In this document: positions 1 through 59,232 of the stretch, piece after piece
Numbering within the stretch: position 1 is the stretch's first letter
Layout: each line of letters starts with the position of its first letter
Source: Candidatus Omnitrophota bacterium
GTDB taxonomy: Bacteria; Omnitrophota; Gorgyraeia; Zapsychrales; Fredricksoniimonadaceae
DNA: 59,232 bases
Assembly: GCA_002753465.1 (NCBI GenBank)
Contig: PEAF01000006.1
Location: 1-59,232, forward strand
Direction of reading: 5' to 3'
Program-made: the position numbers and the translations under genes
Notes under the pieces: model-generated
What the model saw: only the letters and a program-made list of their open reading frames with translations
Database searches by the model: none
Told to the model about the DNA's origin: nothing

Positions 1-1
1 G

Positions 2-1096
2 AAGGGCGATCAATCCCCATACGATCACACGTAATGTCCGGCTGTTTTGGCGTATGGCCAGTGAAATGGCGATAAAAAAGAAGATGAATTCGATCGGCTG
101 CGCCCAGAGGCTGCGATACCATACGCCGCTTTTCAGGTATTCATGAAAGTTCAGGACGAAATAGATCCCCATTACAGCCAGGGCGATGAGGTGCTGTTTG
201 TCTTCTTTGGTTGTAAAGCGTTTGTGGAATGCCAGGTAGGCGATCCTGATGATAGAGGTAATGACGATCGCACCAAAAAAGAAATCAAGCCGGCTGGTAA
301 AAAGTTTCTGAACGAACAGGGTCCAGTAACTGGCGAGTGCGATCCAGGGCAGCGTATTGTAGGGTTGATCGGCATTGGCGTAGGGCATGCATTGACGCAG
401 TTCATAGAGAGGAAGCCCGCGGAGGAAAAAGAGATAGGCGGCGGCGATCACAACAGGTATGTAAAGCAGTACGGCGCGATAAAGGGTCGATCGGCTCGGG
501 AGCCCCGGCGTATGGCTGCTGCGGTCCGTTATAAAAGCTGTTGCGGCGATGGCGATAAGCCCGGCCACGCCGAAGTTGATCTTGATCATGGACAGGATGA
601 ATGCGGCGCCTACGGCCGTCCAAAGATAGCCTAGGCGCTGTTCGCGCACGTAAAAAAGCAGCATGGCGGCAATGGCATTCACGCACAGAATGCCGCCGAT
701 ATGGTTATAGGTGAAGAAGAAGTCTTGTGAGAAAAGATAGAACCAGACGGCGCCCAGCAGGGCGGCGGCAGGGTGGGCGATGGTGCCTACGGCTACAAAG
801 ATAAAGAGCCCGGCGCAAAATTTTATAATGGCTTTTCCGAGCAGGACGCTCAGCACATTGACCCCGTAGCATTTCATGAAGATCGCGTAGTAGAATGGCA
901 TAAGAGGGCCGTAAACCCACCAGTAATCCTGATAAGCCATATCTCCATGGAGTGTCCGTTCAAAGGCATACAGGTCGCGGCCGTGGTCGCCGGTAGATAA
1001 ATAACCCTGGATATCAAAGCTTTGCGCAATGATGATGAGGCCGGCGATGATCGCGAGCGGTAAGAAAATATTTTTAACAGATAGTGAGATTTTCAT
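2..1096 (-). CDS. Polytopic integral membrane protein, N-terminal 365 codons (C-terminus lies beyond the left window edge); possibly a GT-C/ArnT-like glycosyltransferase
   Basis: Absent from the ORF track because no stop lies in the window. Reverse-strand ATG at 1094-1096 (MKISLSVKNIFLPLAIIAGLIIIAQSFD...). Checking every plus-strand triplet of that frame down to base 2, I found no TTA/CTA/TCA (reverse stops). The translation is a run of hydrophobic helices (WWVYGPLMPFYYAIFM, GGILCVNAIAAMLLFYV, VMGIYFVLNF). Function is guessed from topology only. Confidence 0.6.
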   Translation of the reverse strand, partial: MKISLSVKNIFLPLAIIAGLIIIAQSFDIQGYLSTGDHGRDLYAFERTLHGDMAYQDYWWVYGPLMPFYYAIFMKCYGVNVLSVLLGKAIIKFCAGLFIFVAVGTIAHPAAALLGAVWFYLFSQDFFFTYNHIGGILCVNAIAAMLLFYVREQRLGYLWTAVGAAFILSMIKINFGVAGLIAIAATAFITDRSSHTPGLPSRSTLYRAVLLYIPVVIAAAYLFFLRGLPLYELRQCMPYANADQPYNTLPWIALASYWTLFVQKLFTSRLDFFFGAIVITSIIRIAYLAFHKRFTTKEDKQHLIALAVMGIYFVLNFHEYLKSGVWYRSLWAQPIEFIFFFIAISLAIRQNSRTLRVIVWGLIAL

Positions 1097-1149
1097 AGAG
1101 ATATCTTAAGGGGACTGACACGTCGTGTCAAAGGAACCCTTTAGAATGT

Positions 1150-1178
1150 TTGTCATTCGGGCTTTGCTTGGCTATAAT
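1150..1178 (+). promoter_or_regulatory. Sigma70-like promoter candidate for the 1219 operon
   Basis: TTGTCA (1150-1155), 17-nt spacer, TATAAT (1173-1178); AAGGAG Shine-Dalgarno follows before the ATG at 1219. Confidence 0.35.
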
Positions 1179-1218
1179 GCCGGGCATTGAATAGTCTTTA
1201 CAACCATAAGGAGTTTGT

Positions 1219-1617
1219 ATGAGCAATGAAGTTGAAGGTTTAAATCCAGTGCCAGCGCCGGCAGTACCAGTGGCTTCCGTTGTTCCAACACCCGTCCTGG
1301 CCAGCATTGACGATTTCAAGAAGTTCAAGTTTGTTGTCGCGCAGATCAAGGAAGTGACTATCCATCCGAATGCCGATAAGCTTTTTGTAGTTAAGGTAGA
1401 CACGGGTACGGAGGTGCGTCAATTGGTCGCCGGTATCAAGCGTTCATATACACCGGAACAGCTGGTGGGCCGTCGCGTTGTTATTGTTGCCAATCTCGCG
1501 CCTGCCGTTATCCGCGGCGTGGAATCGAACGGGATGATCCTGGCCGCGTCCGATGATGCGGGCGTATCGATCCTTCAGCCTGACCGGGATGTGGTGTTGG
1601 GGTCAACTGTCAAATAA
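1219..1617 (+). CDS. tRNA-binding (OB-fold) domain protein, CsaA/Trbp111/MetRS-C-terminal-domain-like
   Basis: Signature stretch FKFVVAQIKEVTIHPNADKLFVVKVDTG...LVAGIK...VVIVANLAPAVIRGVESNGMILAA. AAGGAG lies 5 nt upstream of the ATG. Confidence 0.8.
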   Translation: MSNEVEGLNPVPAPAVPVASVVPTPVLASIDDFKKFKFVVAQIKEVTIHPNADKLFVVKVDTGTEVRQLVAGIKRSYTPEQLVGRRVVIVANLAPAVIRGVESNGMILAASDDAGVSILQPDRDVVLGSTVK

Positions 1618-3011
1618 TGCAAACGCCTCAAATCCTAACTTCCCAGCAGTGTTTGTCCTGTCGCGGGTGCTGCCTTTTCCATGGCCCCAGCGGTGATTGG
1701 GCGCCGCGGCTTATGCCGGAAGATATTCAGGCTTTGATCCAGGTAACAGCCGATACTTCCTGGCTGCAAAGCTGTGACCGTATCGCGCTTAAATGCCGCG
1801 TTGGCGACGCGCGTGCGTGCGCGTTTTTGAATGAGCCGGACCATCATTGCCGTATGTATGCGCACAGGCCTTTTGAATGCCGTTTATATCCTTTTCTTCT
1901 TTCCCGTGAGAAAAATGCTTTTAAAGTTTATGCGCATTTGAGCTGCCCGGCCATAGCTGAGTTCAAGCGTAGCGGCGTCTGGGACCAGCATCTGGCAACG
2001 ATCAGGGCATTTTTTGAAAAGAAGGATGTCCGGTTCATGGTGGAGTGTGGGGCGGCCTGTTATCCGGATTATGCACTTTCACCCGACGAAGTCGAAGAAG
2101 TCCTTTCCTTTGACCCGGCTGAGGAGCTATGGGCTATGCGGCCGCTGCTGGAACGGGCACTGTCGTTACGGCCCCAGGTTTTGTCAGGGCGGGCCTTTGT
2201 GAATATGTTTGCGTGGAAGGATTTTTTTGAGTTCAGGCTGGAGGAACTTGACGGCCATGTGTGCGTTTTTGCGGATCAGTCGGCCGGGACATTCATGTAC
2301 TGGCCTCCGCTGGGCCGGGATATTCCCTCGGATGTGATCGACCGCTGTTTTGAGCGCATGAGCGCAAGGAATCGCGGCGGAAGCCTGACCCGCATTGAAA
2401 ATGTGGCGGAAGAGGAGCTGAAATATTTTGATCCGCTGAAATACCGTTTCGAGCGCCGGGGACAGGAATACGTTTATGCCCGCGCTGCTATCGCCGCTCT
2501 AACGGGAAATACCTATAAATCCCGTCGAGGAGAAGTGAATGCTTTTGAGAGCAGGTATGCTTATGTGTTTCGGCCGTATGAAGATGCCGACTTCAATGCC
2601 TGCGCCGATCTTTTTGACCGCTGGTCCGCTGGCCGTGCCGGCAAACATCAGGATGATATGTACCGGCATATGCTTGCGGAGAATCGCATGGTACATCGCC
2701 TGCTTTTAAGTTATGCTGTACGCCTTGGGCTTACAGGCCGGGTGGTTGTGGTTGATGGGAAGATCGCAGCGTATACTTTCGGTTATGCTTTAAATGCCGA
2801 TGTGTTTTGTGTGCTTTTGGAAGTGGCGGACGTTACGGTCAAGGGAGCGCCCTCCTTTATTTTCAGCCGCTTGTGTGATGACGAGGCGCTGGCCGGTTAT
2901 ACATGGGTCAATGTGATGGATGATTTTGATGCCAGCGACCTGGCGCGCACCAAGATGTCGTGGCGTCCGGCGAGGCTGGAGTCTTTTTATGCGGTGATGC
3001 GGAAAGGGTGA
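1617..3011 (+). CDS. Fusion protein: YkgJ/UPF0153-type CxxCxxCC cysteine-cluster domain plus DUF2156 (MprF C-terminal, aminoacyl-tRNA-dependent transferase-like) domain
   Basis: N-terminus has CLSCRGCC ... CAFLNEPDHHCRMYAHRPFECRLYPF. The C-terminal ~300 aa (GRAFVNMFAWKDFFEF..., FMYWPPLG) resemble DUF2156. The ATG overlaps the upstream stop (TAATG at 1615-1619). Confidence 0.65.
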   Translation: MQTPQILTSQQCLSCRGCCLFHGPSGDWAPRLMPEDIQALIQVTADTSWLQSCDRIALKCRVGDARACAFLNEPDHHCRMYAHRPFECRLYPFLLSREKNAFKVYAHLSCPAIAEFKRSGVWDQHLATIRAFFEKKDVRFMVECGAACYPDYALSPDEVEEVLSFDPAEELWAMRPLLERALSLRPQVLSGRAFVNMFAWKDFFEFRLEELDGHVCVFADQSAGTFMYWPPLGRDIPSDVIDRCFERMSARNRGGSLTRIENVAEEELKYFDPLKYRFERRGQEYVYARAAIAALTGNTYKSRRGEVNAFESRYAYVFRPYEDADFNACADLFDRWSAGRAGKHQDDMYRHMLAENRMVHRLLLSYAVRLGLTGRVVVVDGKIAAYTFGYALNADVFCVLLEVADVTVKGAPSFIFSRLCDDEALAGYTWVNVMDDFDASDLARTKMSWRPARLESFYAVMRKG

Positions 3012-3014
3012 TCG

Positions 3015-3635
3015 ATGAAGATTGCGGACATGGATTATATTGTTTTTGACGTCGAAACAACGGGGCTTTCGCCGGCAGACGGGGATCGTATCATTGAGCT
3101 GGCGGCCGCGCGCGTCCGGCGGGGTGCGATCATTGACCGGTATACGACGTTTGTAAACCCGCTGCGACCGCTCAATCCCGAGGCGCAGAAGGTGAATAAC
3201 ATTTCGCAGGACATGGTCAAGGACGCGCCGACGTCGGCGGAGATCCTGCCGCGGGTCATGGTGGTCGCCGGCAGTTCGTGCCTGGTGGCGCATAACGCTT
3301 CTTTTGATATTAAATTTGTCAGTTTTGAGCTGGCCCGGGCAGGCCGTAAGCTCCAGGAGACAACGCCGGTCCTGGATACGATGAAGATGTCCAGGAGTTT
3401 CCTGCCGCATCTGACCAATCAGCGGCTGGGATATATCGCTCAATCGCTGGGGGTTGTGGTGGGGACGACGCACCGCGCGCTGGCGGACGTCGAGATACTG
3501 GCTGCCGTCATGAATCGCCTTTTCGGCCTCGCTCCCGACTATAATGTGCTGACGTTCCAGGATCTAATCAGCCGTTTTGGTGTTGAGAAGCCGAGCTTCA
3601 AGGTCCTCAGTGCGACGCAGCCTTCTTTATTTTGA
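3015..3635 (+). CDS. DEDDh 3'-5' exonuclease, DNA polymerase III epsilon (DnaQ)-like
   Basis: Exo motifs FDVETTGL, AHNASFDIKF and HRALADVEILA. The start is 4 nt after the upstream stop. Confidence 0.8.
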   Translation: MKIADMDYIVFDVETTGLSPADGDRIIELAAARVRRGAIIDRYTTFVNPLRPLNPEAQKVNNISQDMVKDAPTSAEILPRVMVVAGSSCLVAHNASFDIKFVSFELARAGRKLQETTPVLDTMKMSRSFLPHLTNQRLGYIAQSLGVVVGTTHRALADVEILAAVMNRLFGLAPDYNVLTFQDLISRFGVEKPSFKVLSATQPSLF

Positions 3636-3657
3636 TCCATATTTTCTAAAGACGCGC

Positions 3658-3686
3658 TTGCGAAGCGCCTGGCCGGTGGTTATAAT
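3658..3686 (+). promoter_or_regulatory. Sigma70-like promoter candidate; -10 box ends 8 nt before ATG 3695 (leaderless candidate)
   Basis: TTGCGA (3658-3663), 17-nt spacer, TATAAT (3681-3686), then GGGTGCGC and ATG; no Shine-Dalgarno. Confidence 0.35.
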
Positions 3687-3694
3687 GGGTGCGC

Positions 3695-4768
3695 ATGAAA
3701 TTAAATAAACTATTTATCTTTTTTATATTATTACTTATCGGTGCTCCTGTGGCCGCGCGAGCGCAGGATGCTGCCGTCGTGCCTGACAAGGATGCCGGTC
3801 AGCCTGCAGGCATGGAGCAGGTTTTGCCTCAGTGGAAATCTTCTTTAGGTGAGATCCAGCGGGCTTCAGCGGCATTGCTCGAGTCCAATTCGGCCCTGAC
3901 GGCTGAGCATAATCAGGTTAAGCAGGAATTGGAGCAATTGCAGGCCAAGATCGATGCCGAGCGCACCGGGAATGCCAAGATGGCTGATGAAATAGCTCAG
4001 TGGCAGGCCAAAGGGCGCCAGGCTGGCGACCCTGTTGAGATAGCGCGTGTTAAAGCTTTGCTGGCCCAGCGCGAACTTGAGGTCAAAGAGCAGCAGGACG
4101 CATTGGCGGCCGCCAAGTTACGCCGCGGCAGCGCGGAGAGCCATGCCGCGGTGATGCGTGTGCAGGTGGCTGACCTGGCGGTTGTGGCTAAGATGCATGA
4201 AGTTGATATGAAGGCGCAGAGCGGTGTCCGCATTGAAGAGGTTCGGGCGGAAACAGAGCGCGTGAAAGACCGTACGGCCATTACGGCCGAGCAGATACGC
4301 CTGCTAGGAGAAAAAACAGCTGAACTGGCGGCGTTGAAGACCCCTTATTTGCCGCAGGCACGTGAAATGGTCCGTGTCAACGCAGAGCTTAAGGGGCGGG
4401 TGGCTTCTTTGTCGTCCATGAAAGAGCAGGCTCTGGCCGAGATGTCCCAGCTTGATGCGGCCAAGGGTTTGGCTAATGCCGATGTGCGCGTTCAGCGGTT
4501 GCGCCAGTTGCTGGCCCAGCGGGATGAGATGCAGGCCCATTTAAAAGACAATACGGCTAAACTTGAAGCATTGAACACCCTTAAGCCGGAAGAGCTTGTA
4601 GACCCCATGACCGACGATGAGGCGCAGGCTCAGAAGATCGAGCGTCAAAATGCTTTTATTGAAGATGAGATCGGTAACTTGCGCGAGAACATCGCCCTGT
4701 TGGAATATAAGGTCACGACGCTTGAGCGCTATGACGGCCGTAATAAACCGGTGAGCAAAGTTAAATAG
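3695..4768 (+). CDS. Secreted coiled-coil protein of unknown function
   Basis: Signal peptide MKLNKLFIFFILLLIGAPVAARAQD, followed by ~330 aa of A/E/Q/K/L-rich heptad-like sequence. ATG 3695 is preferred over the track's GTG 3689. Confidence 0.7.
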   Translation: MKLNKLFIFFILLLIGAPVAARAQDAAVVPDKDAGQPAGMEQVLPQWKSSLGEIQRASAALLESNSALTAEHNQVKQELEQLQAKIDAERTGNAKMADEIAQWQAKGRQAGDPVEIARVKALLAQRELEVKEQQDALAAAKLRRGSAESHAAVMRVQVADLAVVAKMHEVDMKAQSGVRIEEVRAETERVKDRTAITAEQIRLLGEKTAELAALKTPYLPQAREMVRVNAELKGRVASLSSMKEQALAEMSQLDAAKGLANADVRVQRLRQLLAQRDEMQAHLKDNTAKLEALNTLKPEELVDPMTDDEAQAQKIERQNAFIEDEIGNLRENIALLEYKVTTLERYDGRNKPVSKVK

Positions 4769-4776
4769 GAGTTCAC

Positions 4777-5262
4777 ATGGAAGATATCCTTGAAATACTG
4801 ATCAATGATGCGCGCACCAGCGCTGATGAGATCGCCAAAATGACAGGCAAGCCCGTGGCGGCGGTCAAGAAGCAGATCAAGCAATATGAACAGGATGGGA
4901 CCATTGTACATTATAAGGCGATCATCAATCCTGAGATGGTCGAGGGCAATCAGAACCTCGTGCGGGCCCTGATCCAGGTCAGCATTACGCCGCAGAAGGA
5001 CGTCGGGTTCGACCATATCGCCGAGCGCATTTACAACTTTGCCGAGGTGAAAAGCTGTTACCTTGTTTCAGGGAGCTATGACCTTTTGCTGGTTGTCGAA
5101 GGCACGAGCATTCAGACCGTGGCGGAGTTTGTTTCATCGAAGCTTTCGCCGATGGAGAACGTGCGCCAGACATCCACGCATTTCCTGCTGAAGAAATATA
5201 AAGATGACGGCAGGATCTTCAAGGTCGCGCAGCGTCAAAAAAGACTGAACATCACTTATTAA
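4777..5262 (+). CDS. Lrp/AsnC family transcriptional regulator
   Basis: N-terminal HTH (ILEILINDARTSADEIAKMTGKPVAAVKKQIKQYEQDG) plus a C-terminal RAM/AsnC-type ligand domain; GGAG upstream. Confidence 0.85.
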   Translation: MEDILEILINDARTSADEIAKMTGKPVAAVKKQIKQYEQDGTIVHYKAIINPEMVEGNQNLVRALIQVSITPQKDVGFDHIAERIYNFAEVKSCYLVSGSYDLLLVVEGTSIQTVAEFVSSKLSPMENVRQTSTHFLLKKYKDDGRIFKVAQRQKRLNITY

Positions 5263-5287
5263 AACGCATACCGTTTAAAGGCGCGCC

Positions 5288-6451
5288 ATGCAAGTTGCCA
5301 AAGCTGTTGAACAGATTCCCCCGTCAGGTATTCGCGCATTCTTCGACCTTGTTATGGGGATGAAGGATGTTATTTCGCTCGGTGTGGGCGAGCCTGATTT
5401 CGTAACGCCCTGGAACATCCGTGAGCATGCCATCTATTCGCTGGAGCATGGCTATACGACGTACACGTCCAACAAGGGCATGCCGGAGCTGCGCAAGGAC
5501 ATCGTAAAATTCCTTAAGTGGCGGTATGACCTGGAATACGACTGGGATAAGGAAATGCTTATTACGGTCGGTGCCAGCGAGGCCATGGACCTTGTTTTTC
5601 GGGCAATCCTCAATCCCGGCGAAAAAGTCCTGGTGCATGAACCGTGTTTTGTGGCGTACGCACCGCTCGTGACATTGGCCGGCGGCGTAGCTGTGCCGGT
5701 GGTGACATCGGCCGATCAGGGATTTAAGGTAACGCCCAAGGTGCTGGAGCGGGCATGGACCAAGGGCGTCAAGGCCATGATCCTGAATTATCCTTGCAAT
5801 CCGACGGGGACGTCGTATACGCGCAATGAGCTTTTGGCCATCGCTAAATTCGCGAAGAAGCATGACCTTCTGGTTGTTTCAGATGAAATTTATGATGAGC
5901 TGACGTATGATTTTGAACATACGCCGTTGGCTACATTGCCGGGCATGAAAGCGCGTACGGTCTATCTGAACGGTTTTTCCAAAGCTTATGCCATGACGGG
6001 TTTCCGTTTGGGTTGGGCGGCGGGGCCTGAGCATATTCTGGCGGCCATGACCAAGATCCATCAGTACACCATTATGTGTGCGCCGATCACCAGCCAGATG
6101 GCCGGCCGTGAGGCTATCCGCAACGGCGCCAAAGAAGTGCAGGCCATGAAGAAGGAATACGACAGACGCCGGCATTTTATTGTGACATCGCTCAACGAGA
6201 TGGGCATGGACTGCCATATGCCCCAGGGCGCATTTTATGCGTTCCCGTCGATCAAGGGGCTTAAGCTGGGTATGAGTTCGATGGATTTTGCCAAGGACCT
6301 TCTGGAAAAAGAAAAGGTTGCGCTGGTGCCGGGCAATGCGTTCGGATCGCAGTGCGCCGACCATATCCGCATTTCATATGCGTCCAGTTATGACAATTTG
6401 CATGCAGCGGTGGTGCGTATGAAGCATTATCTGGAGCATCACCGTGCCTAG
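5288..6451 (+). CDS. Class I/II pyridoxal-phosphate-dependent aminotransferase (aspartate/aromatic type)
   Basis: PLP-lysine context NGFSKAYAMTGFRLGW, plus NYPCNPTG and the terminal RISYA motif. Confidence 0.9.
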   Translation: MQVAKAVEQIPPSGIRAFFDLVMGMKDVISLGVGEPDFVTPWNIREHAIYSLEHGYTTYTSNKGMPELRKDIVKFLKWRYDLEYDWDKEMLITVGASEAMDLVFRAILNPGEKVLVHEPCFVAYAPLVTLAGGVAVPVVTSADQGFKVTPKVLERAWTKGVKAMILNYPCNPTGTSYTRNELLAIAKFAKKHDLLVVSDEIYDELTYDFEHTPLATLPGMKARTVYLNGFSKAYAMTGFRLGWAAGPEHILAAMTKIHQYTIMCAPITSQMAGREAIRNGAKEVQAMKKEYDRRRHFIVTSLNEMGMDCHMPQGAFYAFPSIKGLKLGMSSMDFAKDLLEKEKVALVPGNAFGSQCADHIRISYASSYDNLHAAVVRMKHYLEHHRA

Positions 6452-6830
6452 ACATCAGAAGCCGTCACAGGACAGTCAGTCGTTCGAGATCGCCTTCTTT
6501 GAGAACGTCCTGAGGTACAGCCCGGACTTTATTGAGGCCATGGTGGCCCTGGCTGAATTGTACACCAAAGAGGGGCAGCATGAAAAAGGCCTGGCGCTGG
6601 ATTTACGCCTCGTGCAATTACGTCCGCACGAGCCTGTGATCCTTTATAATCTGGCCTGCAGCCTTTCGCTGGTCAATGACGTGGCAGGCGCTTTTGAGGC
6701 CATGAAGCGTGCCGTGGCCAACGGGTACGTGGATTTCGATCATTTGGAAAAAGACAGGGACCTTTTGAATTTACTGACGGATGTTGATTTTCAGGAATAT
6801 TACCGGACCGTCAAGGGTCCGGGCAAATAA
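6444..6830 (+). CDS. Small TPR-like repeat protein
   Basis: TPR-like helices (ALAELYTKEGQHEKGLALDLRLVQLRPHEPVILYNLACSL...). GTG start overlaps the aminotransferase stop by 8 nt; the start is uncertain. Confidence 0.5.
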   Translation: MPRHQKPSQDSQSFEIAFFENVLRYSPDFIEAMVALAELYTKEGQHEKGLALDLRLVQLRPHEPVILYNLACSLSLVNDVAGAFEAMKRAVANGYVDFDHLEKDRDLLNLLTDVDFQEYYRTVKGPGK

Positions 6831-6844
6831 GACAGGAGTGATGT

Positions 6845-7750
6845 ATGGGGCTTTTGGTATTAGGGACCGTGGCACTGGACAGTGTTAAAACGCCGTCGGG
6901 CCTGAAAAAGAACATGCTGGGCGGATCTGCAGCGCATTTCTCCATGAGCGCGCGCCTTTTTGATGATGTCCACATGGTGGGCGTTGTGGGCAAGGATTTT
7001 CCCAAGGTCCATCTGGATTTCTTAAAACGCAAGAACATAAATATTTCATCGGTGACTTTGGCCGATGGCAAGACGTTCCGCTGGTCAGGCGAATATAAGC
7101 CCGAAGACCTTAACAGTGCGATCACGCACGACACGCAGTTGGGCGTGCTGGAATCTTACGTGCCCCAGTTGACCGAGCAGCAGAAGAATATGGGCCATGT
7201 TTTCCTGGCGAATCTGGCGCCGGCCGTTCAGGAGAAATTACTCCGTCTGGTCAAAAAGCCGTCGATGGTCGGTCTGGATACAATGAATCTATGGATCAAT
7301 ATTGCGCTTAAAGACCTGAAGCGGCTGATGAAAAATGTTGATCTGATGGTCCTTAATGACGGCGAAGCCAAAATGCTGACCGGTGAGCGCAATGCCATTG
7401 CCGCGGCCAAGGTGATCCGTTCCATGGGGCCGGGGATCGTGGTGATAAAAAAAGGCGAGCATGGCGTTTACGTGCTCGGCGGAAACTTTCATTTTTCATA
7501 TCCGGCCTACCCGATCGCGCGCGTGGTTGATCCCACCGGGGCGGGGGATACTTTTGCCGGCGGTTTTTTCGGATATTTATCCAAATCCAAGAAGATGGAT
7601 GAGAAGACGCTGCGCCGCGCGGCGGTTTACGGTACGGTCGTGGCATCATTCAATGTCGAAGGGTTTGGTATGGGCCGTACGGCTCCTTTGACCATGAAGG
7701 AGGTCGATAAGCGCTTGAAGGAATATCATCATTTCTGCGCTTTCGCCTGA
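6845..7750 (+). CDS. PfkB-family carbohydrate/nucleoside kinase
   Basis: PfkB signature DPTGAGDTFAGGF near the C-terminus and GGSAAH near the N-terminus. Confidence 0.85.
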   Translation: MGLLVLGTVALDSVKTPSGLKKNMLGGSAAHFSMSARLFDDVHMVGVVGKDFPKVHLDFLKRKNINISSVTLADGKTFRWSGEYKPEDLNSAITHDTQLGVLESYVPQLTEQQKNMGHVFLANLAPAVQEKLLRLVKKPSMVGLDTMNLWINIALKDLKRLMKNVDLMVLNDGEAKMLTGERNAIAAAKVIRSMGPGIVVIKKGEHGVYVLGGNFHFSYPAYPIARVVDPTGAGDTFAGGFFGYLSKSKKMDEKTLRRAAVYGTVVASFNVEGFGMGRTAPLTMKEVDKRLKEYHHFCAFA

Positions 7751-7752
7751 TT

Positions 7753-8025
7753 ATGGAACGATTGCAGTCTTTGGCTTTAGCGGCGTCAGTGATCATGCCG
7801 CTGTGGAATATCCCGCTCATTGTCAAGATCGTTCAGCGCCGGTCTGCCGAGGACCTTTCGGTCCCGTGGATGCTGGGTGTATGGGTTTGCATGTTGCTGA
7901 TGCTGCCCTGGGCCGTTGTTTCGCCGGACATTGTCCTGAAGGTTTTTAGCATAGTGAACTTCGTGCTTTTCTCGGGCGTTGTCATCGTAGGTCTTAAATA
8001 CCGTAAAGGATGTGCGCATGGTTAA
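7753..8025 (+). CDS. 90-aa three-helix membrane protein, PQ-loop/SemiSWEET-like
   Basis: Three predicted TM helices. After TM1 comes the motif NIPLIVKIVQRRSAEDLS, which resembles the PQ-loop motif with L in place of Q. The start is 3 nt after the kinase stop. Confidence 0.45.
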   Translation: MERLQSLALAASVIMPLWNIPLIVKIVQRRSAEDLSVPWMLGVWVCMLLMLPWAVVSPDIVLKVFSIVNFVLFSGVVIVGLKYRKGCAHG

Positions 8026-9028
8026 GCGGGCTAAGGTAAATAAAGCGAAGATCAATAAGACCAAAGTCAAGAAGGTAAAAGTCGAGGCGCCTGTGATCGA
8101 GAAGGCGCAGCCGGAGGCGCTGCTTAAGTGCGGCTTTGTCTCCATCATCGGCCGTCCGAATACGGGAAAATCGACGCTGCTCAATCAGATCGTCGGTGAG
8201 AAGGTGGCGATCGTTTCGCCGATCCCGCAAACAACGCGTACGGCCATCCGCGGCATACTGACCGATGAGCGCGGGCAGATCGTTTTCGTGGATACGCCGG
8301 GCTGGCACAGCGGGCGTGACGGGCTTGACCGGTTCATGAACAAGTCCTGCCAGAACAGCATCGAAGGCGTTGATTGCGTTGTATATGTGGTTGATACATC
8401 GCGCGCCGTCGGTCCTGAAGAGGAGCAGATCGCGCAGCGCCTCAAGCACGTGAAGGTCCCGATCGTCATGGCGCTTAACAAGACGGACCTGAGAAGCAAA
8501 TATTTACATCAGTACCTTGAGCTTTGGGAGACGACGCGTCAGCAGAAGCTTGATACCATGAAAGATTTTGTGATGATCCCCGTCTCCGGCCGCAGCGGGA
8601 CACAGGTTGACAAGCTGGTTGATGTTGTTTTTGATTTTCTGCCGCTGGGCCATTTCTTTTACGAGACTGATATTGTTTCCGATATGTCGCAGAAGCAGCT
8701 GGTGAGTGACATTATCCGTGAGAAACTGTTCCTTTTGACCCGCGAGGAGCTGCCGCATTCGATCGCTGTTGTTATCGACGAGCTGCGCCCTGTCAAGGGC
8801 AAGACAACGCGTATCCGCGCGGTTATTTACGTGGAGCGTGACTCACAGAAAGAGATCGTTATCGGCGCCAAGGGGCAGATGCTTAAAAAGGTCGGGACCA
8901 TGGCGCGTGAAGAGCTTGAGGTCCTTTTGGAAACCAAGGTATTCATTGAATTGCATGTGAAGGCCCGCAAGGATTGGCGTGATGATCACGGCATGCTGGC
9001 GGATATGGGCTATATCCTTGAGTTATGA
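8018..9028 (+). CDS. era: GTPase Era
   Basis: G1 GRPNTGKST, G3 DTPG, G4 NKTD and a C-terminal KH domain. An unusual Lys-rich ~40-aa N-terminal extension is present. ATG 8018 is preferred over the track's GTG 8012. Confidence 0.9.
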   Translation: MVKRAKVNKAKINKTKVKKVKVEAPVIEKAQPEALLKCGFVSIIGRPNTGKSTLLNQIVGEKVAIVSPIPQTTRTAIRGILTDERGQIVFVDTPGWHSGRDGLDRFMNKSCQNSIEGVDCVVYVVDTSRAVGPEEEQIAQRLKHVKVPIVMALNKTDLRSKYLHQYLELWETTRQQKLDTMKDFVMIPVSGRSGTQVDKLVDVVFDFLPLGHFFYETDIVSDMSQKQLVSDIIREKLFLLTREELPHSIAVVIDELRPVKGKTTRIRAVIYVERDSQKEIVIGAKGQMLKKVGTMAREELEVLLETKVFIELHVKARKDWRDDHGMLADMGYILEL

Positions 9029-9087
9029 TCAGGATATATGATATATTTGAAGAAAGCAGGATCCCGCTTGTTCATTAAGGAGACGCC

Positions 9088-10359
9088 ATGCTGATACGAA
9101 AACGCTCTGCCCAGTCAGTTTTGGAATATGCGGTGATGGCTGCCGTCGTCGCTGCTGCCGTTATCTTCGGCGGGCCCGTCCTTATCCGCTCCATCAATGC
9201 GCATTTTAAGATCATGGATAATAACGCGACGGATGCCATGCAGGAGCATATCAGGCAGTCCGGACCTTTGGCGACGACAACAAACTGTTCATGCTCCCCG
9301 GATAATGATAATCCTACGGTATGGTCACCCGGTAATTGCGGTATCGGCGGATGCACCAAGTTACAGCGCTATCGTTATCGCCAGTGCACCCCGTTGCTGT
9401 GCCGCAAGGAGGGGGCTTGCGTTGAGGAACCCTCTTGTTGTGATGAGGTTACTCTTTTAGATTGCGGCACCACACTTCCGGGTAATTGCACCACGCGATC
9501 AGCCATACATCCTTCTTTTACAGGCAAGGTCGATTTCGGGACTTGCGCGGGAACAAATGATTGCGCGATCGGTGAGAAGATTGCCAAAGTAACATGCGGT
9601 GCCGTTGGCGGTACGACAGCGGATTTTTATGCCTGCAAGAATGAGCACCCGGCGTGCTACCCGGATTGTGTGGCGAGATATGGTGAGGATAACTCAACGC
9701 AATGCACGGCTTTTGCCCGCAGCGACCTGTACCGTGAAGTGGCTCACCGTTTGTCGAGTACCGATACGCCGGTACGAGGTCAGTCTTTTTATACCGCGGC
9801 GGAGAATCCTAACGGCGTGGGAGCTTATAAGCTGGATATGGCTTTCGTCCACGGGGTCGGTTCCTGTGATACGGCTACCCCCAGATATTGCGAGAATTAT
9901 TGCACCAATTGTCGTATCCCGAATTCGTCGGGTACAAGCTGTGTGGTATGGTCTTGCAATCCTAATCCTCCTATACCGCTGACGGTGGCTAGGAACGCGC
10001 CTGTCAGTACTACGGTTGACCCGGGAGATGCGAGTATAGGGACTTTTAAGGTAACGGCGTATGCGGATGACCTCGATCTGGGGGTTGCGTGTTTCAATGC
10101 AGACGGGACCATCAATCAGCAGGCCGGCAACAGGCATCTGGGTTCATGTCCCGGCGATGCGTCCATTTTGCCCGTATCGGTCAAAGGGGTGACATGGTGT
10201 TACAGCGCTCGCATGATGAGTTTGGGCACGCATGCACAGGTCTCTTGTATAGGTAATTACGCCTATGTTCAGTTTTGGGCAGGCCCCGGTATTCCGGCAG
10301 ATGGGTGGAACCCAACGCCCACCATCGGATATCAGGCTTGCCGCTTGCCTTCATCCTAA
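9088..10359 (+). CDS. Cysteine-rich protein with an Flp/type IVb-pilin-like N-terminal segment
   Basis: AAGGAGA Shine-Dalgarno. The N-terminus is MLIRKRSAQSVLEYAVMAAVVAAAVIFGG (basic head, EY, hydrophobic helix). The remaining ~370 aa contain about 29 Cys by my count. Confidence 0.7.
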   Translation: MLIRKRSAQSVLEYAVMAAVVAAAVIFGGPVLIRSINAHFKIMDNNATDAMQEHIRQSGPLATTTNCSCSPDNDNPTVWSPGNCGIGGCTKLQRYRYRQCTPLLCRKEGACVEEPSCCDEVTLLDCGTTLPGNCTTRSAIHPSFTGKVDFGTCAGTNDCAIGEKIAKVTCGAVGGTTADFYACKNEHPACYPDCVARYGEDNSTQCTAFARSDLYREVAHRLSSTDTPVRGQSFYTAAENPNGVGAYKLDMAFVHGVGSCDTATPRYCENYCTNCRIPNSSGTSCVVWSCNPNPPIPLTVARNAPVSTTVDPGDASIGTFKVTAYADDLDLGVACFNADGTINQQAGNRHLGSCPGDASILPVSVKGVTWCYSARMMSLGTHAQVSCIGNYAYVQFWAGPGIPADGWNPTPTIGYQACRLPSS

Positions 10360-10391
10360 GAGGCCTTGCGAATAAAAATATCTTTTAAAAG

Positions 10392-10424
10392 TCCCTGGCT
10401 TGTCTGGCCGGGGATTTTTATTTT
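10392..10424. terminator. Hairpin plus T-tract between convergent genes (terminator candidate)
   Basis: TCCCTGGC (10392-10399) pairs with GCCGGGGA (10407-14), including one G-U pair, and is followed by TTTTTATTTT. It sits between the 10359 stop (+) and the thiF stop (-). Confidence 0.5.
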
Positions 10425-11025
10425 AGGGGCAGGATAGCTGTAAGATGATATTCGCCATTTTGGCGGCGCATTCCATGACGCGAGGGGCGAGGGGCGGGTG
10501 CCCGTCTTCGATGCCCGTCGCTGCATCTCCGATGAAGTAAATATTGCCAACCCGGCGCGTGGTCAGTGCGGTGGTAGTCTTGAAGCCTGCCATGCCGTTG
10601 CCGCTGACAATGTAGGGTGCGCGGTCATGATAGAAGTCTACGAAGCGAGTTTTCCATTCAGCTTTATCGAAAGCTTCAACGATCATTGCGCAACCCTGAA
10701 ACAGTTCCTGGGGGGCCGTCTCATCCCATGACTGATGATGAGTTATAATGAGGGCATCCGGATTGACGGATAGCATGCGTTTTTTTAAAGCCGCGACCTT
10801 GGGTAGGCCGATGTCCGCCAGGGTGTAGTCCTGACGGTTGAGGTTTGACGCCTCGACCGTGTCTTTGTCAATGATCTCAAAGTTCGAGAACCCTGTGCGC
10901 GTCAGGATCATGGCCACATTGGACCCGAGGCCCCCCGCGCCGCCGATACCGATCTTCTTTGATTGGATTAAGGCCAGTTGTGCTGGTGTTAAATAGCGCA
11001 GCAGTGCGTTTGTGAAAGAATTCAT
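10423..11025 (-). CDS. thiF: ThiF-type sulfur-carrier adenylyltransferase
   Basis: Rossmann motif IGIGGAGGLGSNV and ASNLNRQ. It is the last gene of the thiS-thiG-thiH cluster and overlaps thiH by 4 nt. Confidence 0.8.
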   Translation of the reverse strand: MNSFTNALLRYLTPAQLALIQSKKIGIGGAGGLGSNVAMILTRTGFSNFEIIDKDTVEASNLNRQDYTLADIGLPKVAALKKRMLSVNPDALIITHHQSWDETAPQELFQGCAMIVEAFDKAEWKTRFVDFYHDRAPYIVSGNGMAGFKTTTALTTRRVGNIYFIGDAATGIEDGHPPLAPRVMECAAKMANIILQLSCP

Positions 11026-12026
11026 GTGTTTTCTATCCGTCGCCAGTCTGTAAAAACAGGGTCGAGGTTGTGGTCTTTAAGGTATTGTATCATTTCAGGC
11101 GTGCTGCGTTCATCGGCCACATCGAATTGAGGGTCATTGACAGCTTCCGGGTCATGGTATCCGCCTACCCCTGTTTTGGACCCTACAGAAATACGGGTCA
11201 CGCATAATTCCAGAAGGCGATTGCGCAGGGCGGCTGTTTCACGGGTGGAAAGGTTGATGCCCACACGCGGGAACAGTGTGCGCGTCAGGCACAGGATCTT
11301 GACGAACGTGGCGTCATCAACGGTCGATACGGCAAAGGCCTGGGCTTTAATGGTGCGCAGGCGCGGGAATGAAATGCTGTATTCTGCGCCAGGGAATTTA
11401 TTTTCTAACGTGCGCAAGTGAGTGTAGAGGCTATTAAGATCTTCCTCCAGAGGTCCCAGCCCCAGGAGTGCGCCGATCGAGATCTGGCGCATGCCGGCCG
11501 CACCTATACGCTCGGGAGCTTCATAACGGAACGTGTAATCTTTTTTCTGCCCGGCTAAATGCACCTGGGCGTAACGGGCGCGGTCATAGGTTTCCTGATA
11601 AATGGTCACGCCGTCGGCACCAGCCTGGTAAAGGGCGCGGTATTCGTCAGTTGTCATCGGATAAATTTCGAGGCTGATCCCCTGGAAGAATTCTTTGGCG
11701 CATTTGACAGCATCGATCAGGTAATTGAGGGGTGTCGCCTGCGGCGATTCACCGGTTAATAGGAGGATATTTTGCACGCCGCTAGCCGCAATGGCTTTCA
11801 TTTCAGACCTGATCTCTTCCGGCGCAAGTTTGATGCGGCGTATCTTGTGCTGGCTGTGGAATCCGCAATAGGTGCAGTGGCTGGCGCAATAATTTGATAA
11901 ATAGAGCGGCGTGTAAAGGCCAATGGCACGGCCAAAATACTGGCGCGTCAGCTGCTGTGCTTGCCGGGCAAGTGCTTCCAGGTGTGCGGGGTTGGTATCG
12001 TTGAGGATTTTATTAATATTGTTCAT
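11022..12026 (-). CDS. thiH: 2-iminoacetate synthase ThiH (radical SAM)
   Basis: YLSNYCASHCTYCGF radical-SAM cluster motif, in thi cluster context. Confidence 0.85.
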   Translation of the reverse strand: MNNINKILNDTNPAHLEALARQAQQLTRQYFGRAIGLYTPLYLSNYCASHCTYCGFHSQHKIRRIKLAPEEIRSEMKAIAASGVQNILLLTGESPQATPLNYLIDAVKCAKEFFQGISLEIYPMTTDEYRALYQAGADGVTIYQETYDRARYAQVHLAGQKKDYTFRYEAPERIGAAGMRQISIGALLGLGPLEEDLNSLYTHLRTLENKFPGAEYSISFPRLRTIKAQAFAVSTVDDATFVKILCLTRTLFPRVGINLSTRETAALRNRLLELCVTRISVGSKTGVGGYHDPEAVNDPQFDVADERSTPEMIQYLKDHNLDPVFTDWRRIENT

Positions 12027-12056
12027 AATGAATTGCCAAGGCTGCTGGCATCTGGG

Positions 12057-12337
12057 ATATCATTCGCTCACCTCGGCCGTTATGCGTGAATCAAATATCG
12101 CTTAAATTCCCTTCGGCATACTTTGTGGCTCAGACAGTGGAAACAGCTTTTTCAGAAAAAGACATTGTTGAAAGCTTGGTTTCCAAACTCGCCACGGCAG
12201 TATGCCTTCGGTCATTAGCGATATTTGCTAGGCCGTAATAGCTGTGGCGTTAGGACCGTGAGGGATGTCATGAAGCGAACGTTGAGGCCATCTTACCGTT
12301 ATTATTAGAAAAAGATGGCCGAGGTGAGCGAATGACA
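12057..12337. repeat. Family-A hairpin element, copy 1, nested in a larger 281-nt hairpin that fills the thiG-thiH spacer
   Basis: Perfect 19-bp inverted repeat 12060-12078 / 12317-12335. Inner 11-bp stem 12092-12102 / 12217-12227. Invariant core blocks at 12128-12152 and 12170-12192. Confidence 0.6.
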
Positions 12338-12360
12338 TTCCTCATGGTCCAGCCACAGTA

Positions 12361-13137
12361 TCAATCGTTTGAAAATAAAAACCCAGTCAAGGGTGACGAT
12401 GCGTCGCCTGTTGTTTTCTGCATCGGTAATCCGCTTAAATATCCGGCGCGACCGGCTTCAACCGCTTGCGCGAAGGCTTTGGCGATCAAGGACGGGTTGT
12501 CCGCGATAGCGACCGCGGTATTCACCAAAACGGCGTCTGCCCCCATTTCCATGGCTGCACAGGCCTGCGATGGTGCACCGATGCCGGCATCCACAATAAT
12601 AGGAATGTCGATCTCATCGATCAGCACCTGGATCATGTCTTTCGTGCGCAATCCCTGGTTTGAGCCAATGAATGATCCCAGCGGCATGACCGCGGCGGCG
12701 CCAGCTTCGACCAGGCGGCGGGCTACGTAAAGATCCGGTGTGACATACGGTAGAACAATAAAACCTTCCGCGACCAATATTTTAGTGGCCGCGATGGTGG
12801 CCTCATTGTCCGGCAAAAGATATTTTGAGTCATTGATCACTTCGATCTTGATCCAATTGCCCTGGCCGGATGCTTTGGCCAGCCGGGCGAGGCGCACGGC
12901 TTCTTCAGCGGTCCTGGCGCCGGATGTGTTGGTCAGCAGGGTTATGCCTTCGGGGATGTATTCCAGGATATTCTCTGGCGTACGTTCCAAGTCAATGCGG
13001 CGCAGGGCGACCGTTACGATCTGTGTCCCGGAAGCAATGATGCTGGACTTAAGTTCAGCCTTATTTCTGAATTTTCCGGTACCTAATAAAAAACGTGAGG
13101 TGAATGTTTTTCCACCCAGAGAGAACATATCATCCAT
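12361..13137 (-). CDS. thiG: Thiazole synthase ThiG
   Basis: Full-length ThiG-like sequence ([32 protein letters not shown]). Confidence 0.95.
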
Positions 13138-13139
13138 GA

Positions 13140-13340
13140 TCAGCCGCCTCCTACAAATGATATAAGTTCAATCCTGTCATGGGTTTTAAGCTGTGTTGAG
13201 ACCCATTCTTTGCGGTCCAGGATCGCACCATTGAGTTCACAAATGACAAGTTCAGGCTTCTTGCAGGAAGTGTTGATCAGGCTTTCGGCAGAAATAGGTG
13301 CCAGGAATGTTTTAGTTTGTCCGTTGACAGTGATTTCCAT
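13140..13340 (-). CDS. thiS: Sulfur carrier protein ThiS
   Basis: 66 aa, ends in GG, and lies immediately upstream of thiG. Confidence 0.85.
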
Positions 13341-13395
13341 ATGGGGGACATATTAGAATAGGGTGGGTTAAAAAGCAAGTCTTCCCTGCGTCATA

Positions 13396-13546
13396 AATGT
13401 TTCGCCAAGCTATAACCCTTGTTCATGCCCTGTGGCTCAGACAGTCCTCGCGCATCCGTTTTTGAGGGATGTTGAATGAGGGTTGAAAACGGATGGCTGC
13501 GGAACTCGCCCTTAGGGCATGAACGGCGGGTTGCTTGGCGAACATT
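13396..13546. repeat. Family-B hairpin element (related to family A through the GCTCAGACAGT / AACTCGCC loops)
   Basis: Outer stems AATGTTTCGCCAAGC / GCTTGGCGAACATT and GTTCATGCCCT (13421-13431) / AGGGCATGAAC (13514-13524). Loop motifs at 13435-13445 and 13503-13510. Inner helix CATCCGTTTT (13453-13462) / AAAACGGATG (13486-13495). Confidence 0.55.
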
Positions 13547-13608
13547 AGAGATGCACTTGCTCTGGGGCAGATTGGCATCAACCTTATATATATGATATCT
13601 TTTATACT

Positions 13609-16600
13609 ATGGTGGTATTTCGGTTATCGGTAAAACGGCTGGTTTCAGTTTGGGTCCTGTGTGCTTTTATGTTCACACAGGCCATGCCTGGCTATGCGCA
13701 AGGCATTCCGACGGCGGCTGCGGTGGCTGGGTTCACTCCGGTACAGTTGACCGGCATAGTTATCGACCCCAAAGACCCCTTTCATTTCGATTTCATCATT
13801 GATCGCGGACAGGATCAGTTGCCCGACGCGGCCAGGAAAGATATTTATACCAGTCAGGTCAAATATTTCCTTGCCGCCCTGGCCATTCCCGATAAGGACC
13901 AGTGGGTCAACCTTTCACCGTACGAACAAGACCGCATCATCCCGGATAATTTCGGGCTGACCTTGATGGGGCGGGACCTTCTCAGCCAGGATTATCTCTT
14001 AAAACAGATCGCTTCAAAAATGACCAGCCCCCAAACGTCTTTGGGCAAGGATTTCTGGGATAAGGTTTACGCCGCGGCACACGAAAAATTCGGCACAACA
14101 GATATTCCAACGGATGTGTTCAACAAGGTATGGATCATTCCTGAAAGCGCGGTGCTTTACGAGAAAGATGGGGCTGTTTATGTCCAGGAGCATCATCTGA
14201 AAGTTCTACTTGATAGCGATTACCTGGCATTGAACAAGTCGCGTGTAGCTGCGGGCACGTCTTCTGCTGCTCAGGAAATGATCAAAGATGTTATGCGCGA
14301 AGTGGTCATACCTGTTCTTGAGAAAGAGGTGAATGAGGGCAGGGATTTTGCACCGTTGCGCCAGGTCTACAGCGGGATGTTATTGGCGGTGTGGTACAAG
14401 CGCACACTTCAGGGATCTCTTCTTAATCAGGTTTATACCGACCGCGCCAGGGTCAGGGGCATCGACCAGGACCCTCAGGCAAACAAGGAAATATACGCGC
14501 GTTATGTCGAGGCTTTCCGTCAGGGGGCATTTAATCTGATCAAGGAGGATGTGGATCAGTTCACGCGTGAAGTTATTCCCCGGCGTTATTTCTCGGGTGG
14601 TTTGATGAATGCCGATGCGGCCATGTTCGAAGCGGGCAAGGTTCAGCACGTGCCTCGGTTGGCCGCAGATGCCTTAAGGAATCAGGAGGCGGTCTCTGTT
14701 CGTCTTGTTGAGCCGGGGAAAAATGTCAAAGTGTTCCAGGCTACGGCCCGCGGTATGCTGGCTAAGGCTGTCGGTGACCTGGCCCCCGGAGATCCCTGGG
14801 GCTCGGCGCGCATGTTGTTGGATCAGGTGAAGCTGGATATGCCGGCGGAGATCCTTGCCTATCAGCAAGAGATGTCCGGAGATGCCGTGCCGGCCAAGTG
14901 GGCGAGTTTGCTGGCGGGATATCAGGAAAAGGGGCAGAAAAAGAAGTTGGTGTTGAAAAAGATCGGCGAAAAGGCCGGGATAGTGGGCAACACGCTTTAT
15001 TATCCGTTTGCGGGTGGGGATACGGATGAGCCGTTTTCCATGTCAGCGAATATCAGGCATGTTATGGCGATGGGGCAGGAGCCTTTCGGATCTGTCGCGC
15101 AGATCAAGGAATTCTTTATGAAGGTAGGTTATGCGGACCGGTTCGGGGACCGTAACCGTGATGGTTATGATCATGGCGACCGTTTGTCTAAGCTGAATGC
15201 TGTGGCCGGGTTGGCCATGGCCAGGATCATTGTCACGCTGAAGGCCCGTGTTGTCGGTATCAAATATTTTGATATTGAGCAGAACGGGGATGTTCGGTTC
15301 AAGGACCTTGTCCAGGGCGATGTGCCGTCAGCAAAGAATGCGGTGATCGTTTTTCAGGACCGTGACGGGCAGATCAAAACCTTCTGGTATTGTCAGTACA
15401 ATGTGACCATGTTCGCGAAAGACATTGTGCGGCCTGATCCTTTTCGCCGCATGGTCAATCGGATGAAGTTTCAGACTTTGCTGATCAAGGCGGCACAAAG
15501 TTTTCTTTTCGAGGGTATTATCGGGTTGAATACGGCGGTGGTTGTCGGAGAGCCTGCCCGGCGCAACGATGCTTTGGTGCTGACCGACAGCCGGTTGGAC
15601 CATAAAATGGAACCTATCGCTTTTCGAGATATCCCGCAGCCTGTTTTTTCTGTTAAGCCATCATCGATTTCATGGCTGGGCTGGTCGCGCGTGGGTTATG
15701 GCGGCAGCGTTTATTACGGCCGTGCCCGCGCCATCCTGGCGGATGTCTGGAATGCGCCCCTGCAAGTCTGGAAAGCGCGCCCGTATGTGCCGGATATCGT
15801 CATAGACAATGTTGATGACGTTAAATATGAACCGTCCAAGTTGATGGATGGCGTGCTGTTCACGGAGTTAAAGGATCGTCATTACGAGGTTAAGTCGGAT
15901 GCTGTCAGGATCAATACGGAAGATGGCAATGAGATCGAGATAGTCCGGCAGGGCGCTGTAAGGTGGACCATGAGGAATGTGGTTGATATCGAGGTATCAC
16001 CGCGTGATAAGGTGGCCAGGATCTATTACGATGAGAATAATGAATGGCGCGAAGCACGGCTGGACCTTAATACAGGAGCGTTTACGTCGCAAAGTTTGTG
16101 GGATTCTTTAGCGCAGGTTGATATGGCTCAAACGCGGGAGCGAACCGCCGGAGATCCGTTGCAAAGAGCGCGGGAGTTTTTGAAGGCGCAGCGGTTGGAT
16201 ATGCCCCGCGAGCTTGAAAAATGGCAGGCCATGCTTCGTCAGGCGCCGGCAGATTCTGTTTTAGGTAAGGAGTTGGCCGTTCTGCGCCGAGAGAATGAGG
16301 TGAAGACGGATGCTCTTGTTGAGGCGGGGCAGGAGATCAATGGCCAGATAAAGGCAGGGGGTGTTCTGCCGAATGATTTAACGGGCGAGGTCGGATATTA
16401 TCCTTTTGGTGGAAGTGATTTTGATGAGCCGGCGCGCCTGGCCGGGCAGTGGAAGGATCTGATCGTCATGGGGCAGGAGCCCTTCGGCAGTCGCGGCATT
16501 ATCAACCTTTTCTTTGTTAAAGGTAACCGCATTGTCAATACGCCTGGCCGTGGGTTTAATGTAAATGATGTGCGGGAACAATTTGGATTCAAGAAGAAGA

Positions 16601-19600
16601 GTTTTGATGAGCACGAAAACCTTAAGAAATTGAAGTATGTCGGTGTGAGGGCGCTGGGCCGCATCATAACTTATCTTGAGGGCGAGGTTGTTGGGATCAA
16701 GTATTTTGATCTTGACCGTGAGGGTAATGTTAATTTTGTCGAGTCAGGCTCTTCACAGGCGAGGACTAATGCTGTTGTTGTGTTCAAGGATAAAGATGGT
16801 CAGGAGCGCCGGTGTTGGTATTTTCAGCATAGCCTTGAAGCCAGGGTGAGCGCTATTTCCGAGCAGGTGCCTTTCAGGGCTTTTATCAACCGGGCTTCTT
16901 TTCAGTTTATGATCATCAAGGCCGCGCAGAGTGATCTGTTCGAGGGGATTTTAGGTTTGAATACGTATACGGTTGTTGGCCGTCCTGCGAAAAGAAATAA
17001 TGCCCTTGTTCTGGCGGATCAGCGTACGGCGCATCCGACATACGGCCGGGATTATGGCATCGTGGTCGATCAACAGCCTGTGTTTAAAGATGTGCCGCGC
17101 AAATATGTTTTCGGGGGCGTGCCATACGGGTATGGGTACAAGCTCTTTTATGCGCCGGTGTCTGCATTGGCAACGCCATTTACAGCTCCTTCTGATGTTG
17201 TCGGGTACGCTCCTTATGCCCCGGATATTAAAATGGAATACGCGGGCAGTGTCGATGAAAATGCGCCGCGGGTCTTGCAAGGCGTTACCATTTCGCGCGA
17301 CGGGGACTATTATTCCATTAGAAAAGGAAATGTGCGGCTGGAGACAAAGCCGAGGAATACGCTGGTCTATGCCGTTGACGGCAAAGAGGTTGTTTTAAGC
17401 GGTGTTTCCGATGTTCATGTATATATGAGCAAGTCTTTGGTCCTTGTTTATTATTTTGCGGATGGGGCCTGGCGTGAAGGGCAGCTTTCATTACTGGACG
17501 GGGTTTTTAAAACAAAGATGCTTCAGGCGGCCCGCATTGCGGCCGGAGAAGACGCGGCGCAGGCTGACGATGTGCCATCGCGGCAGGCCTGGGACCCTTT
17601 AAAAAGGGCGCAGGAGGCGTTAAAGGAACAGTCATTGACGATGTCTGCGGGATTATCGCAGTGGCAGGCTATCGTCCGCGACCCTGCAGGCCCTTTGGCG
17701 TCAACGATCCGTCAGATCAGAAAAGACAACAGGGTTTATGCCGCGAAGCTGCATCAGGCCGGGCATAAGATGCACATGCCCGATGGCGTTATCTATTATC
17801 CGTTCGGCGGCATGGATGCGGCGGATCCTTTTATGATGTCGGCGGGAATAACAGATGTTGTATCGATGGGGCATGAGGATTTCGGCAGTTTAAAGCAGAT
17901 CGATCAATTCTTCAGGACTGGCCATGCGCGTGCAGTTTCGGATGGCCTGCGTAATCCGGGGGGCTTCATGTTTGATCATTTGGGAGGGCGGGAGGGAAGT
18001 TTTGACTCTGTGGCTAATTATTGGGATCCCAGAAGGGCGAAGGGCTGGAAGGGCTTTGGCCAGACAGCTGTGGCGAGGATACTGACACTTTTGGAGGGGC
18101 GCATTGAGGGTGTTCAGTATTTTGTTCTGGATCCCAAGGGCGACATTCAGTTTGTTGACGCGGGGTCGAAGAAGGCCGGCGTTAACGCGGTAGTTGTCTT
18201 TTACGATAAGAACGGGAACGAGAAGCGTTTCTGGTATATGCGTCATTATGTTGGTTCGCAGATCGTGGATGTGCCCCGGACGCCCTTTGAATTGTTTATC
18301 CGAAAAGCTTCATTCCAGACTTTATTGATCAAGGCAGCCCAAAGTTGGTTGTTCGAAGGAGTGCAGGGGCTGAATGTGCAAGCTATTGTGCATGAGCCTG
18401 CTCGGCGGAACGGGGCGATGGTCATCACCGATATAAATATCCCCGATGATCCCTTTGGGTTTGGGACAGGCGCGCCGCAGCCTGTTTTCGCGCGTGTACC
18501 GCAGAGCCTGGATATGGGCGGCAGGTATCGTTTTGGTTATGGTAAGCACATTTTCTTTGCGCTGGCTGATAAATTGACGCGCCCTCAGGATGATCCCTTT
18601 TATACGATCGGCCGTAGGCTTTATCGTCCTGCTTTTGTAGCTGATGGTGACCGGCAGGTTATCTGGCGCCATTACCATAAGTTCTTTGGTGATGTGGCGG
18701 TGGAGGGGACAGACGAAAGCTTTGTTATTCATGCCGGGACGGTGCAGTTGTCGATCACGGGCGATAACCGCGTTGTGTTCAGAGAGAATAATGAAGTACG
18801 TAAAGCGTGGGCGCTCGTGACCGATGTTCAGCTGGACAGTCGTGGCGAGAGCGTGCTCATTTATTACTTTGATAAAGAGTCAGGATGGCATGAATCGCGC
18901 CTTGATCTTAAGGCCGGGACATGGATGACTAAAGCGCTGGATTTCAAAGGAATGATGCTGGCGGAGGAAGATGCGTTGCGCAATGTGTCTCCTGGCGATG
19001 AGAACGTCGCCGCTGATGTGCCTGGACTGGACGCTGACACGCGCGCACGGCTTGAGGTATTATTTTCAGATTTCTCCAAGCCGCTGGGGGATATGCAACG
19101 TGAGCTGCGTGCTATTTTCCCTCAGGGGGGTATTTCGCTGACCAAAGACGGGTTTCATTTTAACCGGGACAGGATGCCGGCGCCTGACGAGGTGTTGGGC
19201 ATGGCGATGCGGTATTTCCAGGGGTATAACATGGGCAACAGGGTGTTCACCGTGGCTGATTTTAATACAGAAGAGCGGGAGTTGGCCCGGCAGAATATCG
19301 TCAATGATGAAACGCCGTCGGAGATCAGCTCGAAATCTTACCAGGACCTTGAACTGCGGGAGAAGGATCAAATTTTTGAAGCCCTGGCCCGCCGTGTTCA
19401 GTCCGGCCGCATGCTGCATGTGGACCATCATTACGGGTATCATGTCCTGGCCCAGGCCAGCACAGCCGCCATGCTTTTGGATTTTGTCCGGTATCTTCAC
19501 GCGCACGGAAAGCAGGATACGCTCGGGCGCTTGAAAGACACGTTCATTTTTTCGGATCATTCGGATGTTGATATCATGCTCGCTAATTTTGTCCTGCGGC

Positions 19601-20586
19601 ATGCCGGTGATCAGGCTTTTCTGGAAGCTAACCGTGAGGCGATCATCAATGCCGTCAGTATTAATGATTACGCACTGGATAAAGGGTCCAGGGCGGGGGT
19701 TATTCTCTATGATGTTCTTGTGGCGATGGGAGAGGATGTTAAAGCCCATGGCTTTGATGAAGAAAAGATGATGGCCGTCGTTGAGGATGCGCTTGTCTTT
19801 GCCAATCAGAACGCTGACCTTGAAGAGGCTGCCTTGTTCGCACGCGCCGGATCATTGTATGCGGGGCAGAGTGCCGCGGTGGTTGATTATTTTTTGAAAG
19901 GCGTGGTCCGTTTCCTGAAAGCTTCGCAGGTCTTTAACAAGATGATGGCCGCTTCAGATGGCCATCTTAATGACCGGCAGATCGTTCCCGGGCAGATGCG
20001 TATCTTGGACAGGGTGCTTTTTTGTTATGTGCGCGATCATGATGCTGAGCTCGACAATACGGACATTGCCCGTATCATTTCATCCAGTCCTCACTACCGG
20101 AAAATGTTAGACGGTGTGCTGGCGATCGCCACGACCAATCCGGTTCCCGGTCAGGCGGGTGACAGGCGGTTCAAGATCCGCGCCCTGGACACCCTGGACC
20201 TTTCCCCCGAGTTTTGGAATGAGCTGGGCAAGGCAACGGTAGCGTATGGGACCCACCCGGGTGGCCGTTCCATGGGTGGCGGTCTCGGGAAAGAGGCGTT
20301 GAAGGATCTTTTGCCGTTAGATGTGGCCAAGATCGCGGTGTCGATCAGTTCTCTGGTTGAAAAGCACGCCCGTATCCAGGATGATTCGCTTAAGGCCAAG
20401 GGTGGTATTGATCTTGGTGATGGACATTTAAATATGATCATCAGACGGGATAGCAACAATATCCCGTTGCCGGTGGCGCAGCAGGGCATCGAGCGCTTTA
20501 AGATCGATGGCCTTGTACCTGAGATCCTGGACATACGCCCCGCGGCATCACTGCCTCTTTTTAGCCAGTCTTCGTCGGCACGTTAA
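13609..20586 (+). CDS. Giant (2325 aa) secreted modular protein of unknown function
   Basis: Uninterrupted ORF with a signal-like N-terminus MVVFRLSVKRLVSVWVLCAFMFTQAMPGYAQG. It has three internal ~450-480-aa modules and a distinct ~545-aa C-terminal domain. No family recognised. Confidence 0.85.
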   Translation: MVVFRLSVKRLVSVWVLCAFMFTQAMPGYAQGIPTAAAVAGFTPVQLTGIVIDPKDPFHFDFIIDRGQDQLPDAARKDIYTSQVKYFLAALAIPDKDQWVNLSPYEQDRIIPDNFGLTLMGRDLLSQDYLLKQIASKMTSPQTSLGKDFWDKVYAAAHEKFGTTDIPTDVFNKVWIIPESAVLYEKDGAVYVQEHHLKVLLDSDYLALNKSRVAAGTSSAAQEMIKDVMREVVIPVLEKEVNEGRDFAPLRQVYSGMLLAVWYKRTLQGSLLNQVYTDRARVRGIDQDPQANKEIYARYVEAFRQGAFNLIKEDVDQFTREVIPRRYFSGGLMNADAAMFEAGKVQHVPRLAADALRNQEAVSVRLVEPGKNVKVFQATARGMLAKAVGDLAPGDPWGSARMLLDQVKLDMPAEILAYQQEMSGDAVPAKWASLLAGYQEKGQKKKLVLKKIGEKAGIVGNTLYYPFAGGDTDEPFSMSANIRHVMAMGQEPFGSVAQIKEFFMKVGYADRFGDRNRDGYDHGDRLSKLNAVAGLAMARIIVTLKARVVGIKYFDIEQNGDVRFKDLVQGDVPSAKNAVIVFQDRDGQIKTFWYCQYNVTMFAKDIVRPDPFRRMVNRMKFQTLLIKAAQSFLFEGIIGLNTAVVVGEPARRNDALVLTDSRLDHKMEPIAFRDIPQPVFSVKPSSISWLGWSRVGYGGSVYYGRARAILADVWNAPLQVWKARPYVPDIVIDNVDDVKYEPSKLMDGVLFTELKDRHYEVKSDAVRINTEDGNEIEIVRQGAVRWTMRNVVDIEVSPRDKVARIYYDENNEWREARLDLNTGAFTSQSLWDSLAQVDMAQTRERTAGDPLQRAREFLKAQRLDMPRELEKWQAMLRQAPADSVLGKELAVLRRENEVKTDALVEAGQEINGQIKAGGVLPNDLTGEVGYYPFGGSDFDEPARLAGQWKDLIVMGQEPFGSRGIINLFFVKGNRIVNTPGRGFNVNDVREQFGFKKKSFDEHENLKKLKYVGVRALGRIITYLEGEVVGIKYFDLDREGNVNFVESGSSQARTNAVVVFKDKDGQERRCWYFQHSLEARVSAISEQVPFRAFINRASFQFMIIKAAQSDLFEGILGLNTYTVVGRPAKRNNALVLADQRTAHPTYGRDYGIVVDQQPVFKDVPRKYVFGGVPYGYGYKLFYAPVSALATPFTAPSDVVGYAPYAPDIKMEYAGSVDENAPRVLQGVTISRDGDYYSIRKGNVRLETKPRNTLVYAVDGKEVVLSGVSDVHVYMSKSLVLVYYFADGAWREGQLSLLDGVFKTKMLQAARIAAGEDAAQADDVPSRQAWDPLKRAQEALKEQSLTMSAGLSQWQAIVRDPAGPLASTIRQIRKDNRVYAAKLHQAGHKMHMPDGVIYYPFGGMDAADPFMMSAGITDVVSMGHEDFGSLKQIDQFFRTGHARAVSDGLRNPGGFMFDHLGGREGSFDSVANYWDPRRAKGWKGFGQTAVARILTLLEGRIEGVQYFVLDPKGDIQFVDAGSKKAGVNAVVVFYDKNGNEKRFWYMRHYVGSQIVDVPRTPFELFIRKASFQTLLIKAAQSWLFEGVQGLNVQAIVHEPARRNGAMVITDINIPDDPFGFGTGAPQPVFARVPQSLDMGGRYRFGYGKHIFFALADKLTRPQDDPFYTIGRRLYRPAFVADGDRQVIWRHYHKFFGDVAVEGTDESFVIHAGTVQLSITGDNRVVFRENNEVRKAWALVTDVQLDSRGESVLIYYFDKESGWHESRLDLKAGTWMTKALDFKGMMLAEEDALRNVSPGDENVAADVPGLDADTRARLEVLFSDFSKPLGDMQRELRAIFPQGGISLTKDGFHFNRDRMPAPDEVLGMAMRYFQGYNMGNRVFTVADFNTEERELARQNIVNDETPSEISSKSYQDLELREKDQIFEALARRVQSGRMLHVDHHYGYHVLAQASTAAMLLDFVRYLHAHGKQDTLGRLKDTFIFSDHSDVDIMLANFVLRHAGDQAFLEANREAIINAVSINDYALDKGSRAGVILYDVLVAMGEDVKAHGFDEEKMMAVVEDALVFANQNADLEEAALFARAGSLYAGQSAAVVDYFLKGVVRFLKASQVFNKMMAASDGHLNDRQIVPGQMRILDRVLFCYVRDHDAELDNTDIARIISSSPHYRKMLDGVLAIATTNPVPGQAGDRRFKIRALDTLDLSPEFWNELGKATVAYGTHPGGRSMGGGLGKEALKDLLPLDVAKIAVSISSLVEKHARIQDDSLKAKGGIDLGDGHLNMIIRRDSNNIPLPVAQQGIERFKIDGLVPEILDIRPAASLPLFSQSSSAR
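14791..16152 (+). repeat. Giant-protein tandem module 1 (454 aa)
   Basis: Collinear motifs DPWGSARMLLDQVKLDMP, YYPFAGGDTDEP, MGQEPFGS, VVGIKYFD, NAVIVFQDRDG, LLIKAAQSFLFEGIIGLN, EPARRNDALVLTD, IYYDENNEWREARLDL. Confidence 0.7.
16153..17592 (+). repeat. Giant-protein tandem module 2 (480 aa)
   Basis: DPLQRAREFLKAQRLDMP, YYPFGGSDFDEP, MGQEPFGS, VVGIKYFD, NAVVVFKDKDG, MIIKAAQSDLFEGILGLN, RPAKRNNALVLAD, VYYFADGAWREGQLSL. Confidence 0.7.
17593..18948 (+). repeat. Giant-protein tandem module 3 (452 aa)
   Basis: DPLKRAQEALKEQSLTMS, YYPFGGMDAADP, MGHEDFGS, IEGVQYFV, NAVVVFYDKNG, LLIKAAQSWLFEGVQGLN, EPARRNGAMVITD, IYYFDKESGWHESRLDL. Confidence 0.7.
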
Positions 20587-20610
20587 AGCTGTTTAAATAT
20601 TATTAAAATA

Positions 20611-20619
20611 TGATATTAT
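20611..20619 (+). promoter_or_regulatory. Extended -10 box (TGaTATTAT) ending 7 nt before ATG 20627 (leaderless candidate)
   Basis: TGATATTAT at 20611-20619, then ATCGCCC and ATG; no Shine-Dalgarno. Confidence 0.3.
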
Positions 20620-20626
20620 ATCGCCC

Positions 20627-20839
20627 ATGGTTGAGATCGTTTGCCCCTCTTGCAAGAATCCGACTTATGACGAAGACGCGCTATTGTGCCATTTTTGCGG
20701 CGGCAGTTTGCGGCGTAACAGTACGGGTGGCGTTTTGGGGAAGATGCGCGGCGCCGGGGCCAGGTGGATCTGGATCAGCGTTGGTGTTGTTCTGGCCGTG
20801 ATGACGATAATCACAATGTTCCTGCAGAAAGGGTTTTAA
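20627..20839 (+). CDS. Small zinc-ribbon protein with a C-terminal transmembrane helix
   Basis: CPSCKN...CHFCGG followed by WIWISVGVVLAVMTIITMFL. The stop overlaps the next ATG (TAATG). Confidence 0.55.
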   Translation: MVEIVCPSCKNPTYDEDALLCHFCGGSLRRNSTGGVLGKMRGAGARWIWISVGVVLAVMTIITMFLQKGF

Positions 20840-21384
20840 TGGCTTATAAATTGCACCCTGTGAACGCGAAAAAGGATATACCCGCCAAATACAAAGGAAC
20901 GCCGATCGGCGACCTTCTGGAATATCATAATTTAGACCGTTCATTCGAGACGTATGCGCAGGCCAAGCTTTTGATCGGGATGTGCATGGATAATCGCAAG
21001 CATTTGCACATGCCGGATAATTTCGCCTTTATCATCCGTTCTGGCGGGGCTAATTTGCGTTACAGTGAATTCAAGGTGTCGTTTGCCATCGCCATCGGCG
21101 GGGTGCGTCATATTGCGGTCATTGCCCATACCAATTGCGGCATGGTCAATATTGCGGCGCGTGAGAAAGAATTCGTGAAAGGGCTGGTTGAAGGCGCTGG
21201 CTGGACCAAGGCGCGGGCTGAAGAGCATTTTATGAACCTGGCGCTTGTGCATGAGATCGAGAATGAGATCGAATTTGTTTACAGCGAGACGCAGCGTCTT
21301 CGCAAGCGCTATCCCAAGGTTGTTGTGGCGCCGCTTTATTATAAAATTCAGGATAATCGGCTGTATTGTATTGAGTCAAAATAA
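20839..21384 (+). CDS. Beta-class carbonic anhydrase-like protein
   Basis: Zinc-ligand motifs CMDNR and HTNCGM at beta-CA-like spacing. The start was trimmed to ATG 20839 (MAYKLHP...) from the track's 20764. Confidence 0.65.
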   Translation: MAYKLHPVNAKKDIPAKYKGTPIGDLLEYHNLDRSFETYAQAKLLIGMCMDNRKHLHMPDNFAFIIRSGGANLRYSEFKVSFAIAIGGVRHIAVIAHTNCGMVNIAAREKEFVKGLVEGAGWTKARAEEHFMNLALVHEIENEIEFVYSETQRLRKRYPKVVVAPLYYKIQDNRLYCIESK

Positions 21385-21390
21385 TTGAGG

Positions 21391-21522
21391 CCTTTGCTTT
21401 CTTAGGCCTCTGGCACGCCTGGCTGCTCAGACAGTGGAAACAGCTTTTTCTGAAAAAGGAATTATGGAAAGCTTGGTTTCCAAACTCGCAGCTGCGGCAT
21501 GCCTTCGGCCTTGAAGCAAAGG
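21391..21522. repeat. Family-A hairpin element, copy 2
   Basis: Outer stem CCTTTGCTT (21391-21399) / AAGCAAAGG (21514-21522). Invariant core blocks at 21425-21449 and 21467-21489. Begins 7 nt after the 21384 stop. Confidence 0.6.
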
Positions 21523-21558
21523 ACAACAGGATTAATTTAAATTACAGGGAATATTTTT

Positions 21559-24033
21559 ATGCCGTACACCACCAATGATATCAGGCGCGTTGAAGAAAAA
21601 TGGCAGTCCTACTGGGAGACACATAAGATCTTCAAGGCCGAGATGAATGAAAAGAAGCAGAAGTACTATGTGCTCGAGATGTTCCCTTATCCATCCGGCA
21701 AGATCCACATGGGCCATGTACGCAATTACACGATCGCGGATGTGATCGCCCGTTACAAGATGATGCGCGGGTTCAATGTGCTGCATCCGATGGGTTATGA
21801 CGCTTTCGGTCAGCCGGCCGAGAATGCGGCCATTAAGCGTGGCGTTTCTCCGTCGGAATGGACCTATAAATGCATTGATGATATGCGTATCGGCCTGAAG
21901 AAAATGGGCTTTTCCTACGATTGGGACCGTGAGTTGGCGACGTGCGATACGTCCTATTATACGTGGAATCAGTGGATATTCCTGAAAATGGCCGAGCGCG
22001 GGCTGGCATACAAGAAGGCCTCGCCGGTCAATTGGTGCCCTTCATGCGCGACCACATTGGCGAATGAAGAGGTCATTGACGGGGCGTGCTGGCGTTGCAA
22101 GAACCAGGTTGAGCAGAAGGATCTGGACCAATGGTATCTGAAGATCACGCATTACGCTGATGAACTTTTAGAGGATCTTAAGAAGCTGAATAACTGGCCG
22201 TCGCGCGTGGTGGCCATGCAGGAGAATTGGATCGGCAAGAGTTTCGGCGCTGATATATATTTTAAAGTTAAGGGTTCCGATGCCATGATCACCGTATTTA
22301 CGACACGGCCGGACACTATTTTCGGTGCGACTTATGTGACGCTTGCGCCGGAGCATCCCATGGTCCGTAAGTTGGCCAAGGGCACGGCGCAGGAAGCGGC
22401 CGTCGAAGCTTTTATTAAGAAATCGATTAACGTATCTAAGTCGCCGCGCATGTCGGGTGAAGAGCGTAAAGAGGGTGTTTTTACGGGCGGCTATGCGGTC
22501 AATCCCGTTAATGGTGAGACCATCCCTGTCTGGACGGGTGACTATGTGCTGATGGGTTATGGTACGGGTGCCATTATGGCTGTGCCGACGCACGATCAGC
22601 GTGATTTTGAATTCGCCCGTGAACATAAATTGCCGATGCGTATCGTCATACAAGATCCGGCGAATAAAGATATTACTCCCGAACAGATGACGCAGGCTTA
22701 TGTGGATGAAGGTCTTCTTGTCAACTCCGCTCATTTCGACGGTACCCCTAATGAAGAAGCGAAGCAGAAGATCGCACAGTGGATGGAAAAAGGTCACATG
22801 GGGCGCGTGAGCGTTCACTGGCGTCTGCGCGACTGGCTTATTTCCCGGCAGCGTTATTGGGGTACGCCTATCCCGATGATCTATTGCACGGGCTGCGGCA
22901 TTGTACCGGTGCCGTATGCCGATCTTCCGATCAAATTGCCAGAGAATGCGCCCATCACGGGCGAAGGCGGCAGCCCTCTGGCCAAGGTGCCGGAGTTCGT
23001 GAATGTGAAATGCCCGAATTGCGGCGGTGAAGCTCGTCGCGAGACAGATACCATGGCCACGTTCTTTGATTCATCATGGTATTTCCTGCGTTATTGCTCG
23101 GCGAGGAATGATCGCGAGATCTTTGATGCCAAAGAAGCTAAGTACTGGATGCCGGTCGATCAGTACATCGGTGGTATTGAGCACGCGATCTTGCATTTAC
23201 TGTATTCACGCTTCTTTACTAAATTCCTTAAGGATATCGGCATGGTCGATGTTCCCGAGCCTTTTGACCGGCTGCTCACGCAGGGCATGGTCCTGAAGGA
23301 TGGCGAGGTCATGTCCAAGTCCAAGGGCAATGTGGTCGACCCTGATGAAGTTATTGCGAAGTTCGGCGCGGATACGCTGCGCATGTTCATCTTGTTCGCC
23401 GCGCCGCCCGAAGATCAGCTGGAATGGAATCCAGCGGGGCTTGAAGGCAACTGGCGTTTCATTAACCGTGTCTGGAATTCAGTCGAGACGCGTTATGCGA
23501 AGGGTGCTGTCGCGGGCGCCGTGCTGGATGCTCAGGACAAAAAGTTAGAATTTGAACGTCATGGCGCGGTCAAGAAAGTAACGGATAGCATGGAGGGCGG
23601 ATTTAAGTTCAACACGGCTATTTCAGGCGTCATGGTCCTTGTGAATGCCGTCGATAAATATAAGGTCACGGTGGGCAATGCGCATCAACAGGCGATGTAC
23701 AATCGTGCGATCGAAACGGCTGTTCAGCTTTTGGCACCCTTCATTCCGCATGCGGCTGAAGAGCTCTGGCAGATGATGGGTAAGACCGACCGTACTGTCG
23801 CAGGAGTGGCCTGGCCGACCTATGACGAGGCGGCGCTTAAGACGGATACGGTCAAGATGGTGGCGCAGGTCAACGGCAAGGTGCGCGCTGAATTTGAAGT
23901 GCCGTGTGATGCGGATGAGGCTTATTTGCGCCCGATCGTGCTGGCGGATGAGAGTGTTCAGCGCCATATCGCCGGCAAAGAGATCAAGAAATTCATCGTT
24001 GTTAAAAATAAGCTTGTGAGTATTGTCATCTGA
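21559..24033 (+). CDS. leuS: Leucine--tRNA ligase
   Basis: Class I motifs [11 protein letters not shown] (HIGH) and VMSKSKGN (KMSKS); full-length bacterial LeuS architecture. Confidence 0.97.
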
Positions 24034-24052
24034 TCGAGCTGTTAATTGGATG

Positions 24053-24186
24053 TTTCCCTGGTTTTCAAGGCCTCAGGATGCCTGGCTGCTCAGACAGTGG
24101 AAACAGCTTTTTCTAAAAAGGGATTATGGAAAGCTTGGTTTCCAAACTCGCAGCTGCGGCATGCCCTCAGCCTTGAACCAGGGAAA
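24053..24186. repeat. Family-A hairpin element, copy 3
   Basis: Outer stem TTTCCCTGGTT (24053-24063) / AACCAGGGAAA (24176-24186). Invariant core blocks at 24088-24112 and 24129-24151. Begins 20 nt after the leuS stop. Confidence 0.6.
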
Positions 24187-24193
24187 GATTGTT

Positions 24194-24373
24194 AAATGTA
24201 CGCGGTTTTGCTTAGGGCCTGATACAGCTTCTAAAGCCGACGTAGCTCGGCCGAACGGGCATGGATTTGGCCGAAGGCCAAAGAGTGAGGACGAGCTCAG
24301 AGTGCAGCCGGCCTCGCAGGGGCCGGCAAACGATCGGCGTAGAAGCGTATTAGGCCCTAAGAGCAAAACATTT
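24194..24373. other. Multi-stem structured element E (closing helix plus at least three internal hairpins)
   Basis: Closing stem AAATGT..GTTTTGCTTAGGGCCT (24194-24220) / AGGCCCTAAGAGCAAAACATTT (24352-24373). Internal hairpins TTGGCC-GAA-GGCCAA (24267-24282) and GCCGGCC-TCGCAGG-GGCCGGC (24308-24328). Further pairs GATACAGCTTCT/AGAAGCGTAT and AGCTC/GAGCT. Confidence 0.45.
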
Positions 24374-24392
24374 GTTAAAATAGGATGGTGTA

Positions 24393-25100
24393 ATGACATT
24401 ACGTGAGATCGCCCGATTGATCGATCACGCTCTTCTGCATCCTGCCATGACGGATGATGAGATCGTGCGCGGCTGTGAGCTGGCCCGTCAGTATGAAGTC
24501 AAGGCCGTTTGTGTTAAGCCCTACGCTATTCCTGTGGCCAAAGAGATCCTTAAGAATTGCCCGGTCGCTATTTGTGCGGTGGTTGGGTTTCCGCATGGCA
24601 GTAGTTCTGCCGGGGCCAAGTTGCGTGAGTGCCAGGATGCGCTGAGTGCCGGTGCCAACGAGATCGACGTCGTCATCAATATAGGTAAGGCGATCAGTGG
24701 CGCGTATGATTATGTGAAAGAGGAGCTGCGTCCGCTCAATCGTGTTTGTGCCCGTACGGCATCGCCTTTAAAAGTTATATTTGAGAATGACTTTTTAAAT
24801 GACGCGCAGATCATTGAATTATGCAAGGTTTGCAATGACGTGAATGTGGCTTTCGTTAAGACGTCAACGGGATTTGGTTTTGTTAAGCAGCCTGGCGGCG
24901 ATTACAATTATAAAGGCGCGACCGAGCATCAAGTGAGGCTTATGCGTCAGCACACGGCATTGCATATCGGCATTAAGGCGTCGGGTGGTATCCGTACGCT
25001 GGATGACGTGTTGAAATTCAAGGCGCTGGGTTGTATGCGCTTCGGCACGAGCGCAACTTTTGGAATATTGGAAGAAGCGAAAAAGAGAGGCTATGTATGA
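24393..25100 (+). CDS. deoC: Deoxyribose-phosphate aldolase
   Basis: DeoC-like sequence with the Schiff-base lysine context FVKTSTGF and the IDHALL N-terminal motif. Confidence 0.9.
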   Translation: MTLREIARLIDHALLHPAMTDDEIVRGCELARQYEVKAVCVKPYAIPVAKEILKNCPVAICAVVGFPHGSSSAGAKLRECQDALSAGANEIDVVINIGKAISGAYDYVKEELRPLNRVCARTASPLKVIFENDFLNDAQIIELCKVCNDVNVAFVKTSTGFGFVKQPGGDYNYKGATEHQVRLMRQHTALHIGIKASGGIRTLDDVLKFKALGCMRFGTSATFGILEEAKKRGYV

Positions 25101-25420
25101 AGAATTTAGGGGTCGCGTTCGTTTTCGTTGTGGGTATTTGTTCGGCGGCTACGGCGTCACAGTTCCCGCCTCAGCCGGTCTGTTTAGGACAGTTCAGGGT
25201 TGTTTCTTGCGTTAAATATGGCGAGTGCACATTGGCGGCTGTAACAGATCCGTTGCTGGTGGATATCGGTATGGCCGGCGCCGGATGTGGGTTCAAGCAG
25301 AAGGACCAACTGCAGCCAGTCTTCGTCAAGGCATCTGAGGGCGAGTTGCTGGAAGGTACCGTTCAGTGGGGCGGCGATGAGTGGGCCCTGGGATATACGT
25401 TCGTTCCCCGCTCCAAATAA
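25097..25420 (+). CDS. Small secreted protein (107 aa), unknown function
   Basis: Signal peptide MKNLGVAFVFVVGICSAATASQ. The ATG overlaps the deoC stop (ATGA). Trimmed from the track's 25031. Confidence 0.5.
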   Translation: MKNLGVAFVFVVGICSAATASQFPPQPVCLGQFRVVSCVKYGECTLAAVTDPLLVDIGMAGAGCGFKQKDQLQPVFVKASEGELLEGTVQWGGDEWALGYTFVPRSK

Positions 25421-25421
25421 G

Positions 25422-26684
25422 ATGAGATTCATCGCTGATCTTCATATTCATTCCCGCTATTCCCGCGCAACATCCTCTGACCTGACGCCGGAAAACCTGT
25501 GGCGCTGGGCGCAGTATAAGGGTATTCATGTTGTCGGTGTCGGTGATTGCGTTCATCCTGCCTGGCTTAAAGAATTGGAAGAGAAGCTTGAGCCGGCCGA
25601 GTCTGGATTCTTTAAGCTCAAAGAGAAGTTTGCTGCTGCTGTTAAGGATCAAGTTCCCGCCACGTGTCAGGCGCCGGTGCGGTTTGTCCTTTCTACGGAG
25701 ATCTCAAATATCTATAAAAAGAACGGCATTGTGCGCAAGGTGCACAATGTTATTTTATTATCCGGCTTTGAGGCGGCGCGTGCGCTTCAGAAGAGGCTGG
25801 ATGCCATCGGGAATATCCGCTCTGACGGCCGGCCCATTCTCGGGCTTGACGCCAAAGAACTCTTAGCGATCAGCCTTGCGTGTGATCCGCAAGCCTTGTT
25901 CATCCCCGCGCATATCTGGACGCCGTGGTTCTCGGTGCTCGGGTCTAAAAGCGGGTTTGATTCCATCGAGGAATGCTTTGAGGAACTAACGCCGCATATC
26001 CACGCGCTGGAGACGGGTCTTTCATCAGACCCTGCGATGAACAGACGTTTAAAGCAATTAGACCGGTTTGCCCTGGTGTCCAACTCCGACGCGCATTCGG
26101 CGTCAAAGCTGGGGCGTGAGGCGAATATCTTTGATACCGAGCTTTCTTATGAGGGCATGTACCGTGCCTTGGCGGATAACAATGGTAAGACTTTCTGCGG
26201 CACGATCGAATTTTTCCCTGAAGAGGGCAAGTATCATGCCGATGGTTGCGCTAAATGTAAATTGCGCCTAGAGCCGCGGGAAACGATCAAGCATAAGGGC
26301 CGTTGCCCGTCATGTGGCGGTTTGATCACCGTCGGCGTCATGGCACGCGTCGAGGCTTTAGCTGACAGATGTCCCCCAAGCTCCCGTTCATTTAAAAGTC
26401 TTATCCCCTTAGAGGAAGTTCTTGCTGAATCATGCGGCGTGGGCAAAGCATCCAAGAAAGTGCAGGCGCAGTACTTCGATATGATCGCCAAACTTGGGCC
26501 CGAGCTTGGCATCTTGATGGATGTGCCGCTGAAAGATATTCAGGCTGCCGGTGGCGACAGGGTGGCTGAGGGCATTAAACGCATGCGCACCGGCCAGGTC
26601 AGTATTGCGGCGGGCTATGATGGCGAGTATGGTGTGATCAAGATATTTAATGATGACGAAAGTAATGTTGGAGTTCGTGTTTAA
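25422..26684 (+). CDS. PHP-domain nuclease, endonuclease Q (EndoQ)-like
   Basis: N-terminal PHP motif MRFIADLHIHSRYSRATS, Cys4 finger CAKCK...CPSCGG and C-terminal GYDGEYGVI, at ~420 aa. Trimmed from the track's 25287. The family assignment comes from memory of EndoQ motifs and was not searched. Confidence 0.55.
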   Translation: MRFIADLHIHSRYSRATSSDLTPENLWRWAQYKGIHVVGVGDCVHPAWLKELEEKLEPAESGFFKLKEKFAAAVKDQVPATCQAPVRFVLSTEISNIYKKNGIVRKVHNVILLSGFEAARALQKRLDAIGNIRSDGRPILGLDAKELLAISLACDPQALFIPAHIWTPWFSVLGSKSGFDSIEECFEELTPHIHALETGLSSDPAMNRRLKQLDRFALVSNSDAHSASKLGREANIFDTELSYEGMYRALADNNGKTFCGTIEFFPEEGKYHADGCAKCKLRLEPRETIKHKGRCPSCGGLITVGVMARVEALADRCPPSSRSFKSLIPLEEVLAESCGVGKASKKVQAQYFDMIAKLGPELGILMDVPLKDIQAAGGDRVAEGIKRMRTGQVSIAAGYDGEYGVIKIFNDDESNVGVRV

Positions 26685-26872
26685 CGGGTCCTGCCGCTTT
26701 CAGTGATCCCGGACCATCTTTCGAAGACGTCTTGCTGACAGCATCTGATGAATGGTGGTTTTACTGAGCTTGAAGTAAGGAATGACATCGGATTAGCGAA
26801 GACCGTTGAAGGGATGAGGTAAGCCGTCAACTTCAGATGATCCGGGATCACTTCCGCGTCACCCGTTAAACA
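26678..26872. other. 195-nt imperfect palindrome / long hairpin element C
   Basis: Perfect 12-bp closing stem TGTTTAACGGGT (26678-26689) / ACCCGTTAAACA (26861-26872). Second helix CAGTGATCCCGGACCATCT / AGATGATCCGGGATCACTT. Overlaps the EndoQ-like stop codon. Confidence 0.5.
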
Positions 26873-26899
26873 TGTTCAAGAAGTTATCGCGCCGTGTTT

Positions 26900-26928
26900 T
26901 TGACAAACTCTTTCTTACTTGATATTAT
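26900..26928 (+). promoter_or_regulatory. Strong sigma70-like promoter candidate for comEA-comEC
   Basis: TTGACA (26900-26905), 17-nt spacer ending in TGA, TATTAT (26923-26928). Confidence 0.5.
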
Positions 26929-26985
26929 AAGTTCTTCCTAGATCTTTCCGGCCCCCGCCTGAATAAAGCACGTCCTTAATCAAGG

Positions 26986-27339
26986 ATGTTGCTCATGATC
27001 ATTCTAACGCCACAAGAACGCAGGTCAGTTATTTTCATAGGTGCTGTATTTTTATGCGGCATCTGCCTGCAGGTTATCCTTAAGTTGTACCCACCGGGCT
27101 ATCAACAATTGACTTTTTTGGACAGGCCGTCAGAGCGCCTTGCGGTTGATGTTAATCGTGCCAGTTATGAAGAGTTGTTGGCCGTGCCCGGCATTGGTCC
27201 GTCTGTAGCGGCCCGCATTATTTACGCCCGCGATAATAAGGGTTCTTTTAAGTCATTGGACGAACTTCATGGCATCAAAGGCTTCTCCAAGAAAAGTATG
27301 GCGCGCGCCGATGCGCATCTCATGGCAGGCCATCCATGA
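26986..27339 (+). CDS. comEA: ComEA-like helix-hairpin-helix DNA-binding protein
   Basis: N-terminal TM helix plus VDVNRASYEELLAVPGIGPSVAARII (HhH) and the SLDELHGIKG motif. Confidence 0.8.
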   Translation: MLLMIILTPQERRSVIFIGAVFLCGICLQVILKLYPPGYQQLTFLDRPSERLAVDVNRASYEELLAVPGIGPSVAARIIYARDNKGSFKSLDELHGIKGFSKKSMARADAHLMAGHP

Positions 27340-28868
27340 CCCATCGTCCTGCGGTGTGGATTTTGCTGGCTTTTACGGGTGGTGTTGTCAGCGGGAATGT
27401 GCTGGGCGTCCCGGCATTGCTGGGGCTGCTGGTTATTTTTCCGTTCTTTATGCTCGCTGCGCGGCGAAGCCGGCGATGGCTGATACCACTGGGGCTGGCG
27501 TTCGTGTTCTTCATCGGTGCCTTTGACGCGTGGGATGCGGGGCTGTTACCCCTAAATCACATTGCGCAGCGTTTGGATGATTTTAAAGGACGTTCCTGTG
27601 CTGTTGTTTGCCGGGTTGCTTCATCGCCGCGGTGGCAATTAAATGGCCTCTCTCCCAAGAAAATGTTCCTGTGCGACATCGAAACGATCAATGACGAGGT
27701 ATGGCAGGGGCGGGTCCAGGTGCATCTTTACTGCGGGGGTGATGTTGCCTACGGGGACCGATTACGTGTGACAGGCAAGATCGCGCGGCCTTACGATCCT
27801 GCACCGGGTGGCAGGAATTCATATTCAGCTTATCTTAAGCGTCAGGGCGTTTATGCATTTTTGCATGTCCGTAAGAATGCCCTGCGCGAAGCGCTGCCTG
27901 TCAACGCGTCGCCGTCTTTGGAGGCAGTGGCATTATCCTGCCGTGAATATTTACAGGGGATCTTCAGGAAATACCTTTCACCGGGTGAGGCAGGGCTTAT
28001 GAATGCGATGCTCCTGGGGCCGCGTGATGATATCCCTCCCTACGTGTATGATGTTTTCCGTAAGACAGGGACAGCTCATATCATTGCTATCAGCGGTATG
28101 AACATGACCCTGACCGCCGTCGGTCTTATGTTGATTTTGGGCATGTTTAACATGCCCCGCGGTGTCCGGGCGTGGGTGGCCGTCGCTATTCTTGGTTTTT
28201 ATTCTTTGATGGCTGGTAACGGGCCTCCGGTCGCGCGCTCGGCCATCATGGCGGTTGCGGTGATCCTGAGTTTTGTGATCGAGCGTGAATCTGACGCGAT
28301 GAATGGTCTGGCCCTCGCGGGCCTTATTCTTCTGGCGATCGATCCGCGTCAGTTCCATGATGTCGGGCTGCAATTGTCTTTTGTGTGCGTGGCATCGCTT
28401 ATCCTCCTGGCGCCGTTGATCCTCAAGCCGTTGGAAGATGTGCCCTGGTGCCAGACGCCATGGGTCTGGTCCCTGATCGAAAGCGGCGCCGTGACATTGG
28501 CGGCCTTCATTGGTTCGGCGGGCATTCTGGCTTATGATTTCGGTTACTTGTCGCCGATCGGACTTATCGTAAACCTTCCTGTGATCCCTTTGATGGCGAT
28601 CGTGACGGCGCTTGGATTTCTGGTCTTGGCTTTCGGCTTGCTGCTGCCTTTTATGGCCGTGCCATTCGCCCTTTGCCTGAAGGCGGTCCTCAATGTATGT
28701 GTTGCCGTTCTCGGTGCGGCCAGCCGGGTTCCGGTCATCCGCTGTGATGGTATGAATGGTTTTGAGATGCTGCTTTATTATCTGATCCTGGCAGGGGGCA
28801 TCTTTTTCTTCTATTATCGCCAGCGCTTCCATTCCCGTGCCTTCATTGACAAACCTTTGCCCCTATGA
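27336..28868 (+). CDS. comEC: ComEC/Rec2-family DNA internalisation channel (no metallo-beta-lactamase domain)
   Basis: Multi-pass membrane protein with a DUF4131-like N-terminus and the competence-domain motif FRKTGTAHIIAISGMNM. Overlaps comEA by 4 nt. Confidence 0.8.
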   Translation: MTHRPAVWILLAFTGGVVSGNVLGVPALLGLLVIFPFFMLAARRSRRWLIPLGLAFVFFIGAFDAWDAGLLPLNHIAQRLDDFKGRSCAVVCRVASSPRWQLNGLSPKKMFLCDIETINDEVWQGRVQVHLYCGGDVAYGDRLRVTGKIARPYDPAPGGRNSYSAYLKRQGVYAFLHVRKNALREALPVNASPSLEAVALSCREYLQGIFRKYLSPGEAGLMNAMLLGPRDDIPPYVYDVFRKTGTAHIIAISGMNMTLTAVGLMLILGMFNMPRGVRAWVAVAILGFYSLMAGNGPPVARSAIMAVAVILSFVIERESDAMNGLALAGLILLAIDPRQFHDVGLQLSFVCVASLILLAPLILKPLEDVPWCQTPWVWSLIESGAVTLAAFIGSAGILAYDFGYLSPIGLIVNLPVIPLMAIVTALGFLVLAFGLLLPFMAVPFALCLKAVLNVCVAVLGAASRVPVIRCDGMNGFEMLLYYLILAGGIFFFYYRQRFHSRAFIDKPLPL

Positions 28869-28874
28869 TACATT
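28846..28874 (+). promoter_or_regulatory. Sigma70-like promoter candidate inside the comEC 3' end
   Basis: TTGACA (28846-28851), 17-nt spacer ending in TGA, TACATT (28869-28874); ATG at 28890. Confidence 0.3.
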
Positions 28875-28889
28875 GGCGAAATATTACTT

Positions 28890-29852
28890 ATGAAAAATAA
28901 ATCTATCTTTATATCACTTACTATCTGTCTTATGGTCGCAACGGCCGTTGCGCCAGCCCATGCCTTTTGGATCTGGACGCCGGAGAGCGGCAAATGGGTT
29001 AATCCGAAATATAACGTCAAGCCTTCTCCGTCGGAGCAGCTGGCCTATGCCGATTCATTCTTCAAAATGGGCAAAAATGAAGAGGCTATGCGCGAGTATA
29101 AGAAGCTACTCAAGCATTATCCCAAGGCCCGTGAAGCCGCTTTGGCTCAATACGGTATCGGGCTTGTCTGGGAAGAGATGAAGAAGTACTGGCGTGCGGT
29201 CGAAGAGTACCAGAAGGTGGTCGACCATTATCCTTTCAGTGATCTCGGCCCTAAGGTGACCGAACGGCAGTATGTCATCGCCAATCTTTTCCTTGAGGGC
29301 AAGGGTAAGGATCATGAGTTTGCCAAGTCTCTGCTCGGCACGGATTATCAGGTACCCGATGTTTTCCTGAAAGTCATCAAGAATGATCCGTATGGTCCGT
29401 ATGCGCCTGTTTCCCAGTATAAGATCGGCTTATTTTATCTTGAGAAGGGCGAGTATCAGGAGGCGCGTGACGCATTCGAGAAAACTATCAATGATTACCC
29501 GGATTCCAAGTGGGCGGAATCAGCGCGCTATCAGACCGCAGTTTCTGACTCCAAGCGCTCCGTTAAGGCGCAGTATGATCAGAAGACAACATCTATCGCC
29601 GCAGCTGGCTTTGAAGATTATGTGAAAACGAATCCTGATTCCGAGCTTTCCGCTGACGCCAAGAACGAGATTCAGAAGCTGCGTGATAAAGAGGCGGAGA
29701 ACAATTTTGTTATCGGTGATTATTACTGGAAAAACAAGCGCTATAAATCAGCCAGGATGTATTGGCAGTCTGTCGTGGATAAGTATGCCGGTACGTCGTG
29801 GGCGACCAAGGCCGAAGCTAAATTAAAAACGATCCCGGGTGATGCGAAATGA
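28890..29852 (+). CDS. Secreted TPR protein, BamD/YfiO-like outer-membrane assembly factor
   Basis: Signal peptide and TPR-like repeats (YKIGLFYLEKGEYQEARDAFEKTINDYPDSKWAESARYQ). Sits immediately upstream of the LptE-like gene. No clear lipobox. Confidence 0.5.
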   Translation: MKNKSIFISLTICLMVATAVAPAHAFWIWTPESGKWVNPKYNVKPSPSEQLAYADSFFKMGKNEEAMREYKKLLKHYPKAREAALAQYGIGLVWEEMKKYWRAVEEYQKVVDHYPFSDLGPKVTERQYVIANLFLEGKGKDHEFAKSLLGTDYQVPDVFLKVIKNDPYGPYAPVSQYKIGLFYLEKGEYQEARDAFEKTINDYPDSKWAESARYQTAVSDSKRSVKAQYDQKTTSIAAAGFEDYVKTNPDSELSADAKNEIQKLRDKEAENNFVIGDYYWKNKRYKSARMYWQSVVDKYAGTSWATKAEAKLKTIPGDAK

Positions 29853-30367
29853 AGAAAATATTCTTATTGCTCATGGCAGGGTTATTGGCCGGATGCGGTT
29901 ACAGCACACAATCCTTGCTGCCGGAAAACTATAAGGTGATCCACGTTGAGCCGTTTGAGAATAAGATCGACTTTGTCAGCCAGGATCAGCGCAAACTTTA
30001 TCTGCCCGGCCTTGAGAACAGGGTGCGCGAAGCTGTGGTCGACCGTTATCTTTTAGACGGCAATCTTCATATCACGGATAAAGATACCGCGGACCTTATC
30101 CTTAAGGGGCAGCTTTTGAGTTTTGACCGCGAGGAATTACGCGTGAATACCAATGACACGGTCAAGGAATATCGCATCCGTATCACCGCGGCGCTTAAAT
30201 TGATCGATCCGGCTGAAGATAAGCCGGTTTGGGAAGAGCCTTCTTTCGCGGGTGAGGCAACATATTATACGACGGGTCCTTTGGCTAAATCAGAATCCCA
30301 GGCGATCCAAGAGGCCCTGACCGATTTTGCCCAGCGCACGGTGGCCCGCACCATCGAGAACTGGTAA
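29849..30367 (+). CDS. lptE: LptE-like LPS-assembly lipoprotein
   Basis: Lipobox LLAGCGYS at ~170 aa. It is followed by a holA-like gene, as in the classical lptE-holA arrangement. Confidence 0.5.
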   Translation: MKKIFLLLMAGLLAGCGYSTQSLLPENYKVIHVEPFENKIDFVSQDQRKLYLPGLENRVREAVVDRYLLDGNLHITDKDTADLILKGQLLSFDREELRVNTNDTVKEYRIRITAALKLIDPAEDKPVWEEPSFAGEATYYTTGPLAKSESQAIQEALTDFAQRTVARTIENW

Positions 30368-30392
30368 GCCCCTTCGGCGGGGATATATCCTC

Positions 30393-31040
30393 ATGCATCA
30401 GCTCATCCTTGGGTCTGACATCGCCCTCCGTGATAAAATAATCCACGAACTTAAAGCCAGGTTCCTTAAAACACCAGATGCTCTTAAATTTGATCTTACC
30501 CAGATCGATGGGCAGGGGCTTGATTTCAATGATCTTAAGGCCGCGCTCCTGACCGTGCCCGCGGTTTCTTCACGCCGTCTTATTTTGATCGGCCATGGTG
30601 AGAAGCTAAGTGACAGGAACCTCGAGCTGATCGACCATGTTGTTTCCGACTCTAAGGTGGGATGTGTCCTGGTTATCGAGGCGCTTTCCTGGGATAAGCG
30701 CAGCGCTTTACGCAAACGCCTGGCCGAGAAGATCAAGGTTTCTGGCGGCGATGAGGCCCTGAGTGCTTTTGATCTACTGTATGATTTGGCGCGTGACCGG
30801 GGCGGCGTGCTGGTACGGTTGCAGAAACTTTTGGAAGAAGATGCTGTTGAAAATGTCCTGGGTGCGTTACGCTGGTGGTGGACGCACAAGGTTAAGGGCA
30901 CGGTCTCAGCGGCAAGTTATAAAAAAGGCCTCCTGGTTGTACAGGAGGCCGATGAAAGAATTAAACTGTCAGGCATGCTCTTACGCGAGCAGACGATCGA
31001 AACAGCGCTGGTTAAGCTTTCTTTGCTGTTAAAAGCTTAG
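30393..31040 (+). CDS. holA: DNA polymerase III delta subunit-like protein (short, 215 aa)
   Basis: Delta-like N-terminal region (LILGSDIALRDKIIHELKARF ... RRLILIGHGEKL) and synteny with lptE. Trimmed from the track's 30327. Much shorter than E. coli delta. Confidence 0.45.
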   Translation: MHQLILGSDIALRDKIIHELKARFLKTPDALKFDLTQIDGQGLDFNDLKAALLTVPAVSSRRLILIGHGEKLSDRNLELIDHVVSDSKVGCVLVIEALSWDKRSALRKRLAEKIKVSGGDEALSAFDLLYDLARDRGGVLVRLQKLLEEDAVENVLGALRWWWTHKVKGTVSAASYKKGLLVVQEADERIKLSGMLLREQTIETALVKLSLLLKA

Positions 31041-31275
31041 CGTAGCGGGCCTTGCGGCGTGAAGCTGTTTTCTTGTGCATGATGTTACGTTTGGCAGCTT
31101 TATCGATCTTTTTATAAACCCCGGGAAGAAGCTTGGCAGCTTCCTTGGCGTCACCGGCAGTAGCGGCGACGAATGCTTTGAGGGTCTTTCTGAGATCCGA
31201 CTTGATGTCAAGATTATGCATTTGACGTGTGCGGTTTTTCTTGAGGTCTTTTACAGATGTTTTACGCTGAGGCAC
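31012..31275 (-). CDS. rpsT: 30S ribosomal protein S20
   Basis: S20-like basic sequence (KKNRTRQMHNLDIKSDLRKTLKAF...KKTASRRKARYAKLL). GTG at 31273-31275 is preceded by GGAG 8 nt upstream and is preferred over the track's ATG 31323. Confidence 0.8.
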   Translation of the reverse strand: MPQRKTSVKDLKKNRTRQMHNLDIKSDLRKTLKAFVAATAGDAKEAAKLLPGVYKKIDKAAKRNIMHKKTASRRKARYAKLLTAKKA

Positions 31276-31335
31276 TTGTACTGCTCCTTGTTGTTGTTCT
31301 ACGTTGAAGCGAAAGTATAACAAAGTGGTTTTTTT

Positions 31336-32898
31336 ATGTCAACTGATAAAATCGACCATCATCACGCGCTAAAAGGTATTTTGCGCTCGACATCCATCAT
31401 GTCCCTGGGAACTTTGGCCAGCCGCATCCTGGGTTTTGTGCGCGATATCATTTTTGCATGGTTCTTTGGTACGGCCGCTGCCGCCGATGCTTTTGTGCTG
31501 GCCTTCCGTTTACCGAACCTTTTCCGTGACCTTATTGGTGAAGGCGCCGCGAATTCTTCATTCGTGCCGGTCATGACAGAGTATAAGGATAAAAAACCGC
31601 AGGAGCTGGCGGAATTTCTCAATGCCGTGGTGGCATGGGCCTTCATTGTCCTGTGCGGGATCACCTTGATCGGCATACTTTTTGCACCGGTAGTCGTCCG
31701 GCTGATAGCTCCCGGGTTTGTGGAGGAGCCAGGCAAGATCGAGACCACCATAGCCTTGACCCGCATCATGTTCCCGTATCTTATTTTTATCGGGCTGACC
31801 GCGCTTTTCTCGTCCATTCAGTTTACATACGGGGCTTTCACCATGCCGGCTTTCGGGCCGTGCCTGTTGAATGTGGCCCTTATCGGGTCCACATTGGTTG
31901 CTGTTTTCTGCATGAAACAGCCTGTCTATGGCCTGGCCCTGGGCGTGATCGTGGGGGGTATCCTGCAATTGTATTTTCAGTGGCGCCCGCTGAAGAAACA
32001 CGGCATTGTATTAAAACGTCCGCTGACGCTTGATCACGCGGGGGCGCGTCAGATAGGAAAACTTCTTTTGCCGCGCATTATCGGCTCAGGGGTTTATCAG
32101 CTGAATGTTTTTGTGGATACCATTTGTGCGTCACTGACATCCATTGTCGGTTTGGGCGGGGTATCTGCGATCTATTATGCGAACCGCATTGTTCTTTTCC
32201 CGATGGGGATCTTCGGCGTGGCATTGGCCGCCGCTACGTTGCCGGCCTTTGCAAGGCATGTCGTGGCGGACAACAAGGCCGAGCTCAGGCGCACGATCGT
32301 GTTTGCACTGGAGAATATTTTCTTTGTGATGCTGCCGACCACTGTTTTTCTTTGTTTGCTGGCTGAACCTTTGACGCGCCTGGTGTTCCAGCGCGGCATG
32401 TTTGATGCGACTTCGACCGCTGTTACTTCATCGGTGCTTTTCTTTTTCAGTTTAGGGCTGATGGGATATGGGGGTGTTAAGATCCTGTCCTCCGCTTTTC
32501 ATGCACTCCAGGACACGACGACGCCGATGAAGACGGCTTTCCTGTGTTTGTTTGTGAACGCGGCGCTTAACGTGATCTTGATGTTCCCGATGAAGCTCTC
32601 CGGGATAGCGCTGGCCAGCGCCGTTTCGGCGTTGATCAATGTCGGCGTGCTTTTTGTGATCCTCGAAAAGCGTATCGGCGGGCTTTCGGGGGCATTCATC
32701 GAATATTTCGTGAAACTTTTTGCCGCAGGTTTGGCCATGGGCGTTGTGATCTGGAGCGGGTGGCGCCTGCTGGTGCATGTGCCTGACGTAATGCGCCTTG
32801 TGATCGTGGCGGTCATGGGCGGTCTTGTTTATTTTGCCGCAGCGCATGCCTTTGGGTTGGAACAGGCCCGCCAGATACATAAAATATTTAAGAGATGA
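31336..32898 (+). CDS. murJ: Lipid II flippase MurJ (MviN)
   Basis: Typical MurJ N-terminus GTLASRILGFVRDIIFAWFFG, ~14 TM helices, 520 aa. Confidence 0.9.
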   Translation: MSTDKIDHHHALKGILRSTSIMSLGTLASRILGFVRDIIFAWFFGTAAAADAFVLAFRLPNLFRDLIGEGAANSSFVPVMTEYKDKKPQELAEFLNAVVAWAFIVLCGITLIGILFAPVVVRLIAPGFVEEPGKIETTIALTRIMFPYLIFIGLTALFSSIQFTYGAFTMPAFGPCLLNVALIGSTLVAVFCMKQPVYGLALGVIVGGILQLYFQWRPLKKHGIVLKRPLTLDHAGARQIGKLLLPRIIGSGVYQLNVFVDTICASLTSIVGLGGVSAIYYANRIVLFPMGIFGVALAAATLPAFARHVVADNKAELRRTIVFALENIFFVMLPTTVFLCLLAEPLTRLVFQRGMFDATSTAVTSSVLFFFSLGLMGYGGVKILSSAFHALQDTTTPMKTAFLCLFVNAALNVILMFPMKLSGIALASAVSALINVGVLFVILEKRIGGLSGAFIEYFVKLFAAGLAMGVVIWSGWRLLVHVPDVMRLVIVAVMGGLVYFAAAHAFGLEQARQIHKIFKR

Positions 32899-32957
32899 GT
32901 GTAATTAGAAGATCATTGGAAAATGCTGATTTTTTCAGATACACTTTGTAGCAAGAT

Positions 32958-33512
32958 ATGGACCATCAAGCCCTTTTTCCTCAGATTTTGACCGAAGCCG
33001 TAGTGCAGGGTGTCGGAAGTGTGTACGACATCCCGCAACTGCTGCACGAAGACAGAAGTCTTTATGCGATCGAAGGGATGTTCAGTACAATTTATTTAAA
33101 GGGGCATTTGAAGGGCAAGATGTCCTTTTTTATCCGTGAAGAAGGGGCGGCGCGGATCGTCGGGCGCATGCTGGGCCAGCCCGAGATCTCTGAGGACGCC
33201 TCGGAGGCCATTGACGGTTTCGGAGAGCTTTTGAATATCGTGGCGGGATGTTTTAAGACCAAGCTTGATGCGCACAAGGTGAGGTTTGATATCAGCATTC
33301 CTTCCACGCGCCTCACGGCCAGTATCCCGGCGTCCAACTGGGAGCATAATATTGAACAGATCTTCTCGTCGGCTGATATCAAATTCAAGGTCATCCTTTC
33401 GTACCGCCTCGATCTGATGCCGGAGGCGCCCGCAGCGGCCGTCGAACCTGCGAAGCCCAAACTTTCCGCGGCTGATCTTATCAAGATGGCCATGGCTAAG
33501 AAGAAGGCATAA
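32958..33512 (+). CDS. CheX/CheC-like (chemotaxis phosphatase fold) protein
   Basis: Motif EAIDGFGELLNIVAGCF resembles the CheX D-x-x-x-E-x-x-N-x-x-x-G segment. Weak call. Confidence 0.45.
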   Translation: MDHQALFPQILTEAVVQGVGSVYDIPQLLHEDRSLYAIEGMFSTIYLKGHLKGKMSFFIREEGAARIVGRMLGQPEISEDASEAIDGFGELLNIVAGCFKTKLDAHKVRFDISIPSTRLTASIPASNWEHNIEQIFSSADIKFKVILSYRLDLMPEAPAAAVEPAKPKLSAADLIKMAMAKKKA

Positions 33513-33585
33513 TATCCCTGTTTTGGTTTAATCTTTTGATGGTCATGCGGCGAGTATTGACGGTCGAGCTGCTTGTGTCCCTTTC

Positions 33586-33594
33586 TGTTATAAT
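33586..33594 (+). promoter_or_regulatory. Extended -10 box (TGtTATAAT) ending 8 nt before the uvrC ATG (leaderless candidate)
   Basis: TGTTATAAT at 33586-33594, then GCCCGTAT and ATG 33603; no Shine-Dalgarno. Confidence 0.35.
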
Positions 33595-33602
33595 GCCCGT
33601 AT

Positions 33603-34850
33603 ATGGATGAATCCCTTAAAGCCAAGATCTCCGGTTTACCTTTGACCAGCGGCGTCTATCTGATGAAAGATGCGGCTGGCGTGATCATTTATGTCGGCAA
33701 GGCCGTTAATTTACGTCGCCGGGTCCAGTCCTATTTTCGCGGAAAAACCCACCACATTAAAACTGACCAGCTGGTTGAAAATATTACTGATATTGATGTT
33801 GTCTTGACGCATAGTGAGGCGGCGGCACTGATCCTTGAAGCGGCCCTGGTTAAAGAGCATCAGCCCAAATATAACATCGAGCTTAAAGACAGTAAGTCAT
33901 ACCCTTACATCGAGATCTCGGCCGGTGAATTTCCGCGCGTGTCGGTGATCCGTTTTAATAAAGCTGAGCAAAAGAAAAAAGGTGCCGTTTATTTCGGGCC
34001 GTATGTCGACGCGGGGCTTATCCGTGAAGCGCTGGTCATTATCCGCAAAATATTTCCGTTCTGCACCTGTTCGCCCATGCCGGCCAAGGCATGTCTGTAT
34101 CAGGGCATAGGGCTTTGCCCGGCGCCCTGTGTCGGCGCTATTTCAGGAAAAGATTACGCCCGTAACATCAAGAATATTGCGCTTATCCTTTCCGGCCGGA
34201 AGGATGAGCTTTATCGGAACCTGAAAGAGGATATGGAGCGCCTGGCGCAGAACAAGGATTATGAGCAGGCGGCGGCCGTGCGTGATCAGCTGCAGGCTAT
34301 CGGGGCACTCTATTCATCAAGCCCTGATGCAAATTATTTTAAGGAACTGGAGCAGCTTGAGCGCGCGCTGGGTCTTGTCCGTCGTCCAGAGCGCATGGAA
34401 TGCATTGATATCTCCACGACCATGGGCGAGCGGTCCGTGGGCTCGCTGGTGTCTTTCCTGAACGGCAAGCCGGATAAGGCGAATTACAGGCGCTTTCGTA
34501 TCAAGGACGTTGAGGGCATGGATGATTTTAAAATGGTGGCCGAGGTCGTGCGCCGCCGGTACGGGCGCCTTAAGCGTGAGGGCGCGGCTTACCCTGACCT
34601 GGTCATGATCGATGGCGGCAAGGGGCAATTAGCGGCAGCTTATGATGAGCTCAAGCGCCTTGAGATAAACATCCCCCTTATTTCCTTGGCCAAACGTGAG
34701 GAAGAGATCTTCGTGCCGGGCAAGCGCAATCCTGTTGTTTTACCCAAAGACTCTCTGGCGCTGAAACTTTTACAGCGGGTGCGTGATGAGGCACACCGCT
34801 TTGCGATCAAGTATCATCGACTATTAAGGGCTGGTAAGGTATTTGACTGA
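33603..34850 (+). CDS. uvrC: Excinuclease ABC subunit C, compact form (415 aa, no C-terminal HhH2)
   Basis: GIY-YIG (GVYLMKDAAGVIIYVGKAVNLRRRVQSYF), Cys cluster FPFCTC...CLYQGIGLCPAPC, UVR motif YEQAAAVRDQLQAI and a C-terminal endonuclease region ending RDEAHRFAIKYH. Confidence 0.85.
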   Translation: MDESLKAKISGLPLTSGVYLMKDAAGVIIYVGKAVNLRRRVQSYFRGKTHHIKTDQLVENITDIDVVLTHSEAAALILEAALVKEHQPKYNIELKDSKSYPYIEISAGEFPRVSVIRFNKAEQKKKGAVYFGPYVDAGLIREALVIIRKIFPFCTCSPMPAKACLYQGIGLCPAPCVGAISGKDYARNIKNIALILSGRKDELYRNLKEDMERLAQNKDYEQAAAVRDQLQAIGALYSSSPDANYFKELEQLERALGLVRRPERMECIDISTTMGERSVGSLVSFLNGKPDKANYRRFRIKDVEGMDDFKMVAEVVRRRYGRLKREGAAYPDLVMIDGGKGQLAAAYDELKRLEINIPLISLAKREEEIFVPGKRNPVVLPKDSLALKLLQRVRDEAHRFAIKYHRLLRAGKVFD

Positions 34851-35130
34851 TATGAAGACATTGACTGTTTTCGAACGCGCTGTTTTAAAAGCAACCCTTG
34901 AGATCCCTCTGGGTGAAACACGCACTTATCAATGGGTGGCCGAGCGCATTGGCAAGCCCAACGCGGTGCGTGCTGTTGGCCAGGCTTTGCGTAAGAACCC
35001 ATATCCCTTGATCATTCCTTGCCACAGGGTCATCCGCAGTGACGGCACACCCGGCGCTTACTTCGGTAAAGATGACGGCCGCAAGGAAAGGCTTCTTGAA
35101 CTGGAGCGTAACATCAAGAACGGCATGTAG
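34843..35130 (+). CDS. MGMT-family (O6-alkylguanine-DNA alkyltransferase C-terminal domain) protein
   Basis: Active-site PCHRV plus the YQWVAERIGKPNAVRAVGQAL helix. Overlaps uvrC by 8 nt. Confidence 0.8.
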   Translation: MTDMKTLTVFERAVLKATLEIPLGETRTYQWVAERIGKPNAVRAVGQALRKNPYPLIIPCHRVIRSDGTPGAYFGKDDGRKERLLELERNIKNGM

Positions 35131-35203
35131 TTGCATTGTTTATGGTTTTCCATGATTTCATCGTATATACTTGATGGCGGTGGATAAAATTGGGGCCATA
35201 GAT

Positions 35204-37348
35204 ATGCGTAAGAGCGTCATCATCATCGTTAGCGCCATCTTTATCATTAATAGTAGTATTCTTTCCTTTGCTCAATCCATTGATGTGTCCCACGTTGCTT
35301 CAGATATCGGCGCCGTTGTTGCTTCAGGCACTATGGGCAAGGCTTTCTCCGGCCGGGATCTTGGCCATTTCATTTCCGATATTCAGCCTCCGTTAAAAGT
35401 TTCAGTTTCAGATGTCATGAGCCCTGGTTACGATCGTGACGCCATGAGCGTGAAGATCGCTGCCGGCGTTATGGCGCTCAGTGACGCCAGGACGCATGTG
35501 GCGCCCAGTCATTTGGGTCATCCCGGGTATCAGGATGCAGCCTTTGTCTATGATAAGGCGGTAGATGCCTTGATTTTGCATGCGGCCGGGCGTACCCTTG
35601 AGGCGAAGGCACTGCTTGATTATTTCGCGCAGCGTTTACGCATTCCGATGAAGGATGTGCGCCGCAACGCCGATGCCAACGGGATCTATGGCATGCTCAA
35701 GCTTTTCCCGTCGACTGACGATCCCAAGGTCGTTTCGCTGGTCAATGCCGTTAATTGCCGGTCTATGGATGAATCAGGCCAGGGGCAGGTGGAGTACTGG
35801 ACAACGCCGGGGCCATTGGCATTTATGGTGCTGGCTTTTTTAACCGTTGACCGTAAGCAATATTTACAAGATGCGATCAAAGTCGGGCAGGCTATTTTGG
35901 CCATGCAACGTGCGGACGGGGCCATCACCGACGGAGACCGTGACGCCAGGAATGTCCATACCGAGCCGCACATGGATAGTTATTCAGCGTTTCTGATGCT
36001 TTATGATGTGACAGGCGATGAGAAGTGGAAGGCGGCGGCTGAGCGCGCCTGGGCATGGTTTGTCAGTAATGTTTATCGCCCGGACCAGCATGTGATCTAT
36101 CAGGGTATTCGTCCGGCGGGCCCCAGTGAGGTCTTTGCCACCGATACGTATTCATGGACCATCGCCGGGCGCGGCGGGGACCGGCTGCCGTTGAATGTGA
36201 TCGAGGCGCTGATGGACAGGATGCTGCGTCGCAGTGTTTCCCAGGTAACGCTGGAGCTTCCGGATGGCAAGACCAAGACGCTGACCTTGGTTGATTTTGC
36301 GGATGTGCAGGATATGCGCATCACCGCGGACAGGGGCGGTTTTCATCCTATGGGTTCGGTCGAGTGGATCGGCGGCGTTATTTTAGCCCTGCAAAAGAGT
36401 GCGGTGCGTTTTGAGAATGCGGGTGATGAGCCAAATCGTACCAAGGCAAAATTTTATAAAGCCCTGGCTGAGTATTTTACACAGCAGGCTGTGGATTCTT
36501 TCTATGAAGTAGACGGCGTGGCCGGTGTCTTGTCGTTTTATGCCACGGGGCAGTGGACCGCGACAGGCCACGGATGGAAGACGCCGTATTTTTATGTCAA
36601 GGACCCTGACGGTAAGCCCGTGATCAAAGGCGGCAGCACCATCAGCAGTTGGCCGGTATTGCCGCTTAAGCGGGTGAATCCTTTCATGCTCGATGATCCG
36701 TATGGACAGGTGTATGACCGTATTGTGGCCGATGGCGCTGCCCGTCAGCAGGCAGCGGCTTATGTGACGGAGGTGGCTGCGGCGCGCGCGTTCATGGAGA
36801 GCGTGCCGGCCGAGATGGCATCTGATGTCGGCGATATCCCGGAAATGTGGCGGTATAATGCCCGCATGTTCCAGGCGTTTGAGGCGGGCGATTATTATGC
36901 GGCTATCCTGTGGGCGCAGAAAGTTGTGGGTAATAGTGAATGGGTCAAAATGGCCGCAGATCAACAGGCGCGCAAGGCGCGTGATATCGGTGGTCTGGTC
37001 GAGTATACCTGGGGTTCTTCGGCGGCTGATGCCAAAGAGTCAACGCGCCTTATCCAGAAATATCCGCTTTTAAATGAAATGGGAACGGCCATGTGGGGCA
37101 TGGCCGTGTCGCAGTTCAAGCTGGGCAATCGGAATGATGCCAAGTCTTGGATCAAGACGCTGATCGAAACAGTGCCGTTGCATCAGATCTTTGCGCCCTC
37201 AGGCCCGGGTTACTGGAGCGCTATTATTTCGTGGGAAGATAATCCCGGTGGGACCGTACTGGATGCCGAGATGGGAGAGGTTTACAGGGAAGTGCTGGCT
37301 GAAATGGGCCGCACATCCGCCATACCTAAGATCTTTGCGATAAAATAA
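35204..37348 (+). CDS. Secreted 714-aa protein of unknown function (C-terminal TPR-like helices)
   Basis: Signal peptide MRKSVIIIVSAIFIINSSILSFAQS in a long ORF without a recognisable catalytic motif. Trimmed from the track's 35171. Confidence 0.65.
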   Translation: MRKSVIIIVSAIFIINSSILSFAQSIDVSHVASDIGAVVASGTMGKAFSGRDLGHFISDIQPPLKVSVSDVMSPGYDRDAMSVKIAAGVMALSDARTHVAPSHLGHPGYQDAAFVYDKAVDALILHAAGRTLEAKALLDYFAQRLRIPMKDVRRNADANGIYGMLKLFPSTDDPKVVSLVNAVNCRSMDESGQGQVEYWTTPGPLAFMVLAFLTVDRKQYLQDAIKVGQAILAMQRADGAITDGDRDARNVHTEPHMDSYSAFLMLYDVTGDEKWKAAAERAWAWFVSNVYRPDQHVIYQGIRPAGPSEVFATDTYSWTIAGRGGDRLPLNVIEALMDRMLRRSVSQVTLELPDGKTKTLTLVDFADVQDMRITADRGGFHPMGSVEWIGGVILALQKSAVRFENAGDEPNRTKAKFYKALAEYFTQQAVDSFYEVDGVAGVLSFYATGQWTATGHGWKTPYFYVKDPDGKPVIKGGSTISSWPVLPLKRVNPFMLDDPYGQVYDRIVADGAARQQAAAYVTEVAAARAFMESVPAEMASDVGDIPEMWRYNARMFQAFEAGDYYAAILWAQKVVGNSEWVKMAADQQARKARDIGGLVEYTWGSSAADAKESTRLIQKYPLLNEMGTAMWGMAVSQFKLGNRNDAKSWIKTLIETVPLHQIFAPSGPGYWSAIISWEDNPGGTVLDAEMGEVYREVLAEMGRTSAIPKIFAIK

Positions 37349-37491
37349 TTTTACGTTCAAGTCCAGCCTGTTGATCTTTGTGGACGGTAAAATCCGCCTG
37401 CCACTCACACCAAGAAAATTTTTACAAAAATATTTTCATTAATAGCGAATTAAGAGATAATAGAAAATAATAAGAAAATTAAACGGAGAAT

Positions 37492-37581
37492 ATGATGAAT
37501 ATTAAAAAAGTGGTGCTTTACGCGGTAGGTGCGTTATTGGTCATTGGTTTTGGGTATATGATCATGTTAATGAAAAGCTGA
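37492..37581 (+). CDS. Candidate 29-aa hydrophobic peptide
   Basis: Below the track's size cutoff. GGAGA lies 4 nt upstream of ATG 37492. Sequence MMNIKKVVLYAVGALLVIGFGYMIMLMKS, with a stop at 37579-37581 and a hairpin terminator ~50 nt downstream. Confidence 0.35.
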   Translation: MMNIKKVVLYAVGALLVIGFGYMIMLMKS

Positions 37582-37632
37582 TCTTCGCATCAGCGCTTTC
37601 TGATATTTATTGTGCTTGCTGTATGCGTTAAT

Positions 37633-37669
37633 AAGAAACCCTCGCTCTTAACGAGGGTTTCTTATTATT
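37633..37669 (+). terminator. Rho-independent terminator candidate
   Basis: AAGAAACCCTCG (37633-37644) / CGAGGGTTTCTT (37652-37663), followed by ATTATT. Confidence 0.5.
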
Positions 37670-37794
37670 CGGGTCTGCGGCGGTTGGGTTGATGATTGAT
37701 CAGATGAATGTTATAGCGCATAAAAACTGTCGACTTTTCCTCCTTCCCCAAGTAATATACTGCCTCTTATAGTCTAATTATATTAAGGAGTCAC

Positions 37795-38871
37795 ATGGAT
37801 ATCGGTATTGTCGGGCTTCCGAATGTCGGAAAGTCCACGTTATTTAATGCTTTGACCGGCGCAGCCGCGGCGGCGTCGAATTTTCCGTTTACGACCATTG
37901 AGCCGAACGTAGGTATTGTGCCTATTCCGGATGCGCGTTTATCGCGTTTGTCGGATGAATTCGGTGGATCGACCAAGATCACGCCGGCGGGCATCCGTTT
38001 CGTGGATATAGCCGGGCTTGTTAAAGGCGCCAGTACAGGGGAAGGTTTGGGTAATCAATTCCTGGGCAATATCCGTTCCGTCGATGCGGTCGCGCATGTG
38101 GTGCGCTGTTTCCGGGATGATAATGTCGTTAATGTGATGAATGACCTTAATCCGTCGGAAGCTGCGGATATCATTGAAATGGAGCTCATGCTTTCGGATA
38201 TGCAGCAGGCACAAAAGGCCTACGATAAATGGATCCGCCCGGCCAAGTCCGGCGATAAGGATGCCAAGGCCAAGTGTGAGGTGCTGGAGGCTGTTTTAAA
38301 GGGTCTGGATGCCGGCATTCCGGTACGTCAGCAGGCCCTTGATAAAGAGATCATCAGCACATTCCAGTTCATTACGGCCAAGCCGGTCATGTATGTGGCT
38401 AATACCGGCGAGAACGGGCCTGACGAGGATCTGATGAAGCCTTTGCGCGAACGTGCGGCCAAAGAAGGCGCGGCGATCATCCCTCTGTGCACCAAGTTCG
38501 AGGCCGAGATCGTGCAGTTGCCGCCTGAGGAGCGTAAGGATTATTACGACGCGGCGGGTATTGGCACCCCGGGGCTGGCGCTGCTGGCCAAGACGGGCTG
38601 TGAACTTTTGGGTCTCATGTGTTTTTTTACGGCAGGGCATCAGGAGACGCGCGCATGGCTTATTCCTAAGGGGACGCGTGCGGTCAATGCGGCCGGCAAG
38701 ATCCATAGTGATATCGAGCGCGGCTTCATCCGTGCCGAGATCTACCGTTACAATGACCTGGTCGCGCTGGGTTCTTACAAGGCGGTCCAGGAAGCGAAGA
38801 AGGTTACGCTCGAGGGCAAGGATTACATCATGCAAGAGGGTGATGTGGTTTATTTCAGGTTCAGTGTCTAA
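37795..38871 (+). CDS. ychF: Ribosome-binding ATPase YchF
   Basis: GLPNVGKSTLFNALT P-loop, TGS-type C-terminus, AAGGAG Shine-Dalgarno. Confidence 0.95.
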   Translation: MDIGIVGLPNVGKSTLFNALTGAAAAASNFPFTTIEPNVGIVPIPDARLSRLSDEFGGSTKITPAGIRFVDIAGLVKGASTGEGLGNQFLGNIRSVDAVAHVVRCFRDDNVVNVMNDLNPSEAADIIEMELMLSDMQQAQKAYDKWIRPAKSGDKDAKAKCEVLEAVLKGLDAGIPVRQQALDKEIISTFQFITAKPVMYVANTGENGPDEDLMKPLRERAAKEGAAIIPLCTKFEAEIVQLPPEERKDYYDAAGIGTPGLALLAKTGCELLGLMCFFTAGHQETRAWLIPKGTRAVNAAGKIHSDIERGFIRAEIYRYNDLVALGSYKAVQEAKKVTLEGKDYIMQEGDVVYFRFSV

Positions 38872-38900
38872 GGCGATCGGGATCACGGGTATATAAAAAT

Positions 38901-39998
38901 ATGAATGAAATGTTGTCGCGTAAGATTAAAGAGCTGTCGCTGAAGCTCACCGACCTGCGGGGGTTCCTTGATATCCCGACTTTGAAAGAGCGTATCCGTG
39001 TGGGCGAGGACCGGATGACGGCGTCTGATTTCTGGACCGACCAGGATACGGCCAACAAGCTTATTCAGGAGCTTAAAGGGATAAAAGCATCCGTCGAGCC
39101 GCTGGAGCACGCCGAGAAGCTGATCGCGGACGCACGTGAACTGTTGGAGCTTTCCGAGGGCGATGAGGCCATGGAGGCGCAGATAGAGGCTGATGTGCAG
39201 GCGCTGGGGCCCATCATTGATAAACTAGAGATCCAGACCCTTTTGTCGGGCCATTATGATAATTGCGATGCCATCTTGAGTTTGAATTCCGGCGCGGGGG
39301 GCACCGAATCGTGCGACTGGACGGGGATGCTCTTCCGTTTATATACGCGCTGGGCGGAGAATAAGGGTTTCAAAGTAGAGGTCCTTGACGTGCTGCCAGG
39401 TGAAGAGGCCGGCATCAAGAACGTGACGATGAGCATTCACGGGCAAAAGGTATACGGTTATCTGAAGGCGGAGAAGGGCGTTCACCGTCTGGTGCGCATC
39501 TCTCCGTTTGATTCCAATAAACGCCGGCATACGTCGTTCGCGTCGGTTGAAGTTATCCCCGAGATCGAGGATGAAGAGGAAGTCGAGATCAATCCGGATG
39601 ATTTAAAGGTGGACGTATTCCGTTCCTCGGGCCCTGGCGGCCAGAGTGTTAACACGGCGGACTCGGCGGTACGCATCACGCATATTCCGTCGGGCTTTGT
39701 GACGTCCAGCCAGGTTGAGCGTTCGCAGTTGCAGAATAAGGCGCGTTGCATGAAGGTCCTGCGCGCGAAGCTGGCTGAGCTTAAGCGTCAGGCGCAGGAG
39801 GACAGGATCTCGGCTGAGGCGGGGCAGAAACAGAAGATCGAGTGGGGCAGTCAGATCCGTTCGTATGTGATGCAACCCTATCAGATGGTCAAGGACCACA
39901 GGACTGGTGCCGAGACCAGCAACATCCCCAAGGTCATGGACGGGGATATTGATATGTTCATTGAAGCTTTCTTGAAAATGAGACCTGAAGACAGGTAA
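38901..39998 (+). CDS. prfB: Peptide chain release factor 2 (single uninterrupted frame)
   Basis: RF2-specific RISPFDS (SPF) and SGPGGQSVNT (GGQ). There is no in-frame UGA at the usual frameshift site (LRGFLDIP). Confidence 0.95.
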   Translation: MNEMLSRKIKELSLKLTDLRGFLDIPTLKERIRVGEDRMTASDFWTDQDTANKLIQELKGIKASVEPLEHAEKLIADARELLELSEGDEAMEAQIEADVQALGPIIDKLEIQTLLSGHYDNCDAILSLNSGAGGTESCDWTGMLFRLYTRWAENKGFKVEVLDVLPGEEAGIKNVTMSIHGQKVYGYLKAEKGVHRLVRISPFDSNKRRHTSFASVEVIPEIEDEEEVEINPDDLKVDVFRSSGPGGQSVNTADSAVRITHIPSGFVTSSQVERSQLQNKARCMKVLRAKLAELKRQAQEDRISAEAGQKQKIEWGSQIRSYVMQPYQMVKDHRTGAETSNIPKVMDGDIDMFIEAFLKMRPEDR

Positions 39999-40015
39999 TC
40001 CACGAGGATAAAGTT

Positions 40016-42994
40016 ATGTTAGACATGATCATCCGTAAGCCAACGATTAACGCCGCACGTGCTTTCATCAAGAAGCTGAAGCCGCCGGTCAACATCCATA
40101 TCCATCAGGATTCCCCACTGCCATCGGTAAGTGAAGTCCGCCGTTTTGCACCTGTTGTGGCGCGTATCTGTGCGCTTGAAGAAAAGATGGCGTCTTTGAC
40201 GGATGAAGGACTTAAGGCCAAAACGCCCGAGTTCCGGCAGCGTATTGATAAAATGACGGCACCCGAGATGGCGGCCATCGAGCAGGCGCGCGAAATGTAC
40301 CGTCAGGCGCCGAATATCGACGAGCGGCAGAAATTCAAGGATGAGCTTAAGGCGGCGGAACAGGCGCATTTCAAGGCCAAACAGCATGCGCTTAACGAGA
40401 TCCTTCCCGAGGCTTTTGCCGTTGTGCGTGAAGCGGGCAAGCGCGTTCTGGGGATGCGTCATTACGACGTGCAGATGATCGGCGGCATGACGTTGCATTA
40501 CGGCAATATCGCGGAAATGACAACGGGTGAAGGTAAGACTCTGGTGGCGACGCTGCCAGCCTATCTTAACGCATTGACCGGTGACGGCGTACATGTGGTG
40601 ACCGTTAACGATTATCTGGCCAAGCGCGACCGTGAATGGATGGGGCCGCTGTATGAATTCCTGGGGCTGACCGTCGGCGTCATCCAGCATGATATGTCAC
40701 CGCAGGAGCGCCAGAAGTCCTACGGCAGTGATATCACCTATGGTACTAATAACGAATTTGGTTTTGATTACCTGCGCGACAATATGGTGATGTTCAAGGA
40801 CGAGATGGTCCAGCGCCCGCACCATTACGCCATTGTTGACGAAGTTGACAGCATTCTGGTCGATGAAGCGCGCACGCCGCTGATCATTTCCGGCCCTGCC
40901 GAGGAGTCGACTGATAAATATTACCGCGCTTACCAGATCTCCCTGGACCTTAAGGGCCGTCGTGTAACCGAGGCCGAAGAAGTTGATGCCAAGCATCGCG
41001 GCGAGGACCTGGGCGTAGGTTTTGACTATGTTGCGGATGAGAAGCATAAGTCGGTGTCGCTGACCGACGCCGGCGAACAGAAGGCGGCCGAGAGGTTCGG
41101 CGTGGCCAATTTGCATGATATGGAGACCGTGGAGTATCGGCACCATGTGCTGCAATCGTTGCGTGCCAAGGAGTTCTATTTCTTGGATACGGAGTATGTG
41201 GTCAAGGACGGCAAGGTCGTGATCGTGGATGAGTTCACGGGGCGCATGATGCCGGGCCGTCGCTGGTCGGATGGTTTGCATCAGGCGGTCGAGGCCAAGG
41301 AAGGCATCAAGATCGAGCGCGAGAACCAGACGCTGGCGACCATTACGTTCCAGAATTATTTCCGCATGTATAAAAAACTCTCCGGTATGACGGGTACGGC
41401 GTATACCGAGGCCAATGAGTTCAAACAGATCTATAAGCTTGACGTTATTATCATTCCGACCAACAGGCCTTTGCAGCGTAAAAATTATCCGGACTGTATT
41501 TTCCGTACGGGTAAGGAGAAATATGAAGCGGTGGTCAAGGAGATCGAGGCGTGCCATGAAAAAGGCCAGCCTGTCCTCGTCGGTACGGTTTCGATCGAAC
41601 GTTCCGAGTATATATCGAGCCTTTTAAAAGCGCGCGGCGTCAAACATCAGGTCCTCAACGCCAAGTATCACGAACTTGAAGCATCCATTGTTTCCCAGGC
41701 CGGCCGGTTCAAGGGTGTGACCATCGCCACCAATATGGCGGGCCGCGGTACGGATATCATGCTGGGCGGCAATGCGGAATTCATGGCGCGTGCGCTGGCG
41801 GCGCAGAAGTTCGAAGAAGCTTCCAAAAAGAATGAAGCAACGCTCGGGCATGAAGAGCTGACCGCACAGTTCATCAGGCAGTTCCGCGACCAGGTTAAAT
41901 TGGAGCACGACAAGGTCGTCGAAGCCGGTGGTTTGCATATCATCGGTACCGAGCGGCATGAATCACGCCGTATCGATAATCAGCTGCGCGGCCGTTCAGG
42001 TCGTCAGGGAGACCCGGGTTCATCACGTTTTTATGTTTCGCTGGATGATGATCTCATGCGGCTTTTTGCCGGGGACAGCATCCGCTCGCTCATGGACCGG
42101 TTTGGTTTTGCCGAGGGCGAGATGATCGAATCCTCCATGGTCACGCACGCGCTTGAAGTGGCCCAGCGCCGTGTTGAGAATTACAACTTCGAGATCCGCA
42201 AGCAATTGCTGGAGTACGATACGACCATGAACCGCCAGCGCGAGGTCATTTACAACATGCGCCGGTCGATCATCGATGGGGATGACACGCGCGAGCTTAT
42301 CCTCGAGTCTGTCCAGACGACGGTCGATGAGGCTGTCCGCCGTTACTTTGCGACGGAAAGCGGCAAGGAGCGGGACATTGACGGCTTGATCACGTATGTC
42401 GGTTCGCGTTTCGGGCTTGATATTACGGGCTGGCGTGAACGGCTTCTTGAAACTAAGCCGGAAGAATGTGCGCAGATGATCAGCGAAGAACTGGTCAAGC
42501 TTTATACGGATAAGGAGCTTAAGGTCGGCGCTCAGCATATCCGGCATCTGGAGCGCATGTTCCTGCTGCATACCATCGACACGAAGTGGAAAGAGCATCT
42601 TTATGCCATGGACCGTCTCAAGGAAGGCGTGGGCTTACGCGCGCTGGGTCAGCGCGATCCTCTGGTTGAGTTCAAGCGTGAAGGTTATCATATGTTTCGC
42701 GCCATGTTCGAGAGCATTCATATTGATGTGGCCGAACTGATCTTCAAGCTTCAGCCTGTCGAGAACGAGGGACGTGTGCAGCGTGTTTTTACAAGTCAGC
42801 AGGAAGCTGTGCATCAGGAATTCGGCGGGTTGGGCGGTGTACTGCGTGCGGCGCCTTCGGCCGAAGAAGCCCCTATGACACAGGCGCGTCCGTTGCAGGC
42901 GCATCAGCCCTCGGAAGGCCAAAAGAAGGTCGGCCGTAACGATGATTGCCCTTGCGGCAGTGGCAAGAAATACAAGAAATGCTGCGGCAAATAA
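40016..42994 (+). CDS. secA: Preprotein translocase ATPase SecA
   Basis: Walker A MTTGEGKTLVA, DEAD-like VDEVDSILVDEARTPL and C-terminal zinc motif CPCGSGKKYKKCCG. A ~40-aa N-terminal extension is present, so the start is uncertain. Confidence 0.97.
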   Translation: MLDMIIRKPTINAARAFIKKLKPPVNIHIHQDSPLPSVSEVRRFAPVVARICALEEKMASLTDEGLKAKTPEFRQRIDKMTAPEMAAIEQAREMYRQAPNIDERQKFKDELKAAEQAHFKAKQHALNEILPEAFAVVREAGKRVLGMRHYDVQMIGGMTLHYGNIAEMTTGEGKTLVATLPAYLNALTGDGVHVVTVNDYLAKRDREWMGPLYEFLGLTVGVIQHDMSPQERQKSYGSDITYGTNNEFGFDYLRDNMVMFKDEMVQRPHHYAIVDEVDSILVDEARTPLIISGPAEESTDKYYRAYQISLDLKGRRVTEAEEVDAKHRGEDLGVGFDYVADEKHKSVSLTDAGEQKAAERFGVANLHDMETVEYRHHVLQSLRAKEFYFLDTEYVVKDGKVVIVDEFTGRMMPGRRWSDGLHQAVEAKEGIKIERENQTLATITFQNYFRMYKKLSGMTGTAYTEANEFKQIYKLDVIIIPTNRPLQRKNYPDCIFRTGKEKYEAVVKEIEACHEKGQPVLVGTVSIERSEYISSLLKARGVKHQVLNAKYHELEASIVSQAGRFKGVTIATNMAGRGTDIMLGGNAEFMARALAAQKFEEASKKNEATLGHEELTAQFIRQFRDQVKLEHDKVVEAGGLHIIGTERHESRRIDNQLRGRSGRQGDPGSSRFYVSLDDDLMRLFAGDSIRSLMDRFGFAEGEMIESSMVTHALEVAQRRVENYNFEIRKQLLEYDTTMNRQREVIYNMRRSIIDGDDTRELILESVQTTVDEAVRRYFATESGKERDIDGLITYVGSRFGLDITGWRERLLETKPEECAQMISEELVKLYTDKELKVGAQHIRHLERMFLLHTIDTKWKEHLYAMDRLKEGVGLRALGQRDPLVEFKREGYHMFRAMFESIHIDVAELIFKLQPVENEGRVQRVFTSQQEAVHQEFGGLGGVLRAAPSAEEAPMTQARPLQAHQPSEGQKKVGRNDDCPCGSGKKYKKCCGK

Positions 42995-42999
42995 TACGC

Positions 43000-44481
43000 A
43001 TGGCCGGCATTTTATTGTCGGCAGTGCTTTTATCGTTCTGTTTTCCGTCCGGCGGGCTGTGGTGGCTGGCCTGGATCGCGTTTGTTCCTTTTATTATTGT
43101 TGTGCGTCGTTTGGATTGGAAAGTTTCCTTCAGAGCCGGCTATCTAGCCGGCTTTCTGTTTTTTGCCCTTACGCTTTTCTGGATCCATCATGTTACCTGG
43201 ATCGGGCTGCTTCTTTTATCAGCGTACCTGGCTTTGTATTGGGCGGTCTTTGCGTGCGCTGTTTCCTCGAGTGCAACATGGACGCTGGCACGCCGCGTTC
43301 TTTTCCTGTCAGCCGTATGGGCCGCCGGTGAGTACGTACGTGCCCAGGCGTTTACGGGTTTTGGCTGGGCATCTCTGGCGCACACTCAAAGTAACAATAT
43401 CCTTCTCATCCAATTTTCTGATATCACGGGCACCTACGGGGTTTCATTTGTCCTGATGGCCTTTAACGTGGTGGCGGCAGAGTGGGTGGCCCGTAAGGGC
43501 CGGGTGGATGTTCGTGGCCGCAGGGCAGCGTGGGCCGTTATTCTGGGTATGGCTTTGTTACTGGCTTATGGTATGGGACGTTTGTCGGCGCCGTCTTCAA
43601 CTTCGCGTGTGAGGGTTGCTTTGGTGCAGGGCAATATCTCTTTGGCTGATTATGCCGACCCGAATCTTAAGGATTATGTCGTTGAAAGGCATCTGGCGCT
43701 CAGCCGTCAGGCACTCGCGTATAAACCTGACCTTATTCTTTGGCCGGAAACATCATTTCCGCAATTCATCTGGGATCATCCGGAGCTTTTTGAAAAGGTG
43801 CGTGCCTTCGCGCGGGAGCATCATGTTAAGTTGATGCTGGGCGCTGTGACGCGTAGCGGTGAGCAGTATTTCAATACCGCGATCCTGATGAATGGATCTG
43901 GTGAAACTAAAGGGATGTACAGCAAGCAGCATTTGGTCATTCTGGGGGAGTACATTCCTTTTCGCCGGCAGCTTCCCTGGCTGGCGCGGTTTGTGCCCAT
44001 TGATGATTTTTCGCCGGGGGTCAGCCAGGTCCTTTTGGATGCCGGAGACCAGCGGCCTTTTGCGGCGCTCATTTGTTTTGAGGATACGATCCCCGCGCTG
44101 GCGCGCGCGGCGGTCAATGGCGGTGCGGGCTTTCTGGTTAATATCACCAATGATGGCTGGTTCGGCGCTTCGCGTCAGCCGGCCATGCATTTGGACAATG
44201 CGGTGTTTCGGGCCGTCGAAAATCGCGTGAGCCTGTTACGCGCCACTAATACCGGCGTGAGCTGCGGCATATTGCCGACGGGTGAAATCACGGGTTGTGT
44301 GGCGGATGGATCTGGCCCCAGGATCTTGGCCGAGGGCGTCAGTGTCGTTGATGTACCGTCCGGTCCGCCTCAAATGACGTTTTATAGAAAATTCGGAGAT
44401 ATTTTTGCAATGCTCTGTTTTGCCGTTATACTTAGTTTAATGCTTACAACGAAGTTCATCCGGGAGAATAAAGATGTCTGA
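43000..44481 (+). CDS. lnt: Apolipoprotein N-acyltransferase
   Basis: N-terminal multi-TM region plus a CN-hydrolase domain (LILWPETSFP, catalytic Cys in AALICFEDT). Trimmed from the track's 42946. Confidence 0.85.
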   Translation: MAGILLSAVLLSFCFPSGGLWWLAWIAFVPFIIVVRRLDWKVSFRAGYLAGFLFFALTLFWIHHVTWIGLLLLSAYLALYWAVFACAVSSSATWTLARRVLFLSAVWAAGEYVRAQAFTGFGWASLAHTQSNNILLIQFSDITGTYGVSFVLMAFNVVAAEWVARKGRVDVRGRRAAWAVILGMALLLAYGMGRLSAPSSTSRVRVALVQGNISLADYADPNLKDYVVERHLALSRQALAYKPDLILWPETSFPQFIWDHPELFEKVRAFAREHHVKLMLGAVTRSGEQYFNTAILMNGSGETKGMYSKQHLVILGEYIPFRRQLPWLARFVPIDDFSPGVSQVLLDAGDQRPFAALICFEDTIPALARAAVNGGAGFLVNITNDGWFGASRQPAMHLDNAVFRAVENRVSLLRATNTGVSCGILPTGEITGCVADGSGPRILAEGVSVVDVPSGPPQMTFYRKFGDIFAMLCFAVILSLMLTTKFIRENKDV

Positions 44482-44857
44482 TCATATGCGCGTTTATAAG
44501 ATCCTTATCATTGATGATGACAAGACGCTGCACGCCACGCTTAAGCCTGTTTTGGGAGCGAATGGCTTTGATATTGTTTCGGCTTATAGTGGTGAAGAAG
44601 GGCTGGAGCAGGTTTTGGCTGAGAAGCCGGATCTGATCTTGCTGGATGTGATCATGCCGGGGATCAAGGGGCGTGATGTGTGCCGTCGGTTGAAGGCTGA
44701 TCCTGTTACGGCGGATATCCCGGTTCTTTTTCTGACCGCCAAGAATTCCGATGATGATATACGTGCCGAGATCGATGCCGGCGCGGCGGGGCATATTACC
44801 AAGCCGGTTAATTCCATGCCGCTTGTACGTCAGATCAAAAAAACACTGGGCGTGTAA
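44474..44857 (+). CDS. Stand-alone response-regulator receiver domain (CheY-like)
   Basis: ILIIDDD ... DLILLDVIMPG ... VLFLTAK receiver motifs; 127 aa with no output domain. Confidence 0.85.
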   Translation: MSDHMRVYKILIIDDDKTLHATLKPVLGANGFDIVSAYSGEEGLEQVLAEKPDLILLDVIMPGIKGRDVCRRLKADPVTADIPVLFLTAKNSDDDIRAEIDAGAAGHITKPVNSMPLVRQIKKTLGV

Positions 44858-44872
44858 GTGCGCGGATGTTCC

Positions 44873-45754
44873 ATGGCGCATATTTTATTTAGTATCATTG
44901 TCTTCATTGTAAGGTTACTGCCCTATCCGTTGTACCGCCTTTTGGCCGCTCCCTTTGTTGGGGCGGCGTTTTTATTTTCCCGCAAATTACACCGGAATGC
45001 GTTCGAGAGCCTTACCATAGCCTTTGGCGATTCTTTGCCGGCACAAGAAAAGCGACGTATTGCCCGCGTCTCTTTTTTCAGCCTGGCATGGGGCTTGGTC
45101 GACCTGCTTTATTATATTGCCCGGCCGCAGGCCGCTAAAGGCCGCTTTGACGTGCAGGGGATGGAATATCTGGAACGTGCCCGTCAGGCGGGCAAGGGTG
45201 TGATCATGGTGGTGGCGCATTTGGGCCCGTTTGCGGCCATGCTGTCCAAATTCATCTGTGAAGGTTATCCGGTTAAAGTGGTCATGCATTCCTTACGCAG
45301 TAAGGCCTGGCGGCAGGAGTTGGTGGCACACCCTGAGATGCTTGTGCCTCAGCCGGTTTTCAGTGCGCCGCTGCGTGAATGCGTGGTCGAATGTTTCAGG
45401 GTTCTTAAAGCTAATGAGCTTTTAGTGATGCCCATCGACCAGAATTATGGCGGACCGGGCCGTGTATTCGTTGATTTCTTTGGGCGTAAGGCGGCCACAG
45501 CGGCCGGGCCTGCGGGATATGCGGTTAAGACAGGGGCGGCACTACTGACGGCTTTTGCGCGTCCGGTCAAGGCGGGCCATTGGAAGATCGTGGTTGAGCC
45601 TGTGGTGTGGGATGCGGCCATGGATGAGCGCTTGGCCGTCAGGCATTTGACCCAGGTGATGACTTCCCGTGTGGAGGCTGAAGCCAGGGCATTCCCCGAG
45701 GAGTGGTCATGGATGCATCGCCGCTGGAAGGCTGTTCCGAAAGAGAATGAATAA
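44873..45754 (+). CDS. LpxL/HtrB-type lysophospholipid (lipid A) acyltransferase family protein
   Basis: N-terminal TM helix and overall resemblance to late lipid A acyltransferases (GKGVIMVVAHLGPF..., PIDQNYG). Confidence 0.65.
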   Translation: MAHILFSIIVFIVRLLPYPLYRLLAAPFVGAAFLFSRKLHRNAFESLTIAFGDSLPAQEKRRIARVSFFSLAWGLVDLLYYIARPQAAKGRFDVQGMEYLERARQAGKGVIMVVAHLGPFAAMLSKFICEGYPVKVVMHSLRSKAWRQELVAHPEMLVPQPVFSAPLRECVVECFRVLKANELLVMPIDQNYGGPGRVFVDFFGRKAATAAGPAGYAVKTGAALLTAFARPVKAGHWKIVVEPVVWDAAMDERLAVRHLTQVMTSRVEAEARAFPEEWSWMHRRWKAVPKENE

Positions 45755-45773
45755 GACTAATTATGGAGTGCGT

Positions 45774-45950
45774 ATGCCTAAGAAAATTGTTTTCTTTGTT
45801 CTGGGGTTTGGTTTGCTCACGGCGGGGATTATTTTTACCCTGCGTGACTGGTTGTTCTTAGTGATGATCTTTCGCGGGGTTATCGGGCCTGTTTTGGCTG
45901 TCGGTGGATTGATCCTTCTTGCTCTGGTCAAGGGAGGTTTTAAAGATTGA
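45774..45950 (+). CDS. Small two-helix membrane protein (58 aa)
   Basis: MPKKIVFFVLGFGLLTAGIIFTL...GPVLAVGGLILLALV; GGAG upstream. Trimmed from the track's 45669. Confidence 0.4.
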   Translation: MPKKIVFFVLGFGLLTAGIIFTLRDWLFLVMIFRGVIGPVLAVGGLILLALVKGGFKD

Positions 45951-45981
45951 TTTGGACAAAGAACCTGCTTCAGGTATATTG

Positions 45982-46629
45982 ATGCCTATGATATTACGTC
46001 GACTGAAAAAATATTTTTTCTCGGGGCTTGCCGTTTTCCTGCCTTTATCCCTGGCGATCTATGTTTGCGTATGGCTGCTGAATTTTACCGAAAGCCTTCT
46101 AGGTAAGTATCTCAAGCCACTTTTCCTTGAGTATTATGATTTTTATTTCTGGGGCATAGGTATTGTTTGTCTTTTAGTTATTATCCTTTTTTGCGGGTTT
46201 GTGGTTACGCAGTATTTCGGGCGATTCCTGCATCGGGCTGCGGAACGCCTGGTGCTGAAAGTTCCGCTCTTGGGTACGATCTACCCGGCATTCAAAGAGA
46301 TCGCAGACTTTCTTTTCCGTGACAAGGCTAATCAGATCCAGCAGGTCGTGCTGGCGGAATGGCCATCGCCGGGTGTTTATATCCTCGGGTTTCTGACCAA
46401 TATGACATCGTCGAAAGTCTCCGACAAGGTTGGCTTGAAACTTTTGAATATCATGATCCCTCATGTCCCTAATCCTTTAACCGGCTTTGTCGTGATGCTT
46501 CCGGAGAACAGGGTAAAATTCCTGGATATATCTGTTGAAGAAGCTATGAAGATCATTGTTTCCGGAGGAGTTATTAATGGAGAAGCGTCTGTTAATGCTA
46601 AACAAGATGATGACCTCGACGCGCCGTAA
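45982..46629 (+). CDS. DUF502-family membrane protein
   Basis: Two N-terminal TM helices and the conserved IPHVPNPLTGFVVMLP motif typical of DUF502. Trimmed from the track's 45919. Confidence 0.7.
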   Translation: MPMILRRLKKYFFSGLAVFLPLSLAIYVCVWLLNFTESLLGKYLKPLFLEYYDFYFWGIGIVCLLVIILFCGFVVTQYFGRFLHRAAERLVLKVPLLGTIYPAFKEIADFLFRDKANQIQQVVLAEWPSPGVYILGFLTNMTSSKVSDKVGLKLLNIMIPHVPNPLTGFVVMLPENRVKFLDISVEEAMKIIVSGGVINGEASVNAKQDDDLDAP

Positions 46630-47284
46630 TTGCCCGCCCATTAAACTTGTTATCTTCGATCTTGATGGCACGCTGGTCGATGCTTTCCCTGCGATCGCGG
46701 ACAGCATCAATCATATGCTGCTCAAGATGGGCTATCCCAAACAATCCTTGCGCGTGGTTAAGCGTGCGGTGGGCTGGGGGGTCGATTCGCTGGTCAATTC
46801 CTTCGTCCTGGAGAAGGAACGGGAAGAGGCGCTTGCTCTTTTTCGCGCCCACCATGATGTGCGTTTGCGCAAGAAAATAAAAGTTCTGCCGGGAGTCAAG
46901 GCCCTGCTGCCGTTCTTAAGGAAGCATGGGTGTATCTTGGCGGTGGCCAGCAACCGGCCGGAGAAATTCTGCCGTATCATCCTTAAGGCTGTCGGGCTGG
47001 ACCAATATTTTGATCATATTGTCTGCGGTGACATGGTCAAGCGGCCCAAGCCGGCGCCGGAGATGGTCAATGTTATTTTACGTAAGAGCCGTGTCCAGGC
47101 TGCCGAGGCTGTCTTTGTCGGCGACATGACCGTGGATGTGGCGTGCGGCCGCGCCGCGGGCGTTATGACGGTGGCTGTGACGACCGGATCGTGTACGGTC
47201 AAGGAATTGAAAGCCGGGAAGCCTGATGTCCTGGCCAGGCGCATTAGTGATGTGCGCAAGTTATGGCACTCTCAGAAATCCTGA
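46595..47284 (+). CDS. HAD-superfamily hydrolase (phosphoglycolate phosphatase-like)
   Basis: Motif I FDLDGTLVD, motif II ASNRP, motif IV FVGDMTVDV. The start is ambiguous (ATGs at 46577, 46595, 46607). Confidence 0.8.
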   Translation: MLNKMMTSTRRNCPPIKLVIFDLDGTLVDAFPAIADSINHMLLKMGYPKQSLRVVKRAVGWGVDSLVNSFVLEKEREEALALFRAHHDVRLRKKIKVLPGVKALLPFLRKHGCILAVASNRPEKFCRIILKAVGLDQYFDHIVCGDMVKRPKPAPEMVNVILRKSRVQAAEAVFVGDMTVDVACGRAAGVMTVAVTTGSCTVKELKAGKPDVLARRISDVRKLWHSQKS

Positions 47285-47349
47285 TTTTTGCTTCGCATAA
47301 GTTTTGACTGTGATAAAATTACTTTATTCAATTATCAGATAGGACTTAT

Positions 47350-47739
47350 ATGTTACGTCAAAAGATCTCCGCCGTCGTTGTCGCCTTGATCCTGGCATTC
47401 TCTGTCAGCGGGTGCGTGATGCTTGCCGTTGGCGCTGCCGGCGTTGTGGGCGGTTATGTCATAAGCCCTGACACGGTTGAAGGTACGGTGACGCGATCAA
47501 CAGATGATGTGTGGAATACGGCTAAAGAGATCACCGGGATCATGGGTCAGGTGAGTGAAGAGAATGCTTCGCAGGGTGTTTTGATCGCCAATATTAATGC
47601 CGCGCGCGTGACCATAACGCTTATATCTATCAATTCGACAACAACCAAACTTACGGTTAAAGCCCGTAAGGCTTTCATGCCCAAGATCGATCTGGCCCAG
47701 GATGTTTACGGGAAGATCGTTAATGGTATCAATCGGTAA
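47350..47739 (+). CDS. Small lipoprotein (DUF3568-like)
   Basis: Lipobox FSVSGC at residues ~17-22; 129 aa. Confidence 0.6.
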   Translation: MLRQKISAVVVALILAFSVSGCVMLAVGAAGVVGGYVISPDTVEGTVTRSTDDVWNTAKEITGIMGQVSEENASQGVLIANINAARVTITLISINSTTTKLTVKARKAFMPKIDLAQDVYGKIVNGINR

Positions 47740-47774
47740 AATCGGCCCGCGCGCTCCCTCTCGGATTTTTTAAT

Positions 47775-47802
47775 TTGACAACAGGACGTCTTTATATAAA
47801 AT
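47775..47802 (+). promoter_or_regulatory. Sigma70-like promoter candidate for tRNA-Phe
   Basis: TTGACA (47775-47780), 16-nt spacer, TAAAAT (47797-47802). Confidence 0.4.
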
Positions 47803-47854
47803 AGCTCTTCTTGTAGCGGCATTTTTTACTGATTCTTGAATACGATACATTTTC

Positions 47855-47927
47855 GCCGAGATAGCTCAGTTGGTAGAGCGAAGGACTGAAAATCCTTGCG
47901 TCACCAGTTCAACTCTGGTTCTCGGCA
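47855..47927 (+). tRNA. tRNA-Phe (anticodon GAA)
   Basis: Hand-folded cloverleaf: acceptor GCCGAGA/TCTCGGC, D arm GCTC-AGTTGGTA-GAGC, anticodon arm AAGGA-CTGAAAA-TCCTT, T arm ACCAG-TTCAACT-CTGGT. 73 nt, CCA not encoded. Confidence 0.9.
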
Positions 47928-47942
47928 CTTTTCTTAGCGGGT

Positions 47943-47970
47943 AGCCCTAGCCTTTGGCTAGGGCTTTTTG
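47943..47970 (+). terminator. Rho-independent terminator after tRNA-Phe
   Basis: Perfect 10-bp stem AGCCCTAGCC / GGCTAGGGCT with a TTT loop, followed by TTTTT. Confidence 0.65.
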
Positions 47971-48104
47971 CTATATTAAAAAAGTGCCGGTTGATTGCCT
48001 TCTAGGAAAATATTGTGGAAGCAATCAATCGGCATAAACTTATCTTTATAAAAGTACAGTGGAAAGCATTGGATCGGCAGTAGCTAGTGTTGAGGCTTTT
48101 AGCT

Positions 48105-48150
48105 AGGACTGTCTGAGCCACAGGGCATGAACAAGGGCTATAGCTTGTCG
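48105..48150 (-). repeat. Half copy of the family-B element (5' arm only, inverted orientation)
   Basis: The reverse complement matches 13403-13448 at 44 of 46 positions (CGACAAGCTATAGCCCTTGTTCATGCCCTGTGGCTCAGACAGTCCT). No complementary 3' arm (GTTCATGCCCT on the plus strand) was found in the neighbouring 170 nt. Confidence 0.55.
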
Positions 48151-48210
48151 AATGTGATCACCCATGAATACAGGTCGAAGCTCTTGAGCGTGCGTTATAT
48201 GTGCTAGAGA

Positions 48211-48239
48211 TTGAATCCGCAGCTTTATGGTGCTATATT
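48211..48239 (+). promoter_or_regulatory. Sigma70-like promoter candidate
   Basis: TTGAAT (48211-48216), 17-nt spacer ending in TGC, TATATT (48234-48239). Confidence 0.4.
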
Positions 48240-48256
48240 CGTGACGAGGTGGGAAA

Positions 48257-48571
48257 ATGAAGAAATGCCCTTTTTGTGCAGAAGAGATACAGGACGCGGC
48301 GGTTAAATGCCGTTTTTGCAATGAGTTCCTTGACGGGAAATACAAGCCGCATACAGATGTGCGTCCCTGGCATTTTCGTAACAGCACTGTTATTATCGCG
48401 GTCCTTTCTGTCTTTGCGATAGCCTTGCCGCTGGTATGGTTTAATCCGTATTACAGCCGCAAACTAAAAGTCATTGTCACGCTCATTGTTTCGGTGGCGA
48501 GTTATTACATCTGGCAGGCCATGGCGCATACGATGCAGGCGATGGATGCTATGATGAAGCAGATGATGTAG
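48257..48571 (+). CDS. Zinc-ribbon membrane protein (104 aa)
   Basis: CPFCAEE...CRFCNE zinc ribbon followed by two TM helices; GAGGTG Shine-Dalgarno. Confidence 0.6.
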   Translation: MKKCPFCAEEIQDAAVKCRFCNEFLDGKYKPHTDVRPWHFRNSTVIIAVLSVFAIALPLVWFNPYYSRKLKVIVTLIVSVASYYIWQAMAHTMQAMDAMMKQMM

Positions 48572-48612
48572 GGTTCGGGTTTCATCTAATTTTGTGTGTT
48601 ATACTTTCTTCC

Positions 48613-49224
48613 ATGCCCAGACAAAAGATCCTAGTAGTTGAAGATGAATTTGATGTGTGCAGCGTGCTGCAGTCTTTCTTCGGCAAACGCGGCTATGATG
48701 TTTCTGTGACGGCCAGCGGCGCTGAAGCGCTGCGCATGATCCCTGCCCTTAAACCTGATATTGTGCTTTTAGATATCACCCTGGAAGAAATGAACGGCCT
48801 TGAGGTCCTGGAGAAGTTGCGCGCCTGCGACGACCGGGTCAAGATCGTGATCATGACGGGCCAGGTCTTGCAGGATAAGACCATCCGTGATGTGCGTGCG
48901 ATGGGTGTTATCGAGTACCTTCAAAAGCCGCTGGTCCTTTCCCGGCTGGAATCTATAGTTGTTAAAGCTTTGGGTGGAGAGGTTGTGCCTGTGGCTGATC
49001 CGGCCTTGGCATCCCCGGCGGATGCGGGTCCTTTGAGTGTGCGTGTGCACAAGATCGTTGATCTTTTAGGGACCATCCGCGTTCAGTGCGAGAATTATGT
49101 GCTGGACGCTGAAAAAGGTTACTATGAGGAAAAGCCGCTTGAAAGTCAGCGCGCCTCATCACTCGAGGTTATGAAAAATGTGGTCGCCAAGGTCGATGAG
49201 ATCGTGCAGCATTTTGAACGCTGA
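48613..49224 (+). CDS. Response regulator: receiver domain plus an uncharacterised ~80-aa C-terminal region
   Basis: ILVVEDEFD ... DIVLLDITLEEMNG ... KIVIMTG receiver motifs. Trimmed from the track's 48592. Confidence 0.8.
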   Translation: MPRQKILVVEDEFDVCSVLQSFFGKRGYDVSVTASGAEALRMIPALKPDIVLLDITLEEMNGLEVLEKLRACDDRVKIVIMTGQVLQDKTIRDVRAMGVIEYLQKPLVLSRLESIVVKALGGEVVPVADPALASPADAGPLSVRVHKIVDLLGTIRVQCENYVLDAEKGYYEEKPLESQRASSLEVMKNVVAKVDEIVQHFER

Positions 49225-49234
49225 TAAAACATGC

Positions 49235-49263
49235 TTTACATCCCCTGTGAAATTTGATATAAA
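49235..49263 (+). promoter_or_regulatory. Sigma70-like promoter candidate for tRNA-Thr
   Basis: TTTACA (49235-49240), 17-nt spacer ending in TGA, TATAAA (49258-49263). Confidence 0.4.
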
Positions 49264-49315
49264 AAGAACCTTTCGTAGGCCTGTTCTTTGCGATTTTTGA
49301 TCTTTTCGTGATTTA

Positions 49316-49388
49316 CGCCGATGTAGCTCAGTTGGTAGAGCAGCGCATTCGTAATGCGCAGGTCGGAGGTTCAACCCCTCTCGTCGGC
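49316..49388 (+). tRNA. tRNA-Thr (anticodon CGT)
   Basis: Hand-folded cloverleaf: acceptor GCCGATG/CGTCGGC (one G-U pair), D arm GCTC-AGTTGGTA-GAGC, anticodon arm GCGCA-TTCGTAA-TGCGC, T arm GGAGG-TTCAACC-CCTCT. 73 nt. Confidence 0.9.
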
Positions 49389-49395
49389 TTATATT
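49371..49395 (+). repeat. 25-bp direct repeat, copy 1 (T-loop to 3' end of tRNA-Thr plus 7 nt)
   Basis: CAACCCCTCTCGTCGGCTTATATTT, identical to 49507-49531. Confidence 0.9.
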
Positions 49396-49506
49396 TTTTA
49401 TACTCGTAAGGGGGTTGAACTGAGCCCCGCTGGATGCGACGAGTAGGAGCATCCTTAAGGCGGGGCGAATGTCTGACCCGCAAGGAGCGAAGCGACTGAA
49501 GGGCAA
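49396..49506 (+). other. 111-nt structured insert between the two tRNA-Thr 3'-end repeats (element D)
   Basis: Hairpin CCCCGC (49424-49429) ... GCGGGG (49460-49465) enclosing GGATGC/GCATCC. GGGGGTTG (49409-49416) is complementary to CAACCCCT in both repeat copies. Contains AATGTCTGACC, which resembles the reverse complement of the family-A/B loop motif. Confidence 0.4.
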
Positions 49507-49531
49507 CAACCCCTCTCGTCGGCTTATATTT
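49507..49531 (+). repeat. 25-bp direct repeat, copy 2
   Basis: CAACCCCTCTCGTCGGCTTATATTT, identical to 49371-49395. Confidence 0.9.
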
Positions 49532-49545
49532 AATTTCTTGATCTG

Positions 49546-49575
49546 GGCTGATGAAACAAATTCATCAGCCTTTTT
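49546..49575 (+). terminator. Rho-independent terminator closing the tRNA-Thr unit
   Basis: Perfect 10-bp stem GGCTGATGAA / TTCATCAGCC with an ACAAA loop, followed by TTTTT. Confidence 0.65.
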
Positions 49576-49641
49576 CATTGATCCCGTGATCCACCTTTCC
49601 TGAAAAGATCGTTTAAGCAGCATTCAATTTTTCCCTTATGG

Positions 49642-49650
49642 TGGTATAAT
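49642..49650 (+). promoter_or_regulatory. Extended -10 box (TGgTATAAT) ending 8 nt before ATG 49659 (leaderless candidate)
   Basis: TGGTATAAT at 49642-49650, then CACTGCCT and ATG; no Shine-Dalgarno. Confidence 0.35.
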
Positions 49651-49658
49651 CACTGCCT

Positions 49659-50936
49659 ATGGGATTCAGGGCTAACTTTCAAAACCGCAGTTTCTTACTT
49701 TTCTGGCTGGCACAGCTGGTGTCACAGTTCGGTGACCGCATCAATCAGATGGCGCTTGTAGGCCTTGTGGCGGGGCGTCAGTTCGGCACAGCCTCAACCA
49801 TGGAGTTGGCCAAGCTCCTGGCTTTTACGATCATCCCGGTGTTCATTGTCGGGCCCATTGCCGGCGTTTATGTGGACCGCTGGGACCGCAAGATGACCCT
49901 TTTTGTATGCGACCTGATCCGTGGCGTTTTGATCCTGACCATCCCGTTCGTTTTTATCGCGCAGCATTCGATGATCCCTATCTATATCATTGTTTTCCTG
50001 GCCTTTTGCCTGAGCCGTTTCTATGTGCCGGCCAAAATGTCCATTATCCCCGAGATCGTGCCGCCGGAGCATTTGCATGTGGCTAATTCACTGGCTACGG
50101 TGACGGGTATGATCGCTTTTGTGATGGGCGCCTGGCTGGGCGGGCTTATCGTGGAGTACGGCGGTGCGCGCGGCGGGTTCTTGTGCGACGCCATCACATT
50201 CTTTATTTCAGCGCTGCTGGTCTCTTTTATCACACGGGACCGTCAAAAACAGATCCTCAAGCCGGACGAGATCATTGCCACGGGCAGGGAGATGGCCGGC
50301 GCGTATAAGAATCTTATGCAAGAGATCTGGGACGGGGTCAGGTACATCATGGCCCACCGGGATATCCGCTATATTATCAACCTCATGATGGTGCTGTTCA
50401 TGGCCGTCGGCGCGATCTATGTGGTCATCATTGTTTTCATCCAGTCGACCTTTGGCAGCGTGACCAAGCATTTGGGTTTTCTGGCGGTGGGTTTGGGTGC
50501 CGGGCTTTTCCTGGGCAGCCTTGCTTATGGCCGTTGGGGCAAGAAAAGGAATAATATTGAAACGATATTCGCCTGCCTGATCATGGGGGGCGTGATGGTC
50601 ACGGTCTTTGCGTTCACGGTCGAATCCTTTAAAAGTATATGGCTCGCGCAGGGCCTGGCGGTCATTCTGGGCGCGGTGGTCGGGCCGATCGTTATATCGG
50701 CTAATACGGTCGTCCATAAGGTGGCGACGACGGAGATGCAGGGCAAGGTTTTCAGCGCCATGGAATTTGCCATCCACCTTGCATTCTTGGTCATGATGCT
50801 GGCCAGCTCCAAGCTTTCTGAGTTTGTACCGCATGCCTGGATCCTGATGGGCGTGGGTGTTGTTTTTTGTGGCGTGGGCACGTGGGGTATGTGGCGCTGC
50901 CGTCAAAGTGGATTTTTAACCGAGGGAGCCGCATGA
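49659..50936 (+). CDS. Major facilitator superfamily transporter
   Basis: About 12 TM helices and the MFS loop motif GVYVDRWDRKMT between TM2 and TM3. Confidence 0.85.
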   Translation: MGFRANFQNRSFLLFWLAQLVSQFGDRINQMALVGLVAGRQFGTASTMELAKLLAFTIIPVFIVGPIAGVYVDRWDRKMTLFVCDLIRGVLILTIPFVFIAQHSMIPIYIIVFLAFCLSRFYVPAKMSIIPEIVPPEHLHVANSLATVTGMIAFVMGAWLGGLIVEYGGARGGFLCDAITFFISALLVSFITRDRQKQILKPDEIIATGREMAGAYKNLMQEIWDGVRYIMAHRDIRYIINLMMVLFMAVGAIYVVIIVFIQSTFGSVTKHLGFLAVGLGAGLFLGSLAYGRWGKKRNNIETIFACLIMGGVMVTVFAFTVESFKSIWLAQGLAVILGAVVGPIVISANTVVHKVATTEMQGKVFSAMEFAIHLAFLVMMLASSKLSEFVPHAWILMGVGVVFCGVGTWGMWRCRQSGFLTEGAA

Positions 50937-51532
50937 ACTTTGCTGTTTTAGTTTCGGGTAATGGTAGTAATCTTCAGGCGATCATCGAGGCAGCCAAGAA
51001 AGGCAAGATCAAAGGCGATCTTAAGCTGGTTCTTTCTGACAGAGCCGATGCCTTCGCGCTGACGCGGGCTGAGAAAGCTGGCGTCCGGTCGGTAGTTGTC
51101 GACCTGAAAGATCATGCATCGCGTGAAGCCTTTGATGAAGCCGTGGTCAAGGTCCTTAAGAAAGAGAATATTCAGCTGGTCGTGCTGGCTGGCTTTATGC
51201 GTATCCTGAGCCCTGCTTTCATCAAGGCGTTCAAGAACAGCATTATTAATATTCATCCGTCATTGCTGCCGGCGTTCAAGGGTGGCCATGCCATTAAGGA
51301 TGCGCTTGAATACGGGGCGCTGATCACCGGTGTTACCGTGCATTTTGTGGATGAAGAGATTGACCATGGCGCGATCATCGCCCAGGCGCCGATCGAAATT
51401 GACCCAAGAGATACGATGGATAGTCTGTCCAAGCGTATTCACGAGGCTGAGCATGCGCTTTATCCTAAGGTGATCGATCTGTTCCTGAAGGGTAGATTGA
51501 AGATCTCTGGCCGTAAGGTTCGCATTAGTTAA
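50933..51532 (+). CDS. purN: Phosphoribosylglycinamide formyltransferase
   Basis: MNFAVLVSGNGSNLQAII and INIHPSLLPAFKG motifs. The ATG overlaps the MFS stop (ATGA). Trimmed from the track's 50867. Confidence 0.9.
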   Translation: MNFAVLVSGNGSNLQAIIEAAKKGKIKGDLKLVLSDRADAFALTRAEKAGVRSVVVDLKDHASREAFDEAVVKVLKKENIQLVVLAGFMRILSPAFIKAFKNSIINIHPSLLPAFKGGHAIKDALEYGALITGVTVHFVDEEIDHGAIIAQAPIEIDPRDTMDSLSKRIHEAEHALYPKVIDLFLKGRLKISGRKVRIS

Positions 51533-51573
51533 TTAATGTGCAGGGGCTGAGGCGGTGTCCGCCCGCGTCAGGA

Positions 51574-52578
51574 TTATTCGGACGCCTTCTTACTTTCAAC
51601 AGCGGTGATCGCGGCGGGTTGTGTGGGGTCTTTGGGTACTTCAAAGCGTATCGTGGTCAGCCTTCCCTGTGTTTCTTCCCAAGCTGTTTTGACGGCGTAT
51701 TTTTTCAGCTCTTCTTTGGCCAGAACCGTTTCTTTCTTGGCGCGCACATCATAGAGCACGACCCCCGCATATTCTCCAAAAGGATAAAGCCTTAATGTAT
51801 TGGCGGCCATGGTGGCTATTTCCGTGACCGGGTCTGTATCAGGCGGGAAATCGCTGGCTGTAAATTTGAATTTGATGCGGTTCTTGATCTGTTCTGTCAG
51901 GAAATATGTCCATGAGATCTCCGCATAAGGCACGTAGAGGCCTTTGGTGTCGTGGATCATGGTTTCCTGGCCGATGACCTCATTGATCTCGCGCATGTAA
52001 TATTCGTCTGGCGGTACGGCTTCGGTCATGTATTGGCGCAGGTCGCGCAGGTAGACGATGCTCTTGGTCGCCACGCCCCGGTTGATATCCGCCACGAGGA
52101 TGACGATGAATTGGGGGATCGGTTCTTTGTCGGTCCCTTTGGCATTAAAGAGTGATTCCTGCAGCGCTTGATAGATCAGCTGGCGTTTTTTCGTATATGT
52201 TTCGTTGTACGATGAGCCGTAGGTGGTCGGTTCACCGGAAAGGACGTCGGTTACTACGTCAAAGTTGAATTTGAAATACTTCTGGGAGAATTCTGACTGC
52301 AAAGACAAAAGCGAGTAGGGCATGATCTTGCGTTCGGTGTCTTTTTTATCTGATGAAGGTTTGACATCAAAGATGGCATCCTGCAGCGGGGCGTAGACCC
52401 ACAGGGTTTTGCCGAGCTGTTTGGTGATGACGTTAAGATTGCCTTCTTTGAGGCAGAAGCTGGCGAGTTTTTTTTCCGCCTCAGATGCCGTGTACTTCTT
52501 GTCTTTAAGCGCGTCGCAGCCGCCCAGGCTTAAGGCTGTGATCAAAATAAAGACTAGGGCAGCGGCGGGTAAACGCAT
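51574..52578 (-). CDS. Lipoprotein of unknown function, co-oriented with and 1 nt downstream of the FtsH-like gene
   Basis: Signal peptide with lipobox LSLGGC; 334 aa; no recognisable domain. Confidence 0.65.
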   Translation of the reverse strand: MRLPAAALVFILITALSLGGCDALKDKKYTASEAEKKLASFCLKEGNLNVITKQLGKTLWVYAPLQDAIFDVKPSSDKKDTERKIMPYSLLSLQSEFSQKYFKFNFDVVTDVLSGEPTTYGSSYNETYTKKRQLIYQALQESLFNAKGTDKEPIPQFIVILVADINRGVATKSIVYLRDLRQYMTEAVPPDEYYMREINEVIGQETMIHDTKGLYVPYAEISWTYFLTEQIKNRIKFKFTASDFPPDTDPVTEIATMAANTLRLYPFGEYAGVVLYDVRAKKETVLAKEELKKYAVKTAWEETQGRLTTIRFEVPKDPTQPAAITAVESKKASE

Positions 52579-52579
52579 A

Positions 52580-55078
52580 TCAGACGATGATCCTTGTCAG
52601 GGGTTTAACACCGAAACGGTCGAAGATGGCCTGGATCTCGTCGTATTCGAGTTCACCTTTGGCTTGCAGGTCAACGGCAAAGGCATCCAGGAGGCCTCTG
52701 TTCTCATTGAGGATCCTGGCCGCGTCTTCGAGGCATGAACTGAGGATCTCTTGCACATCCTGATCAAGCTTTTCTTTGGTCTTTTCGGAAATAGCATTGG
52801 TGCCAAGGCTCTGGGTGAGTGCCGCCAGATCGCCTAAAAGACCGGTGCTTCCCATGCCGTAACTCCAGACCATGGCGCGCGCCATGTTGACCGCGCTATC
52901 GAAATCACTGCCGCGGCCGCCGCCGACGCCGCTGCCGGTCGTGCCGAATTTGATCTTTTCGGCCGCATAGCTGGCCAGCGAAACCTTGATGCCGGCCAGG
53001 AACCATTCCTTATTATTCACGTAAAGCTCTTCACGCGGACGCGGCGCCACGAACCCCAATGAGCCTTTGTGCGGGATGATGGTGGCTTTGATGACGTCAT
53101 TGCTCGGGTGCAGCAGATAGCCGATGATGGCATGCCCGGCTTCGTGGTATGCGACCCATTCTTTTTCCTGGGCGTTCAATATGGTATTTGACCGTTCGCC
53201 GTACAGGATCCTGTCATAGGCCTGGGAAAGGTCTTTGAAGCAAATGACGGTACGCTTTTCGCGCAGCGCGATAAGGCCTGATTCGCGGACCATGTTGTCG
53301 ATGTCGGCCGCCGAGAACCATAGCGTCTTACGGGCCAGCATCTCGGGATTGACGTCGGTTTCAACTGTGACTTTTTTGAGGTAGAAGTCGAAGAGTTCTT
53401 TGCGTTCTTTAAGGTTCGGGCGTGTGACATAGATCTTGCGTTCAAAGCGGCCCGCGCGTAAAAGGGCTGAATCGAGGTAGCGCTCTTCCATGTTCGTTGC
53501 CGCGAGGATGAGGATATTCTGCTCGTCGTGTTTCAGGCCGTCCATTTCCGTCAGGAACTGGTTGACGGTATTGTTGTGTTCGGTCATGCCGCCGCCACCG
53601 GTCTCGACGCCGCGCGGCGTGGCAAAAGAATCGATCTCATCAACGAAAATGATACAGCCGCCCTCGACCTTGGCCAGGGCGCGCGCCTCTTTGAATAGAG
53701 AACGGACGCGCTTGGGGCCGACGCCTACGAACATTTCAATGAATTCACTGCCGGTGACCGATATGAACGGATATCCGGCTTCAGTTGCCATAGCCTTGGC
53801 CAGGTACGTTTTGCCGCAGCCCGGAGGCCCCATCATGAGGATGCCTTTGACCATTTTTCCGCCGACAGCCTTGAGGCGGCTGCGGTCTTTGAGCAGTTCC
53901 AGGATCTCGCCGGCCTCCCTTTTGGCGCTTTCCATGCCGATGACATCCGCCCATTTGACATTGACACGTGCCGAAAGGATCTTGTCGCCGCCGGTCTTTT
54001 CAATGGAGTGCATGACGCGTTCAAGGGCTTTTTCAATGTCTTCATGGCTGGTGATATGACGATGGTCGCGCATGCTGATGATGGCGGCTTCACGCACCAT
54101 GTTGTTAATATCTGCCGGAGAGAACCACTTCATTTTTTCGGCGATCGCCGGCACATCCACTTCAGGCTCGGAGGAGATCTTTTGCAGGTAGAATTTCAAA
54201 AGCTCTTCACGGTCACGTGCGGAGGGCTTGGATATTTCGATCTTGCGGTCAAAGCGCCCGGAGCGCATGATGGCCGCGTCAAGTTCTTCTTCGGGCACGT
54301 TGGTGGCCGCAATGACGACGATATTGTTTTCCGTCTGGCGCAGGCCGTCAAGCTCGGTCAGGAACTGGTTGATGGTGGCGTTATGGTCGCTTTGGGCGCC
54401 GATATTGCCGGAGGAATCCCCGGTGCGCGGGCGGGCAAAGGAGTCGATCTCATCAATGAAAATGATGCAGCCGCCTTCAAGTTTGGCCATTTTGCGTGCT
54501 TCCTTAAAGAGGCTTTTCATGCGCGATGCGCCCAGTCCTACGAACATGGCCACGAATTCACTGCCGACCGCTGAAAGGAAGGGCAGCCCGGCTTCGGTGG
54601 CGATGGCTTTAGCGAGATAAGTTTTCCCGCAGCCCGGGGCGCCGACTAGAAGTGTTCCTTTGATGATGTTGCCGCCGATGACCTTAAGCAGCTTACGGTC
54701 TTTGAGGAACTGAACGATCTCCCAGGCCTCTTTTTTAGCCTGTTCCATGCCGATGACGTCATCCCATTTGACATTGGCCTTGGAATGCGTGGCGGTATCC
54801 GAGCCGAGGAAGCTGGCCATGCCGCCGCCCATGAACATGAAATAGTAAAGAACGCCGTACATCGCGGTGAAGATAACGCCCTGGACGATGCCCATGAAAA
54901 GGTACATGCCCATTTGCGCCATCATCTGTTTGCGCGAGAATGATTCAAGGGATGTGAAGCTGCTGAACCCGAAAACAAGAAGGGTCACAACCGTGATGAC
55001 AAAAGTGGCCGCCAAGAAAATGAGCAGCATCTTCAGCCAGTTGAGTTTCAGCCATGTGATAAATTTGATCTTGGCCAT
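52580..55078 (-). CDS. FtsH-like membrane metalloprotease with two tandem AAA+ modules
   Basis: Two N-terminal TM helices. AAA module 1 has GAPGCGKTYLAKA, IIFIDEIDS and MRSGRFDRKI. AAA module 2 has GPPGCGKTYLAKA, IIFVDEIDS and LRAGRFERKI. These are followed by an M41-type zinc motif, AYHEAGHAIIGY. Confidence 0.85.
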   Translation of the reverse strand: MAKIKFITWLKLNWLKMLLIFLAATFVITVVTLLVFGFSSFTSLESFSRKQMMAQMGMYLFMGIVQGVIFTAMYGVLYYFMFMGGGMASFLGSDTATHSKANVKWDDVIGMEQAKKEAWEIVQFLKDRKLLKVIGGNIIKGTLLVGAPGCGKTYLAKAIATEAGLPFLSAVGSEFVAMFVGLGASRMKSLFKEARKMAKLEGGCIIFIDEIDSFARPRTGDSSGNIGAQSDHNATINQFLTELDGLRQTENNIVVIAATNVPEEELDAAIMRSGRFDRKIEISKPSARDREELLKFYLQKISSEPEVDVPAIAEKMKWFSPADINNMVREAAIISMRDHRHITSHEDIEKALERVMHSIEKTGGDKILSARVNVKWADVIGMESAKREAGEILELLKDRSRLKAVGGKMVKGILMMGPPGCGKTYLAKAMATEAGYPFISVTGSEFIEMFVGVGPKRVRSLFKEARALAKVEGGCIIFVDEIDSFATPRGVETGGGGMTEHNNTVNQFLTEMDGLKHDEQNILILAATNMEERYLDSALLRAGRFERKIYVTRPNLKERKELFDFYLKKVTVETDVNPEMLARKTLWFSAADIDNMVRESGLIALREKRTVICFKDLSQAYDRILYGERSNTILNAQEKEWVAYHEAGHAIIGYLLHPSNDVIKATIIPHKGSLGFVAPRPREELYVNNKEWFLAGIKVSLASYAAEKIKFGTTGSGVGGGRGSDFDSAVNMARAMVWSYGMGSTGLLGDLAALTQSLGTNAISEKTKEKLDQDVQEILSSCLEDAARILNENRGLLDAFAVDLQAKGELEYDEIQAIFDRFGVKPLTRIIV
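53159..53968 (-). repeat. AAA+ module 2 of the FtsH-like protein (aa ~371-640)
   Basis: Collinear with module 1 (VNVKWxDVIGME.AK.EA.EI...LKDR..LK..GG...KG.L..G.PGCGKTYLAKA.ATEAG.PF). Confidence 0.7.
53969..54778 (-). repeat. AAA+ module 1 of the FtsH-like protein (aa ~101-370)
   Basis: By eye, roughly 55-65 percent amino-acid identity to module 2 across Walker A, Walker B and the second region of homology. Confidence 0.7.
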
Positions 55079-55248
55079 ACGTAACCCCTTGTAGGAGAAG
55101 ATTTTTAGTAAATATTATCGTAAGGATATCACATTGACGGGGGTGCGTCAAATGTTGGGTGGGGCTTGGGTCGATGAGATAAATATGTTATCTTATTGGA
55201 TATTATTTTTTATTGAAAGCGGTCGAAGTCGATAACGGGGAGGGGCCT

Positions 55249-56193
55249 ATGGGCGTCGTTAAAGTTTCAATGCTGCGGGTAGCTTATGATGAAGTTACGG
55301 CTGTCAGCGAGCTTTCGTTTCAATTGGAGCGCGGGAAGATCTACGGGTTCGTCGGTCCTAATGGCGCCGGAAAAACTTCGACCATCAAGGCATTGGCGGG
55401 CGTGCTTGAACCTGCGCAGGGAAAGATCATCCTGAATGGTTTTGATCTGGAAACAGAGCGTGAAAAAGCTTTGACGCATGTGGGTTACATGCCGGACTTT
55501 TCTCCCGTGTATGACAATTTGAAGGTTTGGGAATACCTGGATGTTTTTGCGGCCGCGTACGGTGTTAATAGCGGGGAGAGGGCCGGTCTTGTCGAGAAGT
55601 GGTTGCATAAGAGTGACCTCATGGTCAAGAAGGATGCCCTTATTAAGGGATTGTCCCGCGGGATGCATCAGCGGCTGGTATTGGCTAAAACGCTTGAGGT
55701 AGGGCCTAACATTTTACTTCTGGATGAGCCGGCCAGCGGCCTGGACCCGATCGCGCGCAAGCAAATGCGTGACCTTTTAAAGGAAGCCAGTGCGGGTGGG
55801 GCAACGATCCTTATTTCCAGCCATATTCTCTCGGAGCTGAGCGAGTTTGTGGATTCTGTTATTATTCTCGAAAAGGGCAAGCTTGTCATTGCCGGCACGG
55901 TCGATGATATCCGCAAGAAGACCGGCATGGCACAGAAGCTTATTTTGCGCTTTACCAAAGAAGAGGATGGTCTTGCCGTTCTCGAGAAATTATTGCAGGC
56001 CGAAGGCATACCTAAAGAGTGCGTGTCGCGGGACAGGGACCATCATATCGTCCATTTTCAGAATAATGAAGTGCAGGCATCACAATTCTTAACGAAGCTT
56101 ATTTCCACCGGGGTGGGGTTGTCGGAATGTTCTTTGAAGAACGATGACATTGAAGATATTTTCCTTAAGATCGGTGCCAAGGAGGTTGCATGA
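55249..56193 (+). CDS. ABC transporter ATP-binding protein
   Basis: Walker A GPNGAGKTS, signature LSRGMHQRL, Walker B LLLDEPASGLD. GGGGAGGGG precedes ATG 55249, which is preferred over the track's TTG 55213. Confidence 0.85.
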   Translation: MGVVKVSMLRVAYDEVTAVSELSFQLERGKIYGFVGPNGAGKTSTIKALAGVLEPAQGKIILNGFDLETEREKALTHVGYMPDFSPVYDNLKVWEYLDVFAAAYGVNSGERAGLVEKWLHKSDLMVKKDALIKGLSRGMHQRLVLAKTLEVGPNILLLDEPASGLDPIARKQMRDLLKEASAGGATILISSHILSELSEFVDSVIILEKGKLVIAGTVDDIRKKTGMAQKLILRFTKEEDGLAVLEKLLQAEGIPKECVSRDRDHHIVHFQNNEVQASQFLTKLISTGVGLSECSLKNDDIEDIFLKIGAKEVA

Positions 56194-57725
56194 AGATCAT
56201 GGGCTTGGAAGATAATGCACTTTTCTTGAGCTGCTGGTATGAGCGTTCGCGTCCGGTCCCGCTCATCTGCATGCTGACAATGATCATGGGCATCATGTTC
56301 TTGTCGTTCCTAAGCGCATCGATGAGCGCATCAAGCCCGGAGGCGATGTGGGAGTCTTTGTTTCATGTTGTCATTACGATCCAGGCTGTTGTACTTATTT
56401 TGGGGGGGTCGTTCTTCGCCAGCCGTATGGCGTCCCGTGAGCGGACGAGCGAGACTTTGGATTTTCACCGCAATTCACCGCAGCCGGTGGTGGATAAGGT
56501 CATCGGGCTTGTTGCTGGCAGCACGTGTGTCGAGTGGTTTATTTTTGCGGTCCTGTTTATGGTGGAATTGCCCTTTGCCCTGCTGGCGTCCGTTACGGTC
56601 AAGCAGATCATTTTATTTAATGTATCCCTGATCTTGTCAGGTATTTTTTTCCATACGACGGCGGCCATGGTCTCCCTTTTATCTAAACAGAAAAAAGGGA
56701 CCAGTTCTTTGGGGTATATTTTCCTGTTTTTTTGGTTTGGGATGCCGGCCGTTGCTTACGCTATGTCATCAGCGGCTTCTCCGTTTTTCGCGTATTTACT
56801 GGGATCGGCGGCGTTTCAATATATTTTCCCCGATAAAGCGGGGCATCTGGCGGGAAGATTTTATTTATTTGATTGCCCGCTTATCATCCTTCAGGCACTG
56901 GTACAGGTCCCGTTGGTGTTCCTGATGTTTAACGGGTTAAAAAGGATATTTTCTTTACCCAATAGCGCGGCCTGGTCGAAAAAGGACGTCTTATGTTTCT
57001 GCGGCTTTTTGTTTTTTATGGTGGTCGGGTTCTTTGTTTCAAATTATATCCATATGGGTGAGACGCTGGCGAATGGAGTGATCACCAAGATTTATCCACA
57101 TAGTTTTAAAGCCTTACTTCAACAAGAGGTCCCGATGTTCTCGGGCTTGTTTGTCATGGCTGGTATTGTGGCCAGTTTCTTTTGTGTGCCATCGTATTTT
57201 AAGCGGGCTAAATATGAGGTTTTTATCAAAAACGGGGTTACCCGGGATAAGGCTGTGCTCGATGATGGGGCAACGAGCTTGGTAGTGATGCTCCTTTATG
57301 TGTCGTTGGGTATCGTTTTTGCCACACCTTATTTATTTGTTGCTGGTTGCTCGACGTTTAAAGGCCTGGCCTATGTCATTATATTGAGCAGTTATGTTAT
57401 GGCCTTTGCGGGATTCCTGGAATATTTCAGGCTGGGCCGTTTTCGTAATAATAAGATATTTTTCATGACAGCGATGGCGGTCGTGTGGATGTTCATCCCC
57501 TGGGTGGCGGCTTTAATGTTGAATTTCAAGTTGGCGGGCAATATTTCTGTGGCGTCCATATCGCCGTTCTTTGGCGTAGGTTATGCGGTCTCGTTATTGT
57601 TAGAGAGTAAGCCTGTGGATATGGTTGGCGTGGTCTCTCCCTGCCTGGTGGCAGGGCTCATGTGGCTATTGGCCTATCAGGAGTGGGTGGCTGTGAAAAA
57701 ACAGGTGGCGGGCGCAATTTCTTGA
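56190..57725 (+). CDS. Multi-pass membrane protein, probable permease partner of the ABC ATPase
   Basis: 511 aa with ~12 hydrophobic helices. The ATG overlaps the ATPase stop (ATGA). Confidence 0.6.
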   Translation: MKIMGLEDNALFLSCWYERSRPVPLICMLTMIMGIMFLSFLSASMSASSPEAMWESLFHVVITIQAVVLILGGSFFASRMASRERTSETLDFHRNSPQPVVDKVIGLVAGSTCVEWFIFAVLFMVELPFALLASVTVKQIILFNVSLILSGIFFHTTAAMVSLLSKQKKGTSSLGYIFLFFWFGMPAVAYAMSSAASPFFAYLLGSAAFQYIFPDKAGHLAGRFYLFDCPLIILQALVQVPLVFLMFNGLKRIFSLPNSAAWSKKDVLCFCGFLFFMVVGFFVSNYIHMGETLANGVITKIYPHSFKALLQQEVPMFSGLFVMAGIVASFFCVPSYFKRAKYEVFIKNGVTRDKAVLDDGATSLVVMLLYVSLGIVFATPYLFVAGCSTFKGLAYVIILSSYVMAFAGFLEYFRLGRFRNNKIFFMTAMAVVWMFIPWVAALMLNFKLAGNISVASISPFFGVGYAVSLLLESKPVDMVGVVSPCLVAGLMWLLAYQEWVAVKKQVAGAIS

Positions 57726-57744
57726 CTTTAGAGGAGCGTTGTGA

Positions 57745-59079
<1,335 letters not shown>

Positions 59080-59112
59080 TGAATTTGGGCTGTTAAAGCC
59101 CGGGCGGCAAAC

Positions 59113-59232
59113 GTGATAAAGAACGTCATATTTCTTTTTGTTGTGCTAGCGGCGGTTTTTGTGGTATATCTACCGTCCTATATGCAGATGCAGGACCTCT
59201 GGAATCGTAATCAGGTCGCTGAAAGACGCATT
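59113..59232 (+). CDS. Partial ORF (first 40 codons): single-TM protein, possibly an FtsB/DivIC-like septum formation initiator
   Basis: GTG 59113. The sequence VIKNVIFLFVVLAAVFVVYLPSYMQMQDLWNRNQVAERRI runs off the window. Its position after eno matches a common eno-ftsB arrangement. Weak call. Confidence 0.3.
   Translation, partial: MIKNVIFLFVVLAAVFVVYLPSYMQMQDLWNRNQVAERRI

Follow-up and report, generated by a model that had tools for sequence, protein, structure and literature searches.

A 2,325-residue Omnitrophota protein with three diverged modules between the constant ends of a large mosaic family

The stretch of DNA analysed here (the window, 59,232 nucleotides of contig PEAF01000006.1 from a Candidatus Omnitrophota bacterium) contains a gene at 13609–20586 on the forward strand whose 2,325-aa product belongs to a very large, multi-copy and apparently undescribed protein family, defined by a constant N-terminal domain (NTD) and a constant C-terminal tail (C-tail). 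Between these ends lie three ancient, diverged copies of one module and a further cassette. Our preferred reading, to which we give a probability of roughly 0.55, is that the protein is a Sec-exported mosaic with constant ends and a swappable interior, in which three enzyme-like modules and a cassette with His/Asp clusters would be the cargo. Omnitrophota are widespread, uncultured and ultra-small, are thought to be predators or parasites, and encode long mosaic proteins that are striking and little understood. Below the giants of at least 10 kaa, the present family adds a very large set of proteins of 0.8–5 kaa that have fixed ends and unrelated interiors and lie outside Pfam and NCBIfam.

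Constant ends around a variable interior

The reading frame starts with ATG and stays open across 6,978 nt. The ORF list and its translation agree with the single ORF described in an earlier sequence-only reading of this DNA, and a syntenic full-length orthologue in another assembly (P0002) is 48–58% identical to the product. The domain order is NTD, modules 1 to 3 (M1–M3), C-terminal domain and C-tail. The earlier reading had recognised no Pfam-type family; consistent with this, sequence searches of Pfam, NCBIfam, PHROGs and PADLOC with the whole protein and with each part returned no match, and PDB sequence and profile searches with the protein and with alignments A3, A4 and A5 were also empty. 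Adhesin, Ig, cadherin and dockerin domains were absent by Pfam and NCBIfam, and HEAT and TSP3 domains as well as Rhs, YD and filamentous-haemagglutinin repeats were absent by Pfam.

Hydrophobicity and inspection of the sequence place a Sec-type signal peptide at aa 1–30 (13609–13698, + strand), with a basic N-terminus (MVVFRLSVKR), a hydrophobic stretch at aa 2–26 and a predicted cleavage site between PGYA and QG that carries a pair of small residues at −3 and −1. This is the sole hydrophobic segment of the protein (KD19 ≥1.6 at aa 2–20). The layout with A and Q on the two sides of the site recurs across family members, and 101 of the 117 members starting with M have an AxA-like site. These features agree with the signal-like N-terminus noticed earlier, and the protein is probably Sec-exported and soluble, with no transmembrane (TM) segment beyond the predicted signal peptide. 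A lipoprotein signal peptide was ruled out, because the family has no conserved Cys and the 2,325-aa protein has no lipobox.

The signal peptide is followed by the family-defining NTD of ~300 aa (aa ~36–335; 13714–14613, + strand). Residues 1–335 share 45–61% identity with the N-terminal part of each of the 120 listed homologues, with the motifs KYFLAxLAxPD..WVNLSPYE.DRII, MGRDLLxQDYLLKQ, NKVWIxP, EKEVNEG and PR(K/R)YFSGG. The ~390-aa N-terminal domain of the sequence-only reading was present, but its identity as a signal peptide plus a ~300-aa constant family end had been missed. The NTD had no match in Pfam, NCBIfam or the PDB. Its AF2 model was of low confidence (pLDDT 62) and predicted long helices; Foldseek matches of this model to the V-ATPase stalk, CutA, NheA, AhlB and colicin Ia had probabilities below 0.15 and were discarded as meaningless.

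At the other end, the family-defining C-tail of ~55 aa (aa 2265–2318; 20401–20562, + strand) reads GGIDL....L.M.I.RD....PLP..QQ.....I.IDGLVP.I..I.PA...PLF, against a family motif of GGID(L/F)..(5)L.(M/L)QI(K/R)RD..G.PLP..QQ.L..I.IDGLVPVI..I.P. It had no match in Pfam or the PDB. An exosortase- or rhombosortase-type sorting signal was considered for the C-tail and rejected, as the tail contains no TM helix and has no NCBIfam match. The ~480 aa preceding it form the C-terminal cassette (aa 1781–2262; 18949–20394, + strand). The cassette contains the conserved His/Asp clusters LH(V/I)DHHY and DH(S/T)DxDI together with PGQMR and PGGRSMxGGxGK. Of the proteins compared, only P0002 (58%) and a second relative with a different architecture, P0003 (31%), also carry the cassette, and it matched nothing in Pfam, NCBIfam or the PDB. 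What had been described as a C-terminal domain of ~545 aa is a distinct region, as claimed, but one made of two units, the cassette and the family-wide tail.

Hidden Markov models of the NTD and of the C-tail each matched all 120 listed homologues. The family comprises at least 1,828 protein clusters (E≤1e-3 among 8,000 candidates scored) and at least 585 genomic loci confirmed by tblastn, most of them in MAGs labelled as Omnitrophota. The best 80 of these loci are spread over 52 assemblies, with up to four loci per assembly, and are labelled Omnitrophica/Omnitrophota/Omnitrophus (52), 'uncultured Planctomycetales' (26), Elusimicrobia (1) and Elulimicrobium (1). At five of the 80 a second family member lies directly upstream, and apart from such tandem members no conserved upstream partner was found at these loci. 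The 59-kb window contains only one family copy.

In contrast to the ends, the interiors are almost entirely unrelated. When interiors were compared by blastp in ordered pairs, just 141 of 14,280 gave any match, leaving 99% of pairs without relationship, and the interior of the 2,325-aa protein matched only P0002 (over its full length) and P0003 (26%) among 119 relatives. NTD and C-tail diverge together (Spearman 0.51, compared with 0.003±0.057 for shuffled labels). Interiors amount to 0.8–3 kb-equivalents of protein per member, and family proteins range from 0.8 to 5 kaa. The smallest arrangement of NTD, one module core and tail is found in P0135 (897 aa) and P0183 (820 aa). Interiors of other paralogues carry HPr, response regulator, cNMP-binding, TIM, Maf, NUDIX and DnaJ domains (Pfam), and two members carry PF05394, which we take to be AvrB_AvrC.

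Three diverged copies of a composite module

M1 (aa 395–848; 14791–16152), M2 (aa 849–1328; 16153–17592) and M3 (aa 1329–1780; 17593–18948) follow each other on the + strand. They had been proposed as three homologous, diverged modules with these boundaries, and full-length alignment supports this: they align end to end with more than 100 invariant columns (alignment A1) and are pairwise 33–36% identical (E 1e-64 to 1e-69, tblastn/blastp); with MAFFT the two other modules are 37% and 34% identical to M1. All of the motifs reported earlier are present in all three copies of the alignment, namely the DP(W/L) lead helix, YYPF(A/G)G.D, MG(Q/H)E.FGS, NAV.VF.D, IKAAQS.LFEG, PA(K/R)RN and YY...W.E..L.L. 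The lead segment of M1 ends in YQ rather than WQ.

Each ~455-aa module is a composite of a helical lead of ~60 aa, an alpha/beta core of ~280 aa (~aa 444–724 in M1, as placed by alignment and an AF2 model) and a beta-meander tail of ~120 aa. The lead and the tail are lineage-specific, and the core is widely scattered. The earlier reading, which gave modules of ~450–480 aa, had missed this composite make-up.

The triplication is old and real, since P0002 has orthologues of M1 and M3 and a further protein, P0122, carries an orthologue of M2. M1 is 57% identical to module a of P0002 and M3 is 53% identical to its module b; P0002 carries only these two types and lacks M2. P0122, a separate JGI metagenome fragment, is 60% identical to M2, and in it the M2-type module is fused directly to the C-tail. 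M2 itself is equally distant (33–36%) from every other module. These relationships uphold the earlier view of an ancient triplication, and they also document shuffling of cassettes. The competing explanation, that the repeat was expanded during assembly or that separate genes or pseudogenes were fused, draws on the metagenomic origin of the sequence and on the fact that the exact protein was not found on a second contig. However, the modules share almost no identity as DNA (short patches of 68–86% only, with no repeat detected by Tandem Repeats Finder), and an assembler could therefore not have collapsed or expanded them. Furthermore, the frame remains open over its whole length, orthologues of M1 and M3 occur in independent assemblies (one NCBI MAG and one Logan SRA assembly) as does that of M2, and the constant ends are in their usual place, as in all 120 listed relatives. 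An artefact is effectively refuted.

A core domain outside known families

The module core represents an uncharacterised family of domains outside Pfam, NCBIfam, PHROGs, PADLOC and PDB sequences. Its 104 representatives at 50% clustering, or ~100 clusters, make up a dark family with a clear signature of conserved residues, found on varied and mostly unclassified metagenomic contigs, including one probable DPANN-type archaeal contig. About 60 representatives are stand-alone proteins of 300–450 aa, some of them without a signal peptide, and ~30 lie within larger proteins, including proteins of 3.8–7.8 kaa (up to 7,806 aa). The survey for single-module homologues suggested with the earlier reading thus yielded both single-module and stand-alone forms. 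Four genomic contexts of stand-alone homologues had no neighbour in common, and a scan of viral contigs with the module motifs gave no confirmed relative.

Positions P72, G75, D77, G100, K233, G302 and Y303 (module 1 numbering) are near-invariant in the family. M1, M2 and M3 all look intact because they keep these residues. The AF2 model of module 1 had a pLDDT of 83.5 and a pTM of 0.86. When the whole-module model was used in Foldseek, class I SAM methyltransferases, viral ones included, recurred among the PDB and BFVD matches (UbiG (5dpm), NNMT, OvoM, PRMT5, FkbM and cap N7-MTase), all of them non-significant (E 0.03–0.2, probability 0.1–0.6, TM-score 0.4 or lower). One match was strong, to an uncharacterised protein of the giant virus Yasminevirus (E 6e-8, probability 1.0). 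The beta tails locally resemble propeller blades, with TolB, YVTN, NHL and WD40 matched at probabilities of 0.8–0.93 over ~90–120 columns.

The predicted layout of the module (beta1, Gly-rich loop, helix, beta2, acidic residue; YYPFGGxD ... MGQE) resembles that of class I SAM methyltransferases and would be compatible with a nucleotide or SAM pocket, and its order of helices, Rossmann part and beta domain recalls that of PRMTs. In contrast to class I enzymes, the loop reads YYPF(G/A)GxD and lacks the canonical motif I (D/E)xGxGxG, motif IV is absent, and the acidic residue after beta2 (E97 in module 1) is only the majority residue in the core family. Pfam methyltransferase models gave no consistent match to 56 core-family members, with a single Methyltransf_20 match at E 0.16. 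A relationship of the module profile to UbiG was rejected, as hhalign against E. coli UbiG gave a probability of 0.3%. Two other readings of YYPFGGxD were also discarded: a PP-loop (SGGxDS), for which Foldseek gave no adenine-nucleotide alpha-hydrolase, and a Dam-type FxGxG loop, for which it gave no DNA methyltransferase and (D/N)PPY is absent. The earlier suggestion of enzymatic modules with a cofactor-binding loop keeps weak support from the near-invariant P/G/D/G/K/G/Y set and the recurrent methyltransferase matches, but these matches are non-significant and the profile comparison with UbiG speaks against a methyltransferase.

Possible roles of the protein

In the mosaic reading, the NTD and C-tail would do a job common to all members, which might be to carry the protein past the inner membrane, to anchor it or to assemble it, and the interior would supply the activity specific to each member. 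We give the ends this role for one reason, that they are constant; the NTD model (pLDDT 62) has no structural neighbour. The module core would be an enzyme, with a predicted Rossmann-like, SAM-methyltransferase-like pocket for a nucleotide or cofactor around YYPFGGxD and GxE, and the 2,325-aa protein may act as its carrier. The target would lie outside the cytoplasm of the producer, in its own envelope or in a host or prey cell. Many paralogues carry cytoplasm-type domains, and a purely periplasmic or surface role is therefore awkward. That secretion and pilus genes are absent from the surroundings of the gene, and that some stand-alone core homologues have no signal peptide, also counts against the mosaic reading. 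It is doubtful that NTD and C-tail form one unit (a clasp, a polymerising scaffold, or an export or attachment signal) for shuffled extracellular enzyme cassettes, with the module as a new Rossmann-like enzyme family. If true, this would amount to a phylum-wide library of freely shuffled enzyme cassettes displayed or delivered outside ultra-small, possibly predatory Omnitrophota cells. The ~300-aa domain and ~55-aa tail, with members of 820–900 aa, offer a tractable entry point.

The same cytoplasm-type domains, together with the two PF05394 members and the pairing of extremely diverse interiors with constant ends, are what would be expected of effectors directed at a host or prey cell, in which NTD and tail would be recognition or translocation elements and the variable interiors would act in the cytoplasm of another cell. 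The core homologues on the probable archaeal contig and the structural match in a giant virus point in the same direction, and such effectors would fit a life as predators or parasites, which has been proposed for Omnitrophota; two reports (PMC10066038; bioRxiv 10.1101/2023.11.21.568195) describe such lifestyles as well as secreted giant proteins in the phylum. However, no secretion or injection apparatus adjoins the gene or recurs upstream of the 80 family loci, no immunity-like partner is shown and no host is known. Classical polymorphic effectors vary at their extreme C-terminus, which is followed by an immunity gene, whereas the C-terminus is constant here. We consider this explanation unlikely.

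A structural surface, adhesin or coat protein, in which the modules would be non-catalytic repeats and NTD and tail would pack in a flagellin-like manner to polymerise or anchor, appears quite unlikely. Near-invariant polar residues mark the core, which also occurs alone in unrelated organisms, often without a signal peptide; its motifs are strictly retained in orthologues although the copy number is three in one and two in the other; and Pfam and NCBIfam gave no adhesin, Ig, cadherin or dockerin domain. Export, tandem repeats, the lack of a TM segment, the blade-like beta tails, the joint divergence of NTD and tail and the long helices predicted in the NTD would all suit such a protein, but the NTD model is too poor for a claim about packing. 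Adhesin roles have been proposed for giant Omnitrophota ORFs (PMC10066038).

Relation to known systems

Three reports deal with long or giant multi-domain proteins of Omnitrophota, among them 'Archaeovorins', Dockerin-type giants and 'multi-enzyme metabolic cluster' proteins (West-Roberts et al. 2023, bioRxiv 10.1101/2023.11.21.568195; Nielsen & Lui 2026, bioRxiv 10.64898/2026.06.07.730766; Seymour et al. 2023, PMC10066038). The giants described there have at least 10 kaa (ORFs >20 kb), mostly with many TM helices and often beside T2SS/Tad-like loci and PilZ genes. The 2,325-aa protein shares with them the phylum, a signal peptide, great length, unrelated and often enzyme-type or unannotated domains strung together, and repeats that are old at the DNA level. 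It differs in being only 2.3 kaa long, in having no TM helix beyond the signal peptide and in its housekeeping neighbours. The tens-of-kaa size, many TM helices and dockerin/TSP3 domains of the Archaeovorin and Dockerin types (West-Roberts et al. 2023) are absent from the protein, and their upstream T2SS/T4P-like locus and downstream PilZ and sugar-transport genes are absent from the locus. Term searches of the three reports did not surface a frame of constant NTD and C-tail.

Polymorphic toxins (Rhs/YD, CDI CdiA, MafB) are similarly large, exported and multi-copy, and combine a constant part with swappable parts through cassette exchange, but they have a variable extreme C-terminus and an immunity gene in place of the two constant ends seen here. 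The 70-aa gene downstream is conserved next to the orthologue, with no toxin–immunity relation shown. Flagellins, T9SS CTD proteins and autotransporters likewise place constant N- and C-terminal elements around a hypervariable and sometimes enzymatic interior; by analogy, the C-terminal element could in a diderm be a signal for transit across, or attachment to, the outer membrane. Searches of Pfam, NCBIfam and the PDB gave no similarity to flagellins, the T9SS CTD or autotransporter barrels. With ~55 aa, the C-tail falls far short of the length of a barrel, and flagellins, unlike this protein with its predicted signal peptide, have no Sec signal peptide.

Genomic neighbourhood

Immediately downstream lie a gene for a 70-aa protein that resembles a zinc ribbon (CPSC...CHFC) and ends in a hydrophobic helix (20627–20839, + strand) and a beta-carbonic-anhydrase-like gene (20839–21384, + strand; Pfam PF00484 (Pro_CA), a weak match at E 7.6e-6). 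Both had been named in the sequence-only reading, as a zinc-ribbon membrane protein and a beta-carbonic-anhydrase-like gene, and were recovered here by the CxxC...CxxC ORF and the Pro_CA match. The 70-aa gene occurs at the matching position after P0002 in two assemblies, and the carbonic-anhydrase-like gene also follows P0002; the latter is probably a syntenic neighbour functionally unrelated to the large gene. The neighbours further include thiG/thiH/thiF, Era, LeuRS and DeoC. No secretion or pilus genes were found near the large gene. An Rfam scan of the window gave two tRNAs only, with no TPP riboswitch upstream of thiG at the Rfam threshold. Two 423-aa ORFs at 9088 and 57808 were considered as repeats of each other and rejected, being of equal length but unrelated. 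The window also encodes Lnt, a lipid A acyltransferase and a BamD/YfiO-like protein, a diderm context.

Architecture of the large protein

Translation of the ORF at 13609-20586 (+) gave a protein of 2,325 residues, and end-to-end alignment placed within it the three collinear modules proposed by the sequence-only reading, M1 (14791-16152), M2 (16153-17592) and M3 (17593-18948; all +), with all of the motifs listed for them. Over 100 columns of the full-length alignment were invariant. In MAFFT the other two modules were 37% and 34% identical to module 1, and pairwise tblastn/blastp gave 33-36% identity (E = 1e-64 to 5e-69). The module queries matched nothing in the window besides the modules themselves. 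Identity at the DNA level amounted to a few 30-120-nt patches (68-86%), and Tandem Repeats Finder called no repeats. As expected for the signal-like N-terminus claimed from the sequence, the protein has a basic start and a single hydrophobic stretch (aa 2-26) followed by PGYA-QG; no other hydrophobic segment was found across the 2,325 residues.

Family frame and interiors

A whole-protein search, in which 8,000 candidates were scored, returned at least 1,828 proteins at E <= 1e-3, and the source names, where given, were mostly 'Candidatus Omnitrophica/Omnitrophota'. By BLAST the large protein and its relatives shared two regions, aa ~8-340 (45-61% identity) and aa ~2265-2320 (40-67% identity). 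HMMs of the corresponding N-terminal domain (NTD), which defines the family, and of the ~55-residue C-terminal tail (C-tail) each matched 120 of the 120 proteins listed. In the N-terminal part, a signal peptide that ends in A-Q precedes a ~300-residue domain with the invariant runs WVNLSPYE, MGRDLLxQDY.LKQ, NKVWI.P, EVN and PR.YF.GG; the C-tail consensus is GGID(L/F)N.ANL.MQIKRDG.GVPLP..QQ.L.NI.IDGLVPVI..I.PA...PLF. The ~390-residue N-terminal domain described earlier belongs, with the C-tail, to a family-wide frame that could not be seen from the single sequence. Searches of NTD and C-tail against Pfam, NCBIfam and PDB sequences gave no matches. The AF2 model of the NTD was poor (pLDDT 62) and no structural neighbours were found for it.

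The interiors between these ends ranged from 845 to 2,945 residues. Any blastp match between two interiors was seen for 141 of 14,280 ordered pairs, and in the median case no other interior covered more than 7% of a given one. About 35 of the 120 members carried a precomputed Pfam domain in the interior; by source name these include HPr, triose-phosphate isomerase, MBL-fold hydrolase, Maf, aminotransferase and XRE HTH, and PRTase-CE and His_Phos_1 domains were confirmed in the family member P0003. Pairwise divergence of the NTD correlated with that of the C-tail (Spearman 0.51; label-shuffled 0.003 +/- 0.057), indicating that the two ends travel together while the stretches between them are exchanged.

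A pattern scan of one genome per GTDB species confirmed at least 585 family loci. The best 80 fall in 52 assemblies, with at most four loci per assembly, and by record title comprise 52 Omnitrophica/Omnitrophota/Omnitrophus, 26 'uncultured Planctomycetales', one Elusimicrobia and one Elulimicrobium. Tandem paralogues occurred, with a family member directly upstream at five of the loci examined (L007 and L036/L049 among them); no other recurrent upstream neighbour was found at the loci examined. Two family loci lie ~13 kb apart on contig CAZKUL010000012.1.

Age of the triplication

The closest relative, P0002 (1,868 aa), was recovered both from the NCBI MAG GCA_974330525.1 and from an independent Logan assembly of SRR1560848. 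Its gene order equals that of the window: thiF-thiH-thiG on the opposite strand, the large gene, a 70-aa gene, a carbonic-anhydrase (CA)-like gene, LeuRS and DeoC. P0002 has two modules in place of three, the first 57% identical to M1 and the second 53% identical to M3. Between M2 and each of the other four modules of the two proteins, identity was 33-36%; the partner of M2, at 60% identity, was found in P0122, a 337-aa JGI metagenome fragment in which an M2-type module runs straight into the family C-tail. It follows that the three module lineages were already distinct before the organisms carrying them diverged, and that modules are gained, lost or moved as cassettes; the same module type in a different architecture of a relative is itself evidence of such shuffling. 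The proposal of an ancient triplication therefore stands. Assembly expansion of a repeat was excluded, because sequences this divergent would not be confused by an assembler.

The module core and its predicted fold

A profile of M1-M3 searched against 1.84 billion representative proteins gave 104 matches (80 with E < 1e-10), which share a ~280-residue core (profile positions ~50-330) from YYPFGGxD to PA.RN.A.V..D. The survey suggested for single-module homologues was productive: about 60 matches stand alone as proteins of 300-450 aa, and among these some have a signal peptide and many lack one. In about 30 the core is embedded in long proteins, the largest having 7,806 residues, five core copies and no NTD or C-tail. 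Two minimal proteins (820 and 897 aa) consist of NTD, core and C-tail. The ~60-residue helical lead and ~120-residue beta tail of the window modules were found only in P0001, P0002 and P0122, so the duplicated unit is a composite specific to this lineage, assembled around a core that is widespread.

Stand-alone homologues were encoded on a probable DPANN-type archaeal contig, in a flagellated bacterium and beside a his operon, with no shared partner gene in the contexts examined. One of them, P0124 (L085 8001-9050), is encoded on a contig of 171 kb that also has PUA/DUF1947 genes of archaeal type, and adjoins a Fic-domain gene; another core homologue, P0223, has a cluster-mate labelled Woesearchaeota. 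Small symbiotic lineages may be over-represented among the carriers of the core family.

Among 56 members of the core family, positions P72, G75, D77, G100, K233, G302 and Y303 (module 1 numbering) were near-invariant, and all are kept in the three window modules. The impression that the modules belong to no recognised Pfam-type family was correct, as the members tested gave no consistent Pfam match and the family profile found nothing among PDB sequences.

An AF2 model of module 1, built from 25 aligned sequences (pLDDT 83.5, pTM 0.86), shows N-terminal helices, an alpha/beta region and a ten-strand beta meander. Foldseek against the PDB gave no match with E < 0.03. For the alpha/beta part the recurrent weak neighbours were mostly class I SAM methyltransferases (UbiG 5dpm, NNMT, OvoM, PRMT5/PRMT10; probability 0.1-0.54, TM <= 0.38), and for the beta tail propeller blades of TolB, YVTN, NHL and WD40 type (probability 0.8-0.93, about 90-120 columns). 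The sole strong BFVD match was structural, to an uncharacterised 393-aa protein of Yasminevirus sp. GU-2018 (A0A5K0U891; E 6e-8, probability 1.0, 335 columns, 13% identity); other BFVD matches were weak methyltransferases (FkbM, cap N7-MTases). In contrast to class I methyltransferases the module lacks canonical motif I, and hhalign of the core-family profile with E. coli UbiG gave a probability of 0.3%. We take the predicted fold for a Rossmann-like enzyme domain; among known proteins its closest relatives would be SAM methyltransferases, in whose superfamily it is at most a candidate member.

The C-terminal cassette

The distinct C-terminal domain of ~545 residues exists as a region but splits in two, a ~480-residue cassette (18949-20394, +; aa 1781-2262) and the family C-tail. 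Among the proteins compared only P0002 (58% identity) and P0003 (31%) share the cassette, which in P0003 sits between the PRTase-CE and histidine-phosphatase (His_Phos_1) domains. Conserved blocks are LH(V/I)DHHY, DH(S/T)DxDI.L.NFVL, PGQMR and PGGRSMxGGxGK; in the window they appear as the His/Asp clusters LHVDHHYGYH and FSDHSDVDIML and the loop PGGRSMGGGLGK, conserved with both proteins. The clusters suggest a putative metal site resembling that of a metal-dependent hydrolase. Pfam, NCBIfam and PDB searches with the cassette gave no matches.

Proposed working and relation to described giants

The large protein combines an exported-type N-terminus, a constant frame, a shuffled interior and a conserved-site domain in an old and intact triplication. 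The earlier interpretation is supported in part. From this architecture we infer its function. The frame would do what every member needs, for example transit, anchoring or assembly, and the interior would contribute a chemistry particular to each member, acting beyond the cytoplasm of the producing cell. With one enzyme type present here in three non-identical copies, the range of substrates could be wider or the local activity higher. Lipid A acyltransferase and a BamD-like protein, encoded in the window with Lnt and an FtsH-like protein, point to a diderm cell, in which a Sec signal by itself would leave the protein in the periplasm. The C-tail could be a signal that acts at the second membrane or in attachment; the large gene has no secretion or pilus locus near it in the window. 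In the main rival reading the architecture is the same and the protein would act within a host or prey cell, which would account for the cytoplasm-type domains of the paralogues. A role that is structural or adhesive only is less probable, because the core family has conserved polar residues and also occurs as stand-alone proteins.

Omnitrophota giants of at least 10 kaa (ORFs >20 kb) have been described as 'Archaeovorin', dockerin-type and 'multi-enzyme cluster' classes with signal peptides, transmembrane helices and flanking T2SS/Tad-like loci (bioRxiv 10.1101/2023.11.21.568195; bioRxiv 10.64898/2026.06.07.730766; PMC10066038). As characterised there, they resemble the large protein in being mosaic, exported, enzyme-rich and mostly unannotated, but it departs from the features that define them, which are size, genomic context and transmembrane helices. 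We group it with an already known kind, the mosaic long proteins of Omnitrophota, as a variant. Term searches within these three papers did not find the NTD/C-tail frame, and a full-text literature search for the C-tail motif gave nothing relevant. NTD, C-tail and module core are absent from Pfam and NCBIfam, and the NTD/C-tail family is both large and experimentally approachable.

Genomic setting

The window is ordinary chromosome, encoding Era, thi genes, LeuRS, ComEC, MurJ, UvrC, YchF, a release factor and SecA. Downstream of the large gene the two genes previously noted were recovered: a 70-aa zinc-ribbon-like protein (20627-20839, +) with two CxxC pairs, a C-terminal hydrophobic helix and no family match, and a beta-carbonic-anhydrase-like gene (20839-21384; weak match) whose start overlaps the stop of the former. 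The 70-aa gene holds the matching position 3' of P0002 in two assemblies. A 470-bp divergent intergenic region (13138-13608) separates thiG (-) from the large gene (+). In an Rfam scan of the window, this region included, only two tRNAs (47855-47927 and 49317-49389) reached gathering score, and no TPP riboswitch did. ORFs at 9088-10359 (423 aa), 35171-37348 (725 aa) and 56190-57725 (511 aa) had no Pfam/NCBIfam match; at the position of the first, the orthologous contig L001 carries a 461-aa gene without Pfam matches. The FtsH-like protease (52580-55078, -) has two AAA stretches before its M41 peptidase domain and, at 832 aa, exceeds typical FtsH length.

Follow-up and report, generated by a model that had tools for sequence, protein, structure and literature searches.

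The hairpins in this region are probably small palindromic mobile DNA elements, parasitic and non-autonomous, that form one family in a Candidatus Omnitrophota lineage, and the best reading is that the family is new and acts like REPINs or MITEs. The elements are multi-copy and gene-free, occur in both orientations, and are present or absent at orthologous gene junctions. The conserved part is a lopsided internal loop and not the ends, which is unusual for such elements. The window (the whole 59-kb stretch of DNA that was analysed) holds four full copies, one half copy and one degenerate copy, and the loop string TCAGACAGT occurs in it five times against an expectation of 0.19. Our comparison of the family rests on seven full members, taken from the window and from related Omnitrophota contigs.

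Three hairpins of ~135 nt each with a common invariant core, here termed type A, lie on the plus strand. Copy A1 (12092-12227, 136 nt) is located between thiG and a thiH-like gene and is antisense to the thi operon, because this operon is encoded on the minus strand. Copy A2 (21391-21522, 132 nt) starts 6 nt past the stop codon of a beta-carbonic-anhydrase-like gene, with leuS 36 nt downstream of it, and copy A3 (24053-24186, 134 nt, the stem extending out to 24050-24189) lies 19 nt past the leuS stop. The range given in the original prediction, 21391-24186, thus holds the second and third copies and leaves the first one outside; A1, which had been placed just after the thiG stop, is actually ~130 nt downstream of it. 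The two invariant blocks, GGAAACAGCTTTTT and GAAAGCTTGGTTTCC, were found in all three copies at the predicted positions and 16-17 nt apart, and each occurs three times in the window against 0.13-0.40 expected (at most two mismatches). The family motif can be written as the string pair GCTCAGACAGTCCTCG / CTGCGGAACTCGC; in A1, the 5' loop strand TCAGACAGT is at 12130-12138 and the 3' strand (A)AACTC at 12185-12190.

Each type A copy folded into a single long hairpin on either strand, with minimum free energies of -52 to -66 kcal/mol that were equal on both strands, z-scores of -4.9 to -6.9, and no equally stable sequence among the shuffles (0/200). The outer stems differ in sequence among the copies and keep their complementarity, and the compensatory differences listed previously are real. 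Pairing was almost entirely Watson-Crick (249/253 stem cells, the others being one G·U and three A·C-type mismatches), and the outermost helices were the only ones with 100% pairing. These outermost helices are all different in A1, A2, A3, the type B copy B4, type C and the copy L044a described below, and the outer helices do not recur elsewhere. A2 and A3 are 93% identical over 115 nt and 96% over the central 99 nt, with sharp boundaries, and they alone share the subterminal TTCAAGGCC/GGCCTTGAA; this near-identity speaks for recent copying or homogenisation. Despite the inner identity of 93-96%, their outermost helices are unrelated (CCTTTGC/GCAAAGG versus TTTCCCTGG/CCAGGGAAA), which is not explained by simple copy-and-diverge and counts against the mobile-element reading. 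Three candidate features of these copies were rejected. The type A core contains a micro-ORF (MESLVSKLAAAAC...) that A1, B and C do not conserve; the spacing of a sigma-54 promoter in A2 (TGGCAC-N-GCTGC) is wrong by one, and neither A1 nor A3 has this promoter; and a loop-to-apex pseudoknot (TCAGA with TCTGA) is found in A2 only.

The family is not limited to three copies, as had been thought. A type B insert, B4 (13388-13569, plus strand, 182 nt, with the hairpin proper at 13400-13542), has the same internal loop as type A (GGC-TCAGACAGT-CC ... GG-AACTC-GCC) and every helix different. A type B half copy (48105-48152, minus strand) consists of the left arm plus TCAGACAGTCCT, is 95.8% identical to 13401-13448 and stops abruptly, adjoining tRNA-Phe. 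The degenerate member W (12253-12350, minus strand) is a hairpin of 98 nt lying sense to the thi operon; its sequence, GCTCA (GACAGT missing) CCTCGGCC ... TTTTTCTAATAATAA ... GGCC..AACGTTCGC, aligns with type C of the related contig L047. A W-arm fragment (12049-12078, plus strand) is a second, oppositely oriented version of W's 5' arm (inverted repeat I1, with 87% complementarity), and the fragment, A1 and W together form a 348-nt block (12027-12374) that is missing from relatives. Type C in L047 (82% LeuS identity) combines an identical loop motif with unrelated helices, and the contig L044 carries two copies, L044a and L044b, of a variant motif, TCAGGAG / CAATTC. The family comprises subfamilies A, B, C and an L044 type, and the architecture (helix lengths and 2x3 loops) recurs in types B, C and L044. 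The covariance model proposed earlier was built from all seven full members, which scored 36-71 bits each (A1, 71.4 bits, E 6e-20), and it found nothing beyond them. The motif is on the G-rich strand in six of the seven intact copies, a proportion that is not significant and is consistent with single-strand exposure.

The elements are accompanied by other structured insertions. Y (24205-24369, plus strand), a member of a different, multi-branched family with conserved ends GTTTTGC/GCAAAAC, lies directly 3' of A3 and is flanked by TTGTTAAA. The first 16 nt of Y have a look-alike in the tail of the B4 insert, and Y or a fragment of it also adjoins family members in L044 and L047. Elements of different families are nested or abut one another: A1 lies within pieces of W, X is inside a larger hairpin in L047, and Z sits inside an outer repeat extending over an upstream stop codon. 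The structured intergenic insertions in the window and its relatives belong to at least four families (A/B/C, X, Y and Z).

The orthologous sites in relatives are empty. The thiG and thiH genes overlap or are 10-19 nt apart, with no insert, in L046, L047, L048 and L050, and leuS and deoC overlap in L049 and have 7 nt between them in L048; across five genomes, the leuS-deoC junction holds different elements. The clearest case is the site upstream of thiS, where L050 and L045 read ...CCCT directly followed by GATTGGCATC and the window has 182 extra nt exactly there; the empty site in these closest relatives shows neither a pre-existing hairpin nor a target duplication. The original prediction had named empty sites as what would favour a mobile element, so that by its own criterion the mobile element is favoured. 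An apparent strain polymorphism between L050 and L051 was rejected, as it merely reflected differing gene calling. Direct repeats flank the type A copies at varying distances (TGTTAA, 6 bp, at 24040-24045 and 24190-24195 for A3; GGCCGT[T/A]AT, 8/9, for A1; TAATT, 5 bp, for A2), and B4 has none at its cleanly defined junction. The flanking repeats are thus inconsistent among copies, which counts against the mobile-element reading. In the case of ThiG, the structured insertions even rewrite the C-terminus.

An Rfam scan of the window at the gathering thresholds gave two tRNAs only. Plasmid and phage collections gave no match, and among viral contigs nothing beyond chance matches came up with the generic motif or with the A- and B-type 16-17-mers, and the covariance model matched none. 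Genome and metagenome scans returned no true relatives. The single match in the genome collection, L001/L032 from a Caldilineaceae MAG, contains the type A core only as scrambled parts: a 21-mer with AACTCGC adjacent to it, and TGGAAAGCTTG. It forms no hairpin, does not match the covariance model, and was rejected as a family member. Seventeen metagenome contigs sharing a 19-mer proved to be copies of a reverse-transcriptase gene (RVT_1); the match lies inside the coding frame and is therefore a chance match amplified by copy number. A tRNA origin of the motif or of Y was discarded because alignment scores were not above those of shuffles (p 0.07-0.9), and two 423-aa ORFs were neither paralogues nor transposases.

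In the mechanism that we propose, the elements would spread as a single-stranded DNA hairpin, and a protein encoded elsewhere in the genome would recognise the never-changing part, namely the G-C-closed asymmetric internal loop, in which 5' TCAGACAGT is opposite 3' AACTC, together with the short helix and the second small loop above it. The remaining stem would need only to pair and would drift by compensated changes, because only hairpin-competent copies would get copied. The likeliest enzyme would be one that acts on folded single strands, such as the IS200/IS605-RAYT group of HUH/Y1 transposases; at the one clean junction, neither a target duplication nor conserved terminal repeats are seen. 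Effects on host mRNAs within the thi and leuS-deoC operons (on processing, stability or polarity), if any, would be incidental. A Pfam search found no transposase, integrase or reverse transcriptase in the 59-kb window, and as none is linked to the elements, the mobilising enzyme is purely one that we infer. The fragments with arbitrary ends (the half copy, the W-arm fragment and the 16-nt Y-like tail of B4) are explained by imprecise copying as readily as by transposition, which also counts against the mobile-element reading.

REP units are 20-40 bp long with a GTAG or CGTC tag at one end (PMC3733652), and a REPIN consists of two highly conserved inverted end regions with a less conserved, hairpin-forming spacer between them (PMC3116915). 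Like the REPs and REPINs mobilised by RAYT (Y1 HUH) transposases, the Omnitrophota elements are extragenic, non-autonomous and multi-copy and have no coding capacity (PMC3116915, PMC3337134, PMC3733652). The resemblance extends to a hairpin of ~100 nt in single-stranded DNA or mRNA with common compensatory stem changes, to clustering and decay into singlets or fragments, and to an enzyme expected as a single gene elsewhere. In REPINs, however, the 16-mers or REPs at the ends are conserved and the spacer or apex is free, whereas here the ends vary, the internal loop is invariant and the arms are not built of short REP palindromes. By direct reading, GTAG or CGTC is absent from the hairpin base in six of seven feet; only the B4 insert begins with G-CGTC. 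REPIN-bearing genomes have a cognate RAYT gene, usually with the repeats on its flanks. No RAYT gene was found by Pfam in the 59-kb window, none is known for this genome, and to our knowledge none has been described in the phylum Omnitrophota.

Several bacterial MITEs fold as long hairpins, among them ERIC/IRU of enterobacteria, Correia/NEMIS of Neisseria, RUP and BOX. They resemble the present elements as imperfect palindromes of 100-150 bp, lying in either orientation in transcribed intergenic regions or operons, with a presence that varies between relatives, and the Omnitrophota elements are likewise small, non-coding and multi-copy. Those MITEs end in conserved inverted repeats and are flanked by a target duplication of fixed length, typically TA; here, in contrast, the termini differ from copy to copy, no terminal inverted repeats are common to all, and the one clean junction is duplication-free. 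The two groups share no sequence similarity, the Omnitrophota family has no known parent IS, and no parent insertion sequence with the same ends was found in the window. Conservation that is highest inside and lowest at the ends is the reverse of what REPINs and ordinary MITEs show, and this counts against the mobile-element reading. Integron attC sites and the subterminal hairpins of IS200/IS605 are recombination substrates as folded single strands. Like the present elements in our proposal, they are recognised by their structure and a few unpaired or extrahelical bases, with the stem sequence free; both are strand-specific and active on the lagging-strand template, and IS200/IS605 moves without target duplication. 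The R''/R' boxes of attC (RYYYAAC/GTTRRRY) are nevertheless absent at the hairpin bases, there is no cassette array, and the neighbours of the copies in the window are housekeeping genes with no integrase. IS200/IS605 differs in having two short hairpins on one strand, where our elements form a single 140-nt foldback.

We consider it unlikely that the invariant loop (GC-TCAGACAGT-SS ... SS-AACTC-GC), which is accompanied by the second small loop in types B and C, is the recognition or catalytic centre of an undescribed mobility system. Such a system could be a hairpin-guided single-strand DNA transposition or recombination peculiar to Omnitrophota, with ends regenerated in each cycle, for example by self-primed fill-in, which would explain the perfectly paired, copy-specific outer helices. 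Alternatively, the system could be a structured RNA that moves and perhaps cleaves itself. On this unlikely reading, the recurrent adjacency to the multi-branched Y element would suggest a two-part unit.

A structured RNA with a host function, which was the reading preferred in the original prediction, now appears quite improbable. The hairpins would be either a cis-acting mRNA element (a processing site, a stabiliser or an atypical terminator) or a multi-copy small RNA, and the conserved asymmetric loop would putatively bind an RNA-binding protein or form a tertiary or catalytic motif. The fold is indeed maintained, and two species (types A/B and type C) have the same invariant loop motif between helices that are not homologous; the architecture common to types B, C and L044, the direct position of most copies (A2, A3, L044a and L044b) past stop codons in co-orientation with the flanking genes, and the strong strand specificity of the covariance score (B4, 69 bits on the plus strand versus 12 on the minus strand) all argue for an RNA. 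As a lead only, GACAGUCCU of the B- and C-type copies presumably also occurs in the substrate of the classical hairpin ribozyme. However, Rfam scans of the copies, even at E<=10 and with the hairpin ribozyme included, gave only noise, and the relatives' sequences gave nothing; the original prediction had likewise recognised no known RNA family in the core. A1 and type C run antisense to the operons around them, whereas W is sense. Folding is equally good on both strands, G·U pairs are all but missing and no commoner than A·C mismatches, and close relatives that retain the same operons have empty sites. The surroundings of the copies contain no conserved promoter or T-tract terminator; as noted before, direct reading shows no T-tract past any copy, and no terminator-like site was predicted at any of them. 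The loop has no conserved pseudoknot partner either, since the apex TCTGA of A2 is lost in A1.

Equally doubtful is a nested insertion, in which a mobile core of ~112 nt (TTCAAGGCC ... GGCCTTGAA in A2/A3) would enter a hairpin already in place, a terminator or an older palindromic element, at its apical loop, so that the outermost helices would be derived from the target. This would suit the identity between A2 and A3, which falls from ~93% to nothing exactly at the outermost helix, and A3 without the shared part reads TTTCCCTGGTT-TTCG-AACCAGGGAAA, a stem closed by a UUCG-type loop. The nesting and abutting of different families (A1 in W pieces, X in L047, and Z) and the 100% pairing found only in the outermost helices point in the same direction. 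The original prediction had offered a small core inserting into terminator hairpins as an alternative. For the type B copy this is refuted, as the whole hairpin is the insert: the empty site of B4 is hairpin-free, the outer helices belong to the insert, and the left outer arm is common to the half copy. At two of the three type A sites, leuS/deoC and thiG/thiH, the relatives examined have no spacer and therefore no terminator, and the outer helices never recur elsewhere, none of them being followed by a T-tract.

A scenario with no dedicated transposase is very unlikely. In it, hairpin-prone segments would be copied to new sites when replication switches templates or when microhomologies recombine illegitimately, and intrastrand template switching of the quasipalindrome type would preserve or lengthen the arms as perfect complements, making the covariation a mutational by-product. 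Flanking direct repeats varying from 0 to 9 bp, unconserved termini, nearly all-Watson-Crick arms and truncated or composite copies with arbitrary ends (the half copy, the W-arm fragment, the B4 tail and the L047 Y fragment) would agree with it, but it leaves unexplained the 9x5 asymmetric loop, which is never corrected and is invariant across subfamilies and species, the repeated arrival of copies at distant loci, and the architecture common to the subfamilies. Correction of imperfect inverted repeats by template switching is in itself an established mechanism (PMC7202029).

Time and again, the structured insertions separate genes that in relatives are overlapping or abutting (thiG/thiH and leuS/deoC). 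In these metagenome-assembled genomes (MAGs), this has consequences for gene calling, for operon prediction and for strain typing. The A/B/C family is a clean natural case of covariation and conserved loops without an RNA gene, and is a caution for RNA-motif discovery pipelines. The Omnitrophota are uncultivated, and we know of nothing reported about their intragenomic mobile DNA. If the loop is a protein recognition site, a bait hairpin would give a handle on the enzyme, which, if this is true, could be a new hairpin-specific DNA- or RNA-acting protein.

The original prediction of three intergenic hairpins sharing an invariant core was borne out: GCTCAGACAGTGGAAACAGCTTTTT and GAAAGCTTGGTTTCCAAACTCGC were identical in all three type A copies (A1, 12092-12227; A2, 21391-21522; A3, 24053-24186), with a spacing of 16-17 nt. 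When up to two mismatches were allowed, the tested 14-mer occurred four times versus 0.40 expected and the tested 15-mer three times versus 0.13 expected; perfect matches numbered exactly three for each, one per copy. A single ~135-nt hairpin was predicted for every copy, whichever strand was folded (z -4.9 to -6.9). As had been claimed, no T-tract follows any of the three, and terminator prediction called none of them. A2 and A3 bracket leuS (21559-24033), both in sense orientation, and A1 is antisense to the thi operon, because the operon (in order, thiS, 13340-13140; thiG, 13137-12361; thiH-like, 12026-11022; thiF, 11025-10423) lies on the minus strand.

The family is, however, not limited to these three copies. 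TCAGACAGT was found five times in the window versus 0.19 expected, and a fourth full hairpin, the type B copy B4 (13400-13542), has the internal loop of type A, likewise closed by G-C pairs (GGC-TCAGACAGT-CC ... GG-AACTC-GCC), whereas its apical helix, apex and all outer helices differ in sequence. On the minus strand we also observed a half copy of type B, comprising its left side (48105-48152; 95.8% identity over 48 nt), which stops immediately past the loop motif, and W, a degenerate relative adjoining A1 (12253-12350), which can be aligned with the family except that GACAGT is missing; a second copy of part of its arm (the W fragment) lies at 12049-12078. Some 70 nt downstream from the half copy, the minus strand has a strong hairpin, GCCGATTGATTGC ... 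GCAATCAACCGGC (47975-48034), with a T-run behind it; a short minus-strand transcript adjoining tRNA-Phe may include the half copy.

By its LeuS homologues, the source is a member of Candidatus Omnitrophota. Syntenic contigs were compared from the relatives, by LeuS identity, L044 (93%), L045 (88%), L046 (84%), L049 (83%), L047 (82%) and L048 (81%), together with L050-L052 (ThiG identity 93%; L050 and L044 are from one sample). The leuS-deoC gap of L047 carries, on the minus strand, a type C hairpin with exactly GC-TCAGACAGT-CC ... GG-AACTC-GC, and its helices are all different again. L044 has two type-B-like hairpins (mutual identity 88%) with a variant loop, GGC-TCAGGAG-CG ... CG-CAATTC-GCC; their apex and that of type B are homologous. 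Types B and C agree further in the next two pairs and in another small loop (CCTCG ... CTGCGG), and the type C apex is similar to that of type A. What is conserved is therefore the asymmetric loop region; the stems can vary freely.

To quantify pairing, the seven full members were split into helices and loops, and each decomposition was checked against its sequence. Among 49 pair columns, 98.8% of positions were paired and 34 columns were changed on both sides, but testing the structure with these figures would be circular, since the alignment itself derives from the structures. Evidence free of this circularity comes from the loops, which stay invariant although the helices around them are non-homologous. 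Homology is unambiguous within type A, and there the 13 bp adjoining the loop show four double compensatory changes and a single mismatch between A1 and A2. Only one G·U and three A·C-type mismatches were counted in 253 stem cells; the arms complement each other in DNA style and favour neither strand. When a covariance model was built from the seven members, it scored them at 36-71 bits and found no more matches in the window (filters off), L001, L044-L052 or viral contigs.

Three junctions occupied in the window are empty in relatives, which by the original prediction's own criterion favours a mobile element. In L046 and L050 thiG overlaps thiH, and the gap between the two genes is 10-19 nt in L047 and L048; at the L050 junction, GGTTTTTTAT|ATGAATAAG, the window carries a 348-nt insert (12027-12374) containing A1, W and the W fragment, which gives ThiG a new C-terminus (FSND* versus YE* in L050). 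In L049 leuS and deoC overlap (ATGA), in L048 only 7 nt separate them, and in the window the gap is 359 nt (A3 plus element Y); other elements occupy this junction in L044, L045, L046 and L047. Upstream of thiS, L050 and L052 read ...GCAAGCCCTCCCT|GATTGGCATC... (L045 is similar), and the window reads ...GCAAGTCTTCCCT|[182 nt, 13388-13569]|GATTGGCATC.... Neither a target duplication nor a pre-existing palindrome was detected at this clean junction (L050 and L052 versus the window). The suggestion that a core enters resident terminator hairpins is therefore refuted for type B, since its empty site has no palindrome and B4 lies wholly within the insert, outermost helices included.

Other structured elements were also noted. 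Y (24205-24369) is conserved, multi-branched and ~165 nt long (MFE -90 kcal/mol), has conserved ends (GTTTTGC/GCAAAAC) and covarying internal hairpins, and did not match Rfam. It recurs in L046 (~9340-9470, minus), L044 (11045-11130, truncated where the contig ends) and L047 (~12700-12760, a fragment), at loci that differ between relatives and repeatedly adjoin the family hairpins. One Y segment, GCCGACGTAGCTC, is similar to the window tRNA-Thr at the 5' end, though not significantly (p ~0.07). The last bases of that tRNA-Thr (49317-49389) and its downstream sequence form an exact 25-nt repeat (49372-49396 and 49507-49531, 135 nt apart) around a short G+C-rich insert, which looks like an att-type scar left when a small element integrated. 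Z, a conserved ~165-nt hairpin element (26695-26860; L045 12517-12663), is 74% identical between two species, in which it occupies different loci; the window copy lies inside an additional 12-bp inverted repeat, TGTTTAACGGGT/ACCCGTTAAACA, whose left arm contains the upstream gene's stop codon. A fourth long-hairpin repeat, X (CTGCCGTCYGCTACGGTTT ... CTCCGACAAAnGACGTCGGAG), is absent from the window and present in three relatives (L045 2256-2400; L047 12507-12650; L046 9540-9674, minus, and 12526-12615), thiG-thiH and leuS-deoC junctions included.

Gene content also varies. A giant ORF (13609-20586, 2325 aa, internal repeats of 1398 nt) has counterparts differing in length and even in orientation (L045, 1868 aa; L048, 1697 aa, encoded on the opposite strand), and L046, L047 and L049 lack it. 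A gene for a 423-aa cysteine-rich protein with a pilin-like hydrophobic N-terminus and no Pfam match (9088-10359) is an insertion that separates era from thiF; in L047 these two genes are neighbours.

Two apparent relatives from large collections were rejected, and no others were found there. In a Caldilineaceae MAG (L001 4200-4290, minus, the same as L032), AACTCGC comes straight after CTCAGACAGTGGAAACAGCTT, and TGGAAAGCTTG stands 45 nt further on; the parts belong to the type A core but are arranged differently, a scrambled fragment with no hairpin. Together the pieces exceed what chance would produce, and horizontal transfer, mis-binning or a decayed copy are candidate origins. A reverse-transcriptase gene family carrying the 19-mer searched for, highly repeated and often pseudogenised (L020-L042; JGI metagenomes Ga0056124, Ga0209052, Ga0209679 and others), is unrelated, the match being a chance one inside a coding frame.

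Several features of the copies are puzzling. Although A2 and A3 share 93% identity across 115 nt (96% in the central 99 nt), their outermost helices are unrelated, and in each copy these helices are perfectly paired. Flanking direct repeats vary (TGTTAA at A3, 8/9 at A1, 5 bp at A2, none at B4), and TTGTTAAA forms 8-bp direct repeats flanking the Y next to A3. Fragments with arbitrary ends are common among the copies. In three genomes a family member directly adjoins Y or part of it, and the B4 insert closes with 16 nt similar to the first bases of Y. These oddities could stem from imprecise template-switch copying, from gene conversion among nearby copies, from nested insertion into other hairpins or from self-primed fill-in that regenerates the ends; seven members are too few to tell these apart.

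A role for the hairpins as host RNA would fit the strong strand asymmetry of the loop and the position of most copies, in sense immediately past stop codons, but nothing tested supported it and we consider it improbable. Mixed orientation, Watson-Crick-only arms, empty sites, subfamilies and the lack of duplication at the clean junction point instead to a DNA-level parasite, in which copying would pass through a folded single-stranded element and a mobilising protein would recognise the invariant loop. The motif lies on the G-rich strand in 6/7 intact copies, a bias that is not significant but is compatible with lagging-strand template exposure. The elements are non-autonomous, because the window encodes housekeeping genes only. 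Their closest working analogue is the REPIN/RAYT system (PMC3116915, PMC3337134). They lack, however, the GTAG/CGTC tag that defines REP/REPIN sequences (PMC3733652), and the conserved ends that define both these and classical MITEs, and their flanking repeats have no fixed length, unlike the duplications of the latter. Because membership fails on these defining features, we file the family outside both classes, yet among palindromic mobile repeats.
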